From an uncultured Candidatus Bathyarchaeia archaeon (GTDB lineage Archaea > Thermoproteota > Bathyarchaeia > Bathyarchaeales > Bathycorpusculaceae), in NCBI GenBank assembly GCA_964477645.1, contig CAYZEP010000001.1, positions 1-51,643 on the forward strand: DNA of 51,643 nucleotides, written 5' to 3'. Below the pieces are notes generated by a model. The model saw nothing but the letters and a program-made list of their open reading frames with translations. It ran no database searches and was not told where the DNA came from. The stretch's first letter is position 1, and each line of letters opens with the position of its first letter. Below are positions 1 to 51,643 of the stretch, piece after piece. Both the position numbers and the translations under genes were made by a program.

Positions 1-271
1 TATCAGGAGCCAAACGCCCAACAGGCGTCGAAACAGAAAACTCTGGAACAACAGTGACGCCTCTCTTCCTCAACTCTTCCTGCAACAAATCCCGAATAGT
101 CATTTCAGTCGGTTTAGATACTCCCACAGCGCCAACACCTATAGAGTTTAATTCGAAATGTAATATGTTTGTCTTTCTCTTCTTCCACCCACTGTCACAA
201 AGCCTAGGACCGATGAGCTTCACTCGAGTACAAGCCTCATCCAACAACAAAGCCAGCAAACCCAAAATCAT
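1..271 (-). CDS. hypothetical protein, N-terminal part only (gene runs off the window start)
   Basis: Reverse-strand ATG (plus-strand cat at 269-271) opens a frame with no stop down to position 1: MILGLLALLLDEACTRVKLIGPRLCDSGWKKRK...VGRLAPD. It reads more protein-like than the + strand ORF 54..287. No family was recognised. Confidence 0.3.
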   Translation of the reverse strand, partial: MILGLLALLLDEACTRVKLIGPRLCDSGWKKRKTNILHFELNSIGVGAVGVSKPTEMTIRDLLQEELRKRGVTVVPEFSVSTPVGRLAPD

Positions 272-381
272 ATTTGGATCCAAATAGAGGGCCCTACACC
301 CGTTGCACGCACACACACAAACTATAAAAACACAAACCCCTCACTAAAGCTAAAAACACAAAAAGGGAGAACACACAACAC

Positions 382-903
382 ATGTGCATCCTAGGCAAAG
401 ACAAACTAAAGAAACTTATTGACGATTATAAGTGCATATATCCGTACGATTATAATCTGCTCGACGGAGACAGCTACGTCCTAACAGTCAAAGAAGAAAC
501 CACACTACACTACCTAGAACACAAAAACCTAATCACCTACGAAATAGTCTTCACCCCACCAAACTACGTAGCCCACCTAACAGCCAAAAGCAAATACGGA
601 CGCATGGGCTTAAGCTTCCTAAACGCAGCAAAAGTCCACAGCGGCTTCACAGGACGCCTAGCCCTAGAACTCGTAAACCTAAGCAACGACCGCTGCCCCA
701 TAACAATCAAACGCGGAGACCCCTTCATGCACATAGAATTCGTAACACGAGAAGGCGAACCAGCACCCTACAACGGCGAATACCAATTCCAATACCTAAC
801 CGACGAAGAAATACAAATGTACATCCCAATACTCAAAAAAGTTTTCCCAAACTACGACGAACTCGCCAAGATATGGTTCAAAAACAAACGATTACCACCA
901 TAA
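382..903 (+). CDS. dcd: dCTP deaminase / dUTPase-fold family protein
   Basis: 173-aa ORF. HSGFTGRLALELVNLSN and PYNGEYQFQ match the conserved core and C-terminal motifs of dCTP deaminases. A TATA-like ctataaaa lies at 323-330 and GGGAG at 365-369 upstream. Codon usage is extremely unusual (see findings). Confidence 0.7.
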   Translation: MCILGKDKLKKLIDDYKCIYPYDYNLLDGDSYVLTVKEETTLHYLEHKNLITYEIVFTPPNYVAHLTAKSKYGRMGLSFLNAAKVHSGFTGRLALELVNLSNDRCPITIKRGDPFMHIEFVTREGEPAPYNGEYQFQYLTDEEIQMYIPILKKVFPNYDELAKIWFKNKRLPP

Positions 904-918
904 AAAACCACATATTTC

Positions 919-2244
919 TCATTTCCGAAAAACATGAATCTCCCGACCAATCTTATGTCTTTCCTCCACATCAACAAAACATGACATCCCTATCAAATTC
1001 TCGATTAACCCACTCTCTTCAGTAAACATTCTTCTTTCAAAAGGACAGCTCGCCCTAAAACCAACCGCCATAGCCTTCTCTTCAACATCCATAGAAACAA
1101 AAACACCGCCACGCGTTTTAATATAAGGCGCCACAAAAACCAACCTACCCCCATTCTTCAGCGCTTTATATGCTTCTTCCAGAAAATCAAAATACAAAGG
1201 CTCCAACTTCTCAACAATCCTTCTCGCATAAAACTCAGTCGGAAAATGGCGCAAGGCTGGACCAAGATCAGGCTCCGTCACGACGCAATCAACCATTTCC
1301 TCATCAACACACTTCGTTAAGTTACGCGCATCCCCCTGCAGAACCGAGTATTTTGCACTCTTCAAATCGTACTCCTTTTTAAGCCAATCAAGGTTTACGC
1401 AAGAAGCTTTAACACACCACGGGTCTATATCAACACCAACCACCTGCGCCTTCACGAGCATAGCCTCTTGAAGAATCGTACCCACCCCACAAAAAGGATC
1501 AAGCAAAACCTTGTCAGGCAAACACAAAGACAAATTTATCATAATCTTGGCCAATCTAGGAGGCATAGAAAAAATCTTTCGTTGAACAGGTCTGCCTACG
1601 TCCCTCTTTTGAAATTCAAAAGGATTATGAACAGCTACAGTGTGTGATACAAAAGCTTGCTCTTTGCCAACACAAAACAAAATCTCCGCGCTCTTTTCAA
1701 TCAAACCCTTTTTCAACACTTCAACATGAGTTAACTGTGGCAACTCTCTATCTTTCGGAAAACCCATAAACTTCGCTTTCTTGCCACAAGCCTCAAGCTC
1801 CTCCTTAAAGTAACTTCCCACAAACCTCTGCATCCCTCTAGAAAACCGAAGAAAACGATGGTCATCGAAGTATACGCTAACCCCAAAAACTAGCTTCTTT
1901 AAAGGCGTCTTGAAAATGTCATTAATGTCGCAATCTGCAGAAAATTTTGCCTTAATCTCTGTTTGAGCTTGCTTTTTTCTGCGAAGAAAGGCATCCTCCA
2001 CAGTTTCCAAAGGAACACGCGATACTACTCTACCGATTTTTATGATGCCTCCAAGATCATCAATAAGAGAAGGAGCTAGGGCTTTTTCACTTTCGATAAC
2101 AAAAAAGGATTTAGAAAAATCAGTTATTCTGAAACTGCACTTTCTAGCTTCCAAAAACGACACAAGCTCGACTAAGGAGAGCCTCCAGTTCTTTCCAGGA
2201 ATAAATATGTAGCTCGTTTGTTTAGGAATAGACATTTTCATCAT
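919..2244 (-). CDS. SAM-dependent RNA methyltransferase, Trm11/Trm14-like (putative tRNA guanine-N2 methyltransferase)
   Basis: 441-aa ORF. The SAM-binding motif LDPFCGVGTILQEA is typical of the UPF0020/Trm11 family. The N-terminus PGKNWRLSLVELVSFLEA resembles the Trm11 N-terminal domain. Motif IV is degenerate (VTEPDLG instead of DPPY). Confidence 0.55.
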   Translation of the reverse strand: MMKMSIPKQTSYIFIPGKNWRLSLVELVSFLEARKCSFRITDFSKSFFVIESEKALAPSLIDDLGGIIKIGRVVSRVPLETVEDAFLRRKKQAQTEIKAKFSADCDINDIFKTPLKKLVFGVSVYFDDHRFLRFSRGMQRFVGSYFKEELEACGKKAKFMGFPKDRELPQLTHVEVLKKGLIEKSAEILFCVGKEQAFVSHTVAVHNPFEFQKRDVGRPVQRKIFSMPPRLAKIMINLSLCLPDKVLLDPFCGVGTILQEAMLVKAQVVGVDIDPWCVKASCVNLDWLKKEYDLKSAKYSVLQGDARNLTKCVDEEMVDCVVTEPDLGPALRHFPTEFYARRIVEKLEPLYFDFLEEAYKALKNGGRLVFVAPYIKTRGGVFVSMDVEEKAMAVGFRASCPFERRMFTEESGLIENLIGMSCFVDVEERHKIGREIHVFRK

Positions 2245-2457
2245 ACGTAACTCTATCTTAGAGATGAGCTTTGTGGAAGGTTGCTAATACTATAACGCTG
2301 ATATTTAGGCGTTACAGCCGCCCAAAACTGAGATAATGTGGACGCTGAATATGTATTATTAAACCAGAAAGTAAATCAACAATTTCTTAGAATATACACG
2401 AGTTTACCCGTAAAATGTTTAAATACAACGGCATTGGTATGCTGAAGGGGAATCCCC

Positions 2458-2976
2458 ATGCGCGCGAAAAATTATAGAGCCGTTAAAGGCCAATCCTTCA
2501 CAAGAAAAGAATTCGTAAAAGGCTTTCCACCACCAAAAATAACCAAGTTTACAATGGGAGACACTAAAGCAAAATTTGAATACGAAGCTAAACTCATCGC
2601 CATGGAAAAAACTCAAATCCGCCACAACTCCCTAGAAGCCGCACGCGTAGCGTCAAACCGAATTTTGATGGACAAACTCGTAAACAATTACTGCTTACGC
2701 GTTCAACCTTACCCACACACGATCCTTAGGGAAAATAAGATGATTTTCGGAGCACATGCCGACCGTCTTCAACAGGGCATGAGAGCGTCTTTCGGAAAAG
2801 CAATTGGAACAGCGGCGCGAGTAAAAGCCAACCAAGCAATCATTATTGTAAACGTAAATGCAGAAGGCCTCGAAGCTGCCAAAGAAGCTTTGAAACGTGG
2901 AAGCGCCAAACTTCCAATTCCATGCAGAATAACAATCGAAAAAGTGGAAACAGAAGAGGTGAAAGCAGTTGAGTGA
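2458..2976 (+). CDS. rpl10e: 50S ribosomal protein L10e (uL16)
   Basis: 172 aa. The N-terminus MRAKNYRAVKGQSFTRKEFVKGFPPPKITKF and the internal RMRASFGK-type motif are characteristic of archaeal L10e. TATA-like tttaaata lies about 35 nt upstream. Confidence 0.9.
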   Translation: MRAKNYRAVKGQSFTRKEFVKGFPPPKITKFTMGDTKAKFEYEAKLIAMEKTQIRHNSLEAARVASNRILMDKLVNNYCLRVQPYPHTILRENKMIFGAHADRLQQGMRASFGKAIGTAARVKANQAIIIVNVNAEGLEAAKEALKRGSAKLPIPCRITIEKVETEEVKAVE

Positions 2977-2977
2977 A

Positions 2978-5431
2978 ATGAGAAAGGATTTAGTCATGTG
3001 GTTTGAAAATCTAAGGAAAACAGACATTCCATCCGTGGGTGGCAAAAATGCTAACTTGGGTGAAATGACAAATGCGGGAATCCCCGTTCCACCAGGGTTT
3101 GCTATCACAGCCTACTCCTACAAAAAGTTCATTGAGGAGACAGGAATATCCACAAAAATTTACGACGTAATAAAGGAAACTGTAACTAACCCTAGCGACC
3201 CAGCACAGTATGAAATAGCCTCCAAAAAGATTCGTGAGCTTATAGAATCAACACCTATGCCTAAGGATGTTGCAGATGCTGTAAGATCTGCCTACGAAGA
3301 ATTATGCAAAAAACTCAATATGTCAGAGGTCTTCGTAGCCGTGAGGTCAAGCGCAACCGCTGAAGATTTGGCTGATGCATCTTTTGCTGGACAACAAGAA
3401 ACATACTTGAATGTTAAGGGCATCAACGAACTTCTTGAAAAAACTGTGAAATGCTGGTCTAGCCTCTTCACCCCAAGAGCAATATTTTATCGCACTGAAA
3501 AGGGGTTTGCACATGAGAAAGTTTTCATAAGTGTTGGAATTCAAAAGATGGTGAATTCTAAAGCTGCAGGCGTCATATTCACAATAAATCCCGTGACTGG
3601 CAACACTAACCAGATAGTTATTGAAGGCAATTACGGCTTAGGCGAAGCCGTTGTCTCTGGAGCAGTTACTCCAGACGATTTTGTTGTTGACAAGAAAACC
3701 ATGAAGATAGCTGAGAGGCGCGTATCCAAGAAAACATTGCAATATGTCCGTGACCCAAATACAGGCAAAACAGTCCACTTAGAAGTGCCTGCAGAAAGGC
3801 AGGAAAAACCGTGTTTGAGTGATGAAGAGATTCTCAAGCTTGTAGAACTAGCAGAACGCATCGAAAAGCATTACGGGAAAGCTCAAGACATTGAATGGGC
3901 AATTGACAGTGACCTATCTTTTCCAAGCAACATATTCATAGTGCAATCAAGACCTGAAACAGTTTGGAGCTTAAAACTTGCGGAAACACCAACGAAAGCT
4001 GAAATTGAAGGAATGAAACCTACCGAAATGTTAAAAGTAGCTGTTAAAGGAATCGCAGCGGGCAAGAGAAGCTATGGTGTAGGCACAGCCAAAGTTGTTT
4101 TGAACCCTGAAGAAGCCGCTAAAGTCATGCAGAAAGGCGACATCCTCGTCACAGACATGACTAACCCCGACTATGTGCCTTTTATGAAGCTTGCAGGCGC
4201 CATAGTCACCGATAAAGGTGGAGTGACATGCCACGCAGCCATTGTAAGCCGCGAACTCGGCATACCATGCGTTGTGGGAACAGAAAACGCCACGAAACTT
4301 ATGGCTACTGGTAAAGAATACACTGTTGATTCAAGAAGCGGTGTTGTTTATGAAGGGATAGTACCAACGTTAACGGAGCAACTTTCATCCTCAGCCAGAG
4401 CAACTGCATCTTCATCTACAGCTGCTGGAGGCGTTTTTCAATCAGTGCCAGTAACAGCAACAAAAATTTACATGAACTTAGGTGTTCCCGAAAAAATTGA
4501 AGAATACAAGGACTTGCCTTTTGAAGGCATAGGACTTATGCGCATAGAGTTCATCCTAGCTAGTTACATAGGTGAACATCCACTTTATCTCATAGAAACT
4601 GGACAAGCCCAAAAATTCGTGGATAAGCTAGCTGAAGGAATGGCAACCGTTGCAAGGGCTATTCAGCCCCGCCCAGTTGTTGTGCGTTTCAGCGACTTCA
4701 AAACAAACGAATACAGAGAATTGAAAGGTGGAGAAAAATACGAAATTGTTGAAGCCAACCCAATGCTTGGATGGAGAGGGTGCAGCCGCTACATAAGCCA
4801 ATGGTACGAGAAAGCGTTCAGGCTTGAGTGCCAAGCGATACGGAAATGCCGCAGAGAGTGGGGATTGAAAAACGTTTGGGTGATGCTTCCTGTTGTCCGT
4901 ACAGTATGGGAAGCAAAAAGATGCCTTGAGATTATGAAGGAAGAAGGCTTAGAAAGGTCAAGGGACTTCCAGATATGGTTCATGGCAGAAACACCCTCAA
5001 TTGCCATACTTGCAGATGAATTTTCAAAACTGTGCGACGGCTTCTCCATAGGCTCAAACGACATGACCCAAGGAATACTCATGATTGACAGAGACTCTGA
5101 ACGCTTAGGACAAATGGGGTACTTCGATGAAAGAGACCCTGCTGTTAAAAGAATAATTGCTCACCTGATTAAAGTGGCTCATGAAAATGGATGTACAGTT
5201 TCCATATGCGGCGAAGGCCCATCAAACCTTCCCGATTTTGCAGAATTTCTTGTAAGGGCAGGAATAGATAGTATCTCCGTAAATAATGATGCAGTAATCG
5301 CCACCAAAAAACTTGTTGCAAGCATAGAACAGAAAATAATACTTGAACAGCTCGCAGAACAGCGAGAAAGAGCCCTTGGCAGTGCAAGCCGAAGGCCAAA
5401 ACAGGACTGGGAATGGACAATAGAACAGTGA
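2978..5431 (+). CDS. ppsA: phosphoenolpyruvate synthase (pyruvate, water dikinase)
   Basis: N-terminal WFENL..DIPSVGGKNANLGEM, the phospho-histidine swivel motif GGVTCHAAIVSRELGIPCVVG and a C-terminal PEP-utilising TIM barrel (GSNDMTQ). The track ORF starts at a TTG at 2969; the first ATG at 2978 was chosen. It abuts or overlaps the rpl10e stop. Confidence 0.95.
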   Translation: MRKDLVMWFENLRKTDIPSVGGKNANLGEMTNAGIPVPPGFAITAYSYKKFIEETGISTKIYDVIKETVTNPSDPAQYEIASKKIRELIESTPMPKDVADAVRSAYEELCKKLNMSEVFVAVRSSATAEDLADASFAGQQETYLNVKGINELLEKTVKCWSSLFTPRAIFYRTEKGFAHEKVFISVGIQKMVNSKAAGVIFTINPVTGNTNQIVIEGNYGLGEAVVSGAVTPDDFVVDKKTMKIAERRVSKKTLQYVRDPNTGKTVHLEVPAERQEKPCLSDEEILKLVELAERIEKHYGKAQDIEWAIDSDLSFPSNIFIVQSRPETVWSLKLAETPTKAEIEGMKPTEMLKVAVKGIAAGKRSYGVGTAKVVLNPEEAAKVMQKGDILVTDMTNPDYVPFMKLAGAIVTDKGGVTCHAAIVSRELGIPCVVGTENATKLMATGKEYTVDSRSGVVYEGIVPTLTEQLSSSARATASSSTAAGGVFQSVPVTATKIYMNLGVPEKIEEYKDLPFEGIGLMRIEFILASYIGEHPLYLIETGQAQKFVDKLAEGMATVARAIQPRPVVVRFSDFKTNEYRELKGGEKYEIVEANPMLGWRGCSRYISQWYEKAFRLECQAIRKCRREWGLKNVWVMLPVVRTVWEAKRCLEIMKEEGLERSRDFQIWFMAETPSIAILADEFSKLCDGFSIGSNDMTQGILMIDRDSERLGQMGYFDERDPAVKRIIAHLIKVAHENGCTVSICGEGPSNLPDFAEFLVRAGIDSISVNNDAVIATKKLVASIEQKIILEQLAEQRERALGSASRRPKQDWEWTIEQ

Positions 5432-5497
5432 CTTCGCACTTCTGTTTCTTTAATTTAACGAGTTTACAAATGCATGCAACATTTTGGACGTGTTTGC

Positions 5498-6499
5498 ATG
5501 AAGAATTTTGATTTTGAAGAAGAAAGAATAAAACAAGAAATCCTCAAACTCGGAGCAAAGCGCGTTTTAATTCAGCTTCCTGAAGGATTGAAGCCTGAAG
5601 CCCCACGTTTAGCGAAGACTATTGAAAAATTTGGTGCGCTACCGATAGTTTCTGCAGACCCATGCTATGGTGCATGCGATTTGGCAACAGCAGACGCTGA
5701 AAGCCTAGGTGTAGACTTGATAATTCATTATGGACATTCGAAACTGGTCAAGTATGAGCGAGTTCCAACGATTTACGTTGAAGCCAGAGCAACCGTGAAC
5801 GTGAATGAAGCTGTTGAGAAAGCCTTGCCTATGATGGAAAAATGGCGCAAGATAGGTTTAGCAACAACCGTTCAGCATGTGCAAACGCTTGACGGCGTTA
5901 GAGAAATTCTTCTCAATGCAGGAAAAACAGTTGTAATAGGTGACGCTGGGCGCTTAAATTATCCGGGGCAAGTAGTTGGATGCGATTACAGCAACGCTAA
6001 ATCAATAGCCAAAGACGTTGAAGCCTTCCTTTTCATTGGCGGTGGACAATTTCATGCAGTAGGCGTAGCCATATCAACTTCGAAGCCCACTATAGTCGCG
6101 GATCCATACGAAAAACGAGCGTTCTCAGTTAATAAAGAAGCTGAAAAAATCCTTAAACAACAATGGGCAAGCATAGAAGAAGCAAAAAAAGCAAAAATCT
6201 TTGCTGTTCTAGTAGGATTAAAACCTGGACAGAAAAAGCTGGAAGAAGCTTTGCGTGTAAAACAGAAACTTGAAGAAACCGGGAAAACAGTGTGCCTTTT
6301 CATTGTAAGAGAAGTTACTCCAGAAGCGCTTCTGGAATTTCCGACAATAGACGCTTACGTAAATACTGCTTGTCCAAGAATATCTCTTGATGACGCTTCA
6401 AGATTCCAAAAGCCAGTGCTTACAGTAAACGAGACTTTGGTAGTTGTTGGTGAGTTATCTTGGGAAGATTTATGCAGAAAAGGCTTGTTCGAAAACTAG
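5498..6499 (+). CDS. dph2: diphthamide biosynthesis protein Dph2 (2-(3-amino-3-carboxypropyl)histidine synthase)
   Basis: DPCYGACD, HYGHS and NTACPRI motifs match radical-SAM Dph2. The track ORF starts at 5474; the ATG at 5498 (MKNFDFEEE) fits a TATA-like tttaattta at about 5447. Confidence 0.85.
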   Translation: MKNFDFEEERIKQEILKLGAKRVLIQLPEGLKPEAPRLAKTIEKFGALPIVSADPCYGACDLATADAESLGVDLIIHYGHSKLVKYERVPTIYVEARATVNVNEAVEKALPMMEKWRKIGLATTVQHVQTLDGVREILLNAGKTVVIGDAGRLNYPGQVVGCDYSNAKSIAKDVEAFLFIGGGQFHAVGVAISTSKPTIVADPYEKRAFSVNKEAEKILKQQWASIEEAKKAKIFAVLVGLKPGQKKLEEALRVKQKLEETGKTVCLFIVREVTPEALLEFPTIDAYVNTACPRISLDDASRFQKPVLTVNETLVVVGELSWEDLCRKGLFEN

Positions 6500-6507
6500 A
6501 CTTGGAA

Positions 6508-7158
6508 ATGTTGCTTTCTCAGGTTAAGTCTCATCCCTTTCCTAAACCAAGCCTTGAGCAATACACGATTCCAGCTGATGTTGCAGCAACAATGCTTTAC
6601 ATCGCCGCATACACAAATAACGACATTGTGGGTAGAACCATCTTGGATTTAGGCTGTGGTACCGGAAGACTGGCTTTAGGAGCAGCATTTCTAGGTGCAA
6701 AACAAGTTGTAGGAGTAGACATAGATAAAACCGCAGTGAAAGTTGCTCTTGAGAATTCAGTTAAGGCAGGGCTAAAAGATAGAGTGCAATGGATTGCAGC
6801 AGACGTAGACGTTGTACATGGAATGTTTGATACAGTTTTGCAGAATCCTCCATTTGGAGTGCAAACGCGCAAGGCTGACCGCAAGTTTTTGGAAAACGCC
6901 TTAAAAGCTGGCAAAGCAGTGTATTCTCTCCACAAAGCCCCCCGCAAAGACAAGCAGTTAATTAAACGATTGAAGGCAACCAGAACCAATTTTCTACTGG
7001 TCTCGCCCTCGGCATTCATTAAAAAGTTTGCTGAAGAGCACGGTGGAAAAATTAAGGCAGTTTACACCACGCTGATGACAATTCCCCACATGTTTGCCTT
7101 CCATACAAAGCGAAAATACGAGTTTTTGGTCGACCTGTACGTTATAGAGGTGAACTAA
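6508..7158 (+). CDS. N6-adenine-type class I methyltransferase, METTL5-like (putative rRNA m6A methyltransferase)
   Basis: GxGxG motif ILDLGCGTGRLALGA, acidic loop VGVDID and the NPPF catalytic motif (LQNPPFG). The ATG at 6508 lies just after the dph2 stop; the longer track ORF (6460) would overlap dph2. Confidence 0.6.
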   Translation: MLLSQVKSHPFPKPSLEQYTIPADVAATMLYIAAYTNNDIVGRTILDLGCGTGRLALGAAFLGAKQVVGVDIDKTAVKVALENSVKAGLKDRVQWIAADVDVVHGMFDTVLQNPPFGVQTRKADRKFLENALKAGKAVYSLHKAPRKDKQLIKRLKATRTNFLLVSPSAFIKKFAEEHGGKIKAVYTTLMTIPHMFAFHTKRKYEFLVDLYVIEVN

Positions 7159-7323
7159 AATATGTTGGGGGAAATGTTGAAGCCAAAGCAATCATTGTTA
7201 GGTCGACGAATCAAAAGGTTTATTGAGAAGCATATAGAAGTACAGATGTGTTCATTTAGGGAATGATTACAGTTCATGAAACGTAATCGCCCGTTTGCAT
7301 GATTAGCATGTAAGGGAATTTAA

Positions 7324-7905
7324 ATGAGTGCACAATCCTCCGAACAAAAAAGCGGCCATTTGGTACTACCAGGTGAACGCCTAGGCGTAATTGAAGAGTT
7401 TACACCCGATGCTGGAACATACGTGAAAGACGGAGTCATCTATTCTGAGGTTATTGGCCGTGCACTGCTTGACTTTTTGAATAAACGTGTTTCGGTTTAT
7501 CCTTTAGTTCATCGTGCAAAAGTTCCAAAAGTCGGAAGTATCGTCCTAGGACAAGTTTCAAACGTTCAAACTCAGAACGCCGTTGTAAGAATCTTCAAAA
7601 TAGAGAACAAGAACCTTTCAGGCGTCTTCACAGGTATCCTGCACGTTTCTGATGTGCAACTAAGATATGTTGATTCAATGTTTGACATTTGCAAACCCAG
7701 CGACGTTATTAGAGCCAAGGTAATCAGTGAAAAGAACAGGGCCTACCACCTATCTACTAAAGACAAAAATTTGGGTGTGACCTACGCTTTTTGTTCACAC
7801 TGTGGCTACGTATTGGAATCAAAGCGACAAGGCATGTACTGCCCACGATGCGGGAACATTGAAAAGCGCAAAACCGCATTAGATTATGGAAAAGGAATAA
7901 TATAA
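7324..7905 (+). CDS. csl4: exosome complex RNA-binding subunit Csl4
   Basis: N-terminal LPGERLGVIEEF, a central S1-like domain, and a C-terminal zinc ribbon CSHCG...CPRCG. This is the typical archaeal Csl4 layout. Confidence 0.8.
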   Translation: MSAQSSEQKSGHLVLPGERLGVIEEFTPDAGTYVKDGVIYSEVIGRALLDFLNKRVSVYPLVHRAKVPKVGSIVLGQVSNVQTQNAVVRIFKIENKNLSGVFTGILHVSDVQLRYVDSMFDICKPSDVIRAKVISEKNRAYHLSTKDKNLGVTYAFCSHCGYVLESKRQGMYCPRCGNIEKRKTALDYGKGII

Positions 7906-7927
7906 TAAATTAAAAGAGGCTTCGTAA

Positions 7928-8212
7928 ATGAAGATCAAAATGTTAAAAAAAACTTCGGACGAACTTAAAATAGAAGTTGAAGATGTTGGGCACACCTTCT
8001 GTAATCTACTGCAAAAGAAGCTTTTGGAAGATGAAAACGTGGAGTTAGCTGGATACAATGTGCCGCACCCTTTAACCTCAAAATCCGTAATTTATGTCCG
8101 CACAAAAGGCAGTGTAAAGCCTGAAGAGGCCTTACGGAGGGCAGTGGAAAAAGCGCGTGTGATGAACAAAGAATTCAGCAAAGAATTGGAAAGCGCCTTT
8201 AAAAAAACTTGA
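7928..8212 (+). CDS. rpoL: DNA-directed RNA polymerase subunit L (Rpo11)
   Basis: 94 aa. ELKIEVEDVGHTFCNLLQKKL...AGYNVPHPL matches the RpoL/Rpb11 dimerisation-domain signature. Confidence 0.8.
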   Translation: MKIKMLKKTSDELKIEVEDVGHTFCNLLQKKLLEDENVELAGYNVPHPLTSKSVIYVRTKGSVKPEEALRRAVEKARVMNKEFSKELESAFKKT

Positions 8213-8594
8213 GTCTGCTTTTTATTGTTGCAAGGAGTTGGCTGAAGCCATCTGTGAGATTGTTGGCTTTTTCAAGTTTTGCGACACATTCATCCAATGT
8301 GATGTAGCTGCGGAGCCAAGCATAAACTGTTAATGCTTCTGCGGCGTCGGCTAGCATATGACGGGTCATTCTTGAGGGCATGTGTTCTCTTAATCCAGCT
8401 TTTTTGAAGGCTTCGGCAAGTATGCTGCCCTTAACTTTTGCGCCTGTAGGTTTTCCTTTTTTGTTTGATAGAGTTAGTGAGTATGCAAGGTTTACGTAGG
8501 CGTCTCCGAGGGATGCTAGCTCATGATCTGTCAGTACTTCAGTTAGGTTCTTGTAGGTTTTTATGAAAGAGAGTGCCCTGCCATTTTTCTTCAA
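8199..8594 (-). CDS. RNase III-domain-like protein (catalytic domain only, no dsRBD)
   Basis: 131 aa. HELASLGDAYVNLAY resembles the RNase III signature E.L..LGDA, and MLADAAEALTVYAWL resembles the second acidic motif (D..EA..GA). The call rests on motifs only. Confidence 0.45.
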   Translation of the reverse strand: MKKNGRALSFIKTYKNLTEVLTDHELASLGDAYVNLAYSLTLSNKKGKPTGAKVKGSILAEAFKKAGLREHMPSRMTRHMLADAAEALTVYAWLRSYITLDECVAKLEKANNLTDGFSQLLATIKSRLKFF

Positions 8595-8827
8595 GGTTAG
8601 AGACCTCTACATTATTGTTGTTTTTTGCTGGATTTATAATGTCTCTTATTTCTGCGTGTGTGCAACCGCGATAGGCGCTTCTATTCGGGGTCAAATATGG
8701 TTGAGTGGGAGTTGATGTGAAGCGAGGATTTATTCAGAAAAAGTGATTTGTGAGTTAGAGCCTCAAGTTCGTGTTCTTTCCGTAAGGTTTTTACATTGCA
8801 GTTTTTATCAGTGTTTGAGGGTTAAAT

Positions 8828-9577
8828 TTGAGTGAAGAAGTTAAGATTGTTGAGAAGAAGGAGATCCCATCTGGCGTCGTCATGCTCTACGGTTTCCCAG
8901 ATGTTGGTTTGGTAGGCGTCATTGCAGCTTCGCATTTGATGTCAGAGCTTGAAAACATGGATGAGGTGGCATATATGGATTCAAAGTTGTTGCCACCGTT
9001 AATTGTCTTGCATGAAGGGTTGCCGCATTCGCCGATAAGAATTTTTGGAAACCAGGATGTGCTCTTAGCTGTTTCTGAAACAGCCATACCTGCAGATACG
9101 ATTTATCCAATAATGAATGCTTTGATTGATTGGGGAAAAAGCAAAAATGTTAAAATGATGGTTTCGCTGAGCGGCATCCCAATTCAAGAGAGACAGGATG
9201 CTCAAGAACTGAAAGTGTTTGCTGCCGCATCAAGTTCGGAGATGTTGAAAATGGTTAAAGAGAAGGGCACAGAAATATTGAATGAAGGATACATGGTTGG
9301 TCCCCAAGCGATCATGCTACAGCGTTGCGCAAGATTGGGGTTGCCAGCTCTAACACTACTCGCGCAGTGTTTCCTCAATTACCCAGATCCAGAAGCAGCA
9401 GCACAAGTATTAAAGGAATTGGCAAAAATAACGGGAATAAAAGTGGATACTTCGAAACTTTTAGAGAAGGGCGAGGAAATTCGTTTGAAGGCAAGGGATG
9501 TTATGAAGCGAACTCAGCAAGAGTTGACTAAGATGAAGAAGGGGCAGGAGTATGATATTCCATTGTACGTGTCTTAA
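8828..9577 (+). CDS. PAC2-family proteasome assembly chaperone-like protein
   Basis: 249 aa with a TTG start. VVMLYGFPDVGLVGVIAASHL and the later VSLSGIP segment match the PAC2 (ATP-grasp-like) family pattern. Confidence 0.65.
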   Translation: MSEEVKIVEKKEIPSGVVMLYGFPDVGLVGVIAASHLMSELENMDEVAYMDSKLLPPLIVLHEGLPHSPIRIFGNQDVLLAVSETAIPADTIYPIMNALIDWGKSKNVKMMVSLSGIPIQERQDAQELKVFAAASSSEMLKMVKEKGTEILNEGYMVGPQAIMLQRCARLGLPALTLLAQCFLNYPDPEAAAQVLKELAKITGIKVDTSKLLEKGEEIRLKARDVMKRTQQELTKMKKGQEYDIPLYVS

Positions 9578-9591
9578 GGAGGAAAACAAGA

Positions 9592-10035
9592 ATGCCCAAT
9601 AGAAGGAAAAGGTCAATTCTTGATATAATAAGCGAATATTTTGAAAACTTGGAGGAAATGGCTGAACAATTAGAAGAAAGACTCATTGAGAAACCAAGCT
9701 GGGACCTGAAAGCTTGCGCGTTTGAGCCGCTTCGTGACATAATGGTGACCCCTACAGAAGTCATAGTGACCGTTGATTTACCCTTAACTGAAGAGAACAC
9801 AATACAAGTTAAACCAGTAGAGAAGGATACACTTGAAATATCGGCAAGAATGAAGCGGAAGATACGGTTCGAGGACTTCGGTATAACACATCAAAAGGGC
9901 GAGTTTCAAACATTTCACTGCCACACGCGTATCCCAGTGCAAGTCCACATGGACAAAATGCATTTCCGATTTAAAAAGGGAATACTTGAAATTCACCTAC
10001 CACGCAAACATGAACATACAATTTCAATAGAATAG
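9592..10035 (+). CDS. Hsp20/alpha-crystallin-domain small heat-shock protein
   Basis: 147 aa. The core VTVDLPLTEENTIQVKPVEKDTLEISA....F..RIPV....KMHFRFKKGILEIHLPRK follows the alpha-crystallin-domain beta-sandwich pattern. It starts 15 nt after the PAC2-like gene. Confidence 0.6.
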   Translation: MPNRRKRSILDIISEYFENLEEMAEQLEERLIEKPSWDLKACAFEPLRDIMVTPTEVIVTVDLPLTEENTIQVKPVEKDTLEISARMKRKIRFEDFGITHQKGEFQTFHCHTRIPVQVHMDKMHFRFKKGILEIHLPRKHEHTISIE

Positions 10036-10193
10036 GCATCGAAGCCTCAGCCCCTTAAATGTCTTCACAAATCAGACGGCTCTTCTCGCATCATCGGCTT
10101 CAAATTTGTTATACAAGACAACAAAATAAACTTTGATGGAAAATCTTAACAATAAGTTACGCTAACTTCTAGAGCAAATTAGTTGGTGAAATA

Positions 10194-10397
10194 TTGACAG
10201 TGGAACGAGCAATTCATGTCACTATGTTTATTCTCATACTAGTAGGTTTATACGGTATAACTGCTTGGACTTGGACCAGCTACGCTCATATAGAAAATGA
10301 TTTATTGAAAGGTGCGAGCATCGCATTAAGTTGGGGAGTGATCCTCTTAATCCTTTACTTAGGCTTTAAGAAACTCGATTGGGACTGGTGGAGTTAG
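10194..10397 (+). CDS. small two-helix membrane protein (hypothetical)
   Basis: 67-aa ORF with a TTG start and two hydrophobic stretches. It overlaps the 3' end of the convergent GNAT gene by 32 nt. Support is weak. Confidence 0.25.
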   Translation: MTVERAIHVTMFILILVGLYGITAWTWTSYAHIENDLLKGASIALSWGVILLILYLGFKKLDWDWWS

Positions 10398-10914
10398 TCA
10401 GTATTACACCCATTACTAATTCATCGTGATATTTTCCGTCTTCCCCGAAGCAGGCGTCTTTCTTTAGTCCCTCAATTTTGAAGCCGAATTTTTGATAAAG
10501 ATGTATTGCTGGCTTGTTATCTGCTATAACGCTTAAGCCTATTCTGTGCAGTCCTTCCTTTTTCGCAAGCTCTATGAGTTTAGCAAGCATCGCTGTACCT
10601 AGTCCTACATTATGAAAGTCTTGATGAAGATAAATCGCAATGTCGCTAGTGCCTTTCCGTCGTGAATAAGGAAACTTGTACAAATGTGCGTCCCCAATTA
10701 TTTTGTCCTCATGAAAGGCGACAAGGGCTATTAGGTTCTGCAAGTTACTGAACCGCCGTTCAATGGTTTCTCTTGCGTAGGGAGGCATTCCCCAACGAAC
10801 AGTTTCATCCGAAAGAGACTCGTACATTTCGATGAGTTTCTCTTTATCTTCTATCCTAAGTTCCTTTATCAAAACGATTCTGCCATCTTTCAATTTGATG
10901 TTAAAAGCATCCAA
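10366..10914 (-). CDS. GNAT-family N-acetyltransferase
   Basis: 182 aa. Acetyl-CoA-binding motif HQDFHNVGLGTAMLAKLIELAKKEG (Q/RxxGxG/A) followed by YQKFGF. Confidence 0.75.
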   Translation of the reverse strand: MDAFNIKLKDGRIVLIKELRIEDKEKLIEMYESLSDETVRWGMPPYARETIERRFSNLQNLIALVAFHEDKIIGDAHLYKFPYSRRKGTSDIAIYLHQDFHNVGLGTAMLAKLIELAKKEGLHRIGLSVIADNKPAIHLYQKFGFKIEGLKKDACFGEDGKYHDELVMGVILTNSTSPNRVS

Positions 10915-10979
10915 AAAGGTACAACCTCAAAATATGGATAGGACACGCCAAGTGTTTCGTTTAAAATCATCCTTTCATT

Positions 10980-11372
10980 TTACTTTGCTCTGATAATTTT
11001 TACTTTACCTAGTATTCGCCAATATTCGATTTCAACACCGGCGACAAGCTTCGCTTTCAATTCCTCCTCTTCGGGAAAAGGAACATCCAGATACTCGTAC
11101 GTTTCCAAGTCCATTATTTGGACGGTGGAAGGTGTGACCGCGTAGATTTGACCCATTCTTTTATCGAGCATCGGTACTTCCGCATTTGCATCCACAGGTT
11201 TGACAATACTTCTTTTAACTCCGTCGAAAATGCCTATGGCCACTATTCTTGCTTTGGCTGCGCCGTGTTTTCCAGGTTTTGATTTCGTTATATCAACTAT
11301 ATGGCATGGTTCACCATCGACAATCATGTAGCCGCCGACACGTAAACTTCCAACATCAACTGGTTTACTCAT
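10980..11372 (-). CDS. eif5a: translation initiation factor 5A (aIF5A)
   Basis: 130 aa. Hypusination loop TKSKPGKHGAAKARIVAIGIFDG plus a C-terminal OB fold. Confidence 0.9.
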   Translation of the reverse strand: MSKPVDVGSLRVGGYMIVDGEPCHIVDITKSKPGKHGAAKARIVAIGIFDGVKRSIVKPVDANAEVPMLDKRMGQIYAVTPSTVQIMDLETYEYLDVPFPEEEELKAKLVAGVEIEYWRILGKVKIIRAK

Positions 11373-11466
11373 GCACGCACCAACTTACTACAGCCCTCAT
11401 CCACAGCAATTTTAAACAACATCCATATATAGATTAAGGTGTCGCTAATAGCTGAAAGGTGAAACC

Positions 11467-12315
11467 GTGTTCAAAAGTGTGGGCTTAGTTGCCCGTTTCG
11501 ACAAAAAGAACGCCATGAGACTTGCGGAAGATTTAGCCGAATACCTAGGGAAAAAAGGATTAGAGGTATATGTGGAAGACACGTTAGCGGAGAAAATGGG
11601 TACAAAAGAAAAAAGCATCTCATTGAGGAAAATGAAAACAGATTTCATAATCACAATCGGCGGAGACGGAACAATTTTAAGAACATGCGTTTCAATCCCA
11701 AAGCCAGAACCGCCAATACTCGCAATAAACATGGGTATTCGGGGTTTCCTGACCGAAGTGCAACCGAAACAAGCCTTAACTGCGATAGGCAAATGCTTGA
11801 AAGGACAATTTACCATCGAAAAATGCATGAAACTTTCGACAACCGTAGACAACATAAAGTTTCCAGAAGCCTTGAACGAAGTACTAATCTCAGCGGATGA
11901 ACCAGCAAAACTACTTTACGCTCAAACCTTAAAAGACAAAGAACCAATTCTAAACTGTCAAGCAGACGGGTTAATGATAGCCACACAAACTGGGTCCACT
12001 GGTTATTCACTCTCAGCCGGAGGACCTGTTTTAGACCCAAGCGTAGACGCCTTTGTTCTGACACCAGTATGTGCCTTAAGCGTTTTCCGTTCGATTGTTT
12101 TTCCAGCAGATTCAAACCTCACAATTAAGGTTGTCAGACCGAAAAAAATACTTGTAGTAATCGATGGCTATCACCGCCAACTCATAAGTTCTAAACTTCC
12201 AACCATAACCGTTACACGCTCCAAACACGAAACATCTTTCATAAGGTTTAAGGAAAACTTTTACCATCGTTTAAGAAGCAGAATTCTTTTCAAGGGACTT
12301 GGAGGAAAATTCTAA
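11467..12315 (+). CDS. nadK: NAD kinase
   Basis: 282 aa with a GTG start. GGDGTILR motif and TGSTGYSLSAGGP motif. Confidence 0.85.
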   Translation: MFKSVGLVARFDKKNAMRLAEDLAEYLGKKGLEVYVEDTLAEKMGTKEKSISLRKMKTDFIITIGGDGTILRTCVSIPKPEPPILAINMGIRGFLTEVQPKQALTAIGKCLKGQFTIEKCMKLSTTVDNIKFPEALNEVLISADEPAKLLYAQTLKDKEPILNCQADGLMIATQTGSTGYSLSAGGPVLDPSVDAFVLTPVCALSVFRSIVFPADSNLTIKVVRPKKILVVIDGYHRQLISSKLPTITVTRSKHETSFIRFKENFYHRLRSRILFKGLGGKF

Positions 12316-12416
12316 CGGTTAGGGTAAATGAGAGAGTAATAGTTTTAGACACCTCCGCCTTTGTAGCTGGTTTTGACCCATTTTCAATAAGCGAAGAACA
12401 ATATACTGTCCCGGTA

Positions 12417-12845
12417 GTGAGGGAGGAAATAAGAGAAAGCTCTATGGCTTGGGTTAGATTTAAAACGGCAGTAGAAAGTGGAAAGTTAAAAGTTAAAACG
12501 CCCCAAAGTAGTTTTGTAGATGAGGTAAAAGCCTCGGCAACCCTTGTTGGGGATGCATTTTTTCTCTCAGAAGCAGATATTCAAGTCCTGGCACTGGCTT
12601 TAGAACTCAAGACGTATGGTTGTTCTCCGTTGATTGCCACAGACGACTACTCCATACAAAATGTTGCAAATCAAATGGGTTTAGAATTTGCTTCACTAGC
12701 TACCTTCGGCATCCGCTTCCGTTTACAATGGATAAGATACTGCCCAGCATGCAACAGAAAATATCCAGCAAATTACAGGTCCAGAAGATGCGACGTCTGC
12801 GATACGGAGCTAAAAAGGAAGCCCATCGCCAAAAAAGCAACTTAA
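12417..12845 (+). CDS. nob1: Nob1-like endonuclease (PIN domain plus zinc ribbon); the real 5' end probably lies upstream of 12417
   Basis: C-terminal ribbon CPACN...CDVCD and PIN core ATDDYSIQNVANQMGL. The same frame stays open back to 12252 and encodes RVIVLDTSAFVAGFDP (12333-12380), the expected PIN N-terminus with the catalytic Asp. No ATG, GTG or TTG lies in that stretch. Confidence 0.7.
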   Translation: MREEIRESSMAWVRFKTAVESGKLKVKTPQSSFVDEVKASATLVGDAFFLSEADIQVLALALELKTYGCSPLIATDDYSIQNVANQMGLEFASLATFGIRFRLQWIRYCPACNRKYPANYRSRRCDVCDTELKRKPIAKKAT

Positions 12846-12917
12846 ACCGTAACAACCTTCATAAAATACAAAGCAAGAGTTAAACGTCATAAAGCAAAAT
12901 ATTGGTGTGGAAAACCC

Positions 12918-13493
12918 ATGAGTTCAATTGAAAGGGAAGGGATATATTTTAAGGAAGCAGGCTCGCAAAATACTGATGCTTTATTGAATCATGTCAAAAA
13001 ATATATGAAAAAAGAAGGTATAAAAGACATTGTAGTTGCTTCAACAACAGGTGAAACGGGAGCAAAAGCATCTAAAACCTTCAAAGGATACAATGTTGTT
13101 ATCATCACACACTGCCATGGTTTCCAAGAACCTGGAAAAAGCGAATTACTAGAGGAGCATAAAAGAGAGATTCTGGCAAATAGAGCGAAGATTTTCACAG
13201 GTGTCCACGCTTTAAGCAGTGCAGAACGGGCAATTCGCAAGAATTTCAGTACGATCCAGCCCTTAGAATTGATCGCTAATACTCTTAGACTTATGGGAGA
13301 AGGAACAAAAGTATGCGTAGAAATCACCTTGATGGCAGCAGACGCGGGTTTAATTCCAGTTGACAAAGATATTGTTTGCATCGCCGGGACAGGACAAGGC
13401 GCAGACACCGCGCTTCGGATAAAACCTGCAAACGCCGCAAGATTCTTCGATTTAAAAATAAGAGAAGTTATAGCAAAACCCCACGACTTCTAA
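12918..13493 (+). CDS. conserved archaeal protein resembling the pyruvate-kinase C-terminal alpha/beta domain family
   Basis: 191 aa. VVASTTGETGAKA and IAGTGQGADTA glycine-rich loops. Assigned from memory of a COG1751-like family; function unknown. Confidence 0.4.
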   Translation: MSSIEREGIYFKEAGSQNTDALLNHVKKYMKKEGIKDIVVASTTGETGAKASKTFKGYNVVIITHCHGFQEPGKSELLEEHKREILANRAKIFTGVHALSSAERAIRKNFSTIQPLELIANTLRLMGEGTKVCVEITLMAADAGLIPVDKDIVCIAGTGQGADTALRIKPANAARFFDLKIREVIAKPHDF

Positions 13494-13502
13494 GAAGAGT
13501 GG

Positions 13503-14354
13503 ATGTATAAGATAATGAAAGTTGATGACAAACAAGTCGAAGAATTAGTTAAGAAATGGTTCACAAAAACGTCTCGCCACGAATGGCGACGCTTACAGCG
13601 AGACCCATATCACCAAATCGAGTTTATTGTCACCATGCACTTCCTTGAAAAGTATCTACCGAAACACGGCTTAGTTTTGGATGCTGGAGGAGGACCAGGC
13701 AGATATGCAATTGAATTGGCAAAGCGAGGTCACGACGTTATCTTATTAGACCTTGTTCCAGAAATGCTGAAACTCGCGAGAAGGAAAATTAAGAAGGCGG
13801 AGGTTCTGGGAAAAGTCAAGCAGCTTGTGCAAGGTTCCATTGAAGATTTATCCATGTTTGCCGACGAAAAATTTGACGCTGTGTTATGTTTAGGAGCACC
13901 CCTAGGTCATTTGTTAAATGTTAAACAAAGGGAAAAAGCTGCTTCAGAGCTTACACGCGTTGCGAAAAGAGACGCCCCAATTTTTGTCTCAGTCATCAGC
14001 CGCATCGGATTACTAAGAACAATATTCATTAGATTCCCACATGAAATGCAATATGCAAAACACCACTGGGAAGTTGGCGACTACATTCCAGGTCTACAAG
14101 GAGAAGGCTTCACAGCAGCCCATTGGTTCTTGCCAGAGGAATTACGCGAACTTTTTGAGAGACAAGGCGTAGAGACATTGGAGATGGCGGGTCTGGAGGG
14201 ACTTTCTTCCCACCATGAAAAGGAAACAAACAGGCTTTTCAAGGATCAGGAAAAGTGGAAACAGTGGATTGAAATTCTGCTAAAAATTTGCACGCACCCT
14301 TCAGTTGTTGGAAGCACCGAACACTTTTTACTTGTCGGCAGAAAACATGGTTAA
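13503..14354 (+). CDS. class I SAM-dependent methyltransferase
   Basis: 283 aa. Motif I VLDAGGGPGRYAIELAKRG, then the acidic residue in VILLDL. Confidence 0.75.
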   Translation: MYKIMKVDDKQVEELVKKWFTKTSRHEWRRLQRDPYHQIEFIVTMHFLEKYLPKHGLVLDAGGGPGRYAIELAKRGHDVILLDLVPEMLKLARRKIKKAEVLGKVKQLVQGSIEDLSMFADEKFDAVLCLGAPLGHLLNVKQREKAASELTRVAKRDAPIFVSVISRIGLLRTIFIRFPHEMQYAKHHWEVGDYIPGLQGEGFTAAHWFLPEELRELFERQGVETLEMAGLEGLSSHHEKETNRLFKDQEKWKQWIEILLKICTHPSVVGSTEHFLLVGRKHG

Positions 14355-14388
14355 CACAGGCACGCACTTACAATACGAGGTTTAAACC

Positions 14389-15396
14389 ATGTCTTCAGAA
14401 AACGCCATAGAAGTCTCGAACTTAACAAAGTATTACGGTAAATTGCTGGCAGTTGATCATATCAATTTTGAGGTCAAGCGCAAAGAGCTATTTGGATTGC
14501 TCGGACCTAACGGCGCTGGAAAGACAACAACCATCCGTATGATTTGTGGTATGCTCAGACCTACGGGTGGATCAGTTGTTGTAGCTGGCTTTGATGTGTC
14601 TAAAAAACCAGAGGAGGCCAAACGAAGAATCGGTTTAGTCCCTGACATCTCAAATCTGTTCGGGGAATTAAGCGCTAGAGTAAACTTAGAGTTCATGGGA
14701 AAATTGTATGGTTTAGACAAAAAGACACGCCGAGAACGAATTGACCAAGTTCTTGAACTTTTCCAATTAAAGGACCGAGGAAACGACCTAATCAAGTACT
14801 ACAGTAAGGGCATGCATCGGCGTTTAACCATAGCGGCAGCCCTCATCCACCAGCCCGAAATCCTAGTTATGGACGAACCAACCAGTGGCTTAGACGCCCA
14901 AACAGCAAGGTTAGTTAGAGAAATTATCATTAACCTCAACAGGGAAGGCAGAACCGTGCTCTTAACCACCCATCAGATAGACGAAGCAGACCGACTCTGT
15001 CAACGTGTGGGCATAATTGACCACGGTCGCGTAATCGCATTAAACACGCCAGCAGAACTAAAAGACAGCACAGAGGGCACACGCGCCCTAGAAATCAAAG
15101 TCCTAAACGGTGTAGATCAGCAACGATGGCTCCCCATCCTCAGTGGGGCTGAAGGTGTGGACCAAGTCTTCTTGGCAGAGGGAAAGGTAAGAGTATTGTC
15201 TAAGGATTTGCCCCAAGTAATTCCAACAATTGTGAATCTCATTAACAAACATGGTGGAAAAATTGAGAACATCTCAGTAGCGCAACCTACCTTAGAGGAC
15301 GCTTTTATAAATCTGACGGGTAGAAGCATTCGAGAGGAATCTATGTCGAAGGAAGATTATCTCAGGAGAAGATTATCTCGGAGTGGAATGAGATGA
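14389..15396 (+). CDS. ABC transporter ATP-binding protein (ABC-2 exporter type)
   Basis: Walker A GPNGAGKTT, signature YSKGMHRRL, Walker B ILVMDEPTSGLD, H-loop TTHQ. Confidence 0.9.
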   Translation: MSSENAIEVSNLTKYYGKLLAVDHINFEVKRKELFGLLGPNGAGKTTTIRMICGMLRPTGGSVVVAGFDVSKKPEEAKRRIGLVPDISNLFGELSARVNLEFMGKLYGLDKKTRRERIDQVLELFQLKDRGNDLIKYYSKGMHRRLTIAAALIHQPEILVMDEPTSGLDAQTARLVREIIINLNREGRTVLLTTHQIDEADRLCQRVGIIDHGRVIALNTPAELKDSTEGTRALEIKVLNGVDQQRWLPILSGAEGVDQVFLAEGKVRVLSKDLPQVIPTIVNLINKHGGKIENISVAQPTLEDAFINLTGRSIREESMSKEDYLRRRLSRSGMR

Positions 15397-16142
15397 AAAC
15401 ATTCAAACCTCTGATGCATTCTATCTACATCGCTGAAAACGACTTGCGGCAATCGTTCAAGTCAGTACGCCATGTGGTGTGGAGTCTTCTCTTCCCAATA
15501 TTCATGATGTTAACCTTTAGTTTTAGATATGGTGCTGTTGGACTAGACCCTGCGTTTATGAATTTTCTCATACCGGGCATTGTAGCCATGACTGCCATGT
15601 TCGGAAGCATCAATGAAACCATGAGTATAGTTTGGGACAAATCTTTAGGGGTGTTTGACCGTATTTTGGCAGCTCCAGTTTCATCTACTTCTATTATAGT
15701 TGGGAAGACTATGGCAGGTGCGGTCATGGGCGTTATAAGCGCTCTTGTTTTGCTCGTTATAGGCGAGTTGTTCTTCAGTGTTTCATTTATCAACATCGGT
15801 ATTGTTCTCATGATTATCGTGCTTGCAAGTTTTTCTTTCACAGGTATTGGAACAATAATATCTGGCTTAGCGTCTGAACCAAGGGAAGCTATGATGCTCT
15901 CGAATCTTCTTAGGTTTCCAATGATGTTCCTAGGCGGCGTTTTCTTTCCTATTGAGACGATGCCGATGCCGCTTCCTTACGTGGCTAGAGCTCTTCCGCT
16001 TACATACGCAACAGAAGCATTAAGGGCTGCTATGACCGGAAACATGAGTGTGGTTTTATTTGATGCACTTGTGCTTTTAGTTTATACAATAAGTACAATG
16101 GTAGTCGGTTCAAAGATATTGATGAGAGTCATGACGAGATGA
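15393..16142 (+). CDS. ABC-2 family transporter permease
   Basis: 249 aa with about 6 hydrophobic helices. A 4-nt overlap (ATGA) with the ATPase gene suggests translational coupling. The last 26 nt lie inside the left 68-bp direct repeat. Confidence 0.8.
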   Translation: MKTFKPLMHSIYIAENDLRQSFKSVRHVVWSLLFPIFMMLTFSFRYGAVGLDPAFMNFLIPGIVAMTAMFGSINETMSIVWDKSLGVFDRILAAPVSSTSIIVGKTMAGAVMGVISALVLLVIGELFFSVSFINIGIVLMIIVLASFSFTGIGTIISGLASEPREAMMLSNLLRFPMMFLGGVFFPIETMPMPLPYVARALPLTYATEALRAAMTGNMSVVLFDALVLLVYTISTMVVGSKILMRVMTR

Positions 16143-16184
16143 ACTTACTGTTATGCAGAGCATGGTTAGACGTTATTGCTTTCG
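16117..16184. repeat. left copy of a perfect 68-bp direct repeat (putative attL)
   Basis: tattgatgagagtcatgacgagatgaacttactgttatgcagagcatggttagacgttattgctttcg is identical at 16117-16184 and 19620-19687. Identity breaks at both ends (a/c before, t/c after). Confidence 0.9.
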
Positions 16185-16277
16185 TTTTATTCGTAAGGAA
16201 AGTTCCGTTGCATAAACTATTTTTCCGAAAACTATTAGAGTTTAATCTGAGAAATACACTATTGGAGGAAGGGGCTT

Positions 16278-18587
16278 ATGAGAAGGTTAATTTTTCTCCT
16301 CATCATTTTGATTGTCTTGTATTTGGTTTCTTTTTTTGTTTCAGGATACAGTCAATCTTCTGAGCACACGACTTTCAGAAATACTAAGATTGAAGGCTTG
16401 AGTGTCTACTTCTTCTATGGTGAAGGATGCCCGCATTGTACTAAAGTCAAACCTTTCATCGATGAGATGGAGAGATCCTATGGTTTGAATATTGAGCGGT
16501 TTGAGGTTTACGGAAATAGAGCGAATATGAAGCTAATCCAAGAATATTTTGAGAGATACAACGTTCCAGTCAATAATAGGGGAGTCCCGGCTGTTTTTGT
16601 GTCAGATTCTTATCTTGTCGGTGACGTGGATATTCTCAATGGTCTTGAAAATCTTGTATCAAACTCAGTGACCGCTGATTCCGAAACGGCTCAGTTGTCG
16701 AATGAGGGTAACAGCGAAGAATGTACTTCTAATGGTTACGATTGTTTATCATTCTTGACTATTACTGCTGCTGCCTTGGTTGATTCTGTTAATCCTTGTT
16801 CTATTGCTATTCTTTTCTTTTTGATGGCTGGTTTGCTTTTGCTTCGGAATCGCAAAAGGGCTTTGAGAGTTGGTTTGGCCTTTGCTTTATCCGTCTTTCT
16901 TGCAAACTTGTTGTTTGGATTAGGAATATTTTCAACGCTTTCTGTGAGCGGCTTTTCTTCTATTTTTGATACTGTTGCTGGTTTTGTAGCTATTTTGACT
17001 GGTATCTTGCTGGTTAAGGATTGTTTTTTCCATGGGAAAGTGATCGCTATGGAAGTACCTCGTTCTTTGCAGCCTTATTTGAAACATAGACTGAGTGAGG
17101 CTTTTTTTGGAAAATCTTCAAGAGTTTTGGGAGCCTTTCTTATAGGTTTTCTTGTCACCTTATTTGAGATTCCTTGTACTGGAGGACCATACTTTTTTGT
17201 TTTGGCTAGGATGGCTGATGATGCAACTAGAATGCAGACTATTCCAATATTGCTGTATTACAATTTGATTTTTGTTATGCCCTTGATTCTAATCTCGACT
17301 CTGCTCTATTTCGGCTCGATTCAGGTTGAGAGAGTAAGAGAATGGAAAGACAGGAACAAGCAGTTTTTAAATTTGGTTAGGGGTTTGCCGCTGATTGCGG
17401 TGGGTTTCGTAACTATTTCAACGTCTCTAGTGATTCAATGGATGAGTGTAGCATTAAGCGTTTATAGAGCAGCTTTCATTCCCTTGATTGGGCCCGTTGC
17501 TTCTTACATAGTTTATCAAATATTTTCAAAGTCAAAATACAGGGTTAAAGCTTTGAAATATCTAACCGTTGTTGGAATAGGCAGTACTCTCTTTTTGGCT
17601 GCGATATCAAATGCTCAAACAAGTTTTCTAGGCAACCCCGGAGAAACGGGATCAGAAACTAAGAGTTATCAAGTAACGGGTGAGGCTACTACTGCAACGA
17701 CTATTCAACCTTACACAGACTGTGAAGCTGAAGGTGGAAGATGTATGATGGGTTCAATGGGATGTAGCATTGCGTGCAAACGAATGAATTATGCTATGGG
17801 GGTTTGTGAACTTGGTCTTCCTAGTTTAGGCTATTATCCGGGCTGTGGTGAGAGAGATTGCTGTTGTTTTTGCGTGGGTGAAAAAGAAAATTGTACAGAT
17901 GTAGATAAAGATGGTTATGCTATAGAGGGTGGGAATTGTGGACTAATAGACTGTAATGATGCTGATGCTAGTGTTCATCCAGGAGCAGTTGAAATTTGCA
18001 ATGGAATTGATGATGATTGTGATGAACAAGTAGATGAAGGTGATATTTGTGTAGGTTGTGTAAAAGTAAAAGTTGTAAATGAAACTGATGATCCAGTTCA
18101 AGCTGATGTTATTTTAGACTGTCTCACAGCTATTGGTTCTACTAATTATGCTGGATCTGCAGTGAGCTGTAATCATGGGAAAATACCTGGATTTTATTAT
18201 GTAGATGCTTTTATTGGTTTTCCTTGTTATGGTGAATCATATATCAACATAGACGAATATGGCACTGGGTATGCAGAAATTGGATCTTCAGATTGTGTAT
18301 GGTACGATGAAAATTGTATGGGAGGAAGTTCACTTACTACCACAATAACAACCACCTCTTCAACAACTACAACTGTTTCCAGTGACGGTGGTAGCCTAAA
18401 TACAACTACATCCACAACCTCTTCAACAACTACGACAATTTCTTGTCAGTGTACTGAATGGAAGAATACCTTCGAATGTTGTAATATAGATAGAAAATGG
18501 CGGAGTAAAGGTAATTTATTCGAAAGAACTTGTAACCCAAGGGGTTGTGATATAGAAAAAAGATGTAAGACTTCTAAAATTCTTTGA
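16278..18587 (+). CDS. multi-domain membrane protein: signal anchor, thioredoxin-like domain (CPHC), DsbD/CcdA-like transmembrane thiol-disulfide transporter, extra TM helices, cysteine-rich extracellular domain with Ser/Thr-rich stalks
   Basis: 769 aa. YFFYGEGCPHCTKV is thioredoxin/glutaredoxin-like. LVDSVNPCSIAILFF and LFEIPCTGGPYFF carry the two conserved membrane Cys of the DsbD_2/CcdA family. DCNDADASVHPGAVEICNGIDDDCDEQVDEG matches the MopE-type putative metal-binding repeat. There are roughly 29 Cys after residue 480, and two TSSTTTT linkers. GGAGGAAGGGG precedes the ATG. Confidence 0.7.
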   Translation: MRRLIFLLIILIVLYLVSFFVSGYSQSSEHTTFRNTKIEGLSVYFFYGEGCPHCTKVKPFIDEMERSYGLNIERFEVYGNRANMKLIQEYFERYNVPVNNRGVPAVFVSDSYLVGDVDILNGLENLVSNSVTADSETAQLSNEGNSEECTSNGYDCLSFLTITAAALVDSVNPCSIAILFFLMAGLLLLRNRKRALRVGLAFALSVFLANLLFGLGIFSTLSVSGFSSIFDTVAGFVAILTGILLVKDCFFHGKVIAMEVPRSLQPYLKHRLSEAFFGKSSRVLGAFLIGFLVTLFEIPCTGGPYFFVLARMADDATRMQTIPILLYYNLIFVMPLILISTLLYFGSIQVERVREWKDRNKQFLNLVRGLPLIAVGFVTISTSLVIQWMSVALSVYRAAFIPLIGPVASYIVYQIFSKSKYRVKALKYLTVVGIGSTLFLAAISNAQTSFLGNPGETGSETKSYQVTGEATTATTIQPYTDCEAEGGRCMMGSMGCSIACKRMNYAMGVCELGLPSLGYYPGCGERDCCCFCVGEKENCTDVDKDGYAIEGGNCGLIDCNDADASVHPGAVEICNGIDDDCDEQVDEGDICVGCVKVKVVNETDDPVQADVILDCLTAIGSTNYAGSAVSCNHGKIPGFYYVDAFIGFPCYGESYINIDEYGTGYAEIGSSDCVWYDENCMGGSSLTTTITTTSSTTTTVSSDGGSLNTTTSTTSSTTTTISCQCTEWKNTFECCNIDRKWRSKGNLFERTCNPRGCDIEKRCKTSKIL

Positions 18588-18736
18588 TTATAATGTTTGC
18601 TAACATATTTGCAAGAAATAGCAGTTATCAAAGTGAAAAATGCTGAAAGTACCGAAAACAATCGGAAGGGTTAAAAGGAATAAACGGCAAATCACACATT
18701 CATAACCAATTTCTAATATTCGTCTAATCTTGATTT

Positions 18737-19444
18737 ATGGGCTCAAAAATAATCGTTAATCCAGAAGCACTATCGAAATCGTACATTCCCGAAAAACTTG
18801 TGAATAGAGAAAAAGAATTCGATCAACTTTCAAACATTATAGGCGTATCTGACACATTCTGTTATGGTCCGACTGGTTCGGGAAAGACAATCCTCATTAA
18901 ACATGTTATTGAAAATCACAACTCAACAAAAAAAGGAAGAGCAAATTACGTAGACTGTTCTCTCTATCAGACTACCAACGCAATATTCCACGAAATCCTA
19001 ACCGCTTTAAACAGCATTGTGGTAAGCAAAAGCAATTATGAGTTAACAAAAAGGCTAAATTCAAAAATAAAGCATCTCGAGAGTTCATTGACAATTTGTT
19101 TAGATCATTTTGAACATTTAAAAGAAATCGAAACTCTGAACAGAATTTTAAGCCTTGGTCTCAACTTGGTAATAATTGCAGAGACATATGATTCTTACAG
19201 AAAACTGAACCAGCAAATCAAAGCAAACATAACAAGTTTGATAGAAATTCCAAGTTATACAGCAGATCAAGTCTTCGATATACTTATGGACAGAGCTGAA
19301 GAAGCACTTGAAAAGTACACCTACTCAGAAGTTACAATAAGAAAAATCGCAGAGGCAAGTTCTGGTAACGTCACACTTGCTTTGAATCTACTAAAGTCAC
19401 CACACTTTAAACCCAAAAGGAAAACTTTTTCCAAATTTCAATAA
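18737..19444 (+). pseudogene. Orc1/Cdc6-like AAA+ initiator paralog, truncated and degenerate
   Basis: 235 aa. It is colinear with the N-terminal two-thirds of Orc1/Cdc6: YIPEKLVNREKEF, Walker A GPTGSGKT, and a GNVTLALNLLK equivalent of GDARRALDLLR. Walker B is degenerate (ICLDHFEH). The frame stops right after the lid motif, and no winged-helix domain follows. Confidence 0.55.
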
Positions 19445-19619
19445 ACAATTCGCAATTCTTTCGCATCCAACATTTCTAGATGCCTTCTGTCTACATCCAC
19501 CTTGCTGGAGAAGATATCGATGAAGCACAATGCATTTTGAGTGGAATGACTAAGGTCAAAAAAGAAGATGAACGACTCAAACCTCAAAACTCAAAAACGA
19601 CTCAAAACGACTCTCTCTC

Positions 19620-19687
19620 TATTGATGAGAGTCATGACGAGATGAACTTACTGTTATGCAGAGCATGGTTAGACGTTATTGCTTTCG
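19620..19687. repeat. right copy of the perfect 68-bp direct repeat (putative attR)
   Basis: Identical to 16117-16184. It contains the last 19 nt, including the stop, of the reverse-strand GNAT gene. Confidence 0.9.
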
Positions 19688-20097
19688 CGCTTGCTGAAAT
19701 ATATTATGTCACGGTGTTCAACATAGCCGCATTCTCTGAACAGCTCCTTTGATGCAACGTTGTAATCTTCGATTAAGGCACAGAAAATTCTGATATCATG
19801 TTTTCTAAACACCTTTTCAGATTCAACAATCAATGCTTTAGCAATTCCACGCTGCCTAAAATCTGAGTCAACAGCTAAGCGATTTATCCAACCCTTTCGC
19901 ATATCACAGCTTAGAATAACCGTTCCGACAAGGCGATTATCCTCAAAGGCTCCGAGAAAAAATTCAGGGCTTGCATCCATTTGTGCGGATATTGCCTCTT
20001 TGCTGTCCCTTCCTTTCGGTTTGAACGGCAACCTAGCCCTAGACCAGAGTTGGATCATTTCTTTGAAATCTTTAATCGTTAATCTTCGAATTTCCAT
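19669..20097 (-). CDS. GNAT-family N-acetyltransferase
   Basis: 142 aa. VDSDFRQRGIAKALIVESEKVF (RxxGxA acetyl-CoA motif) and ELFRECGY. Confidence 0.75.
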   Translation of the reverse strand: MEIRRLTIKDFKEMIQLWSRARLPFKPKGRDSKEAISAQMDASPEFFLGAFEDNRLVGTVILSCDMRKGWINRLAVDSDFRQRGIAKALIVESEKVFRKHDIRIFCALIEDYNVASKELFRECGYVEHRDIIYFSKRESNNV

Positions 20098-20115
20098 CCG
20101 AAAACACTGAAAGAG

Positions 20116-21453
20116 TTATGCTTCTTTTTCAATTTCTTTTACGGCATCTTCGATTATTTCTAACGCTGCATCCACAAGCTCTCTGGTAATGTTAAGTGGC
20201 GGCGCAACTCGGATGGTTGAAGCTCCACATGTGATGACAGCAACCCCGCGTTTCCATGAGCGCGTCATAATTTCGGTAGATTTCTTAGAGGCTGGCTTTT
20301 TGTCTTCCTTGTTTTCAACGATTTCCATGCCTATCATTAATCCTTTGCCTCTCACATCGCCGACAATTTCGCTTTTCTCCTTCAATTCTTCAAGTCGTTT
20401 CATAATGTAGGTGCCTTGCTTGGTTGCGTTTTCCAGAAGCCTTTCTTCTTTTATTGCGTCAATAACTGCCGCGGCCGCAACACAAGACAACGGATTTCCG
20501 CCGAAAGTGCTTGCATGAGAACCGCCAACCCAGTCCATAACTTTTGCCTTGGCTATGGTTGCGCCTAAAGGTAATCCAGATGCCAATGCCTTCGCGCTAC
20601 ATAGGATGTCTGGTTCAACAGCCCAATGCTCAATTGCAAACCATTTCCCAGTTCTGCCCATACCGGCTTGAACTTCATCGTCTATGAGCAATATGCCATA
20701 TTTATCGGCAAGTTTCTTTAGTCGCTGGAAGTATTCTGGCGGCGGAACAACATACCCGCCTTCTCCTTGAATTGGCTCAAAAACCATTGCAGCAACATCT
20801 TCGGGAGGCGCATATTTCTGTAAGACAAATTCGTCAATGAAGTCTACACACCAGTAGTGGCATTCAGGATAAGTTAGCTTGAAAGGACAGCGGTAACAGT
20901 ATGGATACGGAACATGAGTGACCCCAGGCATCAAAGGGAAGAAGTAGCGTTTTTGAGTAGGTTTACTAGCGGTGAAAGATAAGGCTCCTACTGTGCGTCC
21001 GTGAAAAGCGCTTATGAAGCCAATAAACAGTTGTTTGCGTGTGTGCCATTTCGCAAGTTTAATTGCTGCCTCAATTGCTTCTGCTCCACTGTTGCCAAAA
21101 TAAGCCTTCTTCTCAAAGCTTCCTGGCGTAATTTCTGTGAGTTTTTCTGCAATGTTAACAACTTCATTGTAGTAAAAGTCAGTGTTGGAATAGTGTAGAA
21201 AGCGGTCGCATTGATTCTTTATGGCTGCGATCACTTTAGGATGATTATGACCCACGTTTAAGCATACCAAGCCAGAGTTGAAGTCTATGTATTCGTTTCC
21301 GTCAACGTCTCTCACTACGCAACCTTTTCCTGATTCAACAACAAGCGGATAAAACCGCACATATGAAGGTGAGAGTAGTCTTTCGTCTTTTTTGGCTAAC
21401 TCTCTTGCTTTGGGTCCTGGTGGAGTAACAATTATTTTGGGATAGACGCTCAT
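20116..21453 (-). CDS. class III PLP-dependent aminotransferase (4-aminobutyrate/acetylornithine aminotransferase family)
   Basis: 445 aa. GNSGAEAIEAAIKLA, DEVQAGMGRTGK, and the PLP-lysine region SAKALASG. Confidence 0.8.
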   Translation of the reverse strand: MSVYPKIIVTPPGPKARELAKKDERLLSPSYVRFYPLVVESGKGCVVRDVDGNEYIDFNSGLVCLNVGHNHPKVIAAIKNQCDRFLHYSNTDFYYNEVVNIAEKLTEITPGSFEKKAYFGNSGAEAIEAAIKLAKWHTRKQLFIGFISAFHGRTVGALSFTASKPTQKRYFFPLMPGVTHVPYPYCYRCPFKLTYPECHYWCVDFIDEFVLQKYAPPEDVAAMVFEPIQGEGGYVVPPPEYFQRLKKLADKYGILLIDDEVQAGMGRTGKWFAIEHWAVEPDILCSAKALASGLPLGATIAKAKVMDWVGGSHASTFGGNPLSCVAAAAVIDAIKEERLLENATKQGTYIMKRLEELKEKSEIVGDVRGKGLMIGMEIVENKEDKKPASKKSTEIMTRSWKRGVAVITCGASTIRVAPPLNITRELVDAALEIIEDAVKEIEKEA

Positions 21454-21597
21454 TTCACATCACCAATGAAGGTTAACGATTAGAAAAGACGGGTTTTATA
21501 TAGCTAACTATGCCTCTCCGCAAAAAAGAACATGGAAAATCAGATTGTAATCTAGAATAGTTCATGAATACTTCGGCTCGCACATTATAGAAGCGCA

Positions 21598-21945
21598 CTA
21601 TGGTTTAGTCAGTGCAATCTCAACGGCCGAGACGTTTGCCTTTTGGCCTTCGCTCCTTGTAACTTCCTCTGTGCTTATGCTGATTCCTTGTAGCTGTAGG
21701 TCTTTCACAAAAACTCGTCTTAACAACTCAACCGTGTCGACGGCTCTGCTGATTGCTCTCCCCCTAGCCTTAACAACAAGTTTCTTTGTGTCAGAATTAA
21801 AGAAGGTGAGGCAAGCAACCACGTAGTTCATCACTGGTTTTTTGCCGATGAACACAATGTTATTGCTGGTTTGCGTGGTTCGTGCTGTTTTTGCTGTTTT
21901 TGCTGGTTTTCCTTGGGCTTCCTTCTTCTGTTTCTCGTTTGTCAT
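21598..21945 (-). CDS. albA: Alba DNA/RNA-binding chromatin protein with a Lys/Thr-rich N-terminal extension
   Basis: Core NIVFIGKKPVMNYVVACLTFFNS....VVKARGRAISRAVDTVELLRR is canonical Alba. About 28 extra N-terminal residues read MTNEKQKKEAQGKPAKTAKTARTTQTS. Confidence 0.85.
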   Translation of the reverse strand: MTNEKQKKEAQGKPAKTAKTARTTQTSNNIVFIGKKPVMNYVVACLTFFNSDTKKLVVKARGRAISRAVDTVELLRRVFVKDLQLQGISISTEEVTRSEGQKANVSAVEIALTKP

Positions 21946-22017
21946 ATTTTATCTCCTTTTTCGTTGACTGACTTTGCTAGCATTGTGAAGCAGACTATAT
22001 CATGAACATTGAGTTCC

Positions 22018-22953
22018 TTATATTTTTCCGTACAGTGCAGAATCAGACGTACTGTTTGACCCTAGTTTACGGTACTGCTCCCAGTCTTCGTCCACCCATC
22101 TCTGAATCCTTTCAATGTCCTCTTCCGTTATGCTACGGAATCTACCCTGCAATGCCAAATATTCCTTAAGAGGTTTACGTTTAGCCTTATCAACCAATCG
22201 ATCGCTTGGTGGATTAAGCTTAAACTTTCCATATTCAATTTCGAAAAGGGTCCACAAACCAGTTTGCACGGCAAGGCGTCCCAATTCAACAGTTTTGCTT
22301 GTGTCATACCGCCAACCAGTCGGGCATGGTGCTAAAACGTGAATGTACTTTGTACCTTTAATATCCTTAGCTTTTTTAAGTTTGTTTACGAAATCTATGG
22401 GGTATGATGGGCAAGCTGTTGCAACATATGGTATTCTATGAGCAGCCATGATTAAAGGCATATCTTTTTTCCGCTCCCTCTTTCCGGAGGGTGTTGTAGT
22501 GGTCCATGCACCATATGGCGTTGCTCCACTCCGCTGCATTCCCGTATTGCCATAAGCTTCGTTATCATAGCAAATGTAGATGAAGTTGGTTTCCCTTTCA
22601 GCTGCTCCAGACAAGGCTTGAATGCCTATGTCAACTGTTCCGCCATCTCCAGCCCAACCGACAACTGTAATGCCTTCTAGTTTTCTTTGATGCAGAGCAG
22701 CGACAATTCCTGATGCTGCAGCAGCAGTAGATTCAAATAGTACATTTTGGAGAGGAGCCAAAAAGGAAGTGTAAGGATAAGGTCCTTGAATCACGGTTGT
22801 GCAACACGCAGGAACAACCAGAATAATATTGTTTCCTAATGCTTTAAAGAGCAAACGGAGCGCAATAGAAGGTCCACAGCCAGCACATGCAGCATGCCCC
22901 TTAAGCAAATATTCTTCTTTTGGAAGCTCTTTTATCGTCACCATCACGTTCAC
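22018..22953 (-). CDS. porB: 2-oxoacid (probably pyruvate):ferredoxin oxidoreductase beta subunit (TPP-binding)
   Basis: CAGCG near the N-terminus and the TPP motif GDGG....G...L....E...N. It is the last gene of a G-D-A-B operon. Confidence 0.85.
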   Translation of the reverse strand: MNVMVTIKELPKEEYLLKGHAACAGCGPSIALRLLFKALGNNIILVVPACCTTVIQGPYPYTSFLAPLQNVLFESTAAAASGIVAALHQRKLEGITVVGWAGDGGTVDIGIQALSGAAERETNFIYICYDNEAYGNTGMQRSGATPYGAWTTTTPSGKRERKKDMPLIMAAHRIPYVATACPSYPIDFVNKLKKAKDIKGTKYIHVLAPCPTGWRYDTSKTVELGRLAVQTGLWTLFEIEYGKFKLNPPSDRLVDKAKRKPLKEYLALQGRFRSITEEDIERIQRWVDEDWEQYRKLGSNSTSDSALYGKI

Positions 22954-24128
22954 TCCCTCAAATCAACCCACTCAGTCTCTTTTTCCACCTTACCCGCGTG
23001 CATCCATTTTAGCGACCGTTTAACAATTCTTTCAATAGTTTCCGAAGTCACGTCTCTTCCTCCTAAACCCGCAATAAAACCTGCAACTAATGGCGAATCT
23101 TTCCAATTGGAAAGAGAAGCCTTAGTTTCTGTAGCGAGAAAACCTTCCATTCCAAAGGATATGTGACGATCTATCGTTGCAAACATCTGTGTTTGCTCTG
23201 AAAGCGCCTTTATTTCTTCCATTGGAAACGGACGGAAAACTCGAACCCTTGCTGAACCCACTTTGAACCCTTCTTTGCGTAGATGATCCACAGCTATTTT
23301 AGCGTCGCTGCCCATTGTCCCCATCGTGAGCAGTATTAAATCTGCATCTTCACACTTGTATTTCTCAATCAACCCGCCATATTCGGAACCGAAACGTTTG
23401 CCATATTCTTTATCAATTTCCGCGATAAGCAACTTCGCGTTTTCCATGGCTTCCTGAATCATATAACGAAACTCCATATACCACTCTGGCGCGACAAGAT
23501 TAGAATGAGAGAGAGGACGGTTGACATCTAAAATCCACCCTGATTTGTATGGTGGCAGAAAATCGTCAATTTCTTCTTGATCTGGGATTTTCACTGGCAT
23601 ATAGGTATGTGATAGAATAAAGCCTTCGAGACAAACCATGGCTGGTAAAAACACTCGTTCATCTTCGCAGAGTTTGTAGGCTTGAATTATGGTGTCGAAA
23701 ACTTCTTGGTTGTCAGCGCAGTAAAACTGAATCCATCCAGTGTCCCGTTGAGAAAGAGAATCGCTGAAGTCTGACCATATGCTCCAAGGAGCCCCCATAG
23801 CACGGTTAACAACCGCCATTACTATTGGTAATCGCGAACCAGAAGCCCAATGCAAAGCCTCATGCATAAGGGCCAACCCGTGAGCAGAAGTTGCTGTGAA
23901 TGTTCTAACTCCTGCAGCTGCAGCGCTTATAAGGGCTACCATGGCGCTGTGCTCAGATTCTACACGAATGTATTCAGCGTCCATCTTCCCGCTCTCGACG
24001 AAATCTGCGATTTTTTCAACGATTGTCGTCTGGGGAGTTATAGGGTATGCAGCAACAACTTTAACTCTCGCTGCTTTCGCAGCGTAACCAGCAATGTGGT
24101 TTGCCGTGTCAATTATCATCTGTGCCAT
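22950..24128 (-). CDS. porA: 2-oxoacid (probably pyruvate):ferredoxin oxidoreductase alpha subunit
   Basis: 392 aa. AAYPITPQT motif. 4-nt overlap with porB. Confidence 0.85.
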   Translation of the reverse strand: MAQMIIDTANHIAGYAAKAARVKVVAAYPITPQTTIVEKIADFVESGKMDAEYIRVESEHSAMVALISAAAAGVRTFTATSAHGLALMHEALHWASGSRLPIVMAVVNRAMGAPWSIWSDFSDSLSQRDTGWIQFYCADNQEVFDTIIQAYKLCEDERVFLPAMVCLEGFILSHTYMPVKIPDQEEIDDFLPPYKSGWILDVNRPLSHSNLVAPEWYMEFRYMIQEAMENAKLLIAEIDKEYGKRFGSEYGGLIEKYKCEDADLILLTMGTMGSDAKIAVDHLRKEGFKVGSARVRVFRPFPMEEIKALSEQTQMFATIDRHISFGMEGFLATETKASLSNWKDSPLVAGFIAGLGGRDVTSETIERIVKRSLKWMHAGKVEKETEWVDLRE

Positions 24129-24413
24129 TTATTCTTCCTCCCGTTTCATTGTTATTGCTTTAACTGGACATTCGTTGGCGCATATGCCGCAACCTTTGCA
24201 GTAATCGAAATCTATTTTTGGTGAATCGTCTTCCTGCCGTGTTATGGCGGCATCAGGACAGTAGATCCAGCAAATGGTGCATTTGGTGCATTTGGAGTAA
24301 TCAACTTCTGGACGGAAAGTTCTCCAAGACCCTGTTCTTCCCATGCTGCCAACTGTTGGAGAAGAGAGCGGCGTAAGGGGCATTTCCTTACGAGTTTTCA
24401 TAGCAACACTCAT
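24129..24413 (-). CDS. porD: 2-oxoacid:ferredoxin oxidoreductase delta subunit (2x[4Fe-4S] ferredoxin-like)
   Basis: 94 aa with two CxxCxxCxxxCP clusters ([12 protein letters not shown] and [12 protein letters not shown]). Confidence 0.85.
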
Positions 24414-24982
24414 TGACCTTCACTATCCCATCCCTTTATTAAACGATCATAAGCTAGCTCTGCCGCCCTAGCGTTTTTCTCGCCAGCACCGCCCGACCAT
24501 GTGTCTTTTATGGCTTTCAAGACGCTTGTCAACTCCACTTCATTTGTTGCCTTGGCAAATGCTCCCATTATTGAGGTGTTAACAACAGGTAACCCAGCGA
24601 CAAGTAAGTTAAGTTCAAGGGCAATTCCAGTTGCGTCAACGGTGGCGATCCGCCAACCTTTCAATTCTATTTCTTCAGGCCTTTTCGTTGTATTTATGAT
24701 AATTATTCCATTTTTTTTCAAGCCTTCCGTTACATCCACAGCCTTGTAGATGGCGTGATCAAGCACTATTACATAATCAGGGTTGTACACTTGACTGTGC
24801 ACAAGTATAGGTTTATCACTTACCCTTGCAAACGCCTTCACAGGAGCGCCTCGCCGTTCTGCCCCAAAGTATGGAAAAGCCTGAACCCACTTGCCTTCAA
24901 TAAAAGCGGCATGTGCCAACAACTCTGCAGCAGTGACGCTGCCTTGTCCACCACGTCCATGAATCCTAATCTCTTTAAGCAC
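24410..24982 (-). CDS. porG: 2-oxoacid:ferredoxin oxidoreductase gamma subunit
   Basis: 190 aa. [19 protein letters not shown] motif. 4-nt overlap with porD. Confidence 0.85.
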
Positions 24983-25039
24983 GGTTTCCCCCTTCTGCTA
25001 GAAAATGAAAGGTGAATGTTTAGCTTTATTAGTGTTAGC

Positions 25040-26851
25040 TTAGAAAAACAGCAAAAACAACAATAAAAGAAGGCCGCTGGTCGCGAAGATTGGAACGGCT
25101 GCCTTCTTGGCTTTTTGAAGAGTTCTATCTATTAGAAGGCATAAAGTTTCAAGCTGTTTCTCTCCAATAACCTTTATGTTGGGAACCGTTGTGCTTCGAC
25201 ATGCGGCCTTAACATGTTCCAAATTAGAGATAGCAGCAAGAGTTGTCTCCTTGATGTATCCGATCAAACTTTCATGAGATATAACTTCGCCCACCGGGTG
25301 GTAACCACGCTTGCTTAATATTATAGCGCTTACCGAATGCGTGTCTGTTGTGTAAATCTCGCCTTCATCGATTCCTATGGTGCGAAGAGCCGAAAGGACA
25401 TTTTCGCGTAGTCCAGAAACCATGTTGTTGCCGTCGATAACGACGTAAGCAGTTTTGTGCTCACCAACCTTAACCACAAATACAGTGATGCCGCCTGGTC
25501 CCATACCGTCTTTAAGGCTGAACTCTTTCGGGATAACTGTGGCAGCACCAACTTCAAAAGGAAACTGCCTCAAAGAAACAGTCTTTTCTAAACAAGCGGC
25601 TGCAACAGCTTTCAACGCACCTAAAGCCTCTTGCATGTTTGTCTCTTCATTGATGCTATTATGTGCATTAACAACCACACAGCAATTCAGCCCATGCTTT
25701 TCTGCTTCTTGGCGAACAAACAGGCCCAACTCTTGCGGTAAGTCTTCAGTTGTCTTAGGTGCAAGGGTGAATGAAAGAAAAGCAGATTTACCAAAAATCT
25801 GGCAGCATGCAGTAGCCAAGCCATTATCAACTTTGATAAAGGGTGTTGCCTTTGTTTCATGAGCCTTGAAGTTCATGGACTTAACAACGTGGTTAATTAT
25901 TTTTTGATTTTGAAGTTGAGAAGCCAAATCAAACTCGTGACCAAGCAAACCATGAGGAACGCACACGTCACAGTCAAGTTCTTTTTCTAAAGTGGTTTTA
26001 AGCATAGACGGCAAAAGACTGCTTCCGATGTTTTTGAATGGGCCAGGATGAACGGAAGGAACAACCATAACCGCTTTAGGCTTAGAAGAACCGAACTTGA
26101 TCAAGGAAACGTCAACATCTTGCGTTTCACCTAACTTTTCAAGCAATTCTTCAAAAGGAGCATTTAAGTCCATCACCCAGTTAAGCAAAAAAGCCCTCAA
26201 AAGAGACAGAGAGGGAACCCCAAGCGTTCGCTCGCCCACGCGATTTATGAGAGAAATGAAGAAGAAACTTGAGACAAAACCTACGGCCAATGAGAAAACA
26301 AAGAATACGAATAAATTTAGATAGGGTATTCTTGCCCAAAGCACTAAGAACGGTGTTATGCAAGAAAACGGTTGAAGAAGAGAAGCTGCTAAAAGTCGTT
26401 TGAAGTTGAGGGAAGATGTCGAACTTAAAACTACAAAACGAAAGATTAGCACTGCTGAAAATCCTAGAAGGCACAGCCTAATCCACCATGTTGAATCAAA
26501 TGTCACAGCGAGAGCAGCGCCTACAAAAATGAAAAAAAGCCAAACCACCCAACAGTAAAGGGAAAGAGCAACTGTCCTTCTTAAATCATAAATTGAAACT
26601 CGTCTTAAAGCGAATACGCTTGCAACATAGTCGATAATCAAATTCGTAAAGAAAAGGGAAACGCCCACAAGCAATCCTTTCATTAAGCCTTCTAGAAGGG
26701 GAAAAAGAACACCCGTGGAAAGTAACCCTCCAACTATGCAAACCAATGCAAGAAACAAAATCACTCTTCTGTATGGTGGAAGTTTGAACAATGACGAGTA
26801 ACGTTTAACTGCTCTATCCATAGATTGACTTAATGAAGCTCCGGTAGCCAC
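25040..26851 (-). CDS. large archaeal polytopic membrane protein with a C-terminal soluble domain (DUF2070-like)
   Basis: 603 aa. About 7 N-terminal TM helices, a roughly 330-aa soluble region, and one C-terminal TM helix. The family name is from memory only. Confidence 0.45.
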   Translation of the reverse strand: MATGASLSQSMDRAVKRYSSLFKLPPYRRVILFLALVCIVGGLLSTGVLFPLLEGLMKGLLVGVSLFFTNLIIDYVASVFALRRVSIYDLRRTVALSLYCWVVWLFFIFVGAALAVTFDSTWWIRLCLLGFSAVLIFRFVVLSSTSSLNFKRLLAASLLQPFSCITPFLVLWARIPYLNLFVFFVFSLAVGFVSSFFFISLINRVGERTLGVPSLSLLRAFLLNWVMDLNAPFEELLEKLGETQDVDVSLIKFGSSKPKAVMVVPSVHPGPFKNIGSSLLPSMLKTTLEKELDCDVCVPHGLLGHEFDLASQLQNQKIINHVVKSMNFKAHETKATPFIKVDNGLATACCQIFGKSAFLSFTLAPKTTEDLPQELGLFVRQEAEKHGLNCCVVVNAHNSINEETNMQEALGALKAVAAACLEKTVSLRQFPFEVGAATVIPKEFSLKDGMGPGGITVFVVKVGEHKTAYVVIDGNNMVSGLRENVLSALRTIGIDEGEIYTTDTHSVSAIILSKRGYHPVGEVISHESLIGYIKETTLAAISNLEHVKAACRSTTVPNIKVIGEKQLETLCLLIDRTLQKAKKAAVPIFATSGLLLLLFLLFF

Positions 26852-27149
26852 ATCACATCCTCTCGGGCGGATTTTCTAAAAGATAAACTCAAGCATATTA
26901 AAGTGTCGTGAAGTCCCGCATGGTTACCATGGGAAGTTGAAACATTCTCTAAATAATCCTTACATGGGGTAACCTATCATTTTTGACATAAAAACTGAAA
27001 ATGGAAGACAGCAGAAACACAAAGCAAACGCTACCATAACATAAGTGTCATAATAGCTCAGAGAGGGCAACTGTTTTATCCTTAAAGCGCTAATTATGGA
27101 TTTTGCGAGTATTATGCCAGAGCAGAGTATACCCCCTACAATATTCCAT

Positions 27150-27401
27150 ATGCTTGAAAGAAATCTAGGCAAGCAAATACGGGTGATTTTGGACGTTTCC
27201 TATGGTTTTGAAGGAACTTTGATGGCGGTAACCCGTGAACCTGCAGGAATATGGCTTTCAGACGCCGAAGCCATTATATTACGTGCAACAATCGCTCAGC
27301 CGATACCGCAGGTTGCAAGCAGAGAAGAAAGAAGCGAGATATTTGTCCACCTAAACTCTGTGCAGCGGATAGAAGTTTTGCACCCGCCTTCTCGTCGTTA
27401 A
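27150..27401 (+). CDS. Sm-like (LSm) fold protein, divergent
   Basis: LERNLGKQIRVILDVSYGFEGTLMAV......WLSDAEAI resembles the Sm1 motif, and EIFVHLNSVQRIEVL resembles Sm2. An internal ATG of track ORF 27096..27401 was chosen. Confidence 0.4.
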   Translation: MLERNLGKQIRVILDVSYGFEGTLMAVTREPAGIWLSDAEAIILRATIAQPIPQVASREERSEIFVHLNSVQRIEVLHPPSRR

Positions 27402-27409
27402 ACAAGTGT

Positions 27410-27583
27410 TCAGATTAGAAAAACACGTGCCAGAACACATATAACAATTAATGCGATTGCTAAACCTACAAGTATTTCTGGTTTAACCTTGATTCCTTCA
27501 GTTTCCTCTTCAAAGAATCTGAGCAATCCTGCGCTTGCAGCAGGCATTGGTCCTGATTTCTCTTTCTTTTTCTTCTTGCTCAT
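27410..27583 (-). CDS. secG: preprotein translocase subunit Sec61beta/SecG (57 aa; below the ORF-track size cut-off)
   Basis: Reverse-strand translation: MSKKKKKEKSGPMPAASAGLLRFFEEETEGIKVKPEILVGLAIALIVICVLARVFLI*. It has a basic N-terminus, the conserved P..SAGL.RFF.E...GIK..P motif and a single C-terminal TM anchor. Confidence 0.8.
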   Translation of the reverse strand: MSKKKKKEKSGPMPAASAGLLRFFEEETEGIKVKPEILVGLAIALIVICVLARVFLI

Positions 27584-27684
27584 GCATGAGCCTCTTTCTA
27601 CTGTAACGATTAACTTTTACTGTTTTCTCCATTATTAACGTTATGCCACTTCAAAAGAGTTTTTATTTTTGAAAGGATGATAAT

Positions 27685-29022
27685 GTGATGCAAGAGGTTG
27701 TTGCAATGTCGACTTCCCAAGACGAATACAATCATGTGTTTGACCTCCTCCAACAACATCACAAATGGTTTCAGAAAAGCATCCCACTCATAGCAAGCGA
27801 AAACGTCCCAAGCCCAGCTGTACGCGAAGCAATCACAACAGATTTTGGAAATCGCTATGCAGAGGGTTGGCCTGGAGAACGTGTCTATGCAGGCTGTCGC
27901 TTCATAGACCAGGTGGAGTTCAAATGTATCGAGCTTATGAAAAAGCTCTTTAACGCGGAATTCGTGGATGTTAGACCTATTTCGGGTGTTGTGGCTAATC
28001 TTGTTGTTTACACAGCGTTTACAGAGCCAGGTGACACCATGATGGCCTTATCCATTCCGTGTGGCGGACACATAACAACTGGCAAGAAAGAGTTAGGAGG
28101 AACAGCTGGAGCAGTGCGCGGCTTAATAGTTGAATATTTACCCTTAGATTACAAGGAATTAAACATAGATGTGGACAAAGCAAAAAGCAGGATAAGCGAA
28201 CTGTCTGCAAAGGGTAAACCGCCAAAACTTGTCATGTTTGGCGCAAGCGTTTTCCCGTTCCCGCATCCAGTCAAAGAATTAACTGAGAGCATCCACTCAG
28301 TGGGCGGGACAGTGGGATACGATGCAGCACACGTAGCTGGTTTAATTGCTGGAAAGCAATTCCAAGACCCTATTAGAGAGGGAGCTGACGTCGTCAGCTT
28401 AAGCACGCATAAAACATTCTTTGGACCTCAACACGGCGGAGTTTTGTCGTGGGATAAGCATGTTGATAAGATAAAACGAGCGACTTTTCCAGGGATGGTG
28501 AGCAACCATCATTTGCACGCAGTTGCAGGTGTTACAATTGCGTGTGCAGAATTGCTTGAGTTTGGAAAGGAATATGCAAGTCAAATAGTGAAAAATGCCA
28601 AAGCCCTAGCCCAAGCACTTTATGAAAGAGGATTTAATGTTTTAGCAGAACATAAGGGCTTTACACAGTCTCACGTAATTTTAATAGACATACTAAAATA
28701 TGGCGACGGCGGCACAATTGAAGAGACTTTGGAAAAGGCAAACATCATAATAAACAGAAACTTGCTGCCATGGGACATTAAGGAAGGAAGACATTTCATG
28801 CATCCAGGCGGCATAAGACTGGGCGTTTCAGAGGTTACGAGGCTTGGAATGAAAGAATCCGAAATGGCTGAAATAGCAGAATTCATAAAACGCGTAATAA
28901 TAGATAAAGAACCATTAGAAAAAGTGAGAGCGGACATAGCAGAGTTTAGGAAAGATTATCAAAAGGTACATTACTGCTTCGAAAACGCAACTGAAGCCTA
29001 CAAATACGTAAAAATCCGCTAG
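27685..29022 (+). CDS. glyA: serine hydroxymethyltransferase
   Basis: 445 aa. LIASENVPSPAV, RYAEGWPGERVYAGC, and the PLP-lysine motif STHKTFFGPQHG. GTG at 27685, ATG at 27688. Confidence 0.9.
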   Translation: MMQEVVAMSTSQDEYNHVFDLLQQHHKWFQKSIPLIASENVPSPAVREAITTDFGNRYAEGWPGERVYAGCRFIDQVEFKCIELMKKLFNAEFVDVRPISGVVANLVVYTAFTEPGDTMMALSIPCGGHITTGKKELGGTAGAVRGLIVEYLPLDYKELNIDVDKAKSRISELSAKGKPPKLVMFGASVFPFPHPVKELTESIHSVGGTVGYDAAHVAGLIAGKQFQDPIREGADVVSLSTHKTFFGPQHGGVLSWDKHVDKIKRATFPGMVSNHHLHAVAGVTIACAELLEFGKEYASQIVKNAKALAQALYERGFNVLAEHKGFTQSHVILIDILKYGDGGTIEETLEKANIIINRNLLPWDIKEGRHFMHPGGIRLGVSEVTRLGMKESEMAEIAEFIKRVIIDKEPLEKVRADIAEFRKDYQKVHYCFENATEAYKYVKIR

Positions 29023-29081
29023 CAGTCCTTTCACTATGCTTACAATGGCAGATAAAGAGAATTGCGCATCTCAGTCGCCAG

Positions 29082-29582
29082 TTAGAAGTTAAACTTGTAT
29101 CCGTGAATTTCAAGTCCAGGCTTCCAAGTGTAGTTGGAGAAATCCATGAACAGGTCGATATGCCCAACGTTTCTGAAGCCTTGCTCGTATAGAAATTTTA
29201 TGGCTTTCATGTTTCGCACCACAGGCTTTACATTCAGAAACCTTACTCCTTCCTTACGGGCTTCAGAAACAACAGTTTCTATCAACCGCTTTCCTATTCC
29301 TTTACAGCGATGGTCTTTGCTAACTATGAGCGGTTCTATTTCAGCTTCGTTTTCCTCAATGATTAATCCGACGAGTCCAACTACTCTGGAATTATGTACA
29401 GCGACCCAAAGCTGATTAGATCCAACCTTAGCCAAATGTTTGTCAAAGTAGTCTTCTGGATGCTCTCCGCCAATGGTTGGGTCTTGATAGATCACACGAT
29501 GCCATTCGGTTAGTTCTCGCCACAAGGAGCGACACTGTTCTCTGTCAGCTTTTCGATACTTCCGAATTACAAAAGACGTCAA
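29082..29582 (-). CDS. GNAT-family N-acetyltransferase
   Basis: 166 aa. VSKDHRCKGIGKRLIETVVSEARKEG (acetyl-CoA loop) and YEQGF. Confidence 0.75.
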   Translation of the reverse strand: MTSFVIRKYRKADREQCRSLWRELTEWHRVIYQDPTIGGEHPEDYFDKHLAKVGSNQLWVAVHNSRVVGLVGLIIEENEAEIEPLIVSKDHRCKGIGKRLIETVVSEARKEGVRFLNVKPVVRNMKAIKFLYEQGFRNVGHIDLFMDFSNYTWKPGLEIHGYKFNF

Positions 29583-29678
29583 TCCATTCCACCTGATTTC
29601 AAGGTCTTGATTACGCTTATTTGAATGTTATTCATTTTCTCTTTAAGTAGGTTTACACATATTTCCAAATAATATGGG

Positions 29679-29975
29679 GTGAAAAGTTTGCATATAGACG
29701 AATTTCAGAAGATGATGCGGCACTTATATTTCCATAGAGATTTTAAGCGCGGAGTAAAAGGGACGTATAACTGGCTTGTGGATGAAGTTAAAGAACTAGG
29801 TGAAGCACTAGAAGCTGACGACAAAGCAGCATTAGAAAACGAGTTTGCCGATGTCATTGCATGGTTAGCTTCGCTCGCAAACGTTACGGGTATCGACTTG
29901 GAAAAGGCAGCCCTTAACAAGTACCACAACGAATGCCCCAAGTGCAAGCGTTCGCCTTGCCAATGTACTTTTTAG
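29679..29975 (+). CDS. MazG-like nucleotide pyrophosphohydrolase domain protein
   Basis: 98 aa. EVKELGEAL...ENEFADVIAWLASLAN follows the E..E...E..D metal-binding helix pattern. The C-terminal tail is Cys-rich (CPKCKRSPCQC). Confidence 0.55.
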   Translation: MKSLHIDEFQKMMRHLYFHRDFKRGVKGTYNWLVDEVKELGEALEADDKAALENEFADVIAWLASLANVTGIDLEKAALNKYHNECPKCKRSPCQCTF

Positions 29976-30268
29976 CTCAAGTTAACTAGGCGTTTCTGTC
30001 CCAAACCAGTAAGCATCCAAACATATGGCCTGCTTCCTTTCCTTTCAACAGTCCCTTCCGCCTCCAAAAGCCTCAAATGGTGCATAACCACTCCGTAAGG
30101 CATTTCCGCTTCTTTTCCAATGGTTTTGGCGTTAGCTGAATGCTTCTCCAAAACGTTCAATAGTTGAGTTCTAGCCCGCAGACCGAGCTTAACATTTCTT
30201 ATGTCCGTTAAGTATGCGTTAGGATGATGAGTCTCTCTAATAATACTCACCGAAACTAAATTTGTCAT
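29972..30268 (-). CDS. ArsR/SmtB-like winged-helix transcriptional regulator
   Basis: 98 aa. RTQLLNVLEKHSANAKTIGKEAEMPYGVVMHHLRLLEAEGTVERK is an HTH followed by a wing. Confidence 0.6.
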   Translation of the reverse strand: MTNLVSVSIIRETHHPNAYLTDIRNVKLGLRARTQLLNVLEKHSANAKTIGKEAEMPYGVVMHHLRLLEAEGTVERKGSRPYVWMLTGLGQKRLVNLS

Positions 30269-30289
30269 TTTAAATAGAAAAGTTTTCTT

Positions 30290-33200
30290 TTAGGCAAAGT
30301 CTGTTAAGCTGATTTGTCGAGGCTTTTTACCTTCAAACAGTGCATCTATTTCCTCTTTCATAAGCAGAATTCTTTGAGCATAATACTGCGGTAACCCATA
30401 CTTTTCGATCAGATGCTGCGCCGCCTCCAAGTATTTTTCAATGCCGCCACGATAAACGGTCAATGATAATTGTCCACCACATGAAGGACATTTGCCACGG
30501 AGAGGTAAACGGCGAAAACGCTTGTTGCACGATTTACATCTAAAACTCTGCGTGGAGAAAGCCCGCAGATTTCCAGCAATGTCCCGAATGAAGTGCGTAG
30601 TTAAAACTTTTAAGGCTACCTTTTCAGCGTCCACAGCTTTGATCTTCTCAGCCAATTCAAGTTGACTGTTCAGCTTTTCAATCATTGTTCTGAAACGTTT
30701 GTATGCACTCTCAGGATTTCCCATGTTGATGTTTGAGACAGGCGTCGTGAATTTGAAGCCTTCATACTGTGCTTGTGTGTTGAGCCGATGCTCAATTATG
30801 TCTATTAGGCGACTAACATGCTTAGATTCCACAGTCTCCCATGTTTTCTCATAAAACTCAAGCGGATAAGCATCGGCAACATCGACATCATGCGCTTGCC
30901 TTTGCACTTCTTGAGGATTAACAACCGAGATTAGAAGTAGCGGGGCGTCCATTATTCCACCTATTTGTGCTGGCAAGTATTCACGGGAAAAGTTAAGCAA
31001 CGTATCTAACGCAAGCATCAACGCATCTTCGTCACCATCACAATCTCTCCGCTTGGCTGAATGCCAAATTGGATGCGCATAACAAACGTTAAGATTTGTG
31101 AAGCCAATGATACGCCCCAAAATGCCCACAGAGGTATGAGGAGCTAAGCCAACAATTAAATGACCGATAAGGTCTTCTGGCTGCTTCACATTGTAATAGG
31201 CTGAAAGCCCATAGATTTTAGTTAAGAGTTCATCCATGAAATTTGCAACTTGTACGAAGTACTCTGCACATTTTATGGGAATAACAATGTCTTGAAGTTT
31301 TAGTTCACACATCTGGTTTGGATCCGCTAGTGGCATACCAGAAATGTCATGTGTATAACTAAGCTTGCCAAGCTTCTCAATCGCAACTCCAATTTCGAAA
31401 GGCTTAAAGTGAGTTAATGGAGCATTTGTTATGTCGAAACGGATTGTTCCATCCTTGTAGACTGATAAATCATACTTTGCGCGCAGAACCCCCTTTTCCA
31501 TGATCTCAGGAGTCTTCGTCTCATTCGTCAAGCCTTTGACACCCTTCAAAACTTTAGGGATAGAAACGCCCAAACGGCTACATGCGCCCTCAAGCAATTC
31601 CTTCAAGTTGACAATCTGTTTTTGATATGCCCTCGTAGGCACTTTGCAGACTGGACACTCATTTTCCTTAAAGCTTTTCCCGCATCTGAGACAAGTTTTC
31701 TCAAGGATCGTTTCGGAACCGCAAGCAGGACATTTGACCCTATGAGTGAACGTTTTGCATATTGGACATTTGCGTTTAACAACTTCTACAAAAACGGGCT
31801 CTTTTTTTGCTGCACCAACAATGTCTCTATGAGAACCCCCGGCTAGGCCAACAGGGAAAAGGACATGAACGAGAGGTTTCATCTCACGCCTTTTTGCTTT
31901 TTCTGGTCTTCCCATCCGTGCACCTACGAGAGTTGGAGCCTTTTCTTTAATTTGTACGCCGGAGAGCAAACTAATCGCTTCTAGAATAGAGGTGGTAGAG
32001 GGAAAGTTCACATCTTTGGTGAGTTCGCAGCCGAGGCAGAATGCAAATGTTTGTGCGTCTTCGCCTTCAATAATAATTTTCTCATTAGAAACTTTGTGCG
32101 GTAAGCACATTGCTTCCAAAGAATGTTTAATATTCGTATTCATTTCACCAGTAATTTGATGGACATCATCGCCATCGCGTTGTATTTCGGAACTGAGAAG
32201 CCATTTTCTTAATAGTTTAAGTTCCTTAATTGAAGTGAGGTCCATCCAGAAAAATGTAAAAAGTGGATGAAGAGGCGTATGCAATGCTAGCGATAAGGCG
32301 AGCGCTTCTTTAAAGCAAGGCTTGTTGGTAAATGGGCTCTCCAAAAAAGCTTTCAACCTTTCCAAAGGAATCTTAACGGTTGTCGCGACGTTTGCAAAGT
32401 CGCCATTAAACTTTTCTGTAATAGCTTTTCGTACGTCTTCAGTCCACCACTCTTCAACATACCCGGAAGGCGCAAGAGGCTTGCTATTGTAGAGAAAGTC
32501 CCCGAAACTAATCAAAATATCGCCTAAAAACAGAATCTTCTCAATTTTATCTTTTATCTCATTGAAATTTTCAACAGTGACTCGAACAACCGAACCGTCC
32601 TTCAACTGGACAATGGGCAGTTCCACACTATTAACCGGAACGACTATGCCGCCTTTTCCTGGAAGCTCCAAACGTACTTGCGTGCCTGCTGCTAGAAAAC
32701 CTTGAAGCACAAGCATGGTCGCTGGATGAACCCCAACAGCAGCCAAGCCTGTGTTTCGTGCCCTACCGTATCTTAGACGAAAGCCACCACGTCTGGATGG
32801 GAAAGAAAAGATTGGACGCCCAGCGATAACGTCATCCATGAATCCAGCGGATTTTCTCTCAGATTCTTTACGAATTTCCTTAAGCCAGTCCCAACCTTGA
32901 AACTTCAACTTTTCAATAATAGTCAGAACTTTGGGAGCACGCCCAACTATGCCATCATTCACAACTCTAAGCGCCCCACCCCTCACACGGTTGGTCTCTA
33001 TCCGAGGAAGATTGCGGAAAGAAGAAACTTCAACTGGATCAGATTCCGTACCCGTTACTTCCACAGGAAGCCACTCAAGCGCCTTTCGCAACTCTTCATC
33101 AGAAATATGATATTGGAAGCGCGATACAGAACGCTCGTAAAGCCTCATTTCTTCAATGAAGCGAGAGATTTCTTCCTCCGTAGGCTTGTAACGGTCAAGC

Positions 33201-33706
33201 CCAAGTAGTCGCCGCACAAAATCTCCAACAACCAGCGTCAAAGCTTGATCTGTCCCACCAGCAGACCGTATTGGACCCGCAAAATAAATAGCAAGATAAC
33301 GTGTACGATCACGATTTGTCTTAATTTTTACTTTAGCTACCCCTTGTATCGGTGCTGCGGTAAGCCCCTCAGTAAAAATTGCAAGTGCAGTGCGTATGGC
33401 TTGCTCCGCCACGGCTTCAGGCTCCATATGCCCAAATCTGCCATAAACAATTTCTTCCACAATTTTAAAAGCTAGTTCTTCCCTTGGAAGTTTCGCGCTT
33501 AGTTCTCTGATGCTTTCTGCGACGCCTTTTGGTCCTACAAGACCTTCCACAAGGTCGGCTAAATCCTTTGCAACCTTACATTCGGGTTTTAACGTAGGAT
33601 CATGTCCCTTTTCTCTGGCTTTTTCACTTATGGTGTATAGTTGCTCAAGGTTGCTTTCCAAATTTTTTACGTATTGCCGATACGCATCGCTCATTTGGTT
33701 ATTCAA
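30290..33706 (-). CDS. dp2: DNA polymerase II (PolD) large catalytic subunit DP2
   Basis: 1138 aa. N-terminal AREKGHDPTLKPE..AKDLADLVEGLVGP and several CxxC zinc modules (CPICK...CPACG, CLRCG...CPVCK, CKSCN...CPSCG). The conserved double-psi-barrel regions are colinear with no intein-sized insertion. Confidence 0.95.
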   Translation of the reverse strand: MNNQMSDAYRQYVKNLESNLEQLYTISEKAREKGHDPTLKPECKVAKDLADLVEGLVGPKGVAESIRELSAKLPREELAFKIVEEIVYGRFGHMEPEAVAEQAIRTALAIFTEGLTAAPIQGVAKVKIKTNRDRTRYLAIYFAGPIRSAGGTDQALTLVVGDFVRRLLGLDRYKPTEEEISRFIEEMRLYERSVSRFQYHISDEELRKALEWLPVEVTGTESDPVEVSSFRNLPRIETNRVRGGALRVVNDGIVGRAPKVLTIIEKLKFQGWDWLKEIRKESERKSAGFMDDVIAGRPIFSFPSRRGGFRLRYGRARNTGLAAVGVHPATMLVLQGFLAAGTQVRLELPGKGGIVVPVNSVELPIVQLKDGSVVRVTVENFNEIKDKIEKILFLGDILISFGDFLYNSKPLAPSGYVEEWWTEDVRKAITEKFNGDFANVATTVKIPLERLKAFLESPFTNKPCFKEALALSLALHTPLHPLFTFFWMDLTSIKELKLLRKWLLSSEIQRDGDDVHQITGEMNTNIKHSLEAMCLPHKVSNEKIIIEGEDAQTFAFCLGCELTKDVNFPSTTSILEAISLLSGVQIKEKAPTLVGARMGRPEKAKRREMKPLVHVLFPVGLAGGSHRDIVGAAKKEPVFVEVVKRKCPICKTFTHRVKCPACGSETILEKTCLRCGKSFKENECPVCKVPTRAYQKQIVNLKELLEGACSRLGVSIPKVLKGVKGLTNETKTPEIMEKGVLRAKYDLSVYKDGTIRFDITNAPLTHFKPFEIGVAIEKLGKLSYTHDISGMPLADPNQMCELKLQDIVIPIKCAEYFVQVANFMDELLTKIYGLSAYYNVKQPEDLIGHLIVGLAPHTSVGILGRIIGFTNLNVCYAHPIWHSAKRRDCDGDEDALMLALDTLLNFSREYLPAQIGGIMDAPLLLISVVNPQEVQRQAHDVDVADAYPLEFYEKTWETVESKHVSRLIDIIEHRLNTQAQYEGFKFTTPVSNINMGNPESAYKRFRTMIEKLNSQLELAEKIKAVDAEKVALKVLTTHFIRDIAGNLRAFSTQSFRCKSCNKRFRRLPLRGKCPSCGGQLSLTVYRGGIEKYLEAAQHLIEKYGLPQYYAQRILLMKEEIDALFEGKKPRQISLTDFA

Positions 33707-33794
33707 GCCAATCCTCCCCCAAGCCCTTGTGTTTACAGTAGTTTATTTTGGTTTTCTGACACGAATAAATCAAAACTGTTGCTGTTTAGAGCTT

Positions 33795-34118
33795 CTATTC
33801 CGTGTGAACTCTACACAAAAACAGTGTGTGCCATTTTTCCTTTGGACGGCCAGTTGCCTTTTGATAGGCTTCTTTTGCAGTTTTGCCTCGTTTTTCAACA
33901 CATTCTTTACAGCGTATATGTCTCACATCAGATGGCCCATCACAAACACCACAATTGAGTATCAGAACTTCGCCTAAACCTCTCAGCGTCACCCATGCAT
34001 ATTCGTGTTCATCATACAGCGGTTCAAAATCTGGCCAAACATCATAGACAGCTTCATTTCCCAAGATTTTCTTTAAGGCGCTAAAATAGTTTTCAAAGGC
34101 CGTCAAATAGTTTTTCAC
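33795..34118 (-). CDS. hypothetical Cys-cluster protein
   Basis: 107 aa. CGVCDG....CKEC suggests a small zinc ribbon. A 4-nt overlap with the upstream GGGPS gene suggests co-translation. Confidence 0.45.
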   Translation of the reverse strand: MKNYLTAFENYFSALKKILGNEAVYDVWPDFEPLYDEHEYAWVTLRGLGEVLILNCGVCDGPSDVRHIRCKECVEKRGKTAKEAYQKATGRPKEKWHTLFLCRVHTE

Positions 34119-34876
34119 GCCCTGCGGCGCCTTATGCCCTCAATAATCTCGGAAACCTTATGTTTAACTTCGGTATTTTCAACAACGTTGCCAGTAACAA
34201 TTATGTCTGCCCCAGCAGATGCTGCAGCCAATGCTTGTCCTCTGGATTTTATGCCGCCTCCCACGATCAAAGGAACGTTAATGTAATGTTTAACAGTGTG
34301 AATCATTTCTGAGGGAACTGGCCTTTTTGCACCGGATCCAGCTTCCAAATAAATGAAATGCATACCCAGATATTGCCCTGCTAAGGCGTGAGCAACAGCG
34401 ATTTCGGGTTTATCATATGGAACTGGAACTGCTTTGCCCACGACACCTGCAGTGCCACCATCACCAATAATTATGTACCCTAGAGAAATTGGTTCTAAAT
34501 GGTATCTTTTGACAAGCGGGGCTCCTAAAACCTGAGCTCCAATTAAGAAGTAAGGGTCAACGGAGTTTAGAAGAGACATGAACCATATAGCATCAGCGTA
34601 ACGGCTTATGCCAGTCACGTTATTTGGAAAAAGAATTGTCGGAATTTTCACGCTACGCTTGACAGATTTAACAACATTATCCAAATGCTTTGTAGAAACG
34701 AACGTTGAACCACCAATCATTATTGCTGAGGTCCCGCTTGATCTTGCCTTACTAGCAACTCTAGAAGCTTGTGAAGATGTCACTTTTTCAGGATCTAGGA
34801 GAGTAATGTGAATAGCGCCTTCGCATTCAATTTTTTCAAGCAAATATTTCTCAACATGCCCTACCATAAGAATCAA
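34115..34876 (-). CDS. pcrB: geranylgeranylglyceryl phosphate synthase (PcrB/GGGPS family)
   Basis: 253 aa. HITLLDPEK, AIMIGGS, IYLEAGSGA, LIVGGGIKS and IIVTGNVVE are hallmarks of the GGGPS TIM barrel. Confidence 0.9.
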   Translation of the reverse strand: MILMVGHVEKYLLEKIECEGAIHITLLDPEKVTSSQASRVASKARSSGTSAIMIGGSTFVSTKHLDNVVKSVKRSVKIPTILFPNNVTGISRYADAIWFMSLLNSVDPYFLIGAQVLGAPLVKRYHLEPISLGYIIIGDGGTAGVVGKAVPVPYDKPEIAVAHALAGQYLGMHFIYLEAGSGAKRPVPSEMIHTVKHYINVPLIVGGGIKSRGQALAAASAGADIIVTGNVVENTEVKHKVSEIIEGIRRRRA

Positions 34877-34881
34877 CCTAA

Positions 34882-35148
34882 CTAAGCACCCTTAATCTCT
34901 GGCGCCGATGTTCTCCTAGAGGCTCCGTAAATTTTGTCTGTAAACATACAGTAAACATCAACCTCGCCTTGTGCAGGCTTAACTTGAAATTCCTCTTTTA
35001 GACCACAGTTGCCGCAGCCAACAACAGCACGTTTTTCATCACGAAGTATTTCAACCCTAACTGTTTCTTTTCCACACCTTGGACAAGGGAAGAATTTAGG
35101 CAATCGCTTCTTAGGAATGCGGACAACTTTCCTCCTTCTTCGTCCCAT
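34882..35148 (-). CDS. elf1: transcription elongation factor Elf1-like zinc-ribbon protein
   Basis: [26 protein letters not shown]......VGCGNCG....F......EVDVYCMF shows a basic N-terminus, a C4 ribbon and a DVY motif as in Elf1. The track ORF begins at a TTG two codons upstream. Confidence 0.65.
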
Positions 35149-35195
35149 ATCCAAGTCCTTCTACATCTTTTAGAAATCACACCGTTTCAATATTT

Positions 35196-36092
35196 ATGTT
35201 TGTCCTTAAATACTTGCCTACAACCATAAACAATAAGGTGCGTGCCCAGTTGAAACTAGCCCCTTCCATTCTGAACTTGGATTGGTTAGAAGTGGAGACG
35301 AAGATAAAATGGTTCATTAAGGATTATGTGGAACACTCTGGAGCGAAGGGCATCGTTTTAGGATTGTCTGGCGGAATTGACAGCTGTACTGTGGCAGCGC
35401 TTTCTGCTCTAGCTATAGGCGGGGATAAGGTTTTGGGACTAATGCTGCCTGAAGAGGAAACGCAGAATGCCAAGGATATGGTGCATGCAGAACTCGTTGC
35501 CGAGAAGTTCGGATTCAAAAAAGAAACGATTAATATGACAACAACTTTGAAAACTTTCTATAATTCAATACCAATCTTTGAACCATCAGATAACATGTGC
35601 AAAGGCAACATAAAGGCACGAACACGAATGGTTTACATTTACTATTATGCTAATAAGCTCAATATGCTCGTTTGCGGAAGCTCAGACAAATCAGAAACGA
35701 TGATGGGCTACTTTACAAAATGGGGAGATGTCGCAGCAGACATATCGCCGATAATGGACTTATACAAGACACAAGTTCGAAAACTTGCACACCACATAGG
35801 TGTTCCAAATGAGGTAATAGCAAAACCATCTTCGCCTGCCCTGTGGCCAGGTCAACTCGCAGAAAAAGAACTTGGCATAAAATATGAACAACTCGACCTC
35901 ATTCTTTATGGACTTGAACATTTTATGAAGACGGAGGAAATAGCAGAACAGTTGAATGTAGAAAAGGAACTAGTGGATAAGCTAAAGCGCAGATGGCTTT
36001 CTGCAGAACACAAAAGGCGAATGTTATTAACAGCAAAGATTGAATATCGAACAATAGGGACGGATTTCAGGCTAATGCGTAACCCCTGTTAA
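35196..36092 (+). CDS. nadE: NAD+ synthetase (NadE, PP-loop ATP pyrophosphatase)
   Basis: 298 aa. PP-loop GLSGGIDS and GSSDKSETMMGYFTKWGD. Confidence 0.85.
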   Translation: MFVLKYLPTTINNKVRAQLKLAPSILNLDWLEVETKIKWFIKDYVEHSGAKGIVLGLSGGIDSCTVAALSALAIGGDKVLGLMLPEEETQNAKDMVHAELVAEKFGFKKETINMTTTLKTFYNSIPIFEPSDNMCKGNIKARTRMVYIYYYANKLNMLVCGSSDKSETMMGYFTKWGDVAADISPIMDLYKTQVRKLAHHIGVPNEVIAKPSSPALWPGQLAEKELGIKYEQLDLILYGLEHFMKTEEIAEQLNVEKELVDKLKRRWLSAEHKRRMLLTAKIEYRTIGTDFRLMRNPC

Positions 36093-36113
36093 ACTGCTAA
36101 GAGAGGATAAAAT

Positions 36114-36947
36114 ATGAAAGAGAAGTTCAAAATAGCACTCGCGCAAATAAGCTGCAAGCAGGGGGAAAAAGCAGAAAACCTGAAGAAAATTGAGAAAATC
36201 GTGACCAAAGCCAAAAAGCAAGCTGCAGAGCTTATAATCTTCCCAGAACTTTCGTTAACGGGCTACGTAGTTAGAGATCAAATCTATGAACTGGCAGAGA
36301 CAATACCAGGACCATCAACCAAAATTCTAGAGAACATAGCGAAAAAAACCAAAACCCATATCATTTTAGGCATGCCAGAGCTAAGCGGAAAAACACAAGC
36401 CACAATTTATAATGCCTCTGTTCTAGTAGGCCCAAAAGGACTCATTGGAAGATATCGAAAAATGTATCTTCCAACTCATAGCGTTTTCGAAGAAAAGAGA
36501 TACTTCCGTCCAGGATACCAAACCGCAGTATTCGACACTGAACTTGGGAAAATAGGCTTAATAATATGCTATGACGTTTTCTTCCCCGAAGTAAGTCGAC
36601 TAACACGCCTGAAAGGTGCACAATTAATAGTTTGCATCTCCGCTTCGCCTGCTGTTCGACGGATGTTTTTTGAAACATTAACCAGTGCAAGAGCAATTGA
36701 GAACGTGGCTTTCTTAGCTTTCGTGAACCTCGTAGGCATAGAGAATGGATTGCAGTTTTGGGGAGGAAGCAGACTCATTGGCCCTCAAGGGAAAATTCTT
36801 GTAAAAGCAAAATATGACGAAGAAGACTTAGTGATGGGCGAGGTCGATTATGCCGACATAAGACCTTTAGAAACATTTGTTCCTACACTGAGGGATTTGC
36901 GCCCAGAACTGTTCGACAAACTCAAGGAAAGTGCAGAAAAACTGTAA
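36114..36947 (+). CDS. carbon-nitrogen hydrolase (nitrilase superfamily)
   Basis: 277 aa. Glu-Lys-Cys triad context: IFPELSLTGY, RYRKMYLP and GLIICYD. Confidence 0.8.
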   Translation: MKEKFKIALAQISCKQGEKAENLKKIEKIVTKAKKQAAELIIFPELSLTGYVVRDQIYELAETIPGPSTKILENIAKKTKTHIILGMPELSGKTQATIYNASVLVGPKGLIGRYRKMYLPTHSVFEEKRYFRPGYQTAVFDTELGKIGLIICYDVFFPEVSRLTRLKGAQLIVCISASPAVRRMFFETLTSARAIENVAFLAFVNLVGIENGLQFWGGSRLIGPQGKILVKAKYDEEDLVMGEVDYADIRPLETFVPTLRDLRPELFDKLKESAEKL

Positions 36948-36953
36948 AGAAAC

Positions 36954-38162
36954 CTATCTGAGCTTTTCCACAGCTTTTTCTATGCGATTCAGTGCTTCTT
37001 CCAACTGCTCATATGCCGTAGCATAGGAAATTCGGATATAGCCCTCACCATAACTGCCGAAAGCGGAACCTGGAACCGTTGAAACGCGTGATTCTTTTAA
37101 AAGAAATTCGGCAAAATCTTCTGATGACATACCGAAATTTTTTATGTTTGGAAAAACGTAGAATGCACCCCTTGGAAGCGCGCAACTAAAGCCTTCAATT
37201 TCATTGAGCCTCCTACAAATCAAACGGCGTCTCCTATCAAATTCTTGCACCATGCCCTTAACAAAATCTTGTGACCCTCGTAACGCGGCCAGTGCAACAT
37301 ATTGCGCCAAGATGTCGGTGCAAGCAACAGCGTACTGGTGCACAAGCCAAAGAGGCGAAATGAGCTCCTTTGGTCCATTAACATACCCAACCCGCAAACC
37401 AGTCATTGCATAGGTTTTGGAGAAGGAATTAACAACCAATGTACGTTTCCACATTCCAGGGAAAGTTGCAAGGCAATAGTGCTTAGCGTCATCATAAATT
37501 ATCTTCTCATAAACCTCATCAGAAATCACAATCATGTCACGTTCAACAGCAATCTTCGCCAAAGCAGCAACCTCATCATAAGAAAGAACCGCACCAGTAG
37601 GGTTATTCGGATAATTGAGAATCATCACACGTGACTTGTCCGTGACAAGTGACATCACATCATCAATAGACAACTTAAACTCATTTTCTTCCAATAAGGG
37701 AATATGAACAGGAACCCCGCCAGCCAACAGAACCCCAGGCTCATAGCACACAAATCCTGGATCAGGAATTAGCACTTCATCACCTGGATTTAACAAGCCA
37801 AACAGCGCCAAGAAAATCGCCTCGGACCCCCCAACTGTTACTAATATCTCAGAGTTTGGATCGTAACTGAGACCATAATCATGGCAGGTCTTCTGTGCCA
37901 AGGCCTCTCGAAGTTCAGGAATACCATTTGTTGGAGCATAATGTGTCTTACCTTCCTTTGCTGCTTGCCAACCAGCATCCAAAGCGCGCTCCGGAGGGGT
38001 AAAATCGGGTTCGCCCACACTTAAGTTGATAGCGTCGGGTATTTCTTGGGCTAAAGAGAAAAAGCGGCGTATTCCAGAGGGTTTTATGCATTTTAAGCGT
38101 TCTGCGGGTTTAAAGCTTGAAACCAAACGATATGCCCCATCATGCATTGCGTCACTTAGCAT
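36954..38162 (-). CDS. class I/II PLP-dependent aminotransferase (aspartate aminotransferase-like)
   Basis: 402 aa. NPNNPTG-type motif (NYPNNPTGAV), the PLP lysine in SFSKTYAMTGLRVGY, and a C-terminal RISYA. Confidence 0.8.
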   Translation of the reverse strand: MLSDAMHDGAYRLVSSFKPAERLKCIKPSGIRRFFSLAQEIPDAINLSVGEPDFTPPERALDAGWQAAKEGKTHYAPTNGIPELREALAQKTCHDYGLSYDPNSEILVTVGGSEAIFLALFGLLNPGDEVLIPDPGFVCYEPGVLLAGGVPVHIPLLEENEFKLSIDDVMSLVTDKSRVMILNYPNNPTGAVLSYDEVAALAKIAVERDMIVISDEVYEKIIYDDAKHYCLATFPGMWKRTLVVNSFSKTYAMTGLRVGYVNGPKELISPLWLVHQYAVACTDILAQYVALAALRGSQDFVKGMVQEFDRRRRLICRRLNEIEGFSCALPRGAFYVFPNIKNFGMSSEDFAEFLLKESRVSTVPGSAFGSYGEGYIRISYATAYEQLEEALNRIEKAVEKLR

Positions 38163-38197
38163 AAAAATGTTTATGTTAAGAGATCAGCTAAGTTAAC

Positions 38198-38755
38198 ATG
38201 AAAACTCAGATAATCTTAAAAGACTGGCCAGTATACAAAACTGTATCCATTAGAGATGACCAGTGGAGAGGAAGTTTGAAACTAAAAGAGAACATCCAAT
38301 TGTGGCTAATGGGCTCCATAAATGACCCGATTGCAAAAATACTCGCAAAAAATAGTCATTTGACGAAAACACAGCTCGAAACATTACTCATTGACATTTT
38401 ATCTGAAAATGTCGCAGGCAAATCGTTAAAATACGATGAAAAAGCCAAATTACGGCTAACAAAGGCAAAAATAAGCCGCGGCGCCTTTAATAGGACTCTA
38501 AAACAAGCAAAAGAGAACGTTGTAAAGGCAATTTACACAGTGCTACTTTTAGGGTACTTAGGAGTCTTCGAAAGTACAACACTAGACCCCTATCTCGAAA
38601 TAGCAAACAAATTACAAGAGTATGTAGAAGCATACAAAAAAATACCCGACAAAAGCGAAGAATTAAATGACCATCTAAAAGTCATAGAAATGATAAAAGA
38701 AGAGCTTGAATCAAGCCTAAAACAGCTTTCCAATCCATCAGAAAGCATTGTGTGA
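38198..38755 (+). CDS. hypothetical protein, possible HTH (sigma region 4/Tfx-like segment)
   Basis: 185 aa. KISRGAFNRTLKQAKENVVKAIYTVLLL loosely resembles the recognition helix and following helix of Tfx/LuxR-type HTH proteins. No firm family assignment. Confidence 0.4.
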   Translation: MKTQIILKDWPVYKTVSIRDDQWRGSLKLKENIQLWLMGSINDPIAKILAKNSHLTKTQLETLLIDILSENVAGKSLKYDEKAKLRLTKAKISRGAFNRTLKQAKENVVKAIYTVLLLGYLGVFESTTLDPYLEIANKLQEYVEAYKKIPDKSEELNDHLKVIEMIKEELESSLKQLSNPSESIV

Positions 38756-39040
38756 CGTCACAAATCACACTAGAAAGCGACTGGTAACTTCGGAAGAAAG
38801 CGCGTGTGAGATAACAGAATAGAGAAAAACACTGAAAATCCAAAAATAGCCTAAAAATGAAGCGTTCACATAGGGCACGAATATGGGCGCTGAATAGAGT
38901 GCAGTTTTTTAGAACTGTGATTTGTGATGTCATGGGATTTCTAAAATATGTTAGATACCATAATCTTTAAATCCTTCACGATTAGACTGTGATTTGTGAT
39001 GTAACGTGTTTGAATCACATGTGCTCACATGTAAATCACA
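38751..39040. promoter_or_regulatory. cluster of TGTGAT/ATCACA half-sites, including a 12-nt palindrome and two 17-nt direct repeats (putative operator array)
   Basis: tgtgacgtcaca is a perfect palindrome at 38751-38762. atcaca occurs at 38764-38769, 39014-39019 and 39035-39040. actgtgatttgtgatgt is identical at 38914-38930 and 38986-39002, 72 bp apart, and each copy holds two tgtgat units. Confidence 0.6.
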
Positions 39041-39045
39041 GAGGG

Positions 39046-39765
39046 GTGTATGTGACTGACATTTTGCTGGTTCTTGTGGGTGTTTTGCTTGCCATGACTG
39101 TTGGTGCTGCGATTGAATACTATAAGCAAGTTTGTAAGGTTCGAAGGGAATATGAGAAGGCAAAGGAAGCAGTGGAAGATGTAGTTTTGAGTTTTAACAG
39201 GCAATTTAGGCGTGAGTCTGAGAAGCTTGAGTTTTTTGCATACAAGACTGAGGCAATTGCTTCGAAGAGCGATGGAGCTATGGGTAAAATAGGGGAAACT
39301 GAGAAAAGAGTGCAGCTTCTAGAAGCCAAAATAGGTGCTGCTGTAGAAGATAGAGGGATGATGTCAGCAAGGTTAGATGAAATCGATAATAAGATACGTG
39401 ATACTGTTGCATCACAGGAAACATTAGCTACCAAAGTTTCGAGCATAGAAGAACAAGCCCGACAGTTTTCGATCGTTCCTGAGGCAAGAGTTGAGGCGGT
39501 GATTCCCATAAAAAGGGAAAAGGCTTTGGCGCCGTTGACTGAAACTGAAGTGTCTGTGCTGGAGATGTTGGCTTCGGAAGGCTCTAAGACAGCGCCTGAG
39601 ATTAAGGAAAGAATCAAGCTCAGCCGGGAACATACAGCAAGGTTGATGAAGAAACTTTACGAAGAGGGTTATTTGGAAAGAGATACTGGCAAGATTCCGT
39701 TTAAGTATAGTGTTAAGAAAGAGATGGAAAAAATTTTGAGAAAAACAGAAAGCAAAGCAGCATAG
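39046..39765 (+). CDS. membrane-anchored coiled-coil protein with a C-terminal MarR-like winged helix
   Basis: The N-terminal TM helix ILLVLVGVLLAMTVGAAI is followed by about 130 aa of heptad-like charged sequence. The C-terminus then reads LTETEVSVLEMLASEGSKTAPEIKERIKLSREHTARLMKKLYEEGYLERD. A GTG at 39046 preceded by GAGGGG was chosen over the track start 38989, which lies inside the repeat array. Confidence 0.6.
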   Translation: MYVTDILLVLVGVLLAMTVGAAIEYYKQVCKVRREYEKAKEAVEDVVLSFNRQFRRESEKLEFFAYKTEAIASKSDGAMGKIGETEKRVQLLEAKIGAAVEDRGMMSARLDEIDNKIRDTVASQETLATKVSSIEEQARQFSIVPEARVEAVIPIKREKALAPLTETEVSVLEMLASEGSKTAPEIKERIKLSREHTARLMKKLYEEGYLERDTGKIPFKYSVKKEMEKILRKTESKAA

Positions 39766-39769
39766 TATA

Positions 39770-41350
39770 TTATAAGGAAGCAGATTCTTGCTGGCTCAGC
39801 TGTTTGAGGCGCTTCTCCATCTCTGAAAGCTGCTGCGATTCTGAAAGCCCATAGTCGCCTTTTCCCCTTTTATCCAAATATTCTGGGTAATGTACGACTT
39901 TTACGGGTACAGCAAACCTAATTTTTGGTTCAGATATAAGCAGAGCCTCGCCAACATCGAGCATCTTTATTTCCGTGTCACTGTACTCAAGATAAGGCGT
40001 ATTTTCGGTTAAGTATGCCCTGTCTTTTCGCAGCTCTGTCTTCATAATGACTTTTGTCCACAATTCAGCAAAAACATCAAAATTAATCCTCGAAGGCCTC
40101 GGTGTTACTGCATTCAGCCCGACTCTATATTTGCGATACGTTAGGGCGATGTCAGAAAAGATAGTTCTCGGCTTATTTGGGTCAAGGAATTCATGCGCCT
40201 CTTCAAGTGTTATGAGAAGCGTCGGCAGTTTCTGCCATTCTCCATAATTTTCTTCCCACATGCGCTTATAATGTTCAGCCACGGCGGAAGCCGATAGACA
40301 AACAATTCTGTTTTGATCTTCAGAACGAAGCCCAGAAATGTCGACCAGACAAGTTATCCCTTTGCATACATTTTGTATAATGCTATCAACAAAAGTGTAA
40401 TTGGAGGCAGGAAAAAGGTCACGGGACAACGATGACAATTTTTGCATGAGAGCCTCAACAGCAGTCTTGTGTGCACGCACGCCGACATGCCCTTCCGTTC
40501 CATAGGTTTGTCGCGCTTTTTCTATCCATTCTTTACCCAACTGTTTGTAAAGAGTCCAAGCAAGCCGTTTCTGAGGAGCTTGCACATCTGAAAAAAGTGT
40601 GTCGAGTTTTGCTGGAGTTATCGTATATAAGCCCATCGCCATCTTTCCATCTCTTGCAGAATAATATTGAACCCTGCTGTGAAAAAATGGATGGTCTCTC
40701 AAGCCTTTTTGTGGCTTAATTTCCTTTCCTTCTAAGAGCTGCCCGGCAAAGTCAAAAATGAGAGCCACAGTTTTAGGGCTGTTGTCGATGATCTGGGCAT
40801 TTAGGATTAACTCAGTGTTTGTTTTCCCCGAGCCAGTCATGCCAAACATGCCCATCATTCGCGGCATGGCTTCAATGTTTATGCCAACCGATCCCAACAT
40901 CTGATCCCCTGTGCGGAGATGCCCGACTTCAAGCTCTCCTGATAGTTTGAGAACCGCGCAGTCTTCTTCGCTAGCATTGTAAACTTTGTCTCTGTAGTTT
41001 GGATTGAACGTCGGAGAATGCACCTTGTCAGATTTCTTCTCCAGAAAGAGGATAGCATCGATGCTTCTGTAGGCTGAGTAGGGACCGAAGGCTTCCTTGC
41101 CTTCTGCTTCTCGCAGTTGCTCAATTGTGTCAAGTGTAGAGCTACTCTCGGCGTTAACAACCCTGGCATAGAAACTCCTTTCACTCGAGTCTATTCGGAC
41201 AATTTGTCCAAATGAAAGAGCGACCCCCTTATTAACAAAGAAGGAGATGGAGTCTCCCTTCGTTCCGCACACAAATCCTATAGACTCAGAATTGTTCACC
41301 CCACCACTCCCACTCAAATGCATGTTTAATCCCATGAAGCTCATCGGCAA
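39770..41350 (-). CDS. herA: HerA-like FtsK/HerA-superfamily ATPase (DUF87 type)
   Basis: 526 aa. A HAS-barrel-like N-terminus (IGFVCGTKGDSISFFV...GQIVRI), Walker A FGMTGSGKTNT, Walker B LLITLEEAHEFL, and TPRPSRI (compare TQRPS). Start is ambiguous: TTG 41350, ATG 41344, or GTG 41299, which would overlap the nurA stop by 14 nt. Confidence 0.75.
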   Translation of the reverse strand: MPMSFMGLNMHLSGSGGVNNSESIGFVCGTKGDSISFFVNKGVALSFGQIVRIDSSERSFYARVVNAESSSTLDTIEQLREAEGKEAFGPYSAYRSIDAILFLEKKSDKVHSPTFNPNYRDKVYNASEEDCAVLKLSGELEVGHLRTGDQMLGSVGINIEAMPRMMGMFGMTGSGKTNTELILNAQIIDNSPKTVALIFDFAGQLLEGKEIKPQKGLRDHPFFHSRVQYYSARDGKMAMGLYTITPAKLDTLFSDVQAPQKRLAWTLYKQLGKEWIEKARQTYGTEGHVGVRAHKTAVEALMQKLSSLSRDLFPASNYTFVDSIIQNVCKGITCLVDISGLRSEDQNRIVCLSASAVAEHYKRMWEENYGEWQKLPTLLITLEEAHEFLDPNKPRTIFSDIALTYRKYRVGLNAVTPRPSRINFDVFAELWTKVIMKTELRKDRAYLTENTPYLEYSDTEIKMLDVGEALLISEPKIRFAVPVKVVHYPEYLDKRGKGDYGLSESQQLSEMEKRLKQLSQQESASL

Positions 41351-42311
41351 AACTACAAGAGATCTCTTCCCTGTGCAGAACTTCTAGCAAACCAGCGTTG
41401 CGCAGTGCTTCCTCAACTTGGTCGTAGTAAGAAAGAAGCATGGCGTCAGAGGGTGCAGAAAACTCGTGGGCTAGCCAAAGAGATATAGGGTAGCCAATAC
41501 ACCTCGGATCCTCGGATACGCAGGTTAAAGGAGAAAGCAGTTCACTGATTTCTTGATTAGCTAAATACTCCATTATGTCACAGCGAAAGACACGGGGGCT
41601 CTCTCCACATAATTTTATGACCGAGATATCCCCGTAAAGGCTTTTGTCTTTGTCAGCTTTTCTCACAGGATGGTAAACCCAAAAATCGTAGGGTGACATT
41701 GCATATACAGCAGCTACAAAATCTCTTCCCTTTTCATCATGTAATGAGGGCGAATTTTTGCTGATAGCAAGAAGGGTTATTTCGTCTCTTTCACACTTTT
41801 CGTAAAGTGAAACTCGGAACTTCCTTTCCCCACCGAAATATCCGCCACCATCAAGTAAAAGGTACATACTACGACCATACGTATGGTCGTAGTAATTGCC
41901 GCTTTTACCTTGAAGAATATCTAATCCCATCTGACTTTCCAGTTCAATTCTTACATCTTTGAGAAAGTTGCTACGAGTAATTGCGTCTCCAACCACAGTG
42001 CATACTCTTTCCCTGTAGTTCCAACCAACATCACGCTCTTTAACTATGGCATATGCCGCCCGCATAAGGTAGATCCCCCAGTTGTTTGCCCTTTTGAGTG
42101 TTCTCGTCGAGCAGTCAACAGCAACAAAACTTCCAGAGAACCTAGCAAATTTCTTTAAAGGTTTAATCAAAAACGCATTCGGTTTGGCAGTAATCACTGG
42201 CTCTTCCTTCACTTCAACCGCACCTGTAACTCTCCCTTTATCTACGTAAATCTTAAGTTTCTTCTCCATTTCAGTGAAGTCTGCCTTAACATTTTCGTTC
42301 ACTTGCATCAC
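41286..42311 (-). CDS. nurA: NurA-like nuclease (RNase H-like fold)
   Basis: 341 aa. FVAVDCSTR, YLLLDGGGY, LLAISKNS and CIGYPISLWLAHEFS follow the order of the NurA catalytic motifs (D, D, K.S, YP..L..AH/D). GGGGGTGAAGGG lies upstream of the GTG-ATG start. Confidence 0.6.
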   Translation of the reverse strand: MMQVNENVKADFTEMEKKLKIYVDKGRVTGAVEVKEEPVITAKPNAFLIKPLKKFARFSGSFVAVDCSTRTLKRANNWGIYLMRAAYAIVKERDVGWNYRERVCTVVGDAITRSNFLKDVRIELESQMGLDILQGKSGNYYDHTYGRSMYLLLDGGGYFGGERKFRVSLYEKCERDEITLLAISKNSPSLHDEKGRDFVAAVYAMSPYDFWVYHPVRKADKDKSLYGDISVIKLCGESPRVFRCDIMEYLANQEISELLSPLTCVSEDPRCIGYPISLWLAHEFSAPSDAMLLSYYDQVEEALRNAGLLEVLHREEISCSFADELHGIKHAFEWEWWGEQF

Positions 42312-42453
42312 CCTTCACCCCCATCACCCGTAAAGTAAAAATCCTTTACTTGCAAAGTTGCTGCACTTTGCTTATTATCTTTTGTTATATTCGCTACCAT
42401 TAAAGGAGTTTTATTTGAGTATGCTCTTAAACAAAATTTGGCAAGTAATCTGT

Positions 42454-42885
42454 TTATGGTATTTGCTGTTTAAGTGTGGCTTGCGAAAAACTTGGAGCCG
42501 CTTTATACTTCAAACGATTAGAAGCCCCTGTCTTAACAAGTATTCCCTTGCTCGCCATCCTAGAAAGATATGTCGCCACTGTGCTTAGGCCTATTGGTTC
42601 TTTAAGTTCCCGCTCATAAACCGATTGAACTTCCCTAGAAGAAAACCAAACAATCGGAAAATGCTTCTGAACGACCGTTCGCACCTTGTCAAATTTAGAC
42701 AACTCATTGCCTACACCTGCAACATTGACTCCGGGGTTGCCCCCGCCACTTGGCATTCCACCTAGCAACTCCACCAAGTCCAAAAGGCGAAGAGCCTTTT
42801 CTCTAGTTATTTGCCCTTCAAAGGCCACAGTGTATTTATTTCCTTCTCCATCGAACAGTTCAACACGCATTTTTCTAGTCGGCAT
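42454..42885 (-). CDS. winged-helix DNA-binding protein (hypothetical)
   Basis: 143 aa. A small N-terminal beta-rich domain and a Gly/Pro linker precede FSSREVQSVYERELKEPIGLSTVATYLSRMASKGILVK (HTH plus wing). It is on the same strand as nurA-herA, with a 142-nt spacer. Confidence 0.5.
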   Translation of the reverse strand: MPTRKMRVELFDGEGNKYTVAFEGQITREKALRLLDLVELLGGMPSGGGNPGVNVAGVGNELSKFDKVRTVVQKHFPIVWFSSREVQSVYERELKEPIGLSTVATYLSRMASKGILVKTGASNRLKYKAAPSFSQATLKQQIP

Positions 42886-42942
42886 CTGCAGTATGCACCT
42901 GAGGCATGTTCACAATTTTACAGTTTACAAGTTATAGGTGTT

Positions 42943-43299
42943 ATGGTGAAAACAAAGAAAGGAAAAAGCTGTAAAAGGAACAGAAAATCAGAAAGAACCA
43001 AAAACTCCAACGCTTTCGTTATTACAGACTTCACAGCTTCTTTAAACCAAAAAACAGAACAAGCCAAGCGACAAACATATATCTCCAGTAGAAGAGAAGG
43101 GGTGGCTTCTTCACACAAAAGAGACAAGAAAGAGTCAATAAAAGCAAGAGAAAACGCCAAAAAGCAACATTATAAAGTGAACTTCACAACATTTTTACAA
43201 AAAGTGAATAAAGTTAAGAAAAAACTTCTCGATTTACCCAATCCTTCAAGTTTTTCTAAAAAAGCTAAATTCAAAGGAAGGAAAAAAGGAGCAAAATAA
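42943..43299 (+). CDS. possible highly basic Lys/Arg-rich protein (may be non-coding A-rich origin-flanking DNA)
   Basis: An internal ATG of track ORF 42811..43299 gives MVKTKKGKSCKRNRKSERTK...KKAKFKGRKKGAK (118 aa). The + strand here is strongly A-rich, which by itself keeps frames open. Confidence 0.25.
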   Translation: MVKTKKGKSCKRNRKSERTKNSNAFVITDFTASLNQKTEQAKRQTYISSRREGVASSHKRDKKESIKARENAKKQHYKVNFTTFLQKVNKVKKKLLDLPNPSSFSKKAKFKGRKKGAK

Positions 43300-43333
43300 G
43301 CCAGAGGAAATTGTGACGCAATATTAAAAGGAA

Positions 43334-43360
43334 GTGACACCCCTCTGTTTCCATTGGAAA
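43334..43360 (+). promoter_or_regulatory. origin recognition box ORB1
   Basis: gtgACACCCCtctGTTTCCatTGGAAA combines the dyad TTCC..TGGAAA with a C/G string, as in archaeal ORB elements. It matches 20 of 27 positions with the reverse complement of 43514-43540. Confidence 0.8.
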
Positions 43361-43513
43361 ATAAAACTAAAGCAGTATTAACTATTTCTTACTTTTTCTC
43401 TTAAAGTCTAAAATTTTAAAGAAGAATTATTATTAACCTTTTTCCATTCCTTACCTTTCAGAGTATATTTCTCTTCTAAAGAAATCTAAATTATCTTTTA
43501 AAGTTAAAACAGA
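43361..43513. other. AT-rich duplex unwinding element of oriC
   Basis: A 153-bp stretch between the inverted ORBs, dominated by A/T runs (taaaattttaaagaagaattattattaa, ctaaattatcttttaaagttaaaa). Confidence 0.7.
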
Positions 43514-43540
43514 TTTCCACAGGAAACTTTGGGGTGTGCC
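43514..43540 (-). promoter_or_regulatory. origin recognition box ORB2 (inverted relative to ORB1)
   Basis: + strand TTTCCACAGGAAACTTTGGGGTGTGCC is a TTCCACAGGAAAC dyad followed by a GGGGT string, close to the ORB consensus remembered from Pyrococcus and Sulfolobus origins. Confidence 0.8.
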
Positions 43541-43684
43541 ATCCCGTTTACGTAGCTCTTTGCTATAGTATGCAGGCTTTTCTTTTAGGATTCTTGTGTG
43601 CGAGATTTACTTTTTTGTATGACAGAGCTTATTTTTTATGTCAAAAAGATGAGGCGTTACACTTTGGCTATAAAGAGGAATAAA

Positions 43685-44935
43685 ATGAACGACAATAGCA
43701 TACTTGACAATGTGTTCGAAAAATTCGTAAGTAACGCAAAGATCTATAGGGATAGAGAAGTTCTTCGGCATGATTATTTACCTGACAGACTGCCACATCG
43801 AGAAGAGCAGATTACACAGCTCGGGGAAACAGTAGCTCCCGTCTTAAAGGGTGCAAGAAACTCCAACATATTTATTTATGGAAAAACTGGGACAGGCAAG
43901 ACAGCTGTAACAAAATATGTGCTGAGTCACCTCGAGGTTAAAGCAAAGGAGTTTAACGCGCCTGTTAAGTTTTGTTACGTGAACTGCCGCATAGCCGGGT
44001 CAGAATATCGTGTCTTTGCCAGTTTATGCCAAAGTATAGGCGCGCCTGTTCCTTTCACCGGCTTGTCCGTTGGGGAAGTTTTTGATAGATTTAGAAAAGG
44101 TTTGGATGCTTCTGGAATTATTCTTATCATAGTTTTGGATGAGATTGATGCGTTAATAAAACCAAACAGTGACACTCTCCTTTATGAATTAACGAGAATA
44201 AACGAGAACTTAGGTAAGAGCAAAGTATCTCTCGTTGGCATATCTAACGATCTTCGGCTGAAGGAATTTCTTGACCCGCGTGTTTTGAGTTCTCTTAGCG
44301 AGGAAGAGATTGTTTTTAGGCCTTATGACGCCAGCGAATTAGGGAACATTCTCCTTGAACGTGCAAAATCGGCGTTTTACGATGGTGCGCTGTCCTCTAG
44401 TGCTCTGAGTCTTTGCGCTGCTTTGGCTGCTGCAGAGCATGGTGATGCTAGGCGAGCTTTGGACTTGCTGCGTGTTGCAGGTGAAGTTGCTGAACGAAGC
44501 GGTGCAAGTGTTGTGGTTGAAGAACACGTCCGAGAAGCTGAAAAGCATATTGAACACAATCGCATCACTGAAGCGCTTAAAGATCTAACTCTACATTCAA
44601 AACTTGTAGTTTTAAGCGTCTATTACTTGAATAAAACGGGTGTTCACCGCGCTATCACCGGCGAGATTTACGAAGTTTACAGTGAACTATGTGGGGAACT
44701 GAGACTTATGCCTTTAACGCAACGGCGTTTAGGCACATTGGTGAATGAACTTGATTCCATGGGACTTTTGAATGCCAAGGTCATAAGCATGGGAAGATAT
44801 GGACGCACAAAAAAGATTAGGTTGGAGGTAGCACGTACTCTTGTTAGAGATATTTTCGCAGACGACGATAGACTTGGATGCTTGAGTGACTATGAGCCGA
44901 AATGTCTTTCAAAACGTGCCAACAGTAGGAGTTGA
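43685..44935 (+). CDS. orc1: Orc1/Cdc6 replication initiator
   Basis: LRHDYLPDRLPHREEQ, Walker A YGKTGTGKT, Walker B IVLDEIDAL, sensor/lid GDARRALDLLRVAGEVAE and a C-terminal winged helix. The ATG at 43685 was chosen over the longer track ORF (43598). Confidence 0.9.
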   Translation: MNDNSILDNVFEKFVSNAKIYRDREVLRHDYLPDRLPHREEQITQLGETVAPVLKGARNSNIFIYGKTGTGKTAVTKYVLSHLEVKAKEFNAPVKFCYVNCRIAGSEYRVFASLCQSIGAPVPFTGLSVGEVFDRFRKGLDASGIILIIVLDEIDALIKPNSDTLLYELTRINENLGKSKVSLVGISNDLRLKEFLDPRVLSSLSEEEIVFRPYDASELGNILLERAKSAFYDGALSSSALSLCAALAAAEHGDARRALDLLRVAGEVAERSGASVVVEEHVREAEKHIEHNRITEALKDLTLHSKLVVLSVYYLNKTGVHRAITGEIYEVYSELCGELRLMPLTQRRLGTLVNELDSMGLLNAKVISMGRYGRTKKIRLEVARTLVRDIFADDDRLGCLSDYEPKCLSKRANSRS

Positions 44936-45539
44936 GGACGGAAGTTTCCAAAAAGGTATAACACGAAAGACTGTTCTTGCGGCTGTTTTGCTCCGGGGAG
45001 TAACGATTGAAAGCGTAAAAATCACAGGAATAACTGTTGACGGTCTAGACGCAACAAGAAAGCTCGCTGAAATCTTAAGTGAATTGGAGTTTGCCGCTCT
45101 TTTGCTCGCTGGCGTATCCTTCGCTGGCTTCAACGTAATTGACCCCTCAATAATTCATGGAAAATTTGAGAAACCAGTCATAATCATATCACAGACAAAA
45201 CCCGACAACAAAGCGGTGAAACAAGCCCTCCAACGACATTTTGAAGACTGGGAAATCCGCTGGGGAGTATTTGAGAAATTGGGCGCCATTCATAAAATTA
45301 CTGTTTTAACTGGTGAACCACCAGTATATGTTGAAACTGTAGGCGTGGGCGTTAAATGGGCTGGTAACCTTATTCGAGCTTTGTCCGTTTGTAGCAGAGT
45401 TCCCGAACCGATTCGCATCGCACGATTAATTGCACGTGGACTCTCTCAACCAAAAGGAAGAACTGTAACTTCTAATGTTTGGAGGTTCACTACAGGAACT
45501 TTTCCAGGCGTTGGAACTAGCCCAAGCCTTCTCATATAA
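44886..45539 (+). CDS. UPF0215/DUF99-family protein (endonuclease V-like fold)
   Basis: VGVEDGSF near the N-terminus, TVDGLDAT and AGFNVID resemble the DUF99 family. The start is uncertain (ATG 44886/44892 or GTG 44916), and every option overlaps the orc1 3' end. Confidence 0.5.
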   Translation: MTMSRNVFQNVPTVGVEDGSFQKGITRKTVLAAVLLRGVTIESVKITGITVDGLDATRKLAEILSELEFAALLLAGVSFAGFNVIDPSIIHGKFEKPVIIISQTKPDNKAVKQALQRHFEDWEIRWGVFEKLGAIHKITVLTGEPPVYVETVGVGVKWAGNLIRALSVCSRVPEPIRIARLIARGLSQPKGRTVTSNVWRFTTGTFPGVGTSPSLLI

Positions 45540-47002
45540 TCTGTTTGTTCCTGCCATCCGCCTGAGTTTACAACTAAAACACCACGGTAATTAGTATATC
45601 CTAGCACGTGCACATGACCAGCGTGAAAAATGTCTGGAACATGTTCAATAACCAAAAAGTCTCGGTTTTCAGGCGACAACATCGTCTTTCCACCATATAC
45701 CGGAGCCAAGTGGCGACTTTGCAACAGCAATTTCATTGCTTTTTCAGGGTGATCGTGATCCGCGTCCGGGATCGTTGAGATAACATCATCCAAACTACGA
45801 CCATGATATAGCAGCACTTCTACGTTGTGAAGGCTTAGAAGGCACGGGTTTCCAAGAGAGTAGACTTTTCTTGATTCTTGAAGTGTTTGCAAGAAGGCAT
45901 TTGATATTGCAGGTTGAGGTAGAGCTTTTCTGGGTGCGTCATGGTTTCCTGGGGTAATTATCACTTCTATATGATCAGGAATTTGTTCAATGTATTTGGC
46001 AGCAAGCCTGTATTGTTTATGAACATCTTTGACTGCTAATTCTTTTATCTGATTGGGATAAATTCCTACCCCGTCGACAATATCGCCCGCTATCAGAACG
46101 TATTTGACGTGACTTGCTATTTCCCTCATTTTTTCGTTTCCATATTTGCCGTTAAGCCATAAGGTGAAGCGGTTGAATGCTTCTCTTTGGAATTTTGTGC
46201 TTCCTACATGCATATCTGAGGTGAGCACTGCATAAACTGGTAAAGAAGCTTTGTGTTGAGGCTTTTGAGCTATGTCTGGTAGGGTTATTTCTTCAGCTAT
46301 TAAGAGGTTGCTTCTTGCCTTTACAACACTTAAACAGATAACTTGATCAAGCAAGAGCAATCGCGCTTTTTTCATTAATTCTTGCGGAGCGTTTTGTGGC
46401 ACGAGCACTGTGGCATTTGCATGCAGATCCTCAACAGTTAATATTATCCTCTGCTTTGATTCCCTTCTCTCCGTTATCATGCCGATTATTTTGAGTTTCA
46501 TATTCGCTGGAGCTTTTAGGGCGTCAATTATTGACGCTGCAGTTTTAACGTCTATTCTTTGCCTTAGCAGTTTTTCTGTTCGCTTGAATCTGTCTCGAAA
46601 ATATTCCAAATAATCTTCGATTGTTCCGCTAGAACTTAGCTTCGTGCTTGGATCTTCGATTATGTTGATGCTTGCTTCATTTTCTCTTGCATATGGACGA
46701 AATTCTTTTTTTCCTTCTGCTATTTGCGGTTCTGGCAATGTTTGAAGGGGCTCCTCGGATGGGTGAGTAAGAAATTCTTCAGTTGGTTCAGACTCCTTCA
46801 TCAGTTGTTCCAAGAAGCTTCTGTCAATGAATAGGGGCTTTTCTTTTAGGCTTTCTATTTTTTGTATTGCCTTGCTGATGATTTCTGTGGGGTCTTCTGT
46901 TGCGGCTACAATGTTCAGGAATTCGAAGGCTTCCTTGTTAAGTTGGTACCCTGCCGCAATTGTTGTCTCTACAGCCTTTTGCAATTTTTCAGGTGCACTC
47001 AT
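45446..47002 (-). CDS. dp1: DNA polymerase II (PolD) small subunit DP1 (Mre11-like phosphoesterase)
   Basis: 518 aa. An OB-fold region is followed by calcineurin-like motifs: SDMHVGS, IAGDIVDGVG, PGNHD, YHG and HAGHVH. Confidence 0.9.
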   Translation of the reverse strand: MSAPEKLQKAVETTIAAGYQLNKEAFEFLNIVAATEDPTEIISKAIQKIESLKEKPLFIDRSFLEQLMKESEPTEEFLTHPSEEPLQTLPEPQIAEGKKEFRPYARENEASINIIEDPSTKLSSSGTIEDYLEYFRDRFKRTEKLLRQRIDVKTAASIIDALKAPANMKLKIIGMITERRESKQRIILTVEDLHANATVLVPQNAPQELMKKARLLLLDQVICLSVVKARSNLLIAEEITLPDIAQKPQHKASLPVYAVLTSDMHVGSTKFQREAFNRFTLWLNGKYGNEKMREIASHVKYVLIAGDIVDGVGIYPNQIKELAVKDVHKQYRLAAKYIEQIPDHIEVIITPGNHDAPRKALPQPAISNAFLQTLQESRKVYSLGNPCLLSLHNVEVLLYHGRSLDDVISTIPDADHDHPEKAMKLLLQSRHLAPVYGGKTMLSPENRDFLVIEHVPDIFHAGHVHVLGYTNYRGVLVVNSGGWQEQTDYMRRLGLVPTPGKVPVVNLQTLEVTVLPFG

Positions 47003-47586
47003 ACTTGCAGTGTTCTCCAGTCTTGCTTTTTTGGGATGATTATGTAGCCCTCTTCTTCATCCCCTATTGCCTCTGTCTGTTTTTGCATATAGAGGTATGC
47101 TGTCAAGGCAGCAGTGATCGCGTCGATTTCATGTGGTGTCAAGGCGCGCGTAGTGAGTTCTCCTTCTAAACCTATATGCGTTAATAGCGTTTGAATTTTC
47201 CGCCAGTCTTTTGATGGCATGTTTAGGGCTTTACGCGTTGATGTTGGATGTACTTCTATTATTTTATATCCTTTTTCCGCTATCAACCTGTTTAATTTTG
47301 TGGCACGTACTGTTAGTTTTCTCATGGCAGGAAGGCTTGGCGGAAAAACGCGATACCCTTTTCTTATCATCTCTTTATCCGCGTTTCTGAGGATTCCCTT
47401 TTTTGGGAGATTGAACGGGGCGTCAATTGCTATGATTGCTGGTTTGTTGCGCGCTACGCCTTTCAGGATTTCGTCATCCGCATAGAATAGGCTGGTTTTC
47501 AGTGTTCTATTTTTCCATAAAGCCCATCCCGTGGGGTTTTCTGAGTTCCCAGCCAAGTCTATACCAATTATAACTTTGTTCTTCAA
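46999..47586 (-). CDS. predicted RNase H-fold nuclease (COG2410/DUF429-like)
   Basis: 195 aa. IIGIDLAGNSENPTGWALW and IIAIDAP fit the N-terminal acidic motifs of that family (from memory). A 4-nt overlap with the dp1 start suggests co-transcription. Confidence 0.4.
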   Translation of the reverse strand: MKNKVIIGIDLAGNSENPTGWALWKNRTLKTSLFYADDEILKGVARNKPAIIAIDAPFNLPKKGILRNADKEMIRKGYRVFPPSLPAMRKLTVRATKLNRLIAEKGYKIIEVHPTSTRKALNMPSKDWRKIQTLLTHIGLEGELTTRALTPHEIDAITAALTAYLYMQKQTEAIGDEEEGYIIIPKKQDWRTLQV

Positions 47587-47667
47587 TTCTAAGGCTCACT
47601 TTTATGTTTATACATTGGCTTTTTGTCTAGATGAGTTAATATTACAGTTCTGCAGATCAATTACTGG

Positions 47668-48663
47668 ATGGTGATGTTGATGAGTGCAATGCGCAAGGTT
47701 CAACGCACCCCAGGCGGCACATTTTTTGTTTGTATGCCTAAATCTTGGGCGGAGCACTATGGGTTAAAGCGAGGATCCGTGGTCTCTCTCAGCGAAACTA
47801 GCGATGGCAGGCTTCTTATTGACCCCAAATTTGGGGCTGAACCTTCTCCTCGCACTATTATTTTAAAGCCTGGGCCTATTCTGAGCCGTGAAATCATAGG
47901 GAAGTATTTGCTTGGCTTTGACATTATTACCGTTGAGGTGAAGGAACGTATTAGTTTTGAGGTGCGAGAAAGTGTTAAGAAGACGGTTAGCCGTTTAATA
48001 GGTTTAGAAATTGTTGAGGAAGATTACTCAAGTATTACTTTGCAATGTTTGCTGGAACCTTCGGGATTCCCACCAGAAAAAATTCTTCGCCGAGGTTATG
48101 CTATAGCTGCTGGCATGCACCGCGACGTAGTTAATGCTTTGGTGGACGGGGACTTACATTTAGCCAAAAGTGTCATAGCCAGAGACGAAGAAGTCAACAG
48201 GCTTTACTTCCTTTTAGTTCGCATTTTGCGTACTATTATTCAGAACCCTAGTTTAAACGAGAAATTGGGTGTTCAACCAATTGAATGCTTGGATTATCGT
48301 TTAGCAGCGAGTCTGGTGGAGGCAATTGGTGATGAATGTGTACGAGTAGCGCTGAAAACGGTTGAATTAAAAGGTGCAAAACTGGCTGGAGACTTAAAGA
48401 AGTTGTTCGTTGACTTTCATACATCCTGCTTTGAGGCTCATGAAAACGCTTTGAAAGCCTTTTTTACGGGTGACATATCGTTAGCAGAAGATGTACGTGG
48501 CATGCGTGAAAAAATCGAAAAAACGTCTACCAATATTGAGAAGGTTGCTAGGGAGCAATCGCTTGATGTTGTGCCGCAAATTCTAGCGATAGCTTCGTTT
48601 TTAAGGCAGACTTATGAGCACAGTGTGGACATAGCAGACTTGGTGGTGCCTAAAAGACTATAG
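47668..48663 (+). CDS. AbrB/SpoVT-domain plus PhoU-domain regulator (archaeal phosphate-uptake-regulator-like)
   Basis: The N-terminus RKVQRTPGGTFFVCMPKSWAEHYGLKRGSVV is a SpoVT/AbrB swapped hairpin. Two PhoU-like helical repeats follow (ARDEEVNRLYFLLVRIL, LASFLRQTYEHSVDIADL). The real start may be the ATG at 47689. Confidence 0.7.
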   Translation: MVMLMSAMRKVQRTPGGTFFVCMPKSWAEHYGLKRGSVVSLSETSDGRLLIDPKFGAEPSPRTIILKPGPILSREIIGKYLLGFDIITVEVKERISFEVRESVKKTVSRLIGLEIVEEDYSSITLQCLLEPSGFPPEKILRRGYAIAAGMHRDVVNALVDGDLHLAKSVIARDEEVNRLYFLLVRILRTIIQNPSLNEKLGVQPIECLDYRLAASLVEAIGDECVRVALKTVELKGAKLAGDLKKLFVDFHTSCFEAHENALKAFFTGDISLAEDVRGMREKIEKTSTNIEKVAREQSLDVVPQILAIASFLRQTYEHSVDIADLVVPKRL

Positions 48664-48675
48664 ACCAATGACTTT

Positions 48676-49896
48676 TTAGTAAGGAATTTTATCTACTTTT
48701 TGCGGTGGTTTAGTTAGTGAAACATTATCACCTATTTTTAATTCACTGATGTACTGAACTTCGCCGTTTATGTCACAGTGAGATTCGATTGTGACGTTTT
48801 CGCCATAAACATTTTCTGCGTATGCTCCCCTTCCTAGATGAATTCGCTTTCCATAAATATTCTCGACGTGTGCATCTTTGCCGATATTGATTTGGTCTGC
48901 CTTTATTGATCCGCGAACTTCTCCTCTGTTGCCTATTTCAACAAAACGTGCGGTTGTACCTTCTACCGTGTTTATCGAGCCACCTACTTCCACGCGACCT
49001 TCTGCAGTAGCTTTTCTTGCACGTAGCACTCCGCCGACTTCAATGTTTTCTGCCGAAATATCACCGCCGATTTCCACTATTCCTCCTACGTCTAATGTTC
49101 CTAACAGCTTTAAAGATCCGCCGACTTCTAGTTTGCCACCAACATCTATCTCGCCACCTTCGCCTGAACCTGTTATTTCTACTCTACCGCCTGCATCGAT
49201 GTCTTCAAAACTTAAGTCCCCTTCGACTTTAAATGAGCCTCCTACATCTATTTTACGACCTTTGTTTTTGTTGGAGAGTCGGACAGTTCCCCCAACATCT
49301 ATACTTTCAAACTCTAACTGGTCACTTGCTTCAAAGCTTCCGCCAACATCTATTTCATAAATTCTGCCGCCTTTTACTTTAGCTGCTCCTCCTACTTCAA
49401 GTGTTTTGATATCGACTTTTGATTCGATTGAAAGGCTTCCGCCTACGTCAATTTCATCCACTTTCACTTCTCCTTTAGCTTTGAAGCTTCCTCCTACGTC
49501 TACGTTTTCGGCCTTCACTGTTCCATCTACGTTTAAGCTTCCGCCAACATCTATTTCTTCAGAAACAAGGTCCTTACTAACAAATAACGCCTCGTCTACA
49601 TCAATGCGCTTCGCAGTCATCTTTCCGTAAACTTCTAGGTGGCCGTCTTCGACTTCAACTTTATTTTCTATTTCCAAATCTCCGCTGATTTTTACGTTAC
49701 CCTCTGCTTCCAAGTTTTCAGCTGAAAGATTGCATTCTAAGATGTTGCTTCCTTCGCAGTAAACCGTACCCGAAACCTTCAACCTAGGCGGTGTACCAGT
49801 TCCTTTTATAGTTGAGTGTCCACCCACTAACAAGTCTCCGTTTACGATGTCTAATGTCACCGTACTTCTTGAGGGAACAGATATTTTTTGGCTCAT
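48676..49896 (-). CDS. bactofilin-like beta-helical repeat protein (polymer-forming cytoskeletal family)
   Basis: 406 aa. About 14 consecutive repeats of roughly 18-20 aa are centred on (I/V)DVGGS(F/L).(V/A).G, e.g. EIDVGGSLNVDGTVKAENVDVGGSFKAKGEVKVDEIDVGGSLSIE. The terminal turns are degenerate. Confidence 0.6.
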   Translation of the reverse strand: MSQKISVPSRSTVTLDIVNGDLLVGGHSTIKGTGTPPRLKVSGTVYCEGSNILECNLSAENLEAEGNVKISGDLEIENKVEVEDGHLEVYGKMTAKRIDVDEALFVSKDLVSEEIDVGGSLNVDGTVKAENVDVGGSFKAKGEVKVDEIDVGGSLSIESKVDIKTLEVGGAAKVKGGRIYEIDVGGSFEASDQLEFESIDVGGTVRLSNKNKGRKIDVGGSFKVEGDLSFEDIDAGGRVEITGSGEGGEIDVGGKLEVGGSLKLLGTLDVGGIVEIGGDISAENIEVGGVLRARKATAEGRVEVGGSINTVEGTTARFVEIGNRGEVRGSIKADQINIGKDAHVENIYGKRIHLGRGAYAENVYGENVTIESHCDINGEVQYISELKIGDNVSLTKPPQKVDKIPY

Positions 49897-49971
49897 TTTT
49901 TAACACCTGATATGGAATTATAACATGATAGTTAAAAAGGGGAACTCACGTTTAGTGACTGCTTTATGTTG

Positions 49972-50220
49972 CTAAATAGTCCGTGTATTTCTGAGCAGAA
50001 GATAGGTTGCTTTATTCTTTTCTTGTTCCGCTTTTATCTTATGAGCTTTTGCCGTTTCAGCTAGTATGTATGTGGAAATTTTATTCTCTGATTTTGAGTG
50101 GTTCATTTTTGTATAGACGTTTCTAATAATGCCGAATATTTTTGCTCCAAGAGCAGCATTCTCTTTTGTTTTTTGTTCCCAACCAAATTCGCTTTTTATG
50201 TGATTTGCCATTTTATTCAC
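49972..50220 (-). CDS. hypothetical small protein
   Basis: 82-aa Lys-rich ORF with no recognisable motif. Confidence 0.25.
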   Translation of the reverse strand: MNKMANHIKSEFGWEQKTKENAALGAKIFGIIRNVYTKMNHSKSENKISTYILAETAKAHKIKAEQEKNKATYLLLRNTRTI

Positions 50221-50318
50221 CTCGTTTTTTTAATTGAATAGAAGTAACCTTCTACAGCCCTTAAAAGGCGACGCACATGATGAGAACACGTTTTGTAGTT
50301 ACAACTTGTTACTATTAC

Positions 50319-50594
50319 CTATTCTTCTAAAGCGGCGAAGAATTTCCGCATACGCTTGAATGTTTCTAAATATTCCAATCCCCATTTTGTTGCTCTATAC
50401 TTCTTCGAGTCGCTTACAACTATTTCTCGCACAAACCCGTGCGAAACAAGAAAATTTAGGATGTTCTTTGTTCGGTCAACAGGCATGTTTGCTCCATAAG
50501 AAATCCTAGTTAAAGAGCATAACCCCTTCTTAGCAATTATCTCTATCACGTCAGCGTAAATATCATATTTTGTTCTTCTCTGTTCGTTGGGCAA
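50319..50594 (-). CDS. small winged-helix DNA-binding protein
   Basis: 91 aa. DIYADVIEIIAKKGLCSLTRISYGANMPVDRTKNILNFLVSHGFVRE is typical of archaeal stand-alone wHTH regulators. Confidence 0.5.
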   Translation of the reverse strand: MPNEQRRTKYDIYADVIEIIAKKGLCSLTRISYGANMPVDRTKNILNFLVSHGFVREIVVSDSKKYRATKWGLEYLETFKRMRKFFAALEE

Positions 50595-50664
50595 GGGACA
50601 TTTTTCCTCGAATTTACACTATTATTAAATGCTGCATGCCTAATCTTAATTTTGGTGAGTAAGC

Positions 50665-51480
50665 ATGCATCCAGCAGTCTCTGGTGGGAAACAATACCAT
50701 ATTGCATGCGGGAAAGGTGACTTAACGGAGTATCTGCTTGTACCTGGTGACCCGGACCGTGTTCCGAAAATTGCCAAATTTTGGGTTTCCACTAAAGAAG
50801 TAGCTTGTCACCGTGAATTCCGAAGCTTTAAAGGCAAATACAAAGGCGTGCCAATTTCAGCCTTGTCAAGTGGTATTGGTCCAGCTTGTATGGCTATTGT
50901 TGTTAATGAGGCTTCTCGTATAGGTGTGCACACGTTTATTCGTGTTGGCAGCACTGGTGCAATACAAAGGGACATTGACTGCGGAGACGTGATTATTTCT
51001 TCTGCCGCTGTACGACTTGACTACACGAGCAATTGTTACATTATGCCCGAGTATCCCGCTGTGGCTAACTATGAAGTTTTGTTAGCATTAATTGAAGCGG
51101 CTGAAAGCCTGGACATAAGCAACTATCATGTTGGCATAACAGCAACAACAGCAGATTTCTACGCGGGGCAAAGCCGCACAGCGAAGGCATCCGCGGCTCG
51201 AATGGAAGACTTGCTTCCAACTCTACAGAAGGCTGGCGTTCTAAACTTTGAGATGGAAACAGCAACACTATACACTTTAGCAAGTCTCAATGGGCTACGA
51301 GCAGGTTCCATATGTGCAGTTTATGCCAACAGATGCATGAACCAATTTAAAGAAGGAGCAGGCGAAGAAAACGCCATAAAAATCGCAAACGAAGCCGCAA
51401 AAATACTGTATGAATGGGACGCGATGAAACGCAAGGAAAAGAAAAGATGGTTTTTTCCGTCACTAGTGACTATTCGATGA
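50665..51480 (+). CDS. udp: nucleoside phosphorylase, PNP/UDP-1 family (uridine phosphorylase-like)
   Basis: 271 aa. VPGDPDRV, RVGSTGA and NFEMETATLYTLA motifs. Confidence 0.7.
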   Translation: MHPAVSGGKQYHIACGKGDLTEYLLVPGDPDRVPKIAKFWVSTKEVACHREFRSFKGKYKGVPISALSSGIGPACMAIVVNEASRIGVHTFIRVGSTGAIQRDIDCGDVIISSAAVRLDYTSNCYIMPEYPAVANYEVLLALIEAAESLDISNYHVGITATTADFYAGQSRTAKASAARMEDLLPTLQKAGVLNFEMETATLYTLASLNGLRAGSICAVYANRCMNQFKEGAGEENAIKIANEAAKILYEWDAMKRKEKKRWFFPSLVTIR

Positions 51481-51515
51481 AAACCCTTTTAGAAGCAAAC
51501 AATATTGTTTTACTT

Positions 51516-51643
51516 GCCGGGGTGGCGGAGTGGTTAACGCGCTGGCCTCGAGATCAAGGACCTATATATAAGGGGGCTAGATACAATGAGACAAGTAAGC
51601 CAGTGGGCCTTCGGGCTCGCAGGGGTTCGAATCCCTTCCCCGG
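51516..51643 (+). tRNA. tRNA-Ser(CGA) with a 45-nt intron; the 3' end is cut by the window edge
   Basis: Acceptor GCCGGGG pairs with CCCCGG(C). D arm GCG-GAGTGGTTAA-CGC. Anticodon stem CTGGC/GCCAG with loop CTCGAG[intron 51553-51597]A. Long variable arm TGGGCCTTCGGGCTCGC. T arm AGGGG-TTCGAAT-CCCTT. Confidence 0.85.

Follow-up and report, generated by a model that had tools for sequence, protein, structure and literature searches.

How did 3,435 bp of DNA come to lie between two convergent genes of a Bathyarchaeia archaeon, bracketed by two identical copies of a 68-bp sequence? In the window, i.e., the whole stretch of 51,643 nucleotides that was analyzed, the 68-mer TATTGATGAG...ATTGCTTTCG is present at positions 16117 to 16184 and 19620 to 19687 as a perfect direct repeat (100% identity between the copies) with sharp borders, the identity extending by 0 bases beyond the 68-mer on either side. 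The chance expectation for such a pair within the window is ~8e-32. The left copy, attL, consists of the last 26 nt of an ABC-2 permease gene (15393 to 16142, plus strand), including its stop codon, a 23-nt intergenic spacer, and a duplicate of the last 19 nt of a GNAT acetyltransferase gene. The latter gene is located on the minus strand (19669 to 20097), and its functional last 19 nt, again including the stop codon, are in the right copy, attR, together with a duplicated permease 3′ end. Both host ORFs are intact, the C terminus of the permease matching that encoded by the related contig L090 and the C terminus of the GNAT protein matching those of relatives. The identity and position of the two copies, the gene ends that they carry, and the integrity of both host genes had been proposed in a sequence-only reading of this DNA and were all borne out.

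That reading had also suggested looking for an empty site in related genomes. An uninterrupted junction between the ABC-2 permease gene and the convergent GNAT gene was found in three independent metagenome contigs from close relatives (L090, L091, and L092). L090 is the nearest of the three (95%, 91%, and 84% amino acid identity for the ATPase, the permease, and the GNAT protein, respectively), and its junction contains a single sequence homologous to attL, with 62 of 68 bases matching and a 5-nt indel. Since the relatives hold an uninterrupted junction, with one copy in L090, the 68-mer is native to the host and the interior (16185 to 19619, plus strand), which is missing at the same junction in relatives, is an insertion. 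The three contigs provide the unoccupied site, and the 68-bp pair the att direct repeats, expected for an element integrated by a tyrosine recombinase. The exact 47-nt core of the repeat had no match in JGI metagenome contigs, and proteins identical to the GNAT and aminotransferase proteins were absent from database records, making the right flank untraceable in other assemblies. In most of the related genomes (GTDB relatives), the GNAT gene faces a PK_C-like gene instead of the ABC-2 transporter, which is therefore a lineage-variable neighbor. On account of this arrangement, a single larger island (13503 to 19668) that would take in both the methyltransferase and the ABC transporter was considered. 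It was dropped as the origin of the repeat because L090 to L092 have the transporter beside the GNAT gene without the insert and because the composition of the transporter is host-like.

The inserted DNA is of deviant composition. Its GC content is 37.2%, versus 42.5% in the remainder of the window, and is below that of all 825 equal-sized windows located elsewhere (minimum, 40.4%; z = -5.4). Its tetranucleotide distance is the highest among same-sized stretches of the window (z = 5.5), and the GC3 values of its two interior genes (0.29 and 0.31) are exceeded by those of all the other 42 genes (minimum, 0.325). GC content, tetranucleotide usage, and GC3 thus all indicate the foreign composition expected of an integrated element. 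The deviation had initially been deduced from hand-counted GC values; it stood under windowed computation, and the counted figures were exact (38.3% for 16321 to 16440 and 50.0% for 15001 to 15120), but the 50% value represents a local peak.

The only obviously functional content of the insert is an intact gene extending from position 16278 to 18587 (plus strand), only 93 bp from attL. The predicted 769-amino-acid protein comprises an N-terminal thioredoxin/glutaredoxin-like domain, a DsbD/CcdA-like membrane domain, and an extracellular tail that is Cys-rich (MopE type) and Thr-rich. Its homologues have the N-terminal 55 to 60% of the protein in common and differ in their C-terminal surface domains. 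Further to the right, the Orc1/Cdc6-like remnant announced by the sequence-only reading was confirmed as a truncated gene for a short Cdc6-like AAA+ protein (18677 to 19444, plus strand; ORF of 235 amino acids at 18737 to 19444). It retains the regions for the AAA+ and lid domains (TIGR02928; E value of 5e-24, profile positions 1 to 249 of 366), but the gene is cut near codon ~221, with homology to full-length relatives of ~320 amino acids stopping near positions 19398 to 19420. In comparison to these relatives, the protein has lost its winged-helix end and with it the full architecture of an Orc1/Cdc6 initiator. Its identity to the Orc1/Cdc6 protein of the host (43598 to 44935) amounts to only 26%, versus 60 to 78% for the family of ~320-residue proteins, a pattern by which it is best classified as a truncated member of a short Cdc6-like clade associated with mobile genetic elements. 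No relatives of this protein were found in IMG/VR viral contigs. The Cdc6-like gene is followed by a minus-strand scrap of a small ORF (~17 codons, RNVGCERIANCLLKFGK; 19430 to 19479), which blastn aligned with positions 1642 to 1689 of contig L170, on the minus strand (43 of 48 nt identical).

The sequence-only reading had seen no integrase, transposase, or terminal inverted repeat and had left two options, namely, a decayed element or one mobilized in trans. Terminal inverted repeats were indeed lacking (longest run of 6 nt within the 80-nt termini of the insert), but direct comparison with integrases revealed that 36 codons of a tyrosine recombinase gene, among them that of the catalytic Tyr, survive at positions 19480 to 19587 (plus strand). 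The presence of this remnant next to the right repeat settles the alternative on the side of the decayed element. The remnant corresponds to residues ~291 to 326 of integrases of 391 to 399 amino acids, with no homology upstream or downstream of it. In tblastn searches, five such integrases all matched this one site of the window (E values of 5e-15 to 2e-3), the lowest value being for the match of 36 codons, rather than an intact gene, to the tail of the L173 integrase. The nearest relative, L173/P0121, an in-frame integrase tail that continues into a zinc ribbon, is identical to the remnant at 75% of the amino acids and 79 of 108 nt, with the flanks at chance level. Recognition of the remnant depended on the integrases encoded beside Cdc6-like homologues and on P0121 as the single database relative: a search for motifs covering the first 86 loci returned nothing, and scans of the 36- to 66-residue remnant with Pfam and NCBIfam profiles gave no match at such a length.

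The remnant reads outward, and its 3′ end is 32 bp from attR. An int gene adjoining att is the classical arrangement, as in phage lambda. Between the remnant and attR are three copies of the heptamer ACGACTC (19572 to 19613, plus strand; ACGACTCAAAC, ACGACTCAAAAC, and ACGACTCTC), which are the only occurrences of this motif in the whole window on either strand and may be recombinase arm sites or slippage products. Flanking direct repeats could also have been generated by a transposase or a casposase, as a target-site duplication, or by repair of a staggered break. We consider this origin extremely improbable, since the gene fragments present come from a tyrosine-integrase module, no inverted repeats border the insert, and 68 bp is far above the size of known target-site duplications, those of casposons being 14 to 15 bp. 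Instead of the short duplication and the enzyme expected of transposons or casposons, neither a transposase nor Cas1 was detected by a Pfam scan of the five ORFs of at least 74 amino acids touching the insert (15393 to 20097).

The fragments can be compared with intact modules present in related contigs (L087/L088, L089, L170, and L171/L172). In all four distinct contexts examined, a short Cdc6-like gene is followed by small ORFs and by a convergent gene for a PF00589 integrase of 391 to 399 amino acids that carries, or resembles integrases carrying, a C-terminal zinc ribbon. Fragments of all three components are present in the window, with 71 to 76% nucleotide identity over ~720 nt for the Cdc6-like gene, 90% identity over 48 nt for the small-ORF piece, and 42 to 57% amino acid identity for the integrase piece. 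Whereas the related modules are intact and belong to gene clusters of 10 to 20 kb rich in defense-like genes, these companion genes are absent from the window. In each of the four intact modules, the integrase and Cdc6-like genes are on opposite strands, but they share a strand in the window, and the small-ORF piece, lodged between the Cdc6-like and integrase fragments, is inverted relative to the intact modules, in which it follows the Cdc6-like gene. Because of these two differences, no single simple rearrangement suffices: neither one inversion nor one deletion can produce the fragment order of the window from a module of the L170 type. Att-like direct repeats were not definable within the 10-kb flanks of the related intact elements.

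Together, these data make it likely that the region is a cryptic integrated element, now decayed, that entered a Bathyarchaeia chromosome by tyrosine-recombinase-mediated recombination between att sites. Because no intact integrase is present, we infer the mechanism from the 36-codon remnant and its relatives. The ancestral circle would have carried small accessory ORFs together with genes for a short Cdc6-like replication initiator and for a tyrosine integrase with a zinc ribbon. The attP of this circle would have matched, base for base over 68 bp, the host sequence in which the 3′ ends of the convergent ABC-2 permease and GNAT genes lie. Integrase-mediated recombination between attP and attB would have inserted the circle and duplicated the 68-mer as attL and attR, thereby allowing both host genes to keep their native ends. 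Subsequent decay would have involved two or more deletions and one or more inversions, which deprived the integrase of ~290 N-terminal and ~70 C-terminal codons, the small ORF of most of its length, and the Cdc6-like gene of its winged-helix end. As a result of the losses in the integrase and Cdc6-like genes, autonomous excision or replication would no longer be possible. The gene for the 769-residue thioredoxin/DsbD-like surface protein remains intact as an ORF.

Several observations fit this scenario less easily. Among them are the lack of an intact integrase, the changed orientation of the integrase and small-ORF pieces relative to the intact modules, and the lack of definable att sites around the related elements. 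In addition, the attP needed an exact 68-bp match to the host, yet the corresponding sequence of the nearest relative differs at 6 positions and by an indel. An exact match therefore requires a prior history of the element in this lineage or later homogenization. Identity to a lineage-specific sequence would be easily explained by an earlier capture of host DNA by the element. In this case, the homologous recombination system of the host could have integrated a circle carrying the captured junction through a Campbell-type single crossover, with no contribution of a site-specific recombinase. Such a crossover within a shared 68-bp segment would yield exactly such perfect repeats, of a length equal to the homology. 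In our judgment, 68 bp is little homology for recombination to proceed efficiently; all of the related intact modules encode an integrase, and the integrase remnant occupies the classical position, 32 bp from the repeat. We hence give this route little credence.

Could the 3.5-kb unit, comprising the interior and one 68-mer, instead be a free circular plasmid threaded into the chromosome by the assembler via the shared 68-mer? The Logan contigs (k = 31) from the independent sequencing runs SRR8652712, SRR8652713, and SRR8652715 stop exactly 30 bases into the repeat (L001 to L003 end at position 16146, and L004 spans positions 16155 to 19649), indicating that in each of these runs the raw reads contain the repeat in two contexts. 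At this k value, an integrated copy and a free circle accompanied by an empty site look identical, as the de Bruijn graph (left flank, repeat, interior, repeat) is the same for both situations at any k of <68; since the repeat is longer than k, these contigs are uninformative on excision products. A replication-initiator-like gene in the unit would also suit a plasmid. However, this gene is devoid of its DNA-binding winged-helix end, and a 36-codon integrase in a patchwork of fragments is typical of an immobilized insert rather than of a maintained replicon. In addition, the deposited 51.6-kb contig passes through both copies of the repeat, and in all three runs the interior occurs together with exactly this permease allele. 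A free circle is accordingly improbable, and we retain integration by a tyrosine recombinase as the preferred reading.

The decayed integrated element is close to the cryptic integrated elements (CIE) of archaea, which were catalogued in Thaumarchaeota by Krupovic et al. in 2019 (PMC6563490). It is small, has no virion or conjugation genes, and is flanked by att direct repeats, and its target is the 3′-distal part of protein-coding genes or the spacer between genes, as checked against the empty site of a relative. Some CIE and ICE also use a Cdc6/Orc1 homologue as the replication protein (PMC6563490). It differs in its host, a member of the Bathyarchaeia, in its heavy decay, in a single att site spanning both 3′ ends of a convergent gene pair, and in the length of this site (68 bp versus a thaumarchaeal median of 17 bp), which falls inside the range of 29 to 69 bp of crenarchaeal att sites (PMC6563490).

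The pNOB8 type of integrase is defined by a Y-x-x-R variant of the second catalytic box (PMC8371274). The window resembles this nonpartitioning type in having the integrase gene beside att and unsplit by integration, and the Y-x-x-R variant is found in L173, the closest relative of the remnant (PYLIRHSR), and in int171. In contrast, the other members of the module family have H-x-x-R, and the integrases of the family carry or resemble the C-terminal zinc ribbon; the diagnostic box is deleted in the remnant itself. The SSV-type ("suicidal") integrases, which are likewise tyrosine recombinases and belong to archaeal integrative elements whose att sites are long, were considered because the remnant ORF runs through attR without a stop. 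Unlike in the window, SSV-type attP is located inside the int ORF, and integration leaves the element with int(N) at one end and int(C) at the other. Since tblastn with the five integrases detected a single fragment, at the right end, and none at the left end or elsewhere in the window, and since no zinc ribbon or other integrase piece is present at the left end, the split-integrase model was rejected.

The intact modules would define a family that combines small wHTH-like ORFs with a Cdc6-like initiator of ~320 residues and a tyrosine integrase bearing a zinc ribbon. This family occurs in metagenome-assembled genomes labeled Bathy-, Aenigm-, and Helarchaeota, often carries defense genes, and was not described in any report returned by keyword searches of the literature. 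The two perfect att sites and the cluster of three ACGACTC copies by attR make excision or movement in trans conceivable. It is a speculative and rather unlikely proposal that the insert is the relic of a widespread, apparently undescribed archaeal integrative family and that a full-length L173-type integrase could still act on it in trans, excising or moving it. If so, the copy in the window would behave as a nonautonomous, cargo-carrying mini-element.

Insertion at a host gene junction is a well-documented and ordinary kind of event, and nothing here challenges current understanding. The value of the locus is that of an annotated case and of a lead to an element family. It offers a clean example, verified by an empty site, of site-specific integration in the Bathyarchaeia, an abundant and uncultivated group whose mobile elements are barely charted, with an att site that simultaneously restores the ends of both genes in a convergent pair. 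The retention of an intact gene for a thioredoxin/DsbD-like surface protein presents cargo outliving its vehicle, and the recurrent association of a Cdc6-like gene with a zinc-ribbon integrase may serve as a marker for finding integrated elements in these archaea.

The perfect 68-bp direct repeat described in the sequence-only reading, at 16117-16184 (attL) and 19620-19687 (attR), was confirmed with zero mismatches between its copies. Identity ended sharply at both borders of the repeat, and the chance expectation for such a pair is ~8e-32, given the size and composition of the window. As that reading had stated, the left copy includes the final 26 nt, stop codon counted, of the ABC-2 permease ORF (15393-16142; PF01061, E 3e-30), and the right copy the final 19 nt, stop codon counted, of the reverse-strand GNAT ORF (19669-20097; PF00583, E 7e-15). 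An 8-bp perfect palindrome, GTCATGAC, occupies positions 12-19 of the 68-mer (16128-16135 and 19631-19638) and falls inside the coding end of the permease; it could be a feature of the recombinase core or a coincidence. The interior of 3,435 bp (16185-19619) had a GC content of 37.2%, versus 42.5% for the remaining window, and none of the 825 stretches of equal length elsewhere was as low (minimum 40.4%; z = -5.4). In tetranucleotide usage it deviated more than any other such stretch (z = 5.5), and GC3 was 0.29 and 0.31 for its two genes, every other gene of the window being higher. The compositional deviation, for which two GC hand counts had been offered (both exact on recount), thus holds over the whole interior. 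Formation of the repeat as a target-site duplication by transposition is disfavored by its length of 68 bp, by the absence of terminal inverted repeats at the insert termini, already reported from the sequence and borne out here, and by the Pfam scan of the five ORFs of at least 74 residues at 15393-20097 that touch the insert, which revealed no transposase domain.

The closest relatives of the flanking aminotransferase were found in Bathyarchaeia MAGs (84-89% amino acid identity), which keep the gene order on either side of the region. Most of these species representatives have the GNAT gene directly facing, 3' end to 3' end, a homologue of the PK_C-like gene (12918-13493 in the window) and lack the methyltransferase, the ABC-2 transporter, and the repeat-bounded segment at that spot. 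Closer relatives were obtained by scanning JGI metagenome contigs with the permease. Three independent contigs (L090, L091, and L092) displayed the order ABC ATPase, permease, and convergent GNAT with no insert; amino acid identity was 95%, 91%, and 84%, respectively, for the three proteins of L090 and 80-87% for L091 and L092. Comparison of L090 with the window minus the insert revealed a single 68-mer region, which matches at 62 of 68 bases and differs further by a 5-nt indel, and the permease and GNAT of L090 terminate with nearly the same residues as the window genes. The empty site proposed as a check is therefore present in relatives, which shows that the 68-mer is native to the host and that 16185-19619 is an insertion. 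Since the two copies are exactly identical over 68 bp, though the nearest relative differs, we infer a prior history of the element in this very lineage or a later homogenization of the copies.

The slot between the PK_C-like and GNAT genes (window 12918-20097) was compared with L007-L014, L021, L029, L048, L068, and L090-L092; it is variable across Bathyarchaeia and empty in most relatives. It contains a methyltransferase plus the ABC-2 transporter in the window, the transporter but no methyltransferase in L091 and L092, a methyltransferase in L021, an MFS transporter in L012, and an insert of similar size in L029. The GNAT gene is absent from L048, L011, L016, and L035. The ABC-2 transporter is a lineage-variable neighbor, which corrects the sequence-only reading.

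Logan contigs (k=31) from SRR8652712, SRR8652713, and SRR8652715 were matched by the exact permease and the two exact interior proteins. All left-flank contigs terminated at position 16146 and the interior contig spanned 16155-19649, each breaking off exactly 30 bases inside the repeat, which is inevitable in a k=31 graph where a sequence has two left and two right neighbors. The reads of all three samples therefore contain the repeat in both contexts. Because k is smaller than the repeat, an interior joined to the chromosome and one on its own circle that also carries the 68-mer yield identical graphs. If the assembler had pulled a free circle of 3.5 kb into the contig, the graph would thus match that of an integrated copy, but the decayed state of the insert argues against a maintained replicon. 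Physical integration in the chromosome is the probable arrangement, a further qualification of the sequence-only reading.

The insert encodes an intact cargo protein of 769 residues (16278-18587) that begins with a thioredoxin/glutaredoxin-like region, ends in a Thr-rich tail, and also contains a DsbD/CcdA-like membrane domain and a MopE-type Cys-rich motif (PF11617, E 3e-11). Homology to its relatives extends across the N-terminal 55-60% of the protein (52-60% identity), and their extracellular ends differ (NosD/beta-helix, CARDB, dockerin, or MopE). This family (P0123-P0151) consists of a conserved half, thioredoxin plus DsbD-like membrane domain, fused to interchangeable extracellular domains; no association of the family with mobile elements was found.

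The second ORF (18737-19444; 235 residues) belongs to the Orc1/Cdc6 AAA+ family (TIGR02928, E 5e-24, profile positions 1-249 of 366). Identity to the host's own full-length Orc1/Cdc6 (43598-44935) is just 26%, versus 60-78% to a family of ~320-residue proteins from metagenomes and from MAGs labeled Bathyarchaeota, Aenigmarchaeota, and Helarchaeota. Alignment with seven of these relatives revealed a match to residue 221 and divergence beyond, confirming that the gene is a remnant, truncated by ~100 residues that include the winged-helix-like end; homology at the DNA level extends from 18677 to 19398. The host gene, which encodes a Cdc6_C winged helix, lies just downstream of the 500-bp stretch with the highest AT content in the window (43001-43500; 31% GC), a candidate chromosomal replication origin in which any short repeats found were weak. 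At the window end, Rfam reported a truncated tRNA (51516-51643) that probably contains an intron, since its 128 nt correspond to 69 model positions; ARAGORN detected zero tRNAs in the window.

Four distinct genomic contexts of the Cdc6-like relatives were examined (L087/L088, L089, L170, and L171/L172). In all four, one to three small ORFs come after the Cdc6-like gene, and beyond them lies a tyrosine recombinase gene (391-399 residues, PF00589) in convergent orientation. Pfam scanning of two of these integrases detected an N-terminal SAM-like domain in that of L089 alone and a C-terminal zinc ribbon in both (the match in the second integrase being weak), and the tails of the other two contain a matching Cys-x-x-Cys pattern. 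Although no integrase had been visible in the sequence-only reading, tblastn of the module integrases against the whole window returned a single consistent match (19480-19587, plus strand), which aligns with their catalytic-tyrosine tail (e.g., MASIYVHLSGRDIDAALLAIQGI; E 2e-4 to 2e-3); no further integrase fragment was found in the window, left end included. A database search with this remnant returned one relative, P0121, whose contig (L173) reads in frame from the contig edge via PYLIRHSRITPASK into the zinc ribbon, indicating that P0121 is the tail of an intact integrase. Identity to L173 was 75% across 36 codons (79/108 nt) and at chance level in the 60 nt on each side, indicating that the window retains only integrase codons ~291-326. 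The 48 nt between the Cdc6-like and integrase fragments (19430-19477) were 90% identical, reverse-complemented, to the beginning of the small ORF located after the Cdc6-like gene in L170, the minus strand encoding RNVGCERIANCLLKFGK versus RNVGCEKIANCLVKFGD in L170. Three fragments of one known module thus form a patchwork in the right 0.9 kb of the insert. Compared with the four intact modules, the small-ORF and integrase pieces point the other way; no single event accounts for the patchwork, which requires a minimum of two deletions and one inversion. The three copies of ACGACTC in the 51.6-kb window all lie between the integrase remnant and attR (19572-19613) and are candidate recombinase arm sites or slippage products.

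Together, the empty site, the composition, and the integrase remnant support the interpretation of the insert as a decayed cryptic integrated element, a known kind of element, in Bathyarchaeia, subject to three corrections of the sequence-only reading. Classical tyrosine-recombinase integration would be the simplest account: a circular element would have recombined with a chromosomal site matching over 68 bp, so that the segment in common would have been duplicated (attL and attR) and both host genes would have retained native ends. The integrase remnant points outward, its 3' end lying 32 bp short of attR; int and att are arranged in this way in lambda. Host homologous recombination across a captured piece of host sequence (a Campbell-type insertion) would yield an identical structure but is less likely, because the integrase remnant adjoins the repeat and all related modules encode integrases. 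Surveyed archaeal integrated elements are reported at the 3'-distal portions of protein-coding genes as well as in intergenic regions; att sites of crenarchaeal elements span 29-69 bp, and some archaeal elements use Cdc6/Orc1 homologues as replication proteins (PMC6563490). SSV-type and pNOB8-type elements are distinguished by KxxR versus YxxR and by a split or unsplit int gene (PMC8371274). Unlike SSV-type elements, the insert has no split int gene; YxxR, the pNOB8-type box, occurs in the nearest intact relative of the remnant, whereas this diagnostic box is deleted in the window. With an integrase cut to 36 codons and a truncated initiator, the element is predicted from its sequence to be one that cannot move or replicate alone. 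It could be lost by recombination between the repeats, and a related integrase could act on it in trans.

The conserved module, in which one to three small ORFs separate a short Cdc6-like gene from a convergent gene for a zinc-ribbon tyrosine integrase, spans 10001-13604 in L087, 8853-11326 in L089, 732-3325 in L170, and 10001-12489 in L171. It is flanked by defense-like genes (SMC/AAA_23, DUF87, N6_N4 methylase, GmrSD_N, AIPR, SLFN_AlbA_2, PIN, and Metallophos) and often also by a second Cdc6-like AAA gene. In L087, a 69-nt sequence is present in three copies (67-78% identical to the reference copy), which lie immediately upstream of the integrase gene and another 2.8 kb away (13660-13827 and 16610-16678), with a cellulase/dockerin gene between. 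The Cdc6-like proteins of the module are at least 60% identical between MAGs labeled as different phyla. This combination of a short Cdc6 and a zinc-ribbon integrase is a more interesting lead than the insert itself and may be the signature of a family of archaeal integrative elements that is widely distributed and has been little described.

Follow-up and report, generated by a model that had tools for sequence, protein, structure and literature searches.

A candidate transmembrane thiol-disulfide relay as the membrane anchor of a modular, cysteine-rich surface protein in a Bathyarchaeia genome

The closest described systems are the CcdA, DsbD and ScsB proteins. CcdA is a stand-alone membrane domain, a six-helix core with both ends outside, and carries a Pro-preceded cysteine mid-membrane in each of helices 1 and 4, within the motifs SPCxLP and TPCxGP. 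In DsbD and ScsB, an eight-helix beta domain with two cysteines is joined covalently to an extracytoplasmic thioredoxin-like domain, which places the relay in one polypeptide, with an N-terminal immunoglobulin-like or other alpha domain and the thioredoxin-like gamma domain at the C-terminus. The mycobacterial DipZ-type proteins combine a CcdA-like core, an extracytoplasmic thioredoxin-like domain and a further non-redox outer domain. In the oxidative pathway, VKOR-thioredoxin fusions and the DsbA/DsbB pair couple a membrane redox enzyme to an outer CxxC domain; the motif of E. coli DsbA is CPHC, and CPHC together with a Val before the cis-Pro is the DsbA-type (oxidising) pattern. To our knowledge, the mechanism by which disulfides are formed or maintained in the large Cys-rich surface proteins of anaerobic archaea, DPANN and CPR is not known. 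All characterised DsbD, CcdA and ScsB proteins transfer electrons outward (PMC3322552), and a Mycobacterium homologue is mentioned in the same paper.

We analysed a stretch of 51,643 nucleotides from an uncultured Candidatus Bathyarchaeia archaeon (GCA_964477645.1, CAYZEP010000001.1:1-51643), hereafter the window. One of its genes encodes a 769-aa protein whose relatives comprise short forms, ending after helix 6 of the membrane core, and long forms, which continue into a surface region. The gene and the parts of its product are:

16278..18587, plus strand: intact open reading frame of 769 aa, with a signal anchor, a thioredoxin-fold domain, a CcdA-like two-Cys core, two extra helices and a Cys-rich surface region
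16278..16346, plus strand: N-terminal signal peptide or signal anchor (aa 1-23), MRR followed by a hydrophobic stretch, with the N-terminus predicted inside the cell
16389..16676, plus strand: thioredoxin/glutaredoxin-fold domain (aa 38-133), predicted extracytoplasmic, with CPHC at nt 16428-16439 and P104 as the cis-Pro
16677..16748, plus strand: acidic linker modelled with low confidence (aa 134-157), in which two semi-conserved cysteines, C149 and C156, adjoin the membrane
16749..17453, plus strand: six-helix core resembling the CcdA/DsbD superfamily (aa 158-392), with P173-C174 in helix 1 (C174 codon 16797-16799) and P299-C300 in helix 4 (C300 codon 17175-17177)
17463..17612, plus strand: extra helical hairpin, helices 7-8 (aa 396-445), of long forms only, whose SKSKYRVK loop would be cytoplasmic and which would bring the chain back outside
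17718..17882, plus strand: 10-Cys block next to the membrane (aa 481-535), sharing 52.6% identity with part of P0045, a secreted stand-alone protein
17883..18053, plus strand: acidic MopE-type Cys repeat, Pfam PF11617 at aa 558-587
18054..18323, plus strand: 6-Cys domain (aa 593-682), common to the C-termini of P0002 and P0004
18324..18443, plus strand: Ser/Thr stalk (Ser/Thr at 30 of 40 residues), holding both copies of an exact 17-nt repeat
18444..18584, plus strand: basic 7-Cys C-terminal tail (aa 723-769)

A first reading of this DNA, made without database searches (the sequence-only reading), had described the gene as a single-polypeptide fusion of a thioredoxin, a DsbD/CcdA-like electron conduit and a Cys-rich surface domain; the observation was confirmed overall, and its interpretation is partly supported. 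The frame runs over 2310 nt without interruption, with a GGAGG motif ~9 nt upstream of the ATG. The motifs singled out in that reading are at residues 51-54 (CPHC), 172-175 (NPCS) and 298-304 (IPCTGGP), and its estimate of roughly 29 cysteines in ~290 aa agrees with the sequence, 29 of the 36 cysteines lying within residues 480-769. The identical protein was also assembled independently from SRR8652712, and at least 50 long-form relatives have the same junction; the fusion is thus not an artefact of assembly or frameshift. The degraded state of the element around the gene, where the Cdc6-like gene is truncated and ~50-90 integrase codons are left, could speak for such an artefact or for a dead gene on a decaying element. 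This is scarcely credible, and we count it as already contradicted, since besides the unbroken frame and the independent assembly, at least 45 homologues keep both the junction and helices 7-8, and every invariant residue is intact in the 769-aa protein.

The assignment of the N-terminal domain to the thioredoxin fold agrees with each line of evidence. The family profile retrieved thioredoxin, DsbA and glutaredoxin chains among the PDB sequences with E-values from 1e-5 to 3e-4 (8t4c, 1e-5; DsbA, 4e-5; glutaredoxin, 3e-4), and the domain model (pLDDT 81-87; strands at 42-47, 71-76, 105-108 and 111-114, plus three helices) matched thioredoxins and glutaredoxins in Foldseek with a probability of 1.0 and target TM-scores of ~0.6. 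With the single sequence, Pfam Glutaredoxin was sub-threshold (20.1 bits vs a cutoff of 22.9). The domain has the CxxC where helix 1 begins, following strand 1, as well as the cis-Pro loop and the beta-alpha-beta-alpha-beta-beta-alpha order of thiol-disulfide oxidoreductases of the thioredoxin/glutaredoxin class. Its redox residues and those of the membrane core (C51, C54, P104, P173-C174 and C300-T301) show no substitution in 29 sequences, some of them bacterial and 20-25% identical, or in 46 long forms.

The link between the membrane core and CcdA/DsbD is real but distant. Core helices 1 and 4 each carry one conserved mid-membrane cysteine with an adjoining proline, as in the superfamily; in the AF2 models, C174 and C300 each lie mid-way in helices of ~30 residues, and both helices break at the Pro-Cys. 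Pfam DsbD_TM (PF02683) aligns nearly full length (profile positions 11-205 of 219, E 5e-5), scoring 20.1-23.1 bits vs a cutoff of 27.1, and DsbD_2 (PF13386) matches only one of 21 family members (E 7e-4). The NCBIfam DsbD model, which aligns to its beta-domain region, reaches 21 bits vs a cutoff of 330, its beta-domain matches in short-form members going down to E 8e-9, far under the cutoff. ArsG (E 1e-8) and SfLAP match as well as DsbD does, and sub-threshold DsbD and ArsG matches recur in several members. In searches of PDB sequences with the membrane domain, as a single sequence or as a profile, only thioredoxin-fold matches were obtained, and no CcdA or DsbD chain is among the best 60 PDB sequence matches of the family profile. 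Because Foldseek with the whole N-terminal module was dominated by the thioredoxin domain, the membrane part was re-modelled alone (pLDDT 76). CcdA 5vkv then came second in the ranking, had the highest probability of all matches (0.87; 21% identity across 233 columns) and appears to be the only credible fold match, and a weak one (TM 0.34/0.42, E 0.28). An internal repeat between helices 1-3 and 4-6 gave no hhalign signal, such repeats being often undetectable from sequence. The DsbD_2/CcdA assignment is thus weaker than the sequence-only reading had it: 5vkv and the recurrent sub-threshold matches support it, but every curated Pfam and NCBIfam threshold for the membrane domain was missed.

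The architecture also sets this protein apart from the described systems. Unlike CcdA, it has the motifs NPCS and PCTGGP, and its core is preceded by an outer thioredoxin domain and followed by two helices and a surface region. It shares with DsbD and ScsB the covalent union of a two-Cys membrane domain with an extracytoplasmic thioredoxin-like domain, but its thioredoxin domain is N-terminal, the alpha domain is absent and a variable surface region occupies the C-terminus. Going by their general description, DipZ-type fusions show the reverse order, with the core before the thioredoxin domain, and have no Cys-rich stalked region; their lineage and motifs also differ. The short forms are much closer: at 31-47% identity, they share the signal anchor, the thioredoxin domain, the two-Cys six-helix core and the same invariant residues.

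Regarding topology, the nine hydrophobic segments previously counted by eye, and the placement of both the thioredoxin domain and the C-terminus outside the cell, are borne out. Hydropathy gives nine segments (the signal anchor plus eight helices), and the K/R-rich loops of the 769-aa protein (190-199, 252-282, 349-362 and 417-424) follow an even-loop charge pattern common to it and 15 long-form homologues, as read by the positive-inside rule. The AF2 helices of the N-terminal module are consistent with the same layout. These three lines agree on a six-helix core with both ends outside, the topology of CcdA, and support the prediction that the thioredoxin domain and the C-terminus are both extracytoplasmic. 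In homologues, N-glycosylation sequons number 9-20 in the C-terminal regions vs 1-4 in the N-terminal module, and the C-terminus of one homologue resembles a PEF-CTERM sorting signal. Alignment to the family profile stops at position ~389 for short forms and ~455 for long forms, and helices 7-8 are confined to the latter.

From these data, we think it fairly probable that the gene encodes a modular cell-surface protein whose membrane anchor is itself a complete transmembrane thiol-disulfide relay. As in CcdA and DsbD, the two membrane cysteines would take part in disulfide exchange with a dithiol/disulfide partner in the cytoplasm and, on the other side, with the outer CPHC. The outer domain would thereby be held in a redox state suited for forming, shuffling or repairing disulfides, and its first client could be the adjacent Cys-rich region as it emerges, in cis, with other exported proteins probably served in trans. 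Outward electron flow, as in all characterised superfamily members, would be the most likely direction and would make the protein a reductase or isomerase. The missed curated thresholds, the absence of CcdA/DsbD chains among the PDB sequence matches, the weak fold match and the missing internal repeat all count against this explanation.

The direction of the electrons deserves caution. CPHC is near-universal across the family and a Val precedes the cis-Pro, as in DsbA, and this pattern argues against the reductive direction. The same relay could run in reverse, as a disulfide-forming oxidase for anaerobes without DsbB, VKOR or quinones, in which the CPHC would oxidise exported cysteines and electrons would pass inward through the two membrane cysteines to a hypothetical cytoplasmic disulfide acceptor. 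The concentration of the family in DPANN, CPR and Bathyarchaeia would suit such a role, as would the ~14 disulfides that the 769-aa protein would need to have made outside the cell. DsbA chains are, moreover, among the best matches of the family profile, these matches being restricted to the CxxC and cis-Pro regions. An oxidase is nevertheless quite unlikely in our opinion, since outward transfer is the rule in every characterised DsbD, CcdA or ScsB (PMC3322552), the modelled thioredoxin domain is a minimal glutaredoxin-like fold of ~95 aa that does not contain the DsbA-type helical insert, and the C-terminal cysteine counts show no even-number bias. Unlike VKOR and DsbB, the membrane domain has no features of a quinone site, and it shows no similarity to either protein.

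The outer region of the putative relay protein (~320 aa) is acidic, with 29 cysteines in 316 aa (9.2% vs a window background of 1.40%). Its first block (aa 481-535) had been called knottin/defensin-like, a label that we found unsupported, with no matching signature in Pfam, NCBIfam or PDB sequences; in P0045, a block of this 10-Cys type directly precedes a C-terminal TM anchor. The MopE-type repeat, in contrast, was correctly recognised: PF11617 matches residues 558-587 with 43.9 bits vs a gathering cutoff of 27, and MopE 2vov matches the C-terminal region weakly in the PDB sequence search, which gave nothing significant for this region. Residues 537-673 are 46.9% identical to P0002 in local BLAST, and faint CarboxypepD_reg matches in relatives (P0014) suggest that the 6-Cys domain may be beta-rich. 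The exact 17-nt repeat reported in the Ser/Thr linkers, ACCTCTTCAACAACTAC, is present at 18354-18370 and 18417-18433, nested in two 47-nt units that are 77% identical, and the Cys-rich tail is likewise as described, with seven cysteines. Stalk and tail together share 48% identity with the C-terminal end of P0044, a stand-alone CARDB protein. The C-terminal 315 aa used as query retrieved, by search ranking, MopE-repeat proteins only, and local BLAST then showed three other modules recurring. Every module in the C-terminal part of the 769-aa protein also occurs in secreted proteins that stand alone and lack the redox part.

The fusion, for which the sequence-only reading gave no described example, is not a singular case. 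It belongs to a long-form family in Bathyarchaeia and related archaea, retrieved from Bathyarchaeia only in our genome scan, and is related to short forms that make up a very large family. Taken by itself, the N-terminal module accounts for ~12,000 representative clusters (50% identity), and GTDB species genomes contain more than 560 loci; most members are short forms of 355-446 aa in DPANN archaea and CPR bacteria, also present in Methanosarcinales. No viral relatives were found in the IMG/VR scan, and no published description of the family was found in the literature on SfLAP/DUF2910, archaeal CcdA fusions, DPANN Cys-rich proteins or NifX-like clusters. Some homologue contigs of 3-5 kb were considered as complete small plasmids, which is unsupported, as the Logan contig breaks at the 68-nt repeat described below and the others have unrelated neighbours.

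The at least 50 long forms that share the junction carry very different surface domains (NosD/beta-helix, CARDB, cohesin, dockerin, TSP3, laminin-G and PKD-like), and one MAG encodes two paralogues that differ in their C-termini. The C-terminal cysteine content of 53 long forms ranges from 0.65% to 11.8%, and richness in cysteine is therefore not what defines the fusion. Consequently, the idea of the region as the module's own disulfide-rich client fits only some members: it holds for the window protein and about ten relatives, but not for the many long forms with ordinary cysteine content. The latter count against the proposed relay, as does the lack of an even-number bias in the C-terminal cysteine counts (32/53, p = 0.17, an uninformative result). 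This diversity, the fall of cysteine content to background in some long forms and the existence of each module on its own are also what would be expected with no functional coupling, where the N-terminal module would be a conserved redox-active anchor acting for the whole cell and the C-terminal part an independent, fast-exchanged adhesin or scaffold cassette rather than a client. We judge this unlikely: the median C-terminal cysteine is 2.27% vs the 1.40% background, with about ten members above 4.5%, and a plain anchor needs no module of ~450 aa with eight helices, a signal anchor and four invariant cysteines. This alternative is compatible with the redox mechanism and denies only action in cis.

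The short forms sit in a different genomic context. In 44 of 79 loci, they form co-directional clusters with genes for Nitro_FeMo-Co (NifX-like) proteins and Fe-S MinD/NUBPL-like ATPases, while 10 loci include a ZIP transporter and ~9 an ArsP-type half-permease. These operon partners are not known Dsb clients and count against the relay as the best explanation. Taken with the ArsG (E 1e-8) and SfLAP matches that equal those of DsbD, and with the presence of PF11617, described as a 'putative metal-binding motif', they could point to the handling of a metal, metalloid or cofactor. The core would then be a LysE-superfamily transporter whose cysteines bind a thiophilic ligand. On the outside, the CxxC domain would bind metal or hand it over, as in MerP/MerT, and the MopE-type repeat and Cys-rich region would be binders of metal at the surface. 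We regard this as very unlikely. An invariant cis-Pro on a glutaredoxin-like fold is typical of thiol-disulfide exchange, CcdA is the sole credible fold match, and the long forms, including the window gene, have no metal-related neighbours; PF11617 is a Cys-rich structural repeat, a motif not known to bind metal.

The locus thus points to a very large, apparently unstudied family that combines an outer CPHC thioredoxin-fold domain with a CcdA-like two-Cys membrane core. In the Bathyarchaeia long forms, the proposed relay would itself be the membrane anchor of a surface protein, an arrangement not described for DsbD, CcdA or ScsB. If active, it would be a candidate for extracytoplasmic redox control in DPANN, CPR and anaerobic archaea, and such a compact one-polypeptide module might aid the production of disulfide-rich proteins. 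A bolder proposal, which we consider improbable, is that the thioredoxin plus two-Cys six-helix module is the missing extracytoplasmic disulfide machinery of anaerobic, quinone-poor lineages (DPANN, CPR and Bathyarchaeia), a self-contained trans-membrane oxidase/isomerase in which the cytoplasmic Fe-S partners of the short-form operons could be involved; its Bathyarchaeia version would have become a 'self-folding' anchor for interchangeable surface cassettes, sometimes moved between genomes by small integrative elements.

The location of the gene on a mobile insertion, given in the sequence-only reading, is confirmed by the following features around it:

16117..16184, no strand: left 68-nt direct repeat (attL-like), identical to the right copy and including the final 26 nt of an ABC-2 permease gene (15393..16142)
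18737..19444, plus strand: truncated Cdc6/Orc1-like AAA+ gene (AAA_22, Cdc6 lid), 235 aa vs ~320 aa in relatives
19411..19752, plus strand: C-terminal remnant of a tyrosine integrase (…SVYIHLAGED…), running into the right repeat
19620..19687, no strand: right 68-nt direct repeat (attR-like), overlapping the 3' end of the convergent GNAT gene 19669..20097 (minus strand)

Between the repeats, the GC content is 0.372, and no other 3435-bp stretch of the window has a lower value. The integrase remnant is 35% identical to aa 266-311 of the L004 integrase (E 6e-4) and 80-88% identical over 35 aa to integrases in L103, L104, L115, L120 and L121. Since only a remnant of the integrase is left, the element is defective: the 769-aa gene travels as cargo within a 3.4-kb integrative element now decayed and deprived of its integrase. 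The gene is not a hallmark of such elements, as it is absent from all 35 related loci, in 21 of which the Cdc6-like gene is intact and paired with an integrase. A redox-fusion gene lies on a Cdc6-like/integrase element in the window and in L004 only, and L007 has a remnant of the Cdc6-like gene.

The ORF at 16278..18587 (+) runs without interruption, encodes 769 aa and is preceded by a GGAGG motif ~9 nt upstream of its ATG. Since the frame is uninterrupted and an assembly made independently from run SRR8652712 contains the same protein, an artefactual origin of this ORF is excluded. The protein contains 36 cysteines, 29 of which lie in the last 290 residues. By hydropathy, a signal anchor (4-22) is followed by eight further helices; residues 23-161 and 444-769 form acidic segments, and each of the short loops 190-199, 252-282, 349-362 and 417-424 holds four to six Lys/Arg. 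Considering this protein together with 15 homologous long forms (relatives with two extra helices, 7-8, and a C-terminal surface region), the four inner loops average a net charge of +2 to +5, the short outer loops about 0 to +1 and the thioredoxin (Trx) segment -9. This charge pattern places both Trx domain and C-terminal region outside the cell, in agreement with the sequence-only reading. In many, not all, long forms, two semi-conserved Cys (C149 and C156; window 16722-16745) lie on the outer face immediately ahead of core helix 1 and might form either a structural disulfide or a third pair of the relay.

A search with the full window protein retrieved 35 other proteins, in which conservation (40-65% identity) is confined to the first ~450 residues and the C-terminal parts are mutually unrelated. 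In alignments of 21 to 46 sequences, with bacterial proteins at 20-25% identity among them, the invariant positions are F46, C51, C54, P104, P173, C174, G199, G216, G242, C300, T301 and Y328. This set includes the CxxC, the Trx-fold cis-Pro and, in two membrane helices, one Pro-Cys each. The family profile matched Trx-fold chains in the PDB (8t4c, 1e-5; Vibrio DsbA, 4e-5; Grx1, 3e-4), and the AF2 model of the Trx domain (pLDDT 81-87) displays a minimal beta-alpha-beta-alpha-beta-beta-alpha fold with Trx and Grx matches in Foldseek at probability 1.0; a DsbA-type helical insert is absent from this model. Our results demonstrate the domain layout, the topology, and the four invariant Cys and cis-Pro of the window protein.

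The membrane core had been assigned to DsbD/CcdA from sequence. The DsbD_TM alignment spans profile positions 11-205 of 219 at 23.1 bits, below the cutoff of 27.1, and SfLAP, which we take to belong to the same Pfam clan, scores about equally. NCBIfam DsbD and ArsG gave sub-threshold matches, down to E 8e-9, in the window protein and several short forms (relatives ending after helix 6), and no CcdA or DsbD chain is present among the 60 best PDB sequence matches of the family profile. When the membrane part was modelled alone (residues 155-450, pLDDT 76), the only high-probability fold match was CcdA 5vkv (0.87; 21% identity over 233 columns, TM 0.34/0.42, E 0.28). The two Cys-bearing helices are each interrupted precisely at their Pro-Cys in both models (159-170 to 173-188, and 283-296 to 298-312). 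The assignment, with weaker evidence than that of the Trx domain, is supported by the alignment over most of the DsbD_TM profile, the sub-threshold DsbD and ArsG matches and the weak fold match, but passes no curated threshold; we read the core as a distant DsbD/CcdA superfamily member, outside every curated family. In architecture, the protein represents a novel variation on the DsbD/CcdA-type relay.

In this relay, C174 and C300 would pass a disulfide through the membrane by exchange with the outer CPHC, which would then work on cysteines of exported proteins, the first target being the 29-Cys region emerging beside the Trx domain. An oxidase direction would be favoured because the CPHC and Val-cisPro resemble those of DsbA. 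A reductase or isomerase would be favoured because electrons flow outward in all characterised members of the superfamily (PMC3322552).

The C-terminal region of the window protein is composed of the following segments:
aa 446-480, linker
aa 481-535, 10-Cys block
aa 536-592, acidic MopE-type repeat
aa 593-682, 6-Cys domain
aa 683-722, Ser/Thr stalk
aa 723-769, basic 7-Cys tail

The 10-Cys block shares 52.6% identity with a block of the stand-alone secreted protein P0045 (locus L095 2106-3221), where it directly precedes a C-terminal membrane anchor; therefore, both proteins have it adjacent to the membrane. The stalk and tail are 48% identical to the C-terminus of a CARDB protein (P0044), and the long form P0002 ends in a stretch 47% identical to the MopE repeat and 6-Cys domain. 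This recurrence indicates that the C-terminal region is a mosaic of surface-protein modules, among which the 10-Cys block and the Thr-stalk with its Cys-rich tail look like reusable units. The MopE-type repeat (PF11617, 43.9 bits vs a cutoff of 27) and two exact 17-nt repeats (18354-18370 and 18417-18433), both noted earlier, were recovered; the label "knottin/defensin" for the 10-Cys block found no support, with neither a Pfam nor a PDB sequence match.

Other long forms bear NosD/beta-helix, CARDB, cohesin, dockerin, TSP3, laminin-G or PKD-like domains, one of these proteins ending in a PEF-CTERM-like signal, and have 9-20 N-glycosylation sequons per C-terminal region vs 1-4 per N-terminal module. 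Across 53 long forms, C-terminal Cys content has a median of 2.27% (vs 1.40% in the window's other ORFs) and reaches 11.8%, the window protein being among the richest at 9.2%. The proposal of a relay fused to its own Cys-rich client therefore suits this protein but not the family in general, where the content falls to 0.65%. A reading in which the N-terminal module is an anchor uncoupled in cis from the C-terminal cassette seems to us rather unlikely.

Cohesin or dockerin modules are carried by the long forms P0002, P0003, P0014 and P0019, and a separate cohesin gene (locus L093 5942-6550) adjoins the dockerin-bearing P0014, which hints at cellulosome-like surface assemblies anchored via the N-terminal module in Bathyarchaeia. 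Secreted proteins dense in N-glycosylation sequons and akin by eye (L007 2505-3362, L095 3-1988) adjoin a long form (P0013) and the stand-alone P0045, respectively.

The family of the window protein is very large and uncharacterised: of 1.84 billion representatives searched by profile, 12,035 match at E <= 1e-3, 2,890 of them also at E <= 1e-30, and no curated model or literature description of the N-terminal-module family was found. The 150 best matches are mostly short (about 350-460 aa), ending after helix 6, some with two or three Trx domains; ~40-45 are long forms of 491-2987 aa whose match extends over the two extra helices. With these and the 35 proteins sharing the N-terminal module, the fusion is not unique. 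The earlier observation is confirmed and its interpretation partly supported. A genome scan yielded >560 loci, of which the best 80 were kept; among the 39 of these with ORF lengths checked, long forms are restricted to five Bathyarchaeia loci, and short forms occur in DPANN archaea, CPR bacteria, Methanosarcinales and a few others. A pair of long-form paralogues occurs in each of two Bathyarchaeia MAGs, and two long forms bear the NCBI names of Methanomethylicota and "Thaumarchaeota" MAGs. The window itself comes from a Bathyarchaeia host, its PolD small subunit sharing 74-82% identity with proteins named as Bathyarchaeia. In Methanoregula (L073 5165-5590, L079 6082-6504), a stand-alone ORF (~140 aa) encodes the Trx domain and precedes that for the membrane domain; this is either a split module or a frameshift.

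In 44/79 loci, a short-form gene lies at the 3' end of a co-directional cluster, after one to three NifX-like genes (Pfam Nitro_FeMo-Co) and one or two genes for a MinD/NUBPL-like 4Fe-4S P-loop ATPase. These clusters span DPANN archaea and CPR bacteria (loci L013-L087, e.g. L013, L051, L071, L085), and no literature on them was found. Other genes in the vicinity of short forms encode ZIP transporters (10 loci), DUF7343 membrane wHTH proteins (9) and ArsP_1 half-permeases (about 9). The clusters, together with the ZIP transporters and ArsP-type permeases, speak for metal or cofactor handling as the role of the module, which we nevertheless consider quite improbable.

The suggestion that the gene lies on a mobile insertion was borne out. 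An exact 68-nt direct repeat (16117-16184 and 19620-19687), taking in the 3' ends of both convergent flanking genes (ABC-2 permease and GNAT), flanks 3435 bp whose GC of 0.372 is the lowest among all 3435-bp stretches of the window (median 0.422). The interior also holds a Cdc6/Orc1-like AAA+ gene (235 aa vs ~320 aa in relatives) and a tyrosine integrase remnant (the last ~50-90 codons); the window element is defective. A relative of the Cdc6-like gene is carried by 35 metagenome loci, with an integrase match nearby in 21/35, mostly full-length, and the Trx-membrane gene is absent from all 35. The window and locus L004 are the only places where the Trx-membrane gene adjoins a Cdc6-like gene of this kind, with a remnant of the latter in L007. 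The Trx-membrane gene is cargo of the element, not a core gene.

These loci outline a small integrative-element family in Bathyarchaeia-type metagenomes (window 18737-19752, loci L096-L130, L004), whose core pairs the Cdc6/Orc1-like gene (~320 aa) with a tyrosine integrase (~395 aa) in convergent orientation, often accompanied by a 101-aa ORF. Several of these elements adjoin an apparent host orc1/cdc6 gene, and their cargo varies; the integrase remnant of the window is oriented opposite to the usual arrangement. Elsewhere in the window, a host orc1/cdc6 is adjacent to the gene for the PolD small subunit, and the large subunit of PolD is encoded 12 kb from this pair (43598-44935 (+), 45446-47002 (-), 30290-33706 (-)), and this is probably a chromosomal replication-origin region.

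Follow-up and report, generated by a model that had tools for sequence, protein, structure and literature searches.

A divergent nurA-herA gene pair beside a Bathyarchaeia replication origin, probably an accessory paralogue of the archaeal DNA-end-processing machine

The stretch of DNA analysed here (51,643 nt, referred to as the window) carries three consecutive genes next to a replication origin, encoding a winged-helix protein (wHTH), a NurA-like protein and a HerA-like protein (Table 1). All three open reading frames, their motifs, the spacer and the hairpin that a sequence-only reading had described were found in the sequence. Although the nurA-like frame can be counted from a GTG, the ATG at 42308 is the likely start and yields the 340-aa form present in the protein collection. 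The herA frame begins inside the 3' end of nurA, with its start lying within 41299-41350 and the residues upstream of it overlapping the nurA coding sequence, which gives an overlap of 65 nt with the TTG at 41350 and of about 14 nt with the GTG at 41299; in orthologues the overlap is about 30-60 nt. The wHTH gene and orc1 are divergently encoded with the origin between them, and nurA and herA occupy the second and third gene positions counted from oriC. The window neighbours of the pair are the genes for wHTH, a coiled-coil MarR protein (ccMarR), p185, Orc1, Endo_dU and DP1.

Table 1 Features of the locus and their coordinates in the window.
Feature	Position	Strand	Remarks
herA-like gene	39770-41350	-	526 aa from the first TTG; divergent HerA-type hexameric DNA translocase, predicted
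nurA-like gene	41286-42311	-	341 aa counted from GTG; divergent NurA-type nuclease, predicted
Perfect palindrome, 28 nt	41867-41894		inside nurA; encodes YYDHTYGRS
Spacer upstream of nurA	42312-42453	-	142 nt
Hairpin gtaaag-N8-ctttac	42330-42349		in spacer; specific to the window
Second hairpin	42352-42371		in spacer; specific to the window
Promoter-like element aaagataataag	~42371-42382	-	63-74 nt ahead of the nurA ATG
wHTH gene	42454-42885	-	143 aa; two-domain winged helix
Origin, inverted ORB-like pair (TTTCCA..GGAAAC..GGGGTGT) around an AT-rich stretch	~43334-43540		upstream of orc1; read directly from the sequence
orc1	43598-44935		Orc1 identity confirmed

The HerA-like protein scores 40.3 bits on Pfam DUF87 (PF01935) against a cut-off of 23.2, and its closest solved relative is Sulfolobus HerA (PDB 4d2i, 5.3e-17). 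Its motifs GMTGSGKT (residues 170-177, Walker A), LEEAHEF (382-388, with the Walker B EEAH at 383-386) and TPRPS (416-420) align with the canonical ATGAGKSN, IEEAHVF and SQRPK, respectively, TPRPS replacing the canonical SQRP with a Q to P change. The NCBIfam HerA equivalog thresholds (NF040937 and NF040819) were missed, with 72.2 bits against 800 for HerA_Thermprot and 54.7 bits against 970; canonical Thermoproteota HerAs reach 350-870 bits. No match to the Pfam HAS-barrel was found in the protein, and its N-terminus lines up with canonical HerA N-termini in a MAFFT alignment. In the tree, the HerAs of this origin-side (ori-type) family form one clade (support 100), which has a long stem and is placed next to the clade of canonical Thermoproteota repair HerAs, and HerA2, the ATPase of a second pair, forms a separate, distant clade. 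Judged from its sequence, the 526-aa protein is a HerA.

The 341-aa protein gave no Pfam match, PF09376 included, even at E <= 10, and no match in NCBIfam, PADLOC or phmmer-against-PDB searches; a six-frame scan of the whole genome with PF09376 also returned nothing. A phmmer search started from the protein retrieved proteins of about 340 aa at E values of 1e-12 to 1e-4, and seven of the eight distant full-length matches tested exceeded the PF09376 cut-off of 21 bits, the eighth (P0303) reaching 19.7 bits. Profile A1, built for this NurA family, matched Sulfolobus NurA (2ygk) at 4.5e-7, and Sulfolobus D58 (IDGGS) and GYPFPLLKAH align with the putative active-site residues of the window NurA. 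The motifs VAVDCS (D66), ELESQ (E125), LLLDGGG (D154) and GYPISLWLAH (273-282) contribute to a set of candidate catalytic residues, D66, E125, D154, D268, GYP (273-275) and H282, of which D66, E125, D154, D268 and GYP are unchanged across 52 sequences and H282 never varies within the subfamily. The AF2 model (pLDDT 92.3, pTM 0.90) matched TdpB, NurA structures (7f6d, 9x1m and 3tai), EndoV and PIWI in Foldseek, with TdpB, which we take to be a defence nuclease (TdpAB structures 8wet and 8wfd), ranking first by a small margin (1.4e-8, TM 0.51). The formal profile miss was overridden because the deeper homology and the structural evidence point to NurA; taken together, the transitive homology, the unchanged catalytic residues and the high-confidence model identify the 341-aa protein as a NurA. 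The profile match by which the earlier reading proposed to recognise it was thus absent, while the identity itself held on these other grounds, and the suggestion of a real NurA-HerA pair with translationally overlapping genes was borne out. The palindrome inside nurA is the longest perfect palindrome of the 1.4-Mb genome and sits in a lineage-specific insertion, in the loop before D154, that among the A1 sequences is confined to the closest relatives.

The spacer ahead of nurA contains a GGTGA-rich SD-like tract, and a TATA-like element, [GCT]ATAA[AT][AT], clusters between -80 and -41 in 81 loci, its position being conserved, so the TATA-like and SD-like signals attributed to the pair are present as sequence features and the pair is probably transcribed from its own promoter. 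A sigma-70 promoter scan is not meaningful for archaeal DNA, and our search for RNA runs containing the locus found none, the runs with the locus being DNA metagenomes only. The hairpin did not hold up as a signal. The 62-nt leader of the window folds with z = -2.5 against shuffles, and over the 81 orthologous leaders the mean z is -0.10 with 5% below -2, which rules out a conserved RNA structure or operator.

The ori-type pair was found in 27 of 151 Bathyarchaeia genomes, which rules out a core class-wide operon; sister genera show clean empty slots, many of them keeping the origin block without the pair, and one genome (G288) carries a nurA pseudogene. The position is highly regular, since 79 of 80 loci are consistent with one core-gene slot, and this slot is seen in all 71 loci whose flanks are long enough, with the pair lying no more than about 1.5 kb from orc1/oriC, down to about 50% NurA identity. 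At two loci (L048 and L064) the wHTH gene is absent and the pair lies immediately next to the origin. Strict origin linkage is ruled out by a family of the same clade (f7), which lies far from any orc1 among genes for an aaRS, an MBL-fold protein and a metallophosphoesterase and likewise lacks the wHTH gene. The cassette has also been replaced horizontally in the same slot (delta lnL 306, p-AU 5e-45). The pair is therefore an accessory, dispensable and fast-evolving HerA-NurA paralogue, and its slot between the origin-linked wHTH gene and the coiled-coil MarR gene is inherited.

As the earlier reading stated, neither mre11 nor rad50 lies in the window. The description of the pair as an orphan did not survive genome-wide checks, which located mre11-rad50 on contig C107, continuing on C4, and the C-terminal fragment of a second HerA (HerA2) at the edge of contig C98. 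The pair does lie outside any mre11-rad50 operon, as had been proposed, with linkage at none of the 80 orthologous loci; in relatives and other families it is NurA2-HerA2 that shares an operon with mre11-rad50. Most carriers of the ori-type pair also encode another NurA-HerA pair, and Mre11 was found in 24 of the 27 carriers, compared with 68 of the 151 Bathyarchaeia overall, the three carriers without it being genomes 62-80% complete. At least two carriers encode Mre11 and lack HerA2 (G168, a single 2.15-Mb contig, and G182), and there the ori-type pair would therefore be the sole candidate resection motor. A HerA-NurA pair without Mre11-Rad50 nearby is thus normal in this class and no sign of an orphan system.

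For comparison with experimentally solved systems, the HerA-NurA references were those of S. solfataricus (4d2i and 2ygk), Pyrococcus (3tai/3tal), Thermococcus kodakarensis (9x1l-9x1p) and Deinococcus (7f6d). Like the canonical systems, the window pair consists of adjacent, overlapping genes for a nuclease and an ATPase, with the Walker A and EEAH Walker B of HerA, the acidic residues and GYP...AH of NurA, a predicted NurA/RNase-H-like fold and a HerA that branches next to the canonical Thermoproteota clade. It differs in that the ori-type pair is never linked to mre11-rad50, behaves as an accessory that is often lost and has been replaced horizontally, is missed by the Pfam NurA profile and by the NCBIfam equivalogs for HerA and NurA, carries DCS for DGG, TPRPS for SQRP and YRKYR for GRKFG, and ends its NurA with a conserved C-terminal EWEWW tail. 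A literature search returned nothing specific on HerA or NurA of Bathyarchaeia. In the Thermoproteales, multiple nurA-herA paralogue pairs are known, including a CRISPR-associated nurA-csm6-herA cluster, with one presumed repair orthologue, and Pyrobaculum genomes each hold several vertically inherited pairs (Bernick et al. 2012, PMC3396285). The Bathyarchaeia case is similar in having several nurA-herA paralogues per genome in the same phylum, with the pairing kept in other contexts; it differs in lineage, in the origin slot and in the lack of CRISPR or csm6, and, whereas the Thermoproteales pairs are described as vertically inherited, the ori-type cassette has been exchanged in situ.

Combining these data, we consider on balance that the two-gene nurA-herA unit is probably an accessory second paralogue of the archaeal HerA-NurA DNA-end-processing machine, likely serving back-up or alternative end resection. 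Its most likely role, as far as the sequences indicate, would be in recombinational repair. Since the genes overlap, the two proteins are probably made together. By homology, a HerA hexamer would draw in duplex DNA at the expense of ATP and feed it to a NurA dimer, which would cut the strands, and the ori-type pair would act as a second system with Mre11-Rad50 encoded elsewhere. Housekeeping genes surround the pair at the origin slot and likewise in f7. Several observations sit less easily with a repair role, namely the dispensability of the pair, its replacement in situ, a copy on an RM/Abi island and the top structural match to TdpB, as well as the presence of NurA2-HerA2, and not of the ori-type pair, in the mre11-rad50 operon of other families.

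Defence is a live rival to the resection role. RecBCD in bacteria destroys invading linear DNA from its free ends, and by analogy the pair could be an anti-mobile-element effector that loads on such ends, a reading we regard as unlikely but worth keeping in play; to the same tentative degree, a methylation-based system might also recruit the family to serve as its translocase-nuclease arm. HerA-family ATPases occur in defence modules such as TdpAB, SIR2-HerA and DUF4297-HerA, and the window pair resembles these, by comparison of PDB and PADLOC labels, in joining a HerA-type ATPase to a nuclease. The patchy distribution, in which one site is filled in some genomes and empty in others and one nurA has become a pseudogene, the supported replacement in situ, the long HerA stem branch, a NurA too divergent for profiles and its first structural match to TdpB would all suit this explanation. 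It is further favoured by a single island copy (L075), where integrase, N6-MTase, S subunit, NurA, HerA and HEPN-AbiV genes lie on one strand and the N6-MTase (Type I/IIG MTase), S subunit and HerA score 100.6, 117.7 and 44.8 bits on the PADLOC models mad2, mad5 and mad8, respectively. The window HerA also scores best on mad8, presumably a component of the MADS candidate system, although at a low 43.5 bits, with HerA models at or below 41.6 bits, no curated cut-offs and the ATPase matching alone, whereas L075 resembles MADS in that the pair follows mad2-like and mad5-like M and S genes. The PADLOC matches of the window HerA amount to weak P-loop similarity. Against a defence role, moreover, 79 of the 80 loci occupy the core-gene slot and have no methylase, sensor or other defence gene next to the pair, the HerA falls alongside repair HerAs in the tree, and a nuclease without self-marking would need end specificity. 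Unlike the known HerA defence modules, the window pair is surrounded by core replication genes and has no SIR2, DUF4297, methylase or PT-modification partner beside it; cognate modification-type partners are adjacent only at L075. The defence-type reading proposed earlier retains some weight, one family member being located on an integrase island between RM-type M/S genes and AbiV. A bolder version, in which the cassette is no repair duplicate but a stand-alone nuclease motor against foreign DNA that is traded horizontally, and L075 a new restriction-like system with NurA-HerA replacing the R subunit, seems to us doubtful.

An accessory function of the pair at the origin or in replication, such as fork processing, recombination-dependent initiation or cell-cycle co-regulation, is improbable. 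The proximity of all well-flanked loci to orc1/oriC, and the direct contact with the origin at L048 and L064, would be expected of such a role, but DP1, wHTH, ccMarR and p185 show equal synteny, so that it is the entire block which is stable, the f7 members of the same clade lie far from any orc1, and many sister genera retain the origin block without the pair. The place beside oriC is an inherited slot and provides no evidence of an origin role.

The 143-aa protein is a generic wHTH. Its AF2 model (pLDDT 72) contains a C-terminal winged helix like those of MecI, Fur and RosR (Foldseek E about 4e-3, TM 0.35-0.44, C-terminal half only), and it scores 20.6 bits on Penicillinase_R (PF03965, BlaI/MecI) against a cut-off of 22.6. 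Of 301 Thermoproteota genomes, 198 have the gene as a single copy adjoining orc1, whether the pair is there or not; it stands beside orc1 without NurA-HerA in Nitrososphaeria-like and other lineages and in Bathyarchaeia with an empty slot. Its divergence follows that of Orc1 and DP1 (rho 0.83-0.85) better than that of NurA and HerA (0.53-0.61). It is thus an origin/orc1-linked gene conserved across Thermoproteota and not part of the NurA-HerA unit; the conserved linkage that the earlier reading had looked for exists, to orc1 and without dependence on NurA-HerA. That reading had made the wHTH the sensor or regulator of a three-gene module, which we now judge highly improbable, for although the wHTH lies on the same strand directly upstream of the pair in 77 of 80 loci, has a repressor-type BlaI/MecI-like fold and might still act as a repressor of the promoter downstream in genomes that carry the pair, its orc1 linkage, the wHTH-free pairs, the different histories and the cassette exchange that leaves it out rule out the trio as a module and largely refute an obligate one.

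Origin-associated accessory DNA-binding proteins of Thermoproteota have been described with UBP and its ucm motif (Dhanaraju et al. 2025, PMC12141716). The wHTH is similarly a small protein with an oriC association in this phylum, its origin binding being putative; the likeness is one of origin association and not of sequence comparison, no homology having been seen. Together with ccMarR and p185, it belongs to a phylum-wide block beside orc1, and for a part in origin biology these proteins are stronger candidates than NurA and HerA. As many as three HerA lineages occur in Bathyarchaeia, and one of them behaves as an accessory cassette that is lost, pseudogenised, swapped in place and, at L075, once captured by a restriction-type island. 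A whole NurA subfamily has been missed by annotation in this large uncultured archaeal class, Pfam and NCBIfam being silent on it, and the pair offers a tractable case of a repair machine at the border between genome maintenance and defence.

The three minus-strand reading frames described in the sequence-only reading, encoding a winged-helix (wHTH) protein, a NurA-like nuclease and a HerA-like ATPase, are all present, and every motif quoted was located. The herA frame begins within the 3' end of nurA, and the 142-nt spacer ahead of nurA carries the reported hairpin (gtaaag-N8-ctttac) as well as a second one. As a candidate conserved element these leader hairpins were rejected (mean z = -0.10 across 81 loci). 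A TATA-like box in the spacer is conserved in position, 41-80 nt ahead of the nurA start. Upstream of the wHTH gene lie ORB-like boxes and, past them, orc1/cdc6. A 28-nt perfect palindrome in nurA, TACTACGACCATACGTATGGTCGTAGTA, the longest in the 1.4-Mb genome, codes for YYDHTYGRS, part of an 11-aa insertion seen only in the closest relatives. The source genome is a 1.40-Mb, 89.8%-complete assembly of 124 contigs, of which the window is contig C1, and close relatives of the window's proteins carry the label Candidatus Bathyarchaeia.

Coordinates of features in the window and in compared contigs (L, locus; G, genome; f, family)
Feature	Location	Strand	Remark
wHTH gene, 143 aa	42454-42885	-	ORF call
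NurA-like gene, 341 aa	41286-42311	-	ORF call
HerA-like gene, 526 aa	39770-41350	-	ORF call
Spacer hairpins	42330-42349; 42352-42371		first is gtaaag-N8-ctttac
Palindrome in nurA	41867-41894		28 nt
ORB-like boxes	~43334-43540		inverted pair flanking AT-rich stretch, upstream of wHTH gene; read from sequence
Origin-block parts	38198-39765; 42454-42885		further loci L112-L131, L132-L136, L144, L145
rad50 resumption	C4:48258-48311		contig edge
HerA2 end	C98:3-86		contig edge
Disrupted nurA	L141 8126-9138		G288
NurA2-HerA2 pair	L098 4970-7563; L105 3182-5715; L108 2708-5235; L138 9218-11652; L139 9314-11742		very divergent
Third HerA lineage	L176 2694-5218 (G131); L140 7112-10441 (G246); L177; L178
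f7 ori-type pair	L137 7429-8912; L142 10049-11501
L075 island	3505-16803		integrase, N6-methylase, S subunit, NurA-HerA, HEPN AbiV, RadB-like, family-B DNA polymerase

Sequence comparison identifies the 526-aa protein as a HerA-family ATPase, with a Pfam DUF87 score of 40.3 bits (cut-off 23.2) and Sulfolobus HerA (4d2i) as the closest solved relative (5.3e-17, residues 132-484). Among NCBIfam models it scores highest on the Thermoproteota repair HerA, though the 72 bits reached fall far short of the 800-bit cut-off. Alignment with canonical HerAs showed that Walker A and the EEAH Walker B are retained and that the canonical SQRP is replaced by TPRPS. The 341-aa protein matched no Pfam, NCBIfam or PADLOC model, nor any PDB sequence. 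Despite this profile silence it is a NurA, as evidenced by four lines of analysis. Exhaustive phmmer searches retrieved proteins of ~340 aa (E 1e-12 to 1e-4), and when eight full-length, distant hits were scored with the Pfam NurA model, seven passed its cut-off. D66, E125, D154, D268 and G273-Y-P are invariant across a 52-sequence alignment, and H282 is invariant inside the NurA subfamily. A profile search retrieved Sulfolobus NurA 2ygk (4.5e-7), with IDGGS, LMDGSL and GYPFPLLKAH aligned. Finally, a confident AlphaFold2 model (pLDDT 92.3, pTM 0.90) matched the defence nuclease TdpB and three NurA structures, along with EndoV and PIWI, which have related folds.

The pair had been regarded as an orphan, which does not hold: contig C107 has mre11 and, after it, the 5' portion of rad50, whose reading frame resumes at the edge of C4, so that the lack of both genes in the 51-kb window says nothing about the genome. 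The edge of C98 encodes only the last 28 residues of HerA2, a HerA different from that of the window. As assembly breaks split both rad50 (C107 joins C4) and HerA2, simple scans under-count the repair gene set of this genome.

In a class-wide Bathyarchaeia sample, NurA of the origin (ori) type was found in 27 of 151 genomes, which contradicts a class-wide 'core' status. Seven of the 16 genomes from the family of the window carry it, as do every f4 and f5 genome and 11 from f7; none of f2, f3 or f6 does. In G288 the origin-slot nurA is disrupted, having four in-frame stops as well as a frame shift, with an intact herA downstream (76% identity), which looks like loss in progress. A second pair, NurA2 (~360 aa) and HerA2 (~483 aa), is far commoner (88/151); this is the pair that stands in a nurA-herA-mre11-rad50 row, both in f7 and in G001, and f5 has such a row too, interrupted by a short gap. 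Among the 27 carriers of the ori-type pair, 21 also have HerA2 and 24 have Mre11. For Pyrobaculum, genomes with several nurA-herA paralogue pairs have been described before (PMC3396285). In a quick tree that carried long-branch warnings, all ori-type HerAs grouped in a single long-stemmed clade (support 100) beside the canonical Thermoproteota HerAs, with HerA2 as a separate, very distant clade. Scores concur: of the ori-type HerA and HerA2, the former is closer to the canonical repair HerA. The top-scoring NCBIfam models of HerA2 are CedD and HerA_antiphage. A third Bathyarchaeia HerA lineage scores higher on the canonical model (140-190 bits) and lies immediately upstream of mre11 in f3 and f9.

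A supported conflict was observed between the tree of the flanking Orc1 and DP1 and that of NurA and HerA. The core genes of L073, L090 and L089 fall on the window's side while their cassettes nest inside the distant clade C, and L032 and L055 show the opposite conflict. Monophyly of the core-defined clade C was rejected on the NurA and HerA data (AU test, delta lnL 306, p = 5e-45), indicating that the cassette is horizontally exchanged in place. L075, a second copy in one MAG, falls within the same family as the ori-type pair. It is preceded on one strand by an integrase, an N6-methylase (PADLOC mad2 / Type I-IIG MTase) bearing an HSDR_N domain and a specificity subunit (mad5 / Type I S), and followed by HEPN-AbiV, a RadB-like gene of Rad51 fold and PolB; NurA-HerA occupies the place expected of a restriction subunit. 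This island, the dispensability and fast evolution of the pair and its replacement in situ speak for a defence system, which we consider rather unlikely.

Across 80 Bathyarchaeia loci collected by NurA profile search, gene order, where contigs were long enough, is DP1 - (Endo_dU) - orc1 <oriC> wHTH > nurA > herA < ccMarR < p185. HerA is present in 80/80, wHTH in 77/80 and Orc1 in 71/80, eight of the nine Orc1-less loci stopping at contig edges. In the f7 loci inspected the pair is distant from any orc1 or wHTH, and an origin-specific role, being poorly supported, is improbable. The f7 pair divergently adjoins a 210-aa calcineurin-type metallophosphoesterase, followed by a metallo-beta-lactamase-fold protein and a class I aminoacyl-tRNA synthetase, an arrangement conserved across two genera. 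The 143-aa protein is predicted to have an N-terminal beta-hairpin-plus-helix domain, joined through a disordered Gly-rich linker to a winged helix of generic type at the C-terminus. Its gene is present as a single copy in 198 of 301 genomes from across Thermoproteota. Sampling of 20 phylum-level loci outside the order that the window belongs to (five from other families of Bathyarchaeia) placed this gene divergently beside orc1 in 12, with ccMarR and/or p185 alongside and no nurA-herA between. Clean empty sites, in which wHTH abuts ccMarR in the same block, were seen in seven inspected genomes of the window's family or order, and L048 and L064 have the pair without wHTH. Identity to the window's wHTH correlates with that to Orc1 and DP1 (Spearman 0.83-0.85) and more weakly with that to NurA and HerA (0.53-0.61). 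The trio therefore does not stand as a module, and regulation of NurA-HerA by the wHTH protein is the least probable proposal. The wHTH protein, the membrane/coiled-coil MarR protein (258 aa) and the 185-aa protein form a block beside orc1/oriC that is kept far beyond Bathyarchaeia, and are candidate origin-associated DNA-binding proteins. The full Bathyarchaeia origin block also occurs in two contigs, L044 and L085, filed under bacterial MAG names (Sulfotelmatobacter, Krumholzibacteriaceae), probably due to mis-binning.

By homology, the molecular mechanism of the pair is very probably that of HerA-NurA, in which HerA would act as an ATP-driven DNA motor feeding DNA to the NurA nuclease. Less certainty attaches to the biological role. 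We lean towards recombinational repair, in which the pair would provide a second or alternative system of end resection, given the phylogenetic position beside repair HerAs, the intact catalytic residues, the housekeeping neighbours in both genomic settings, the near-universal co-occurrence with Mre11 and the genomes in which the ori-type pair is the only HerA-NurA found.
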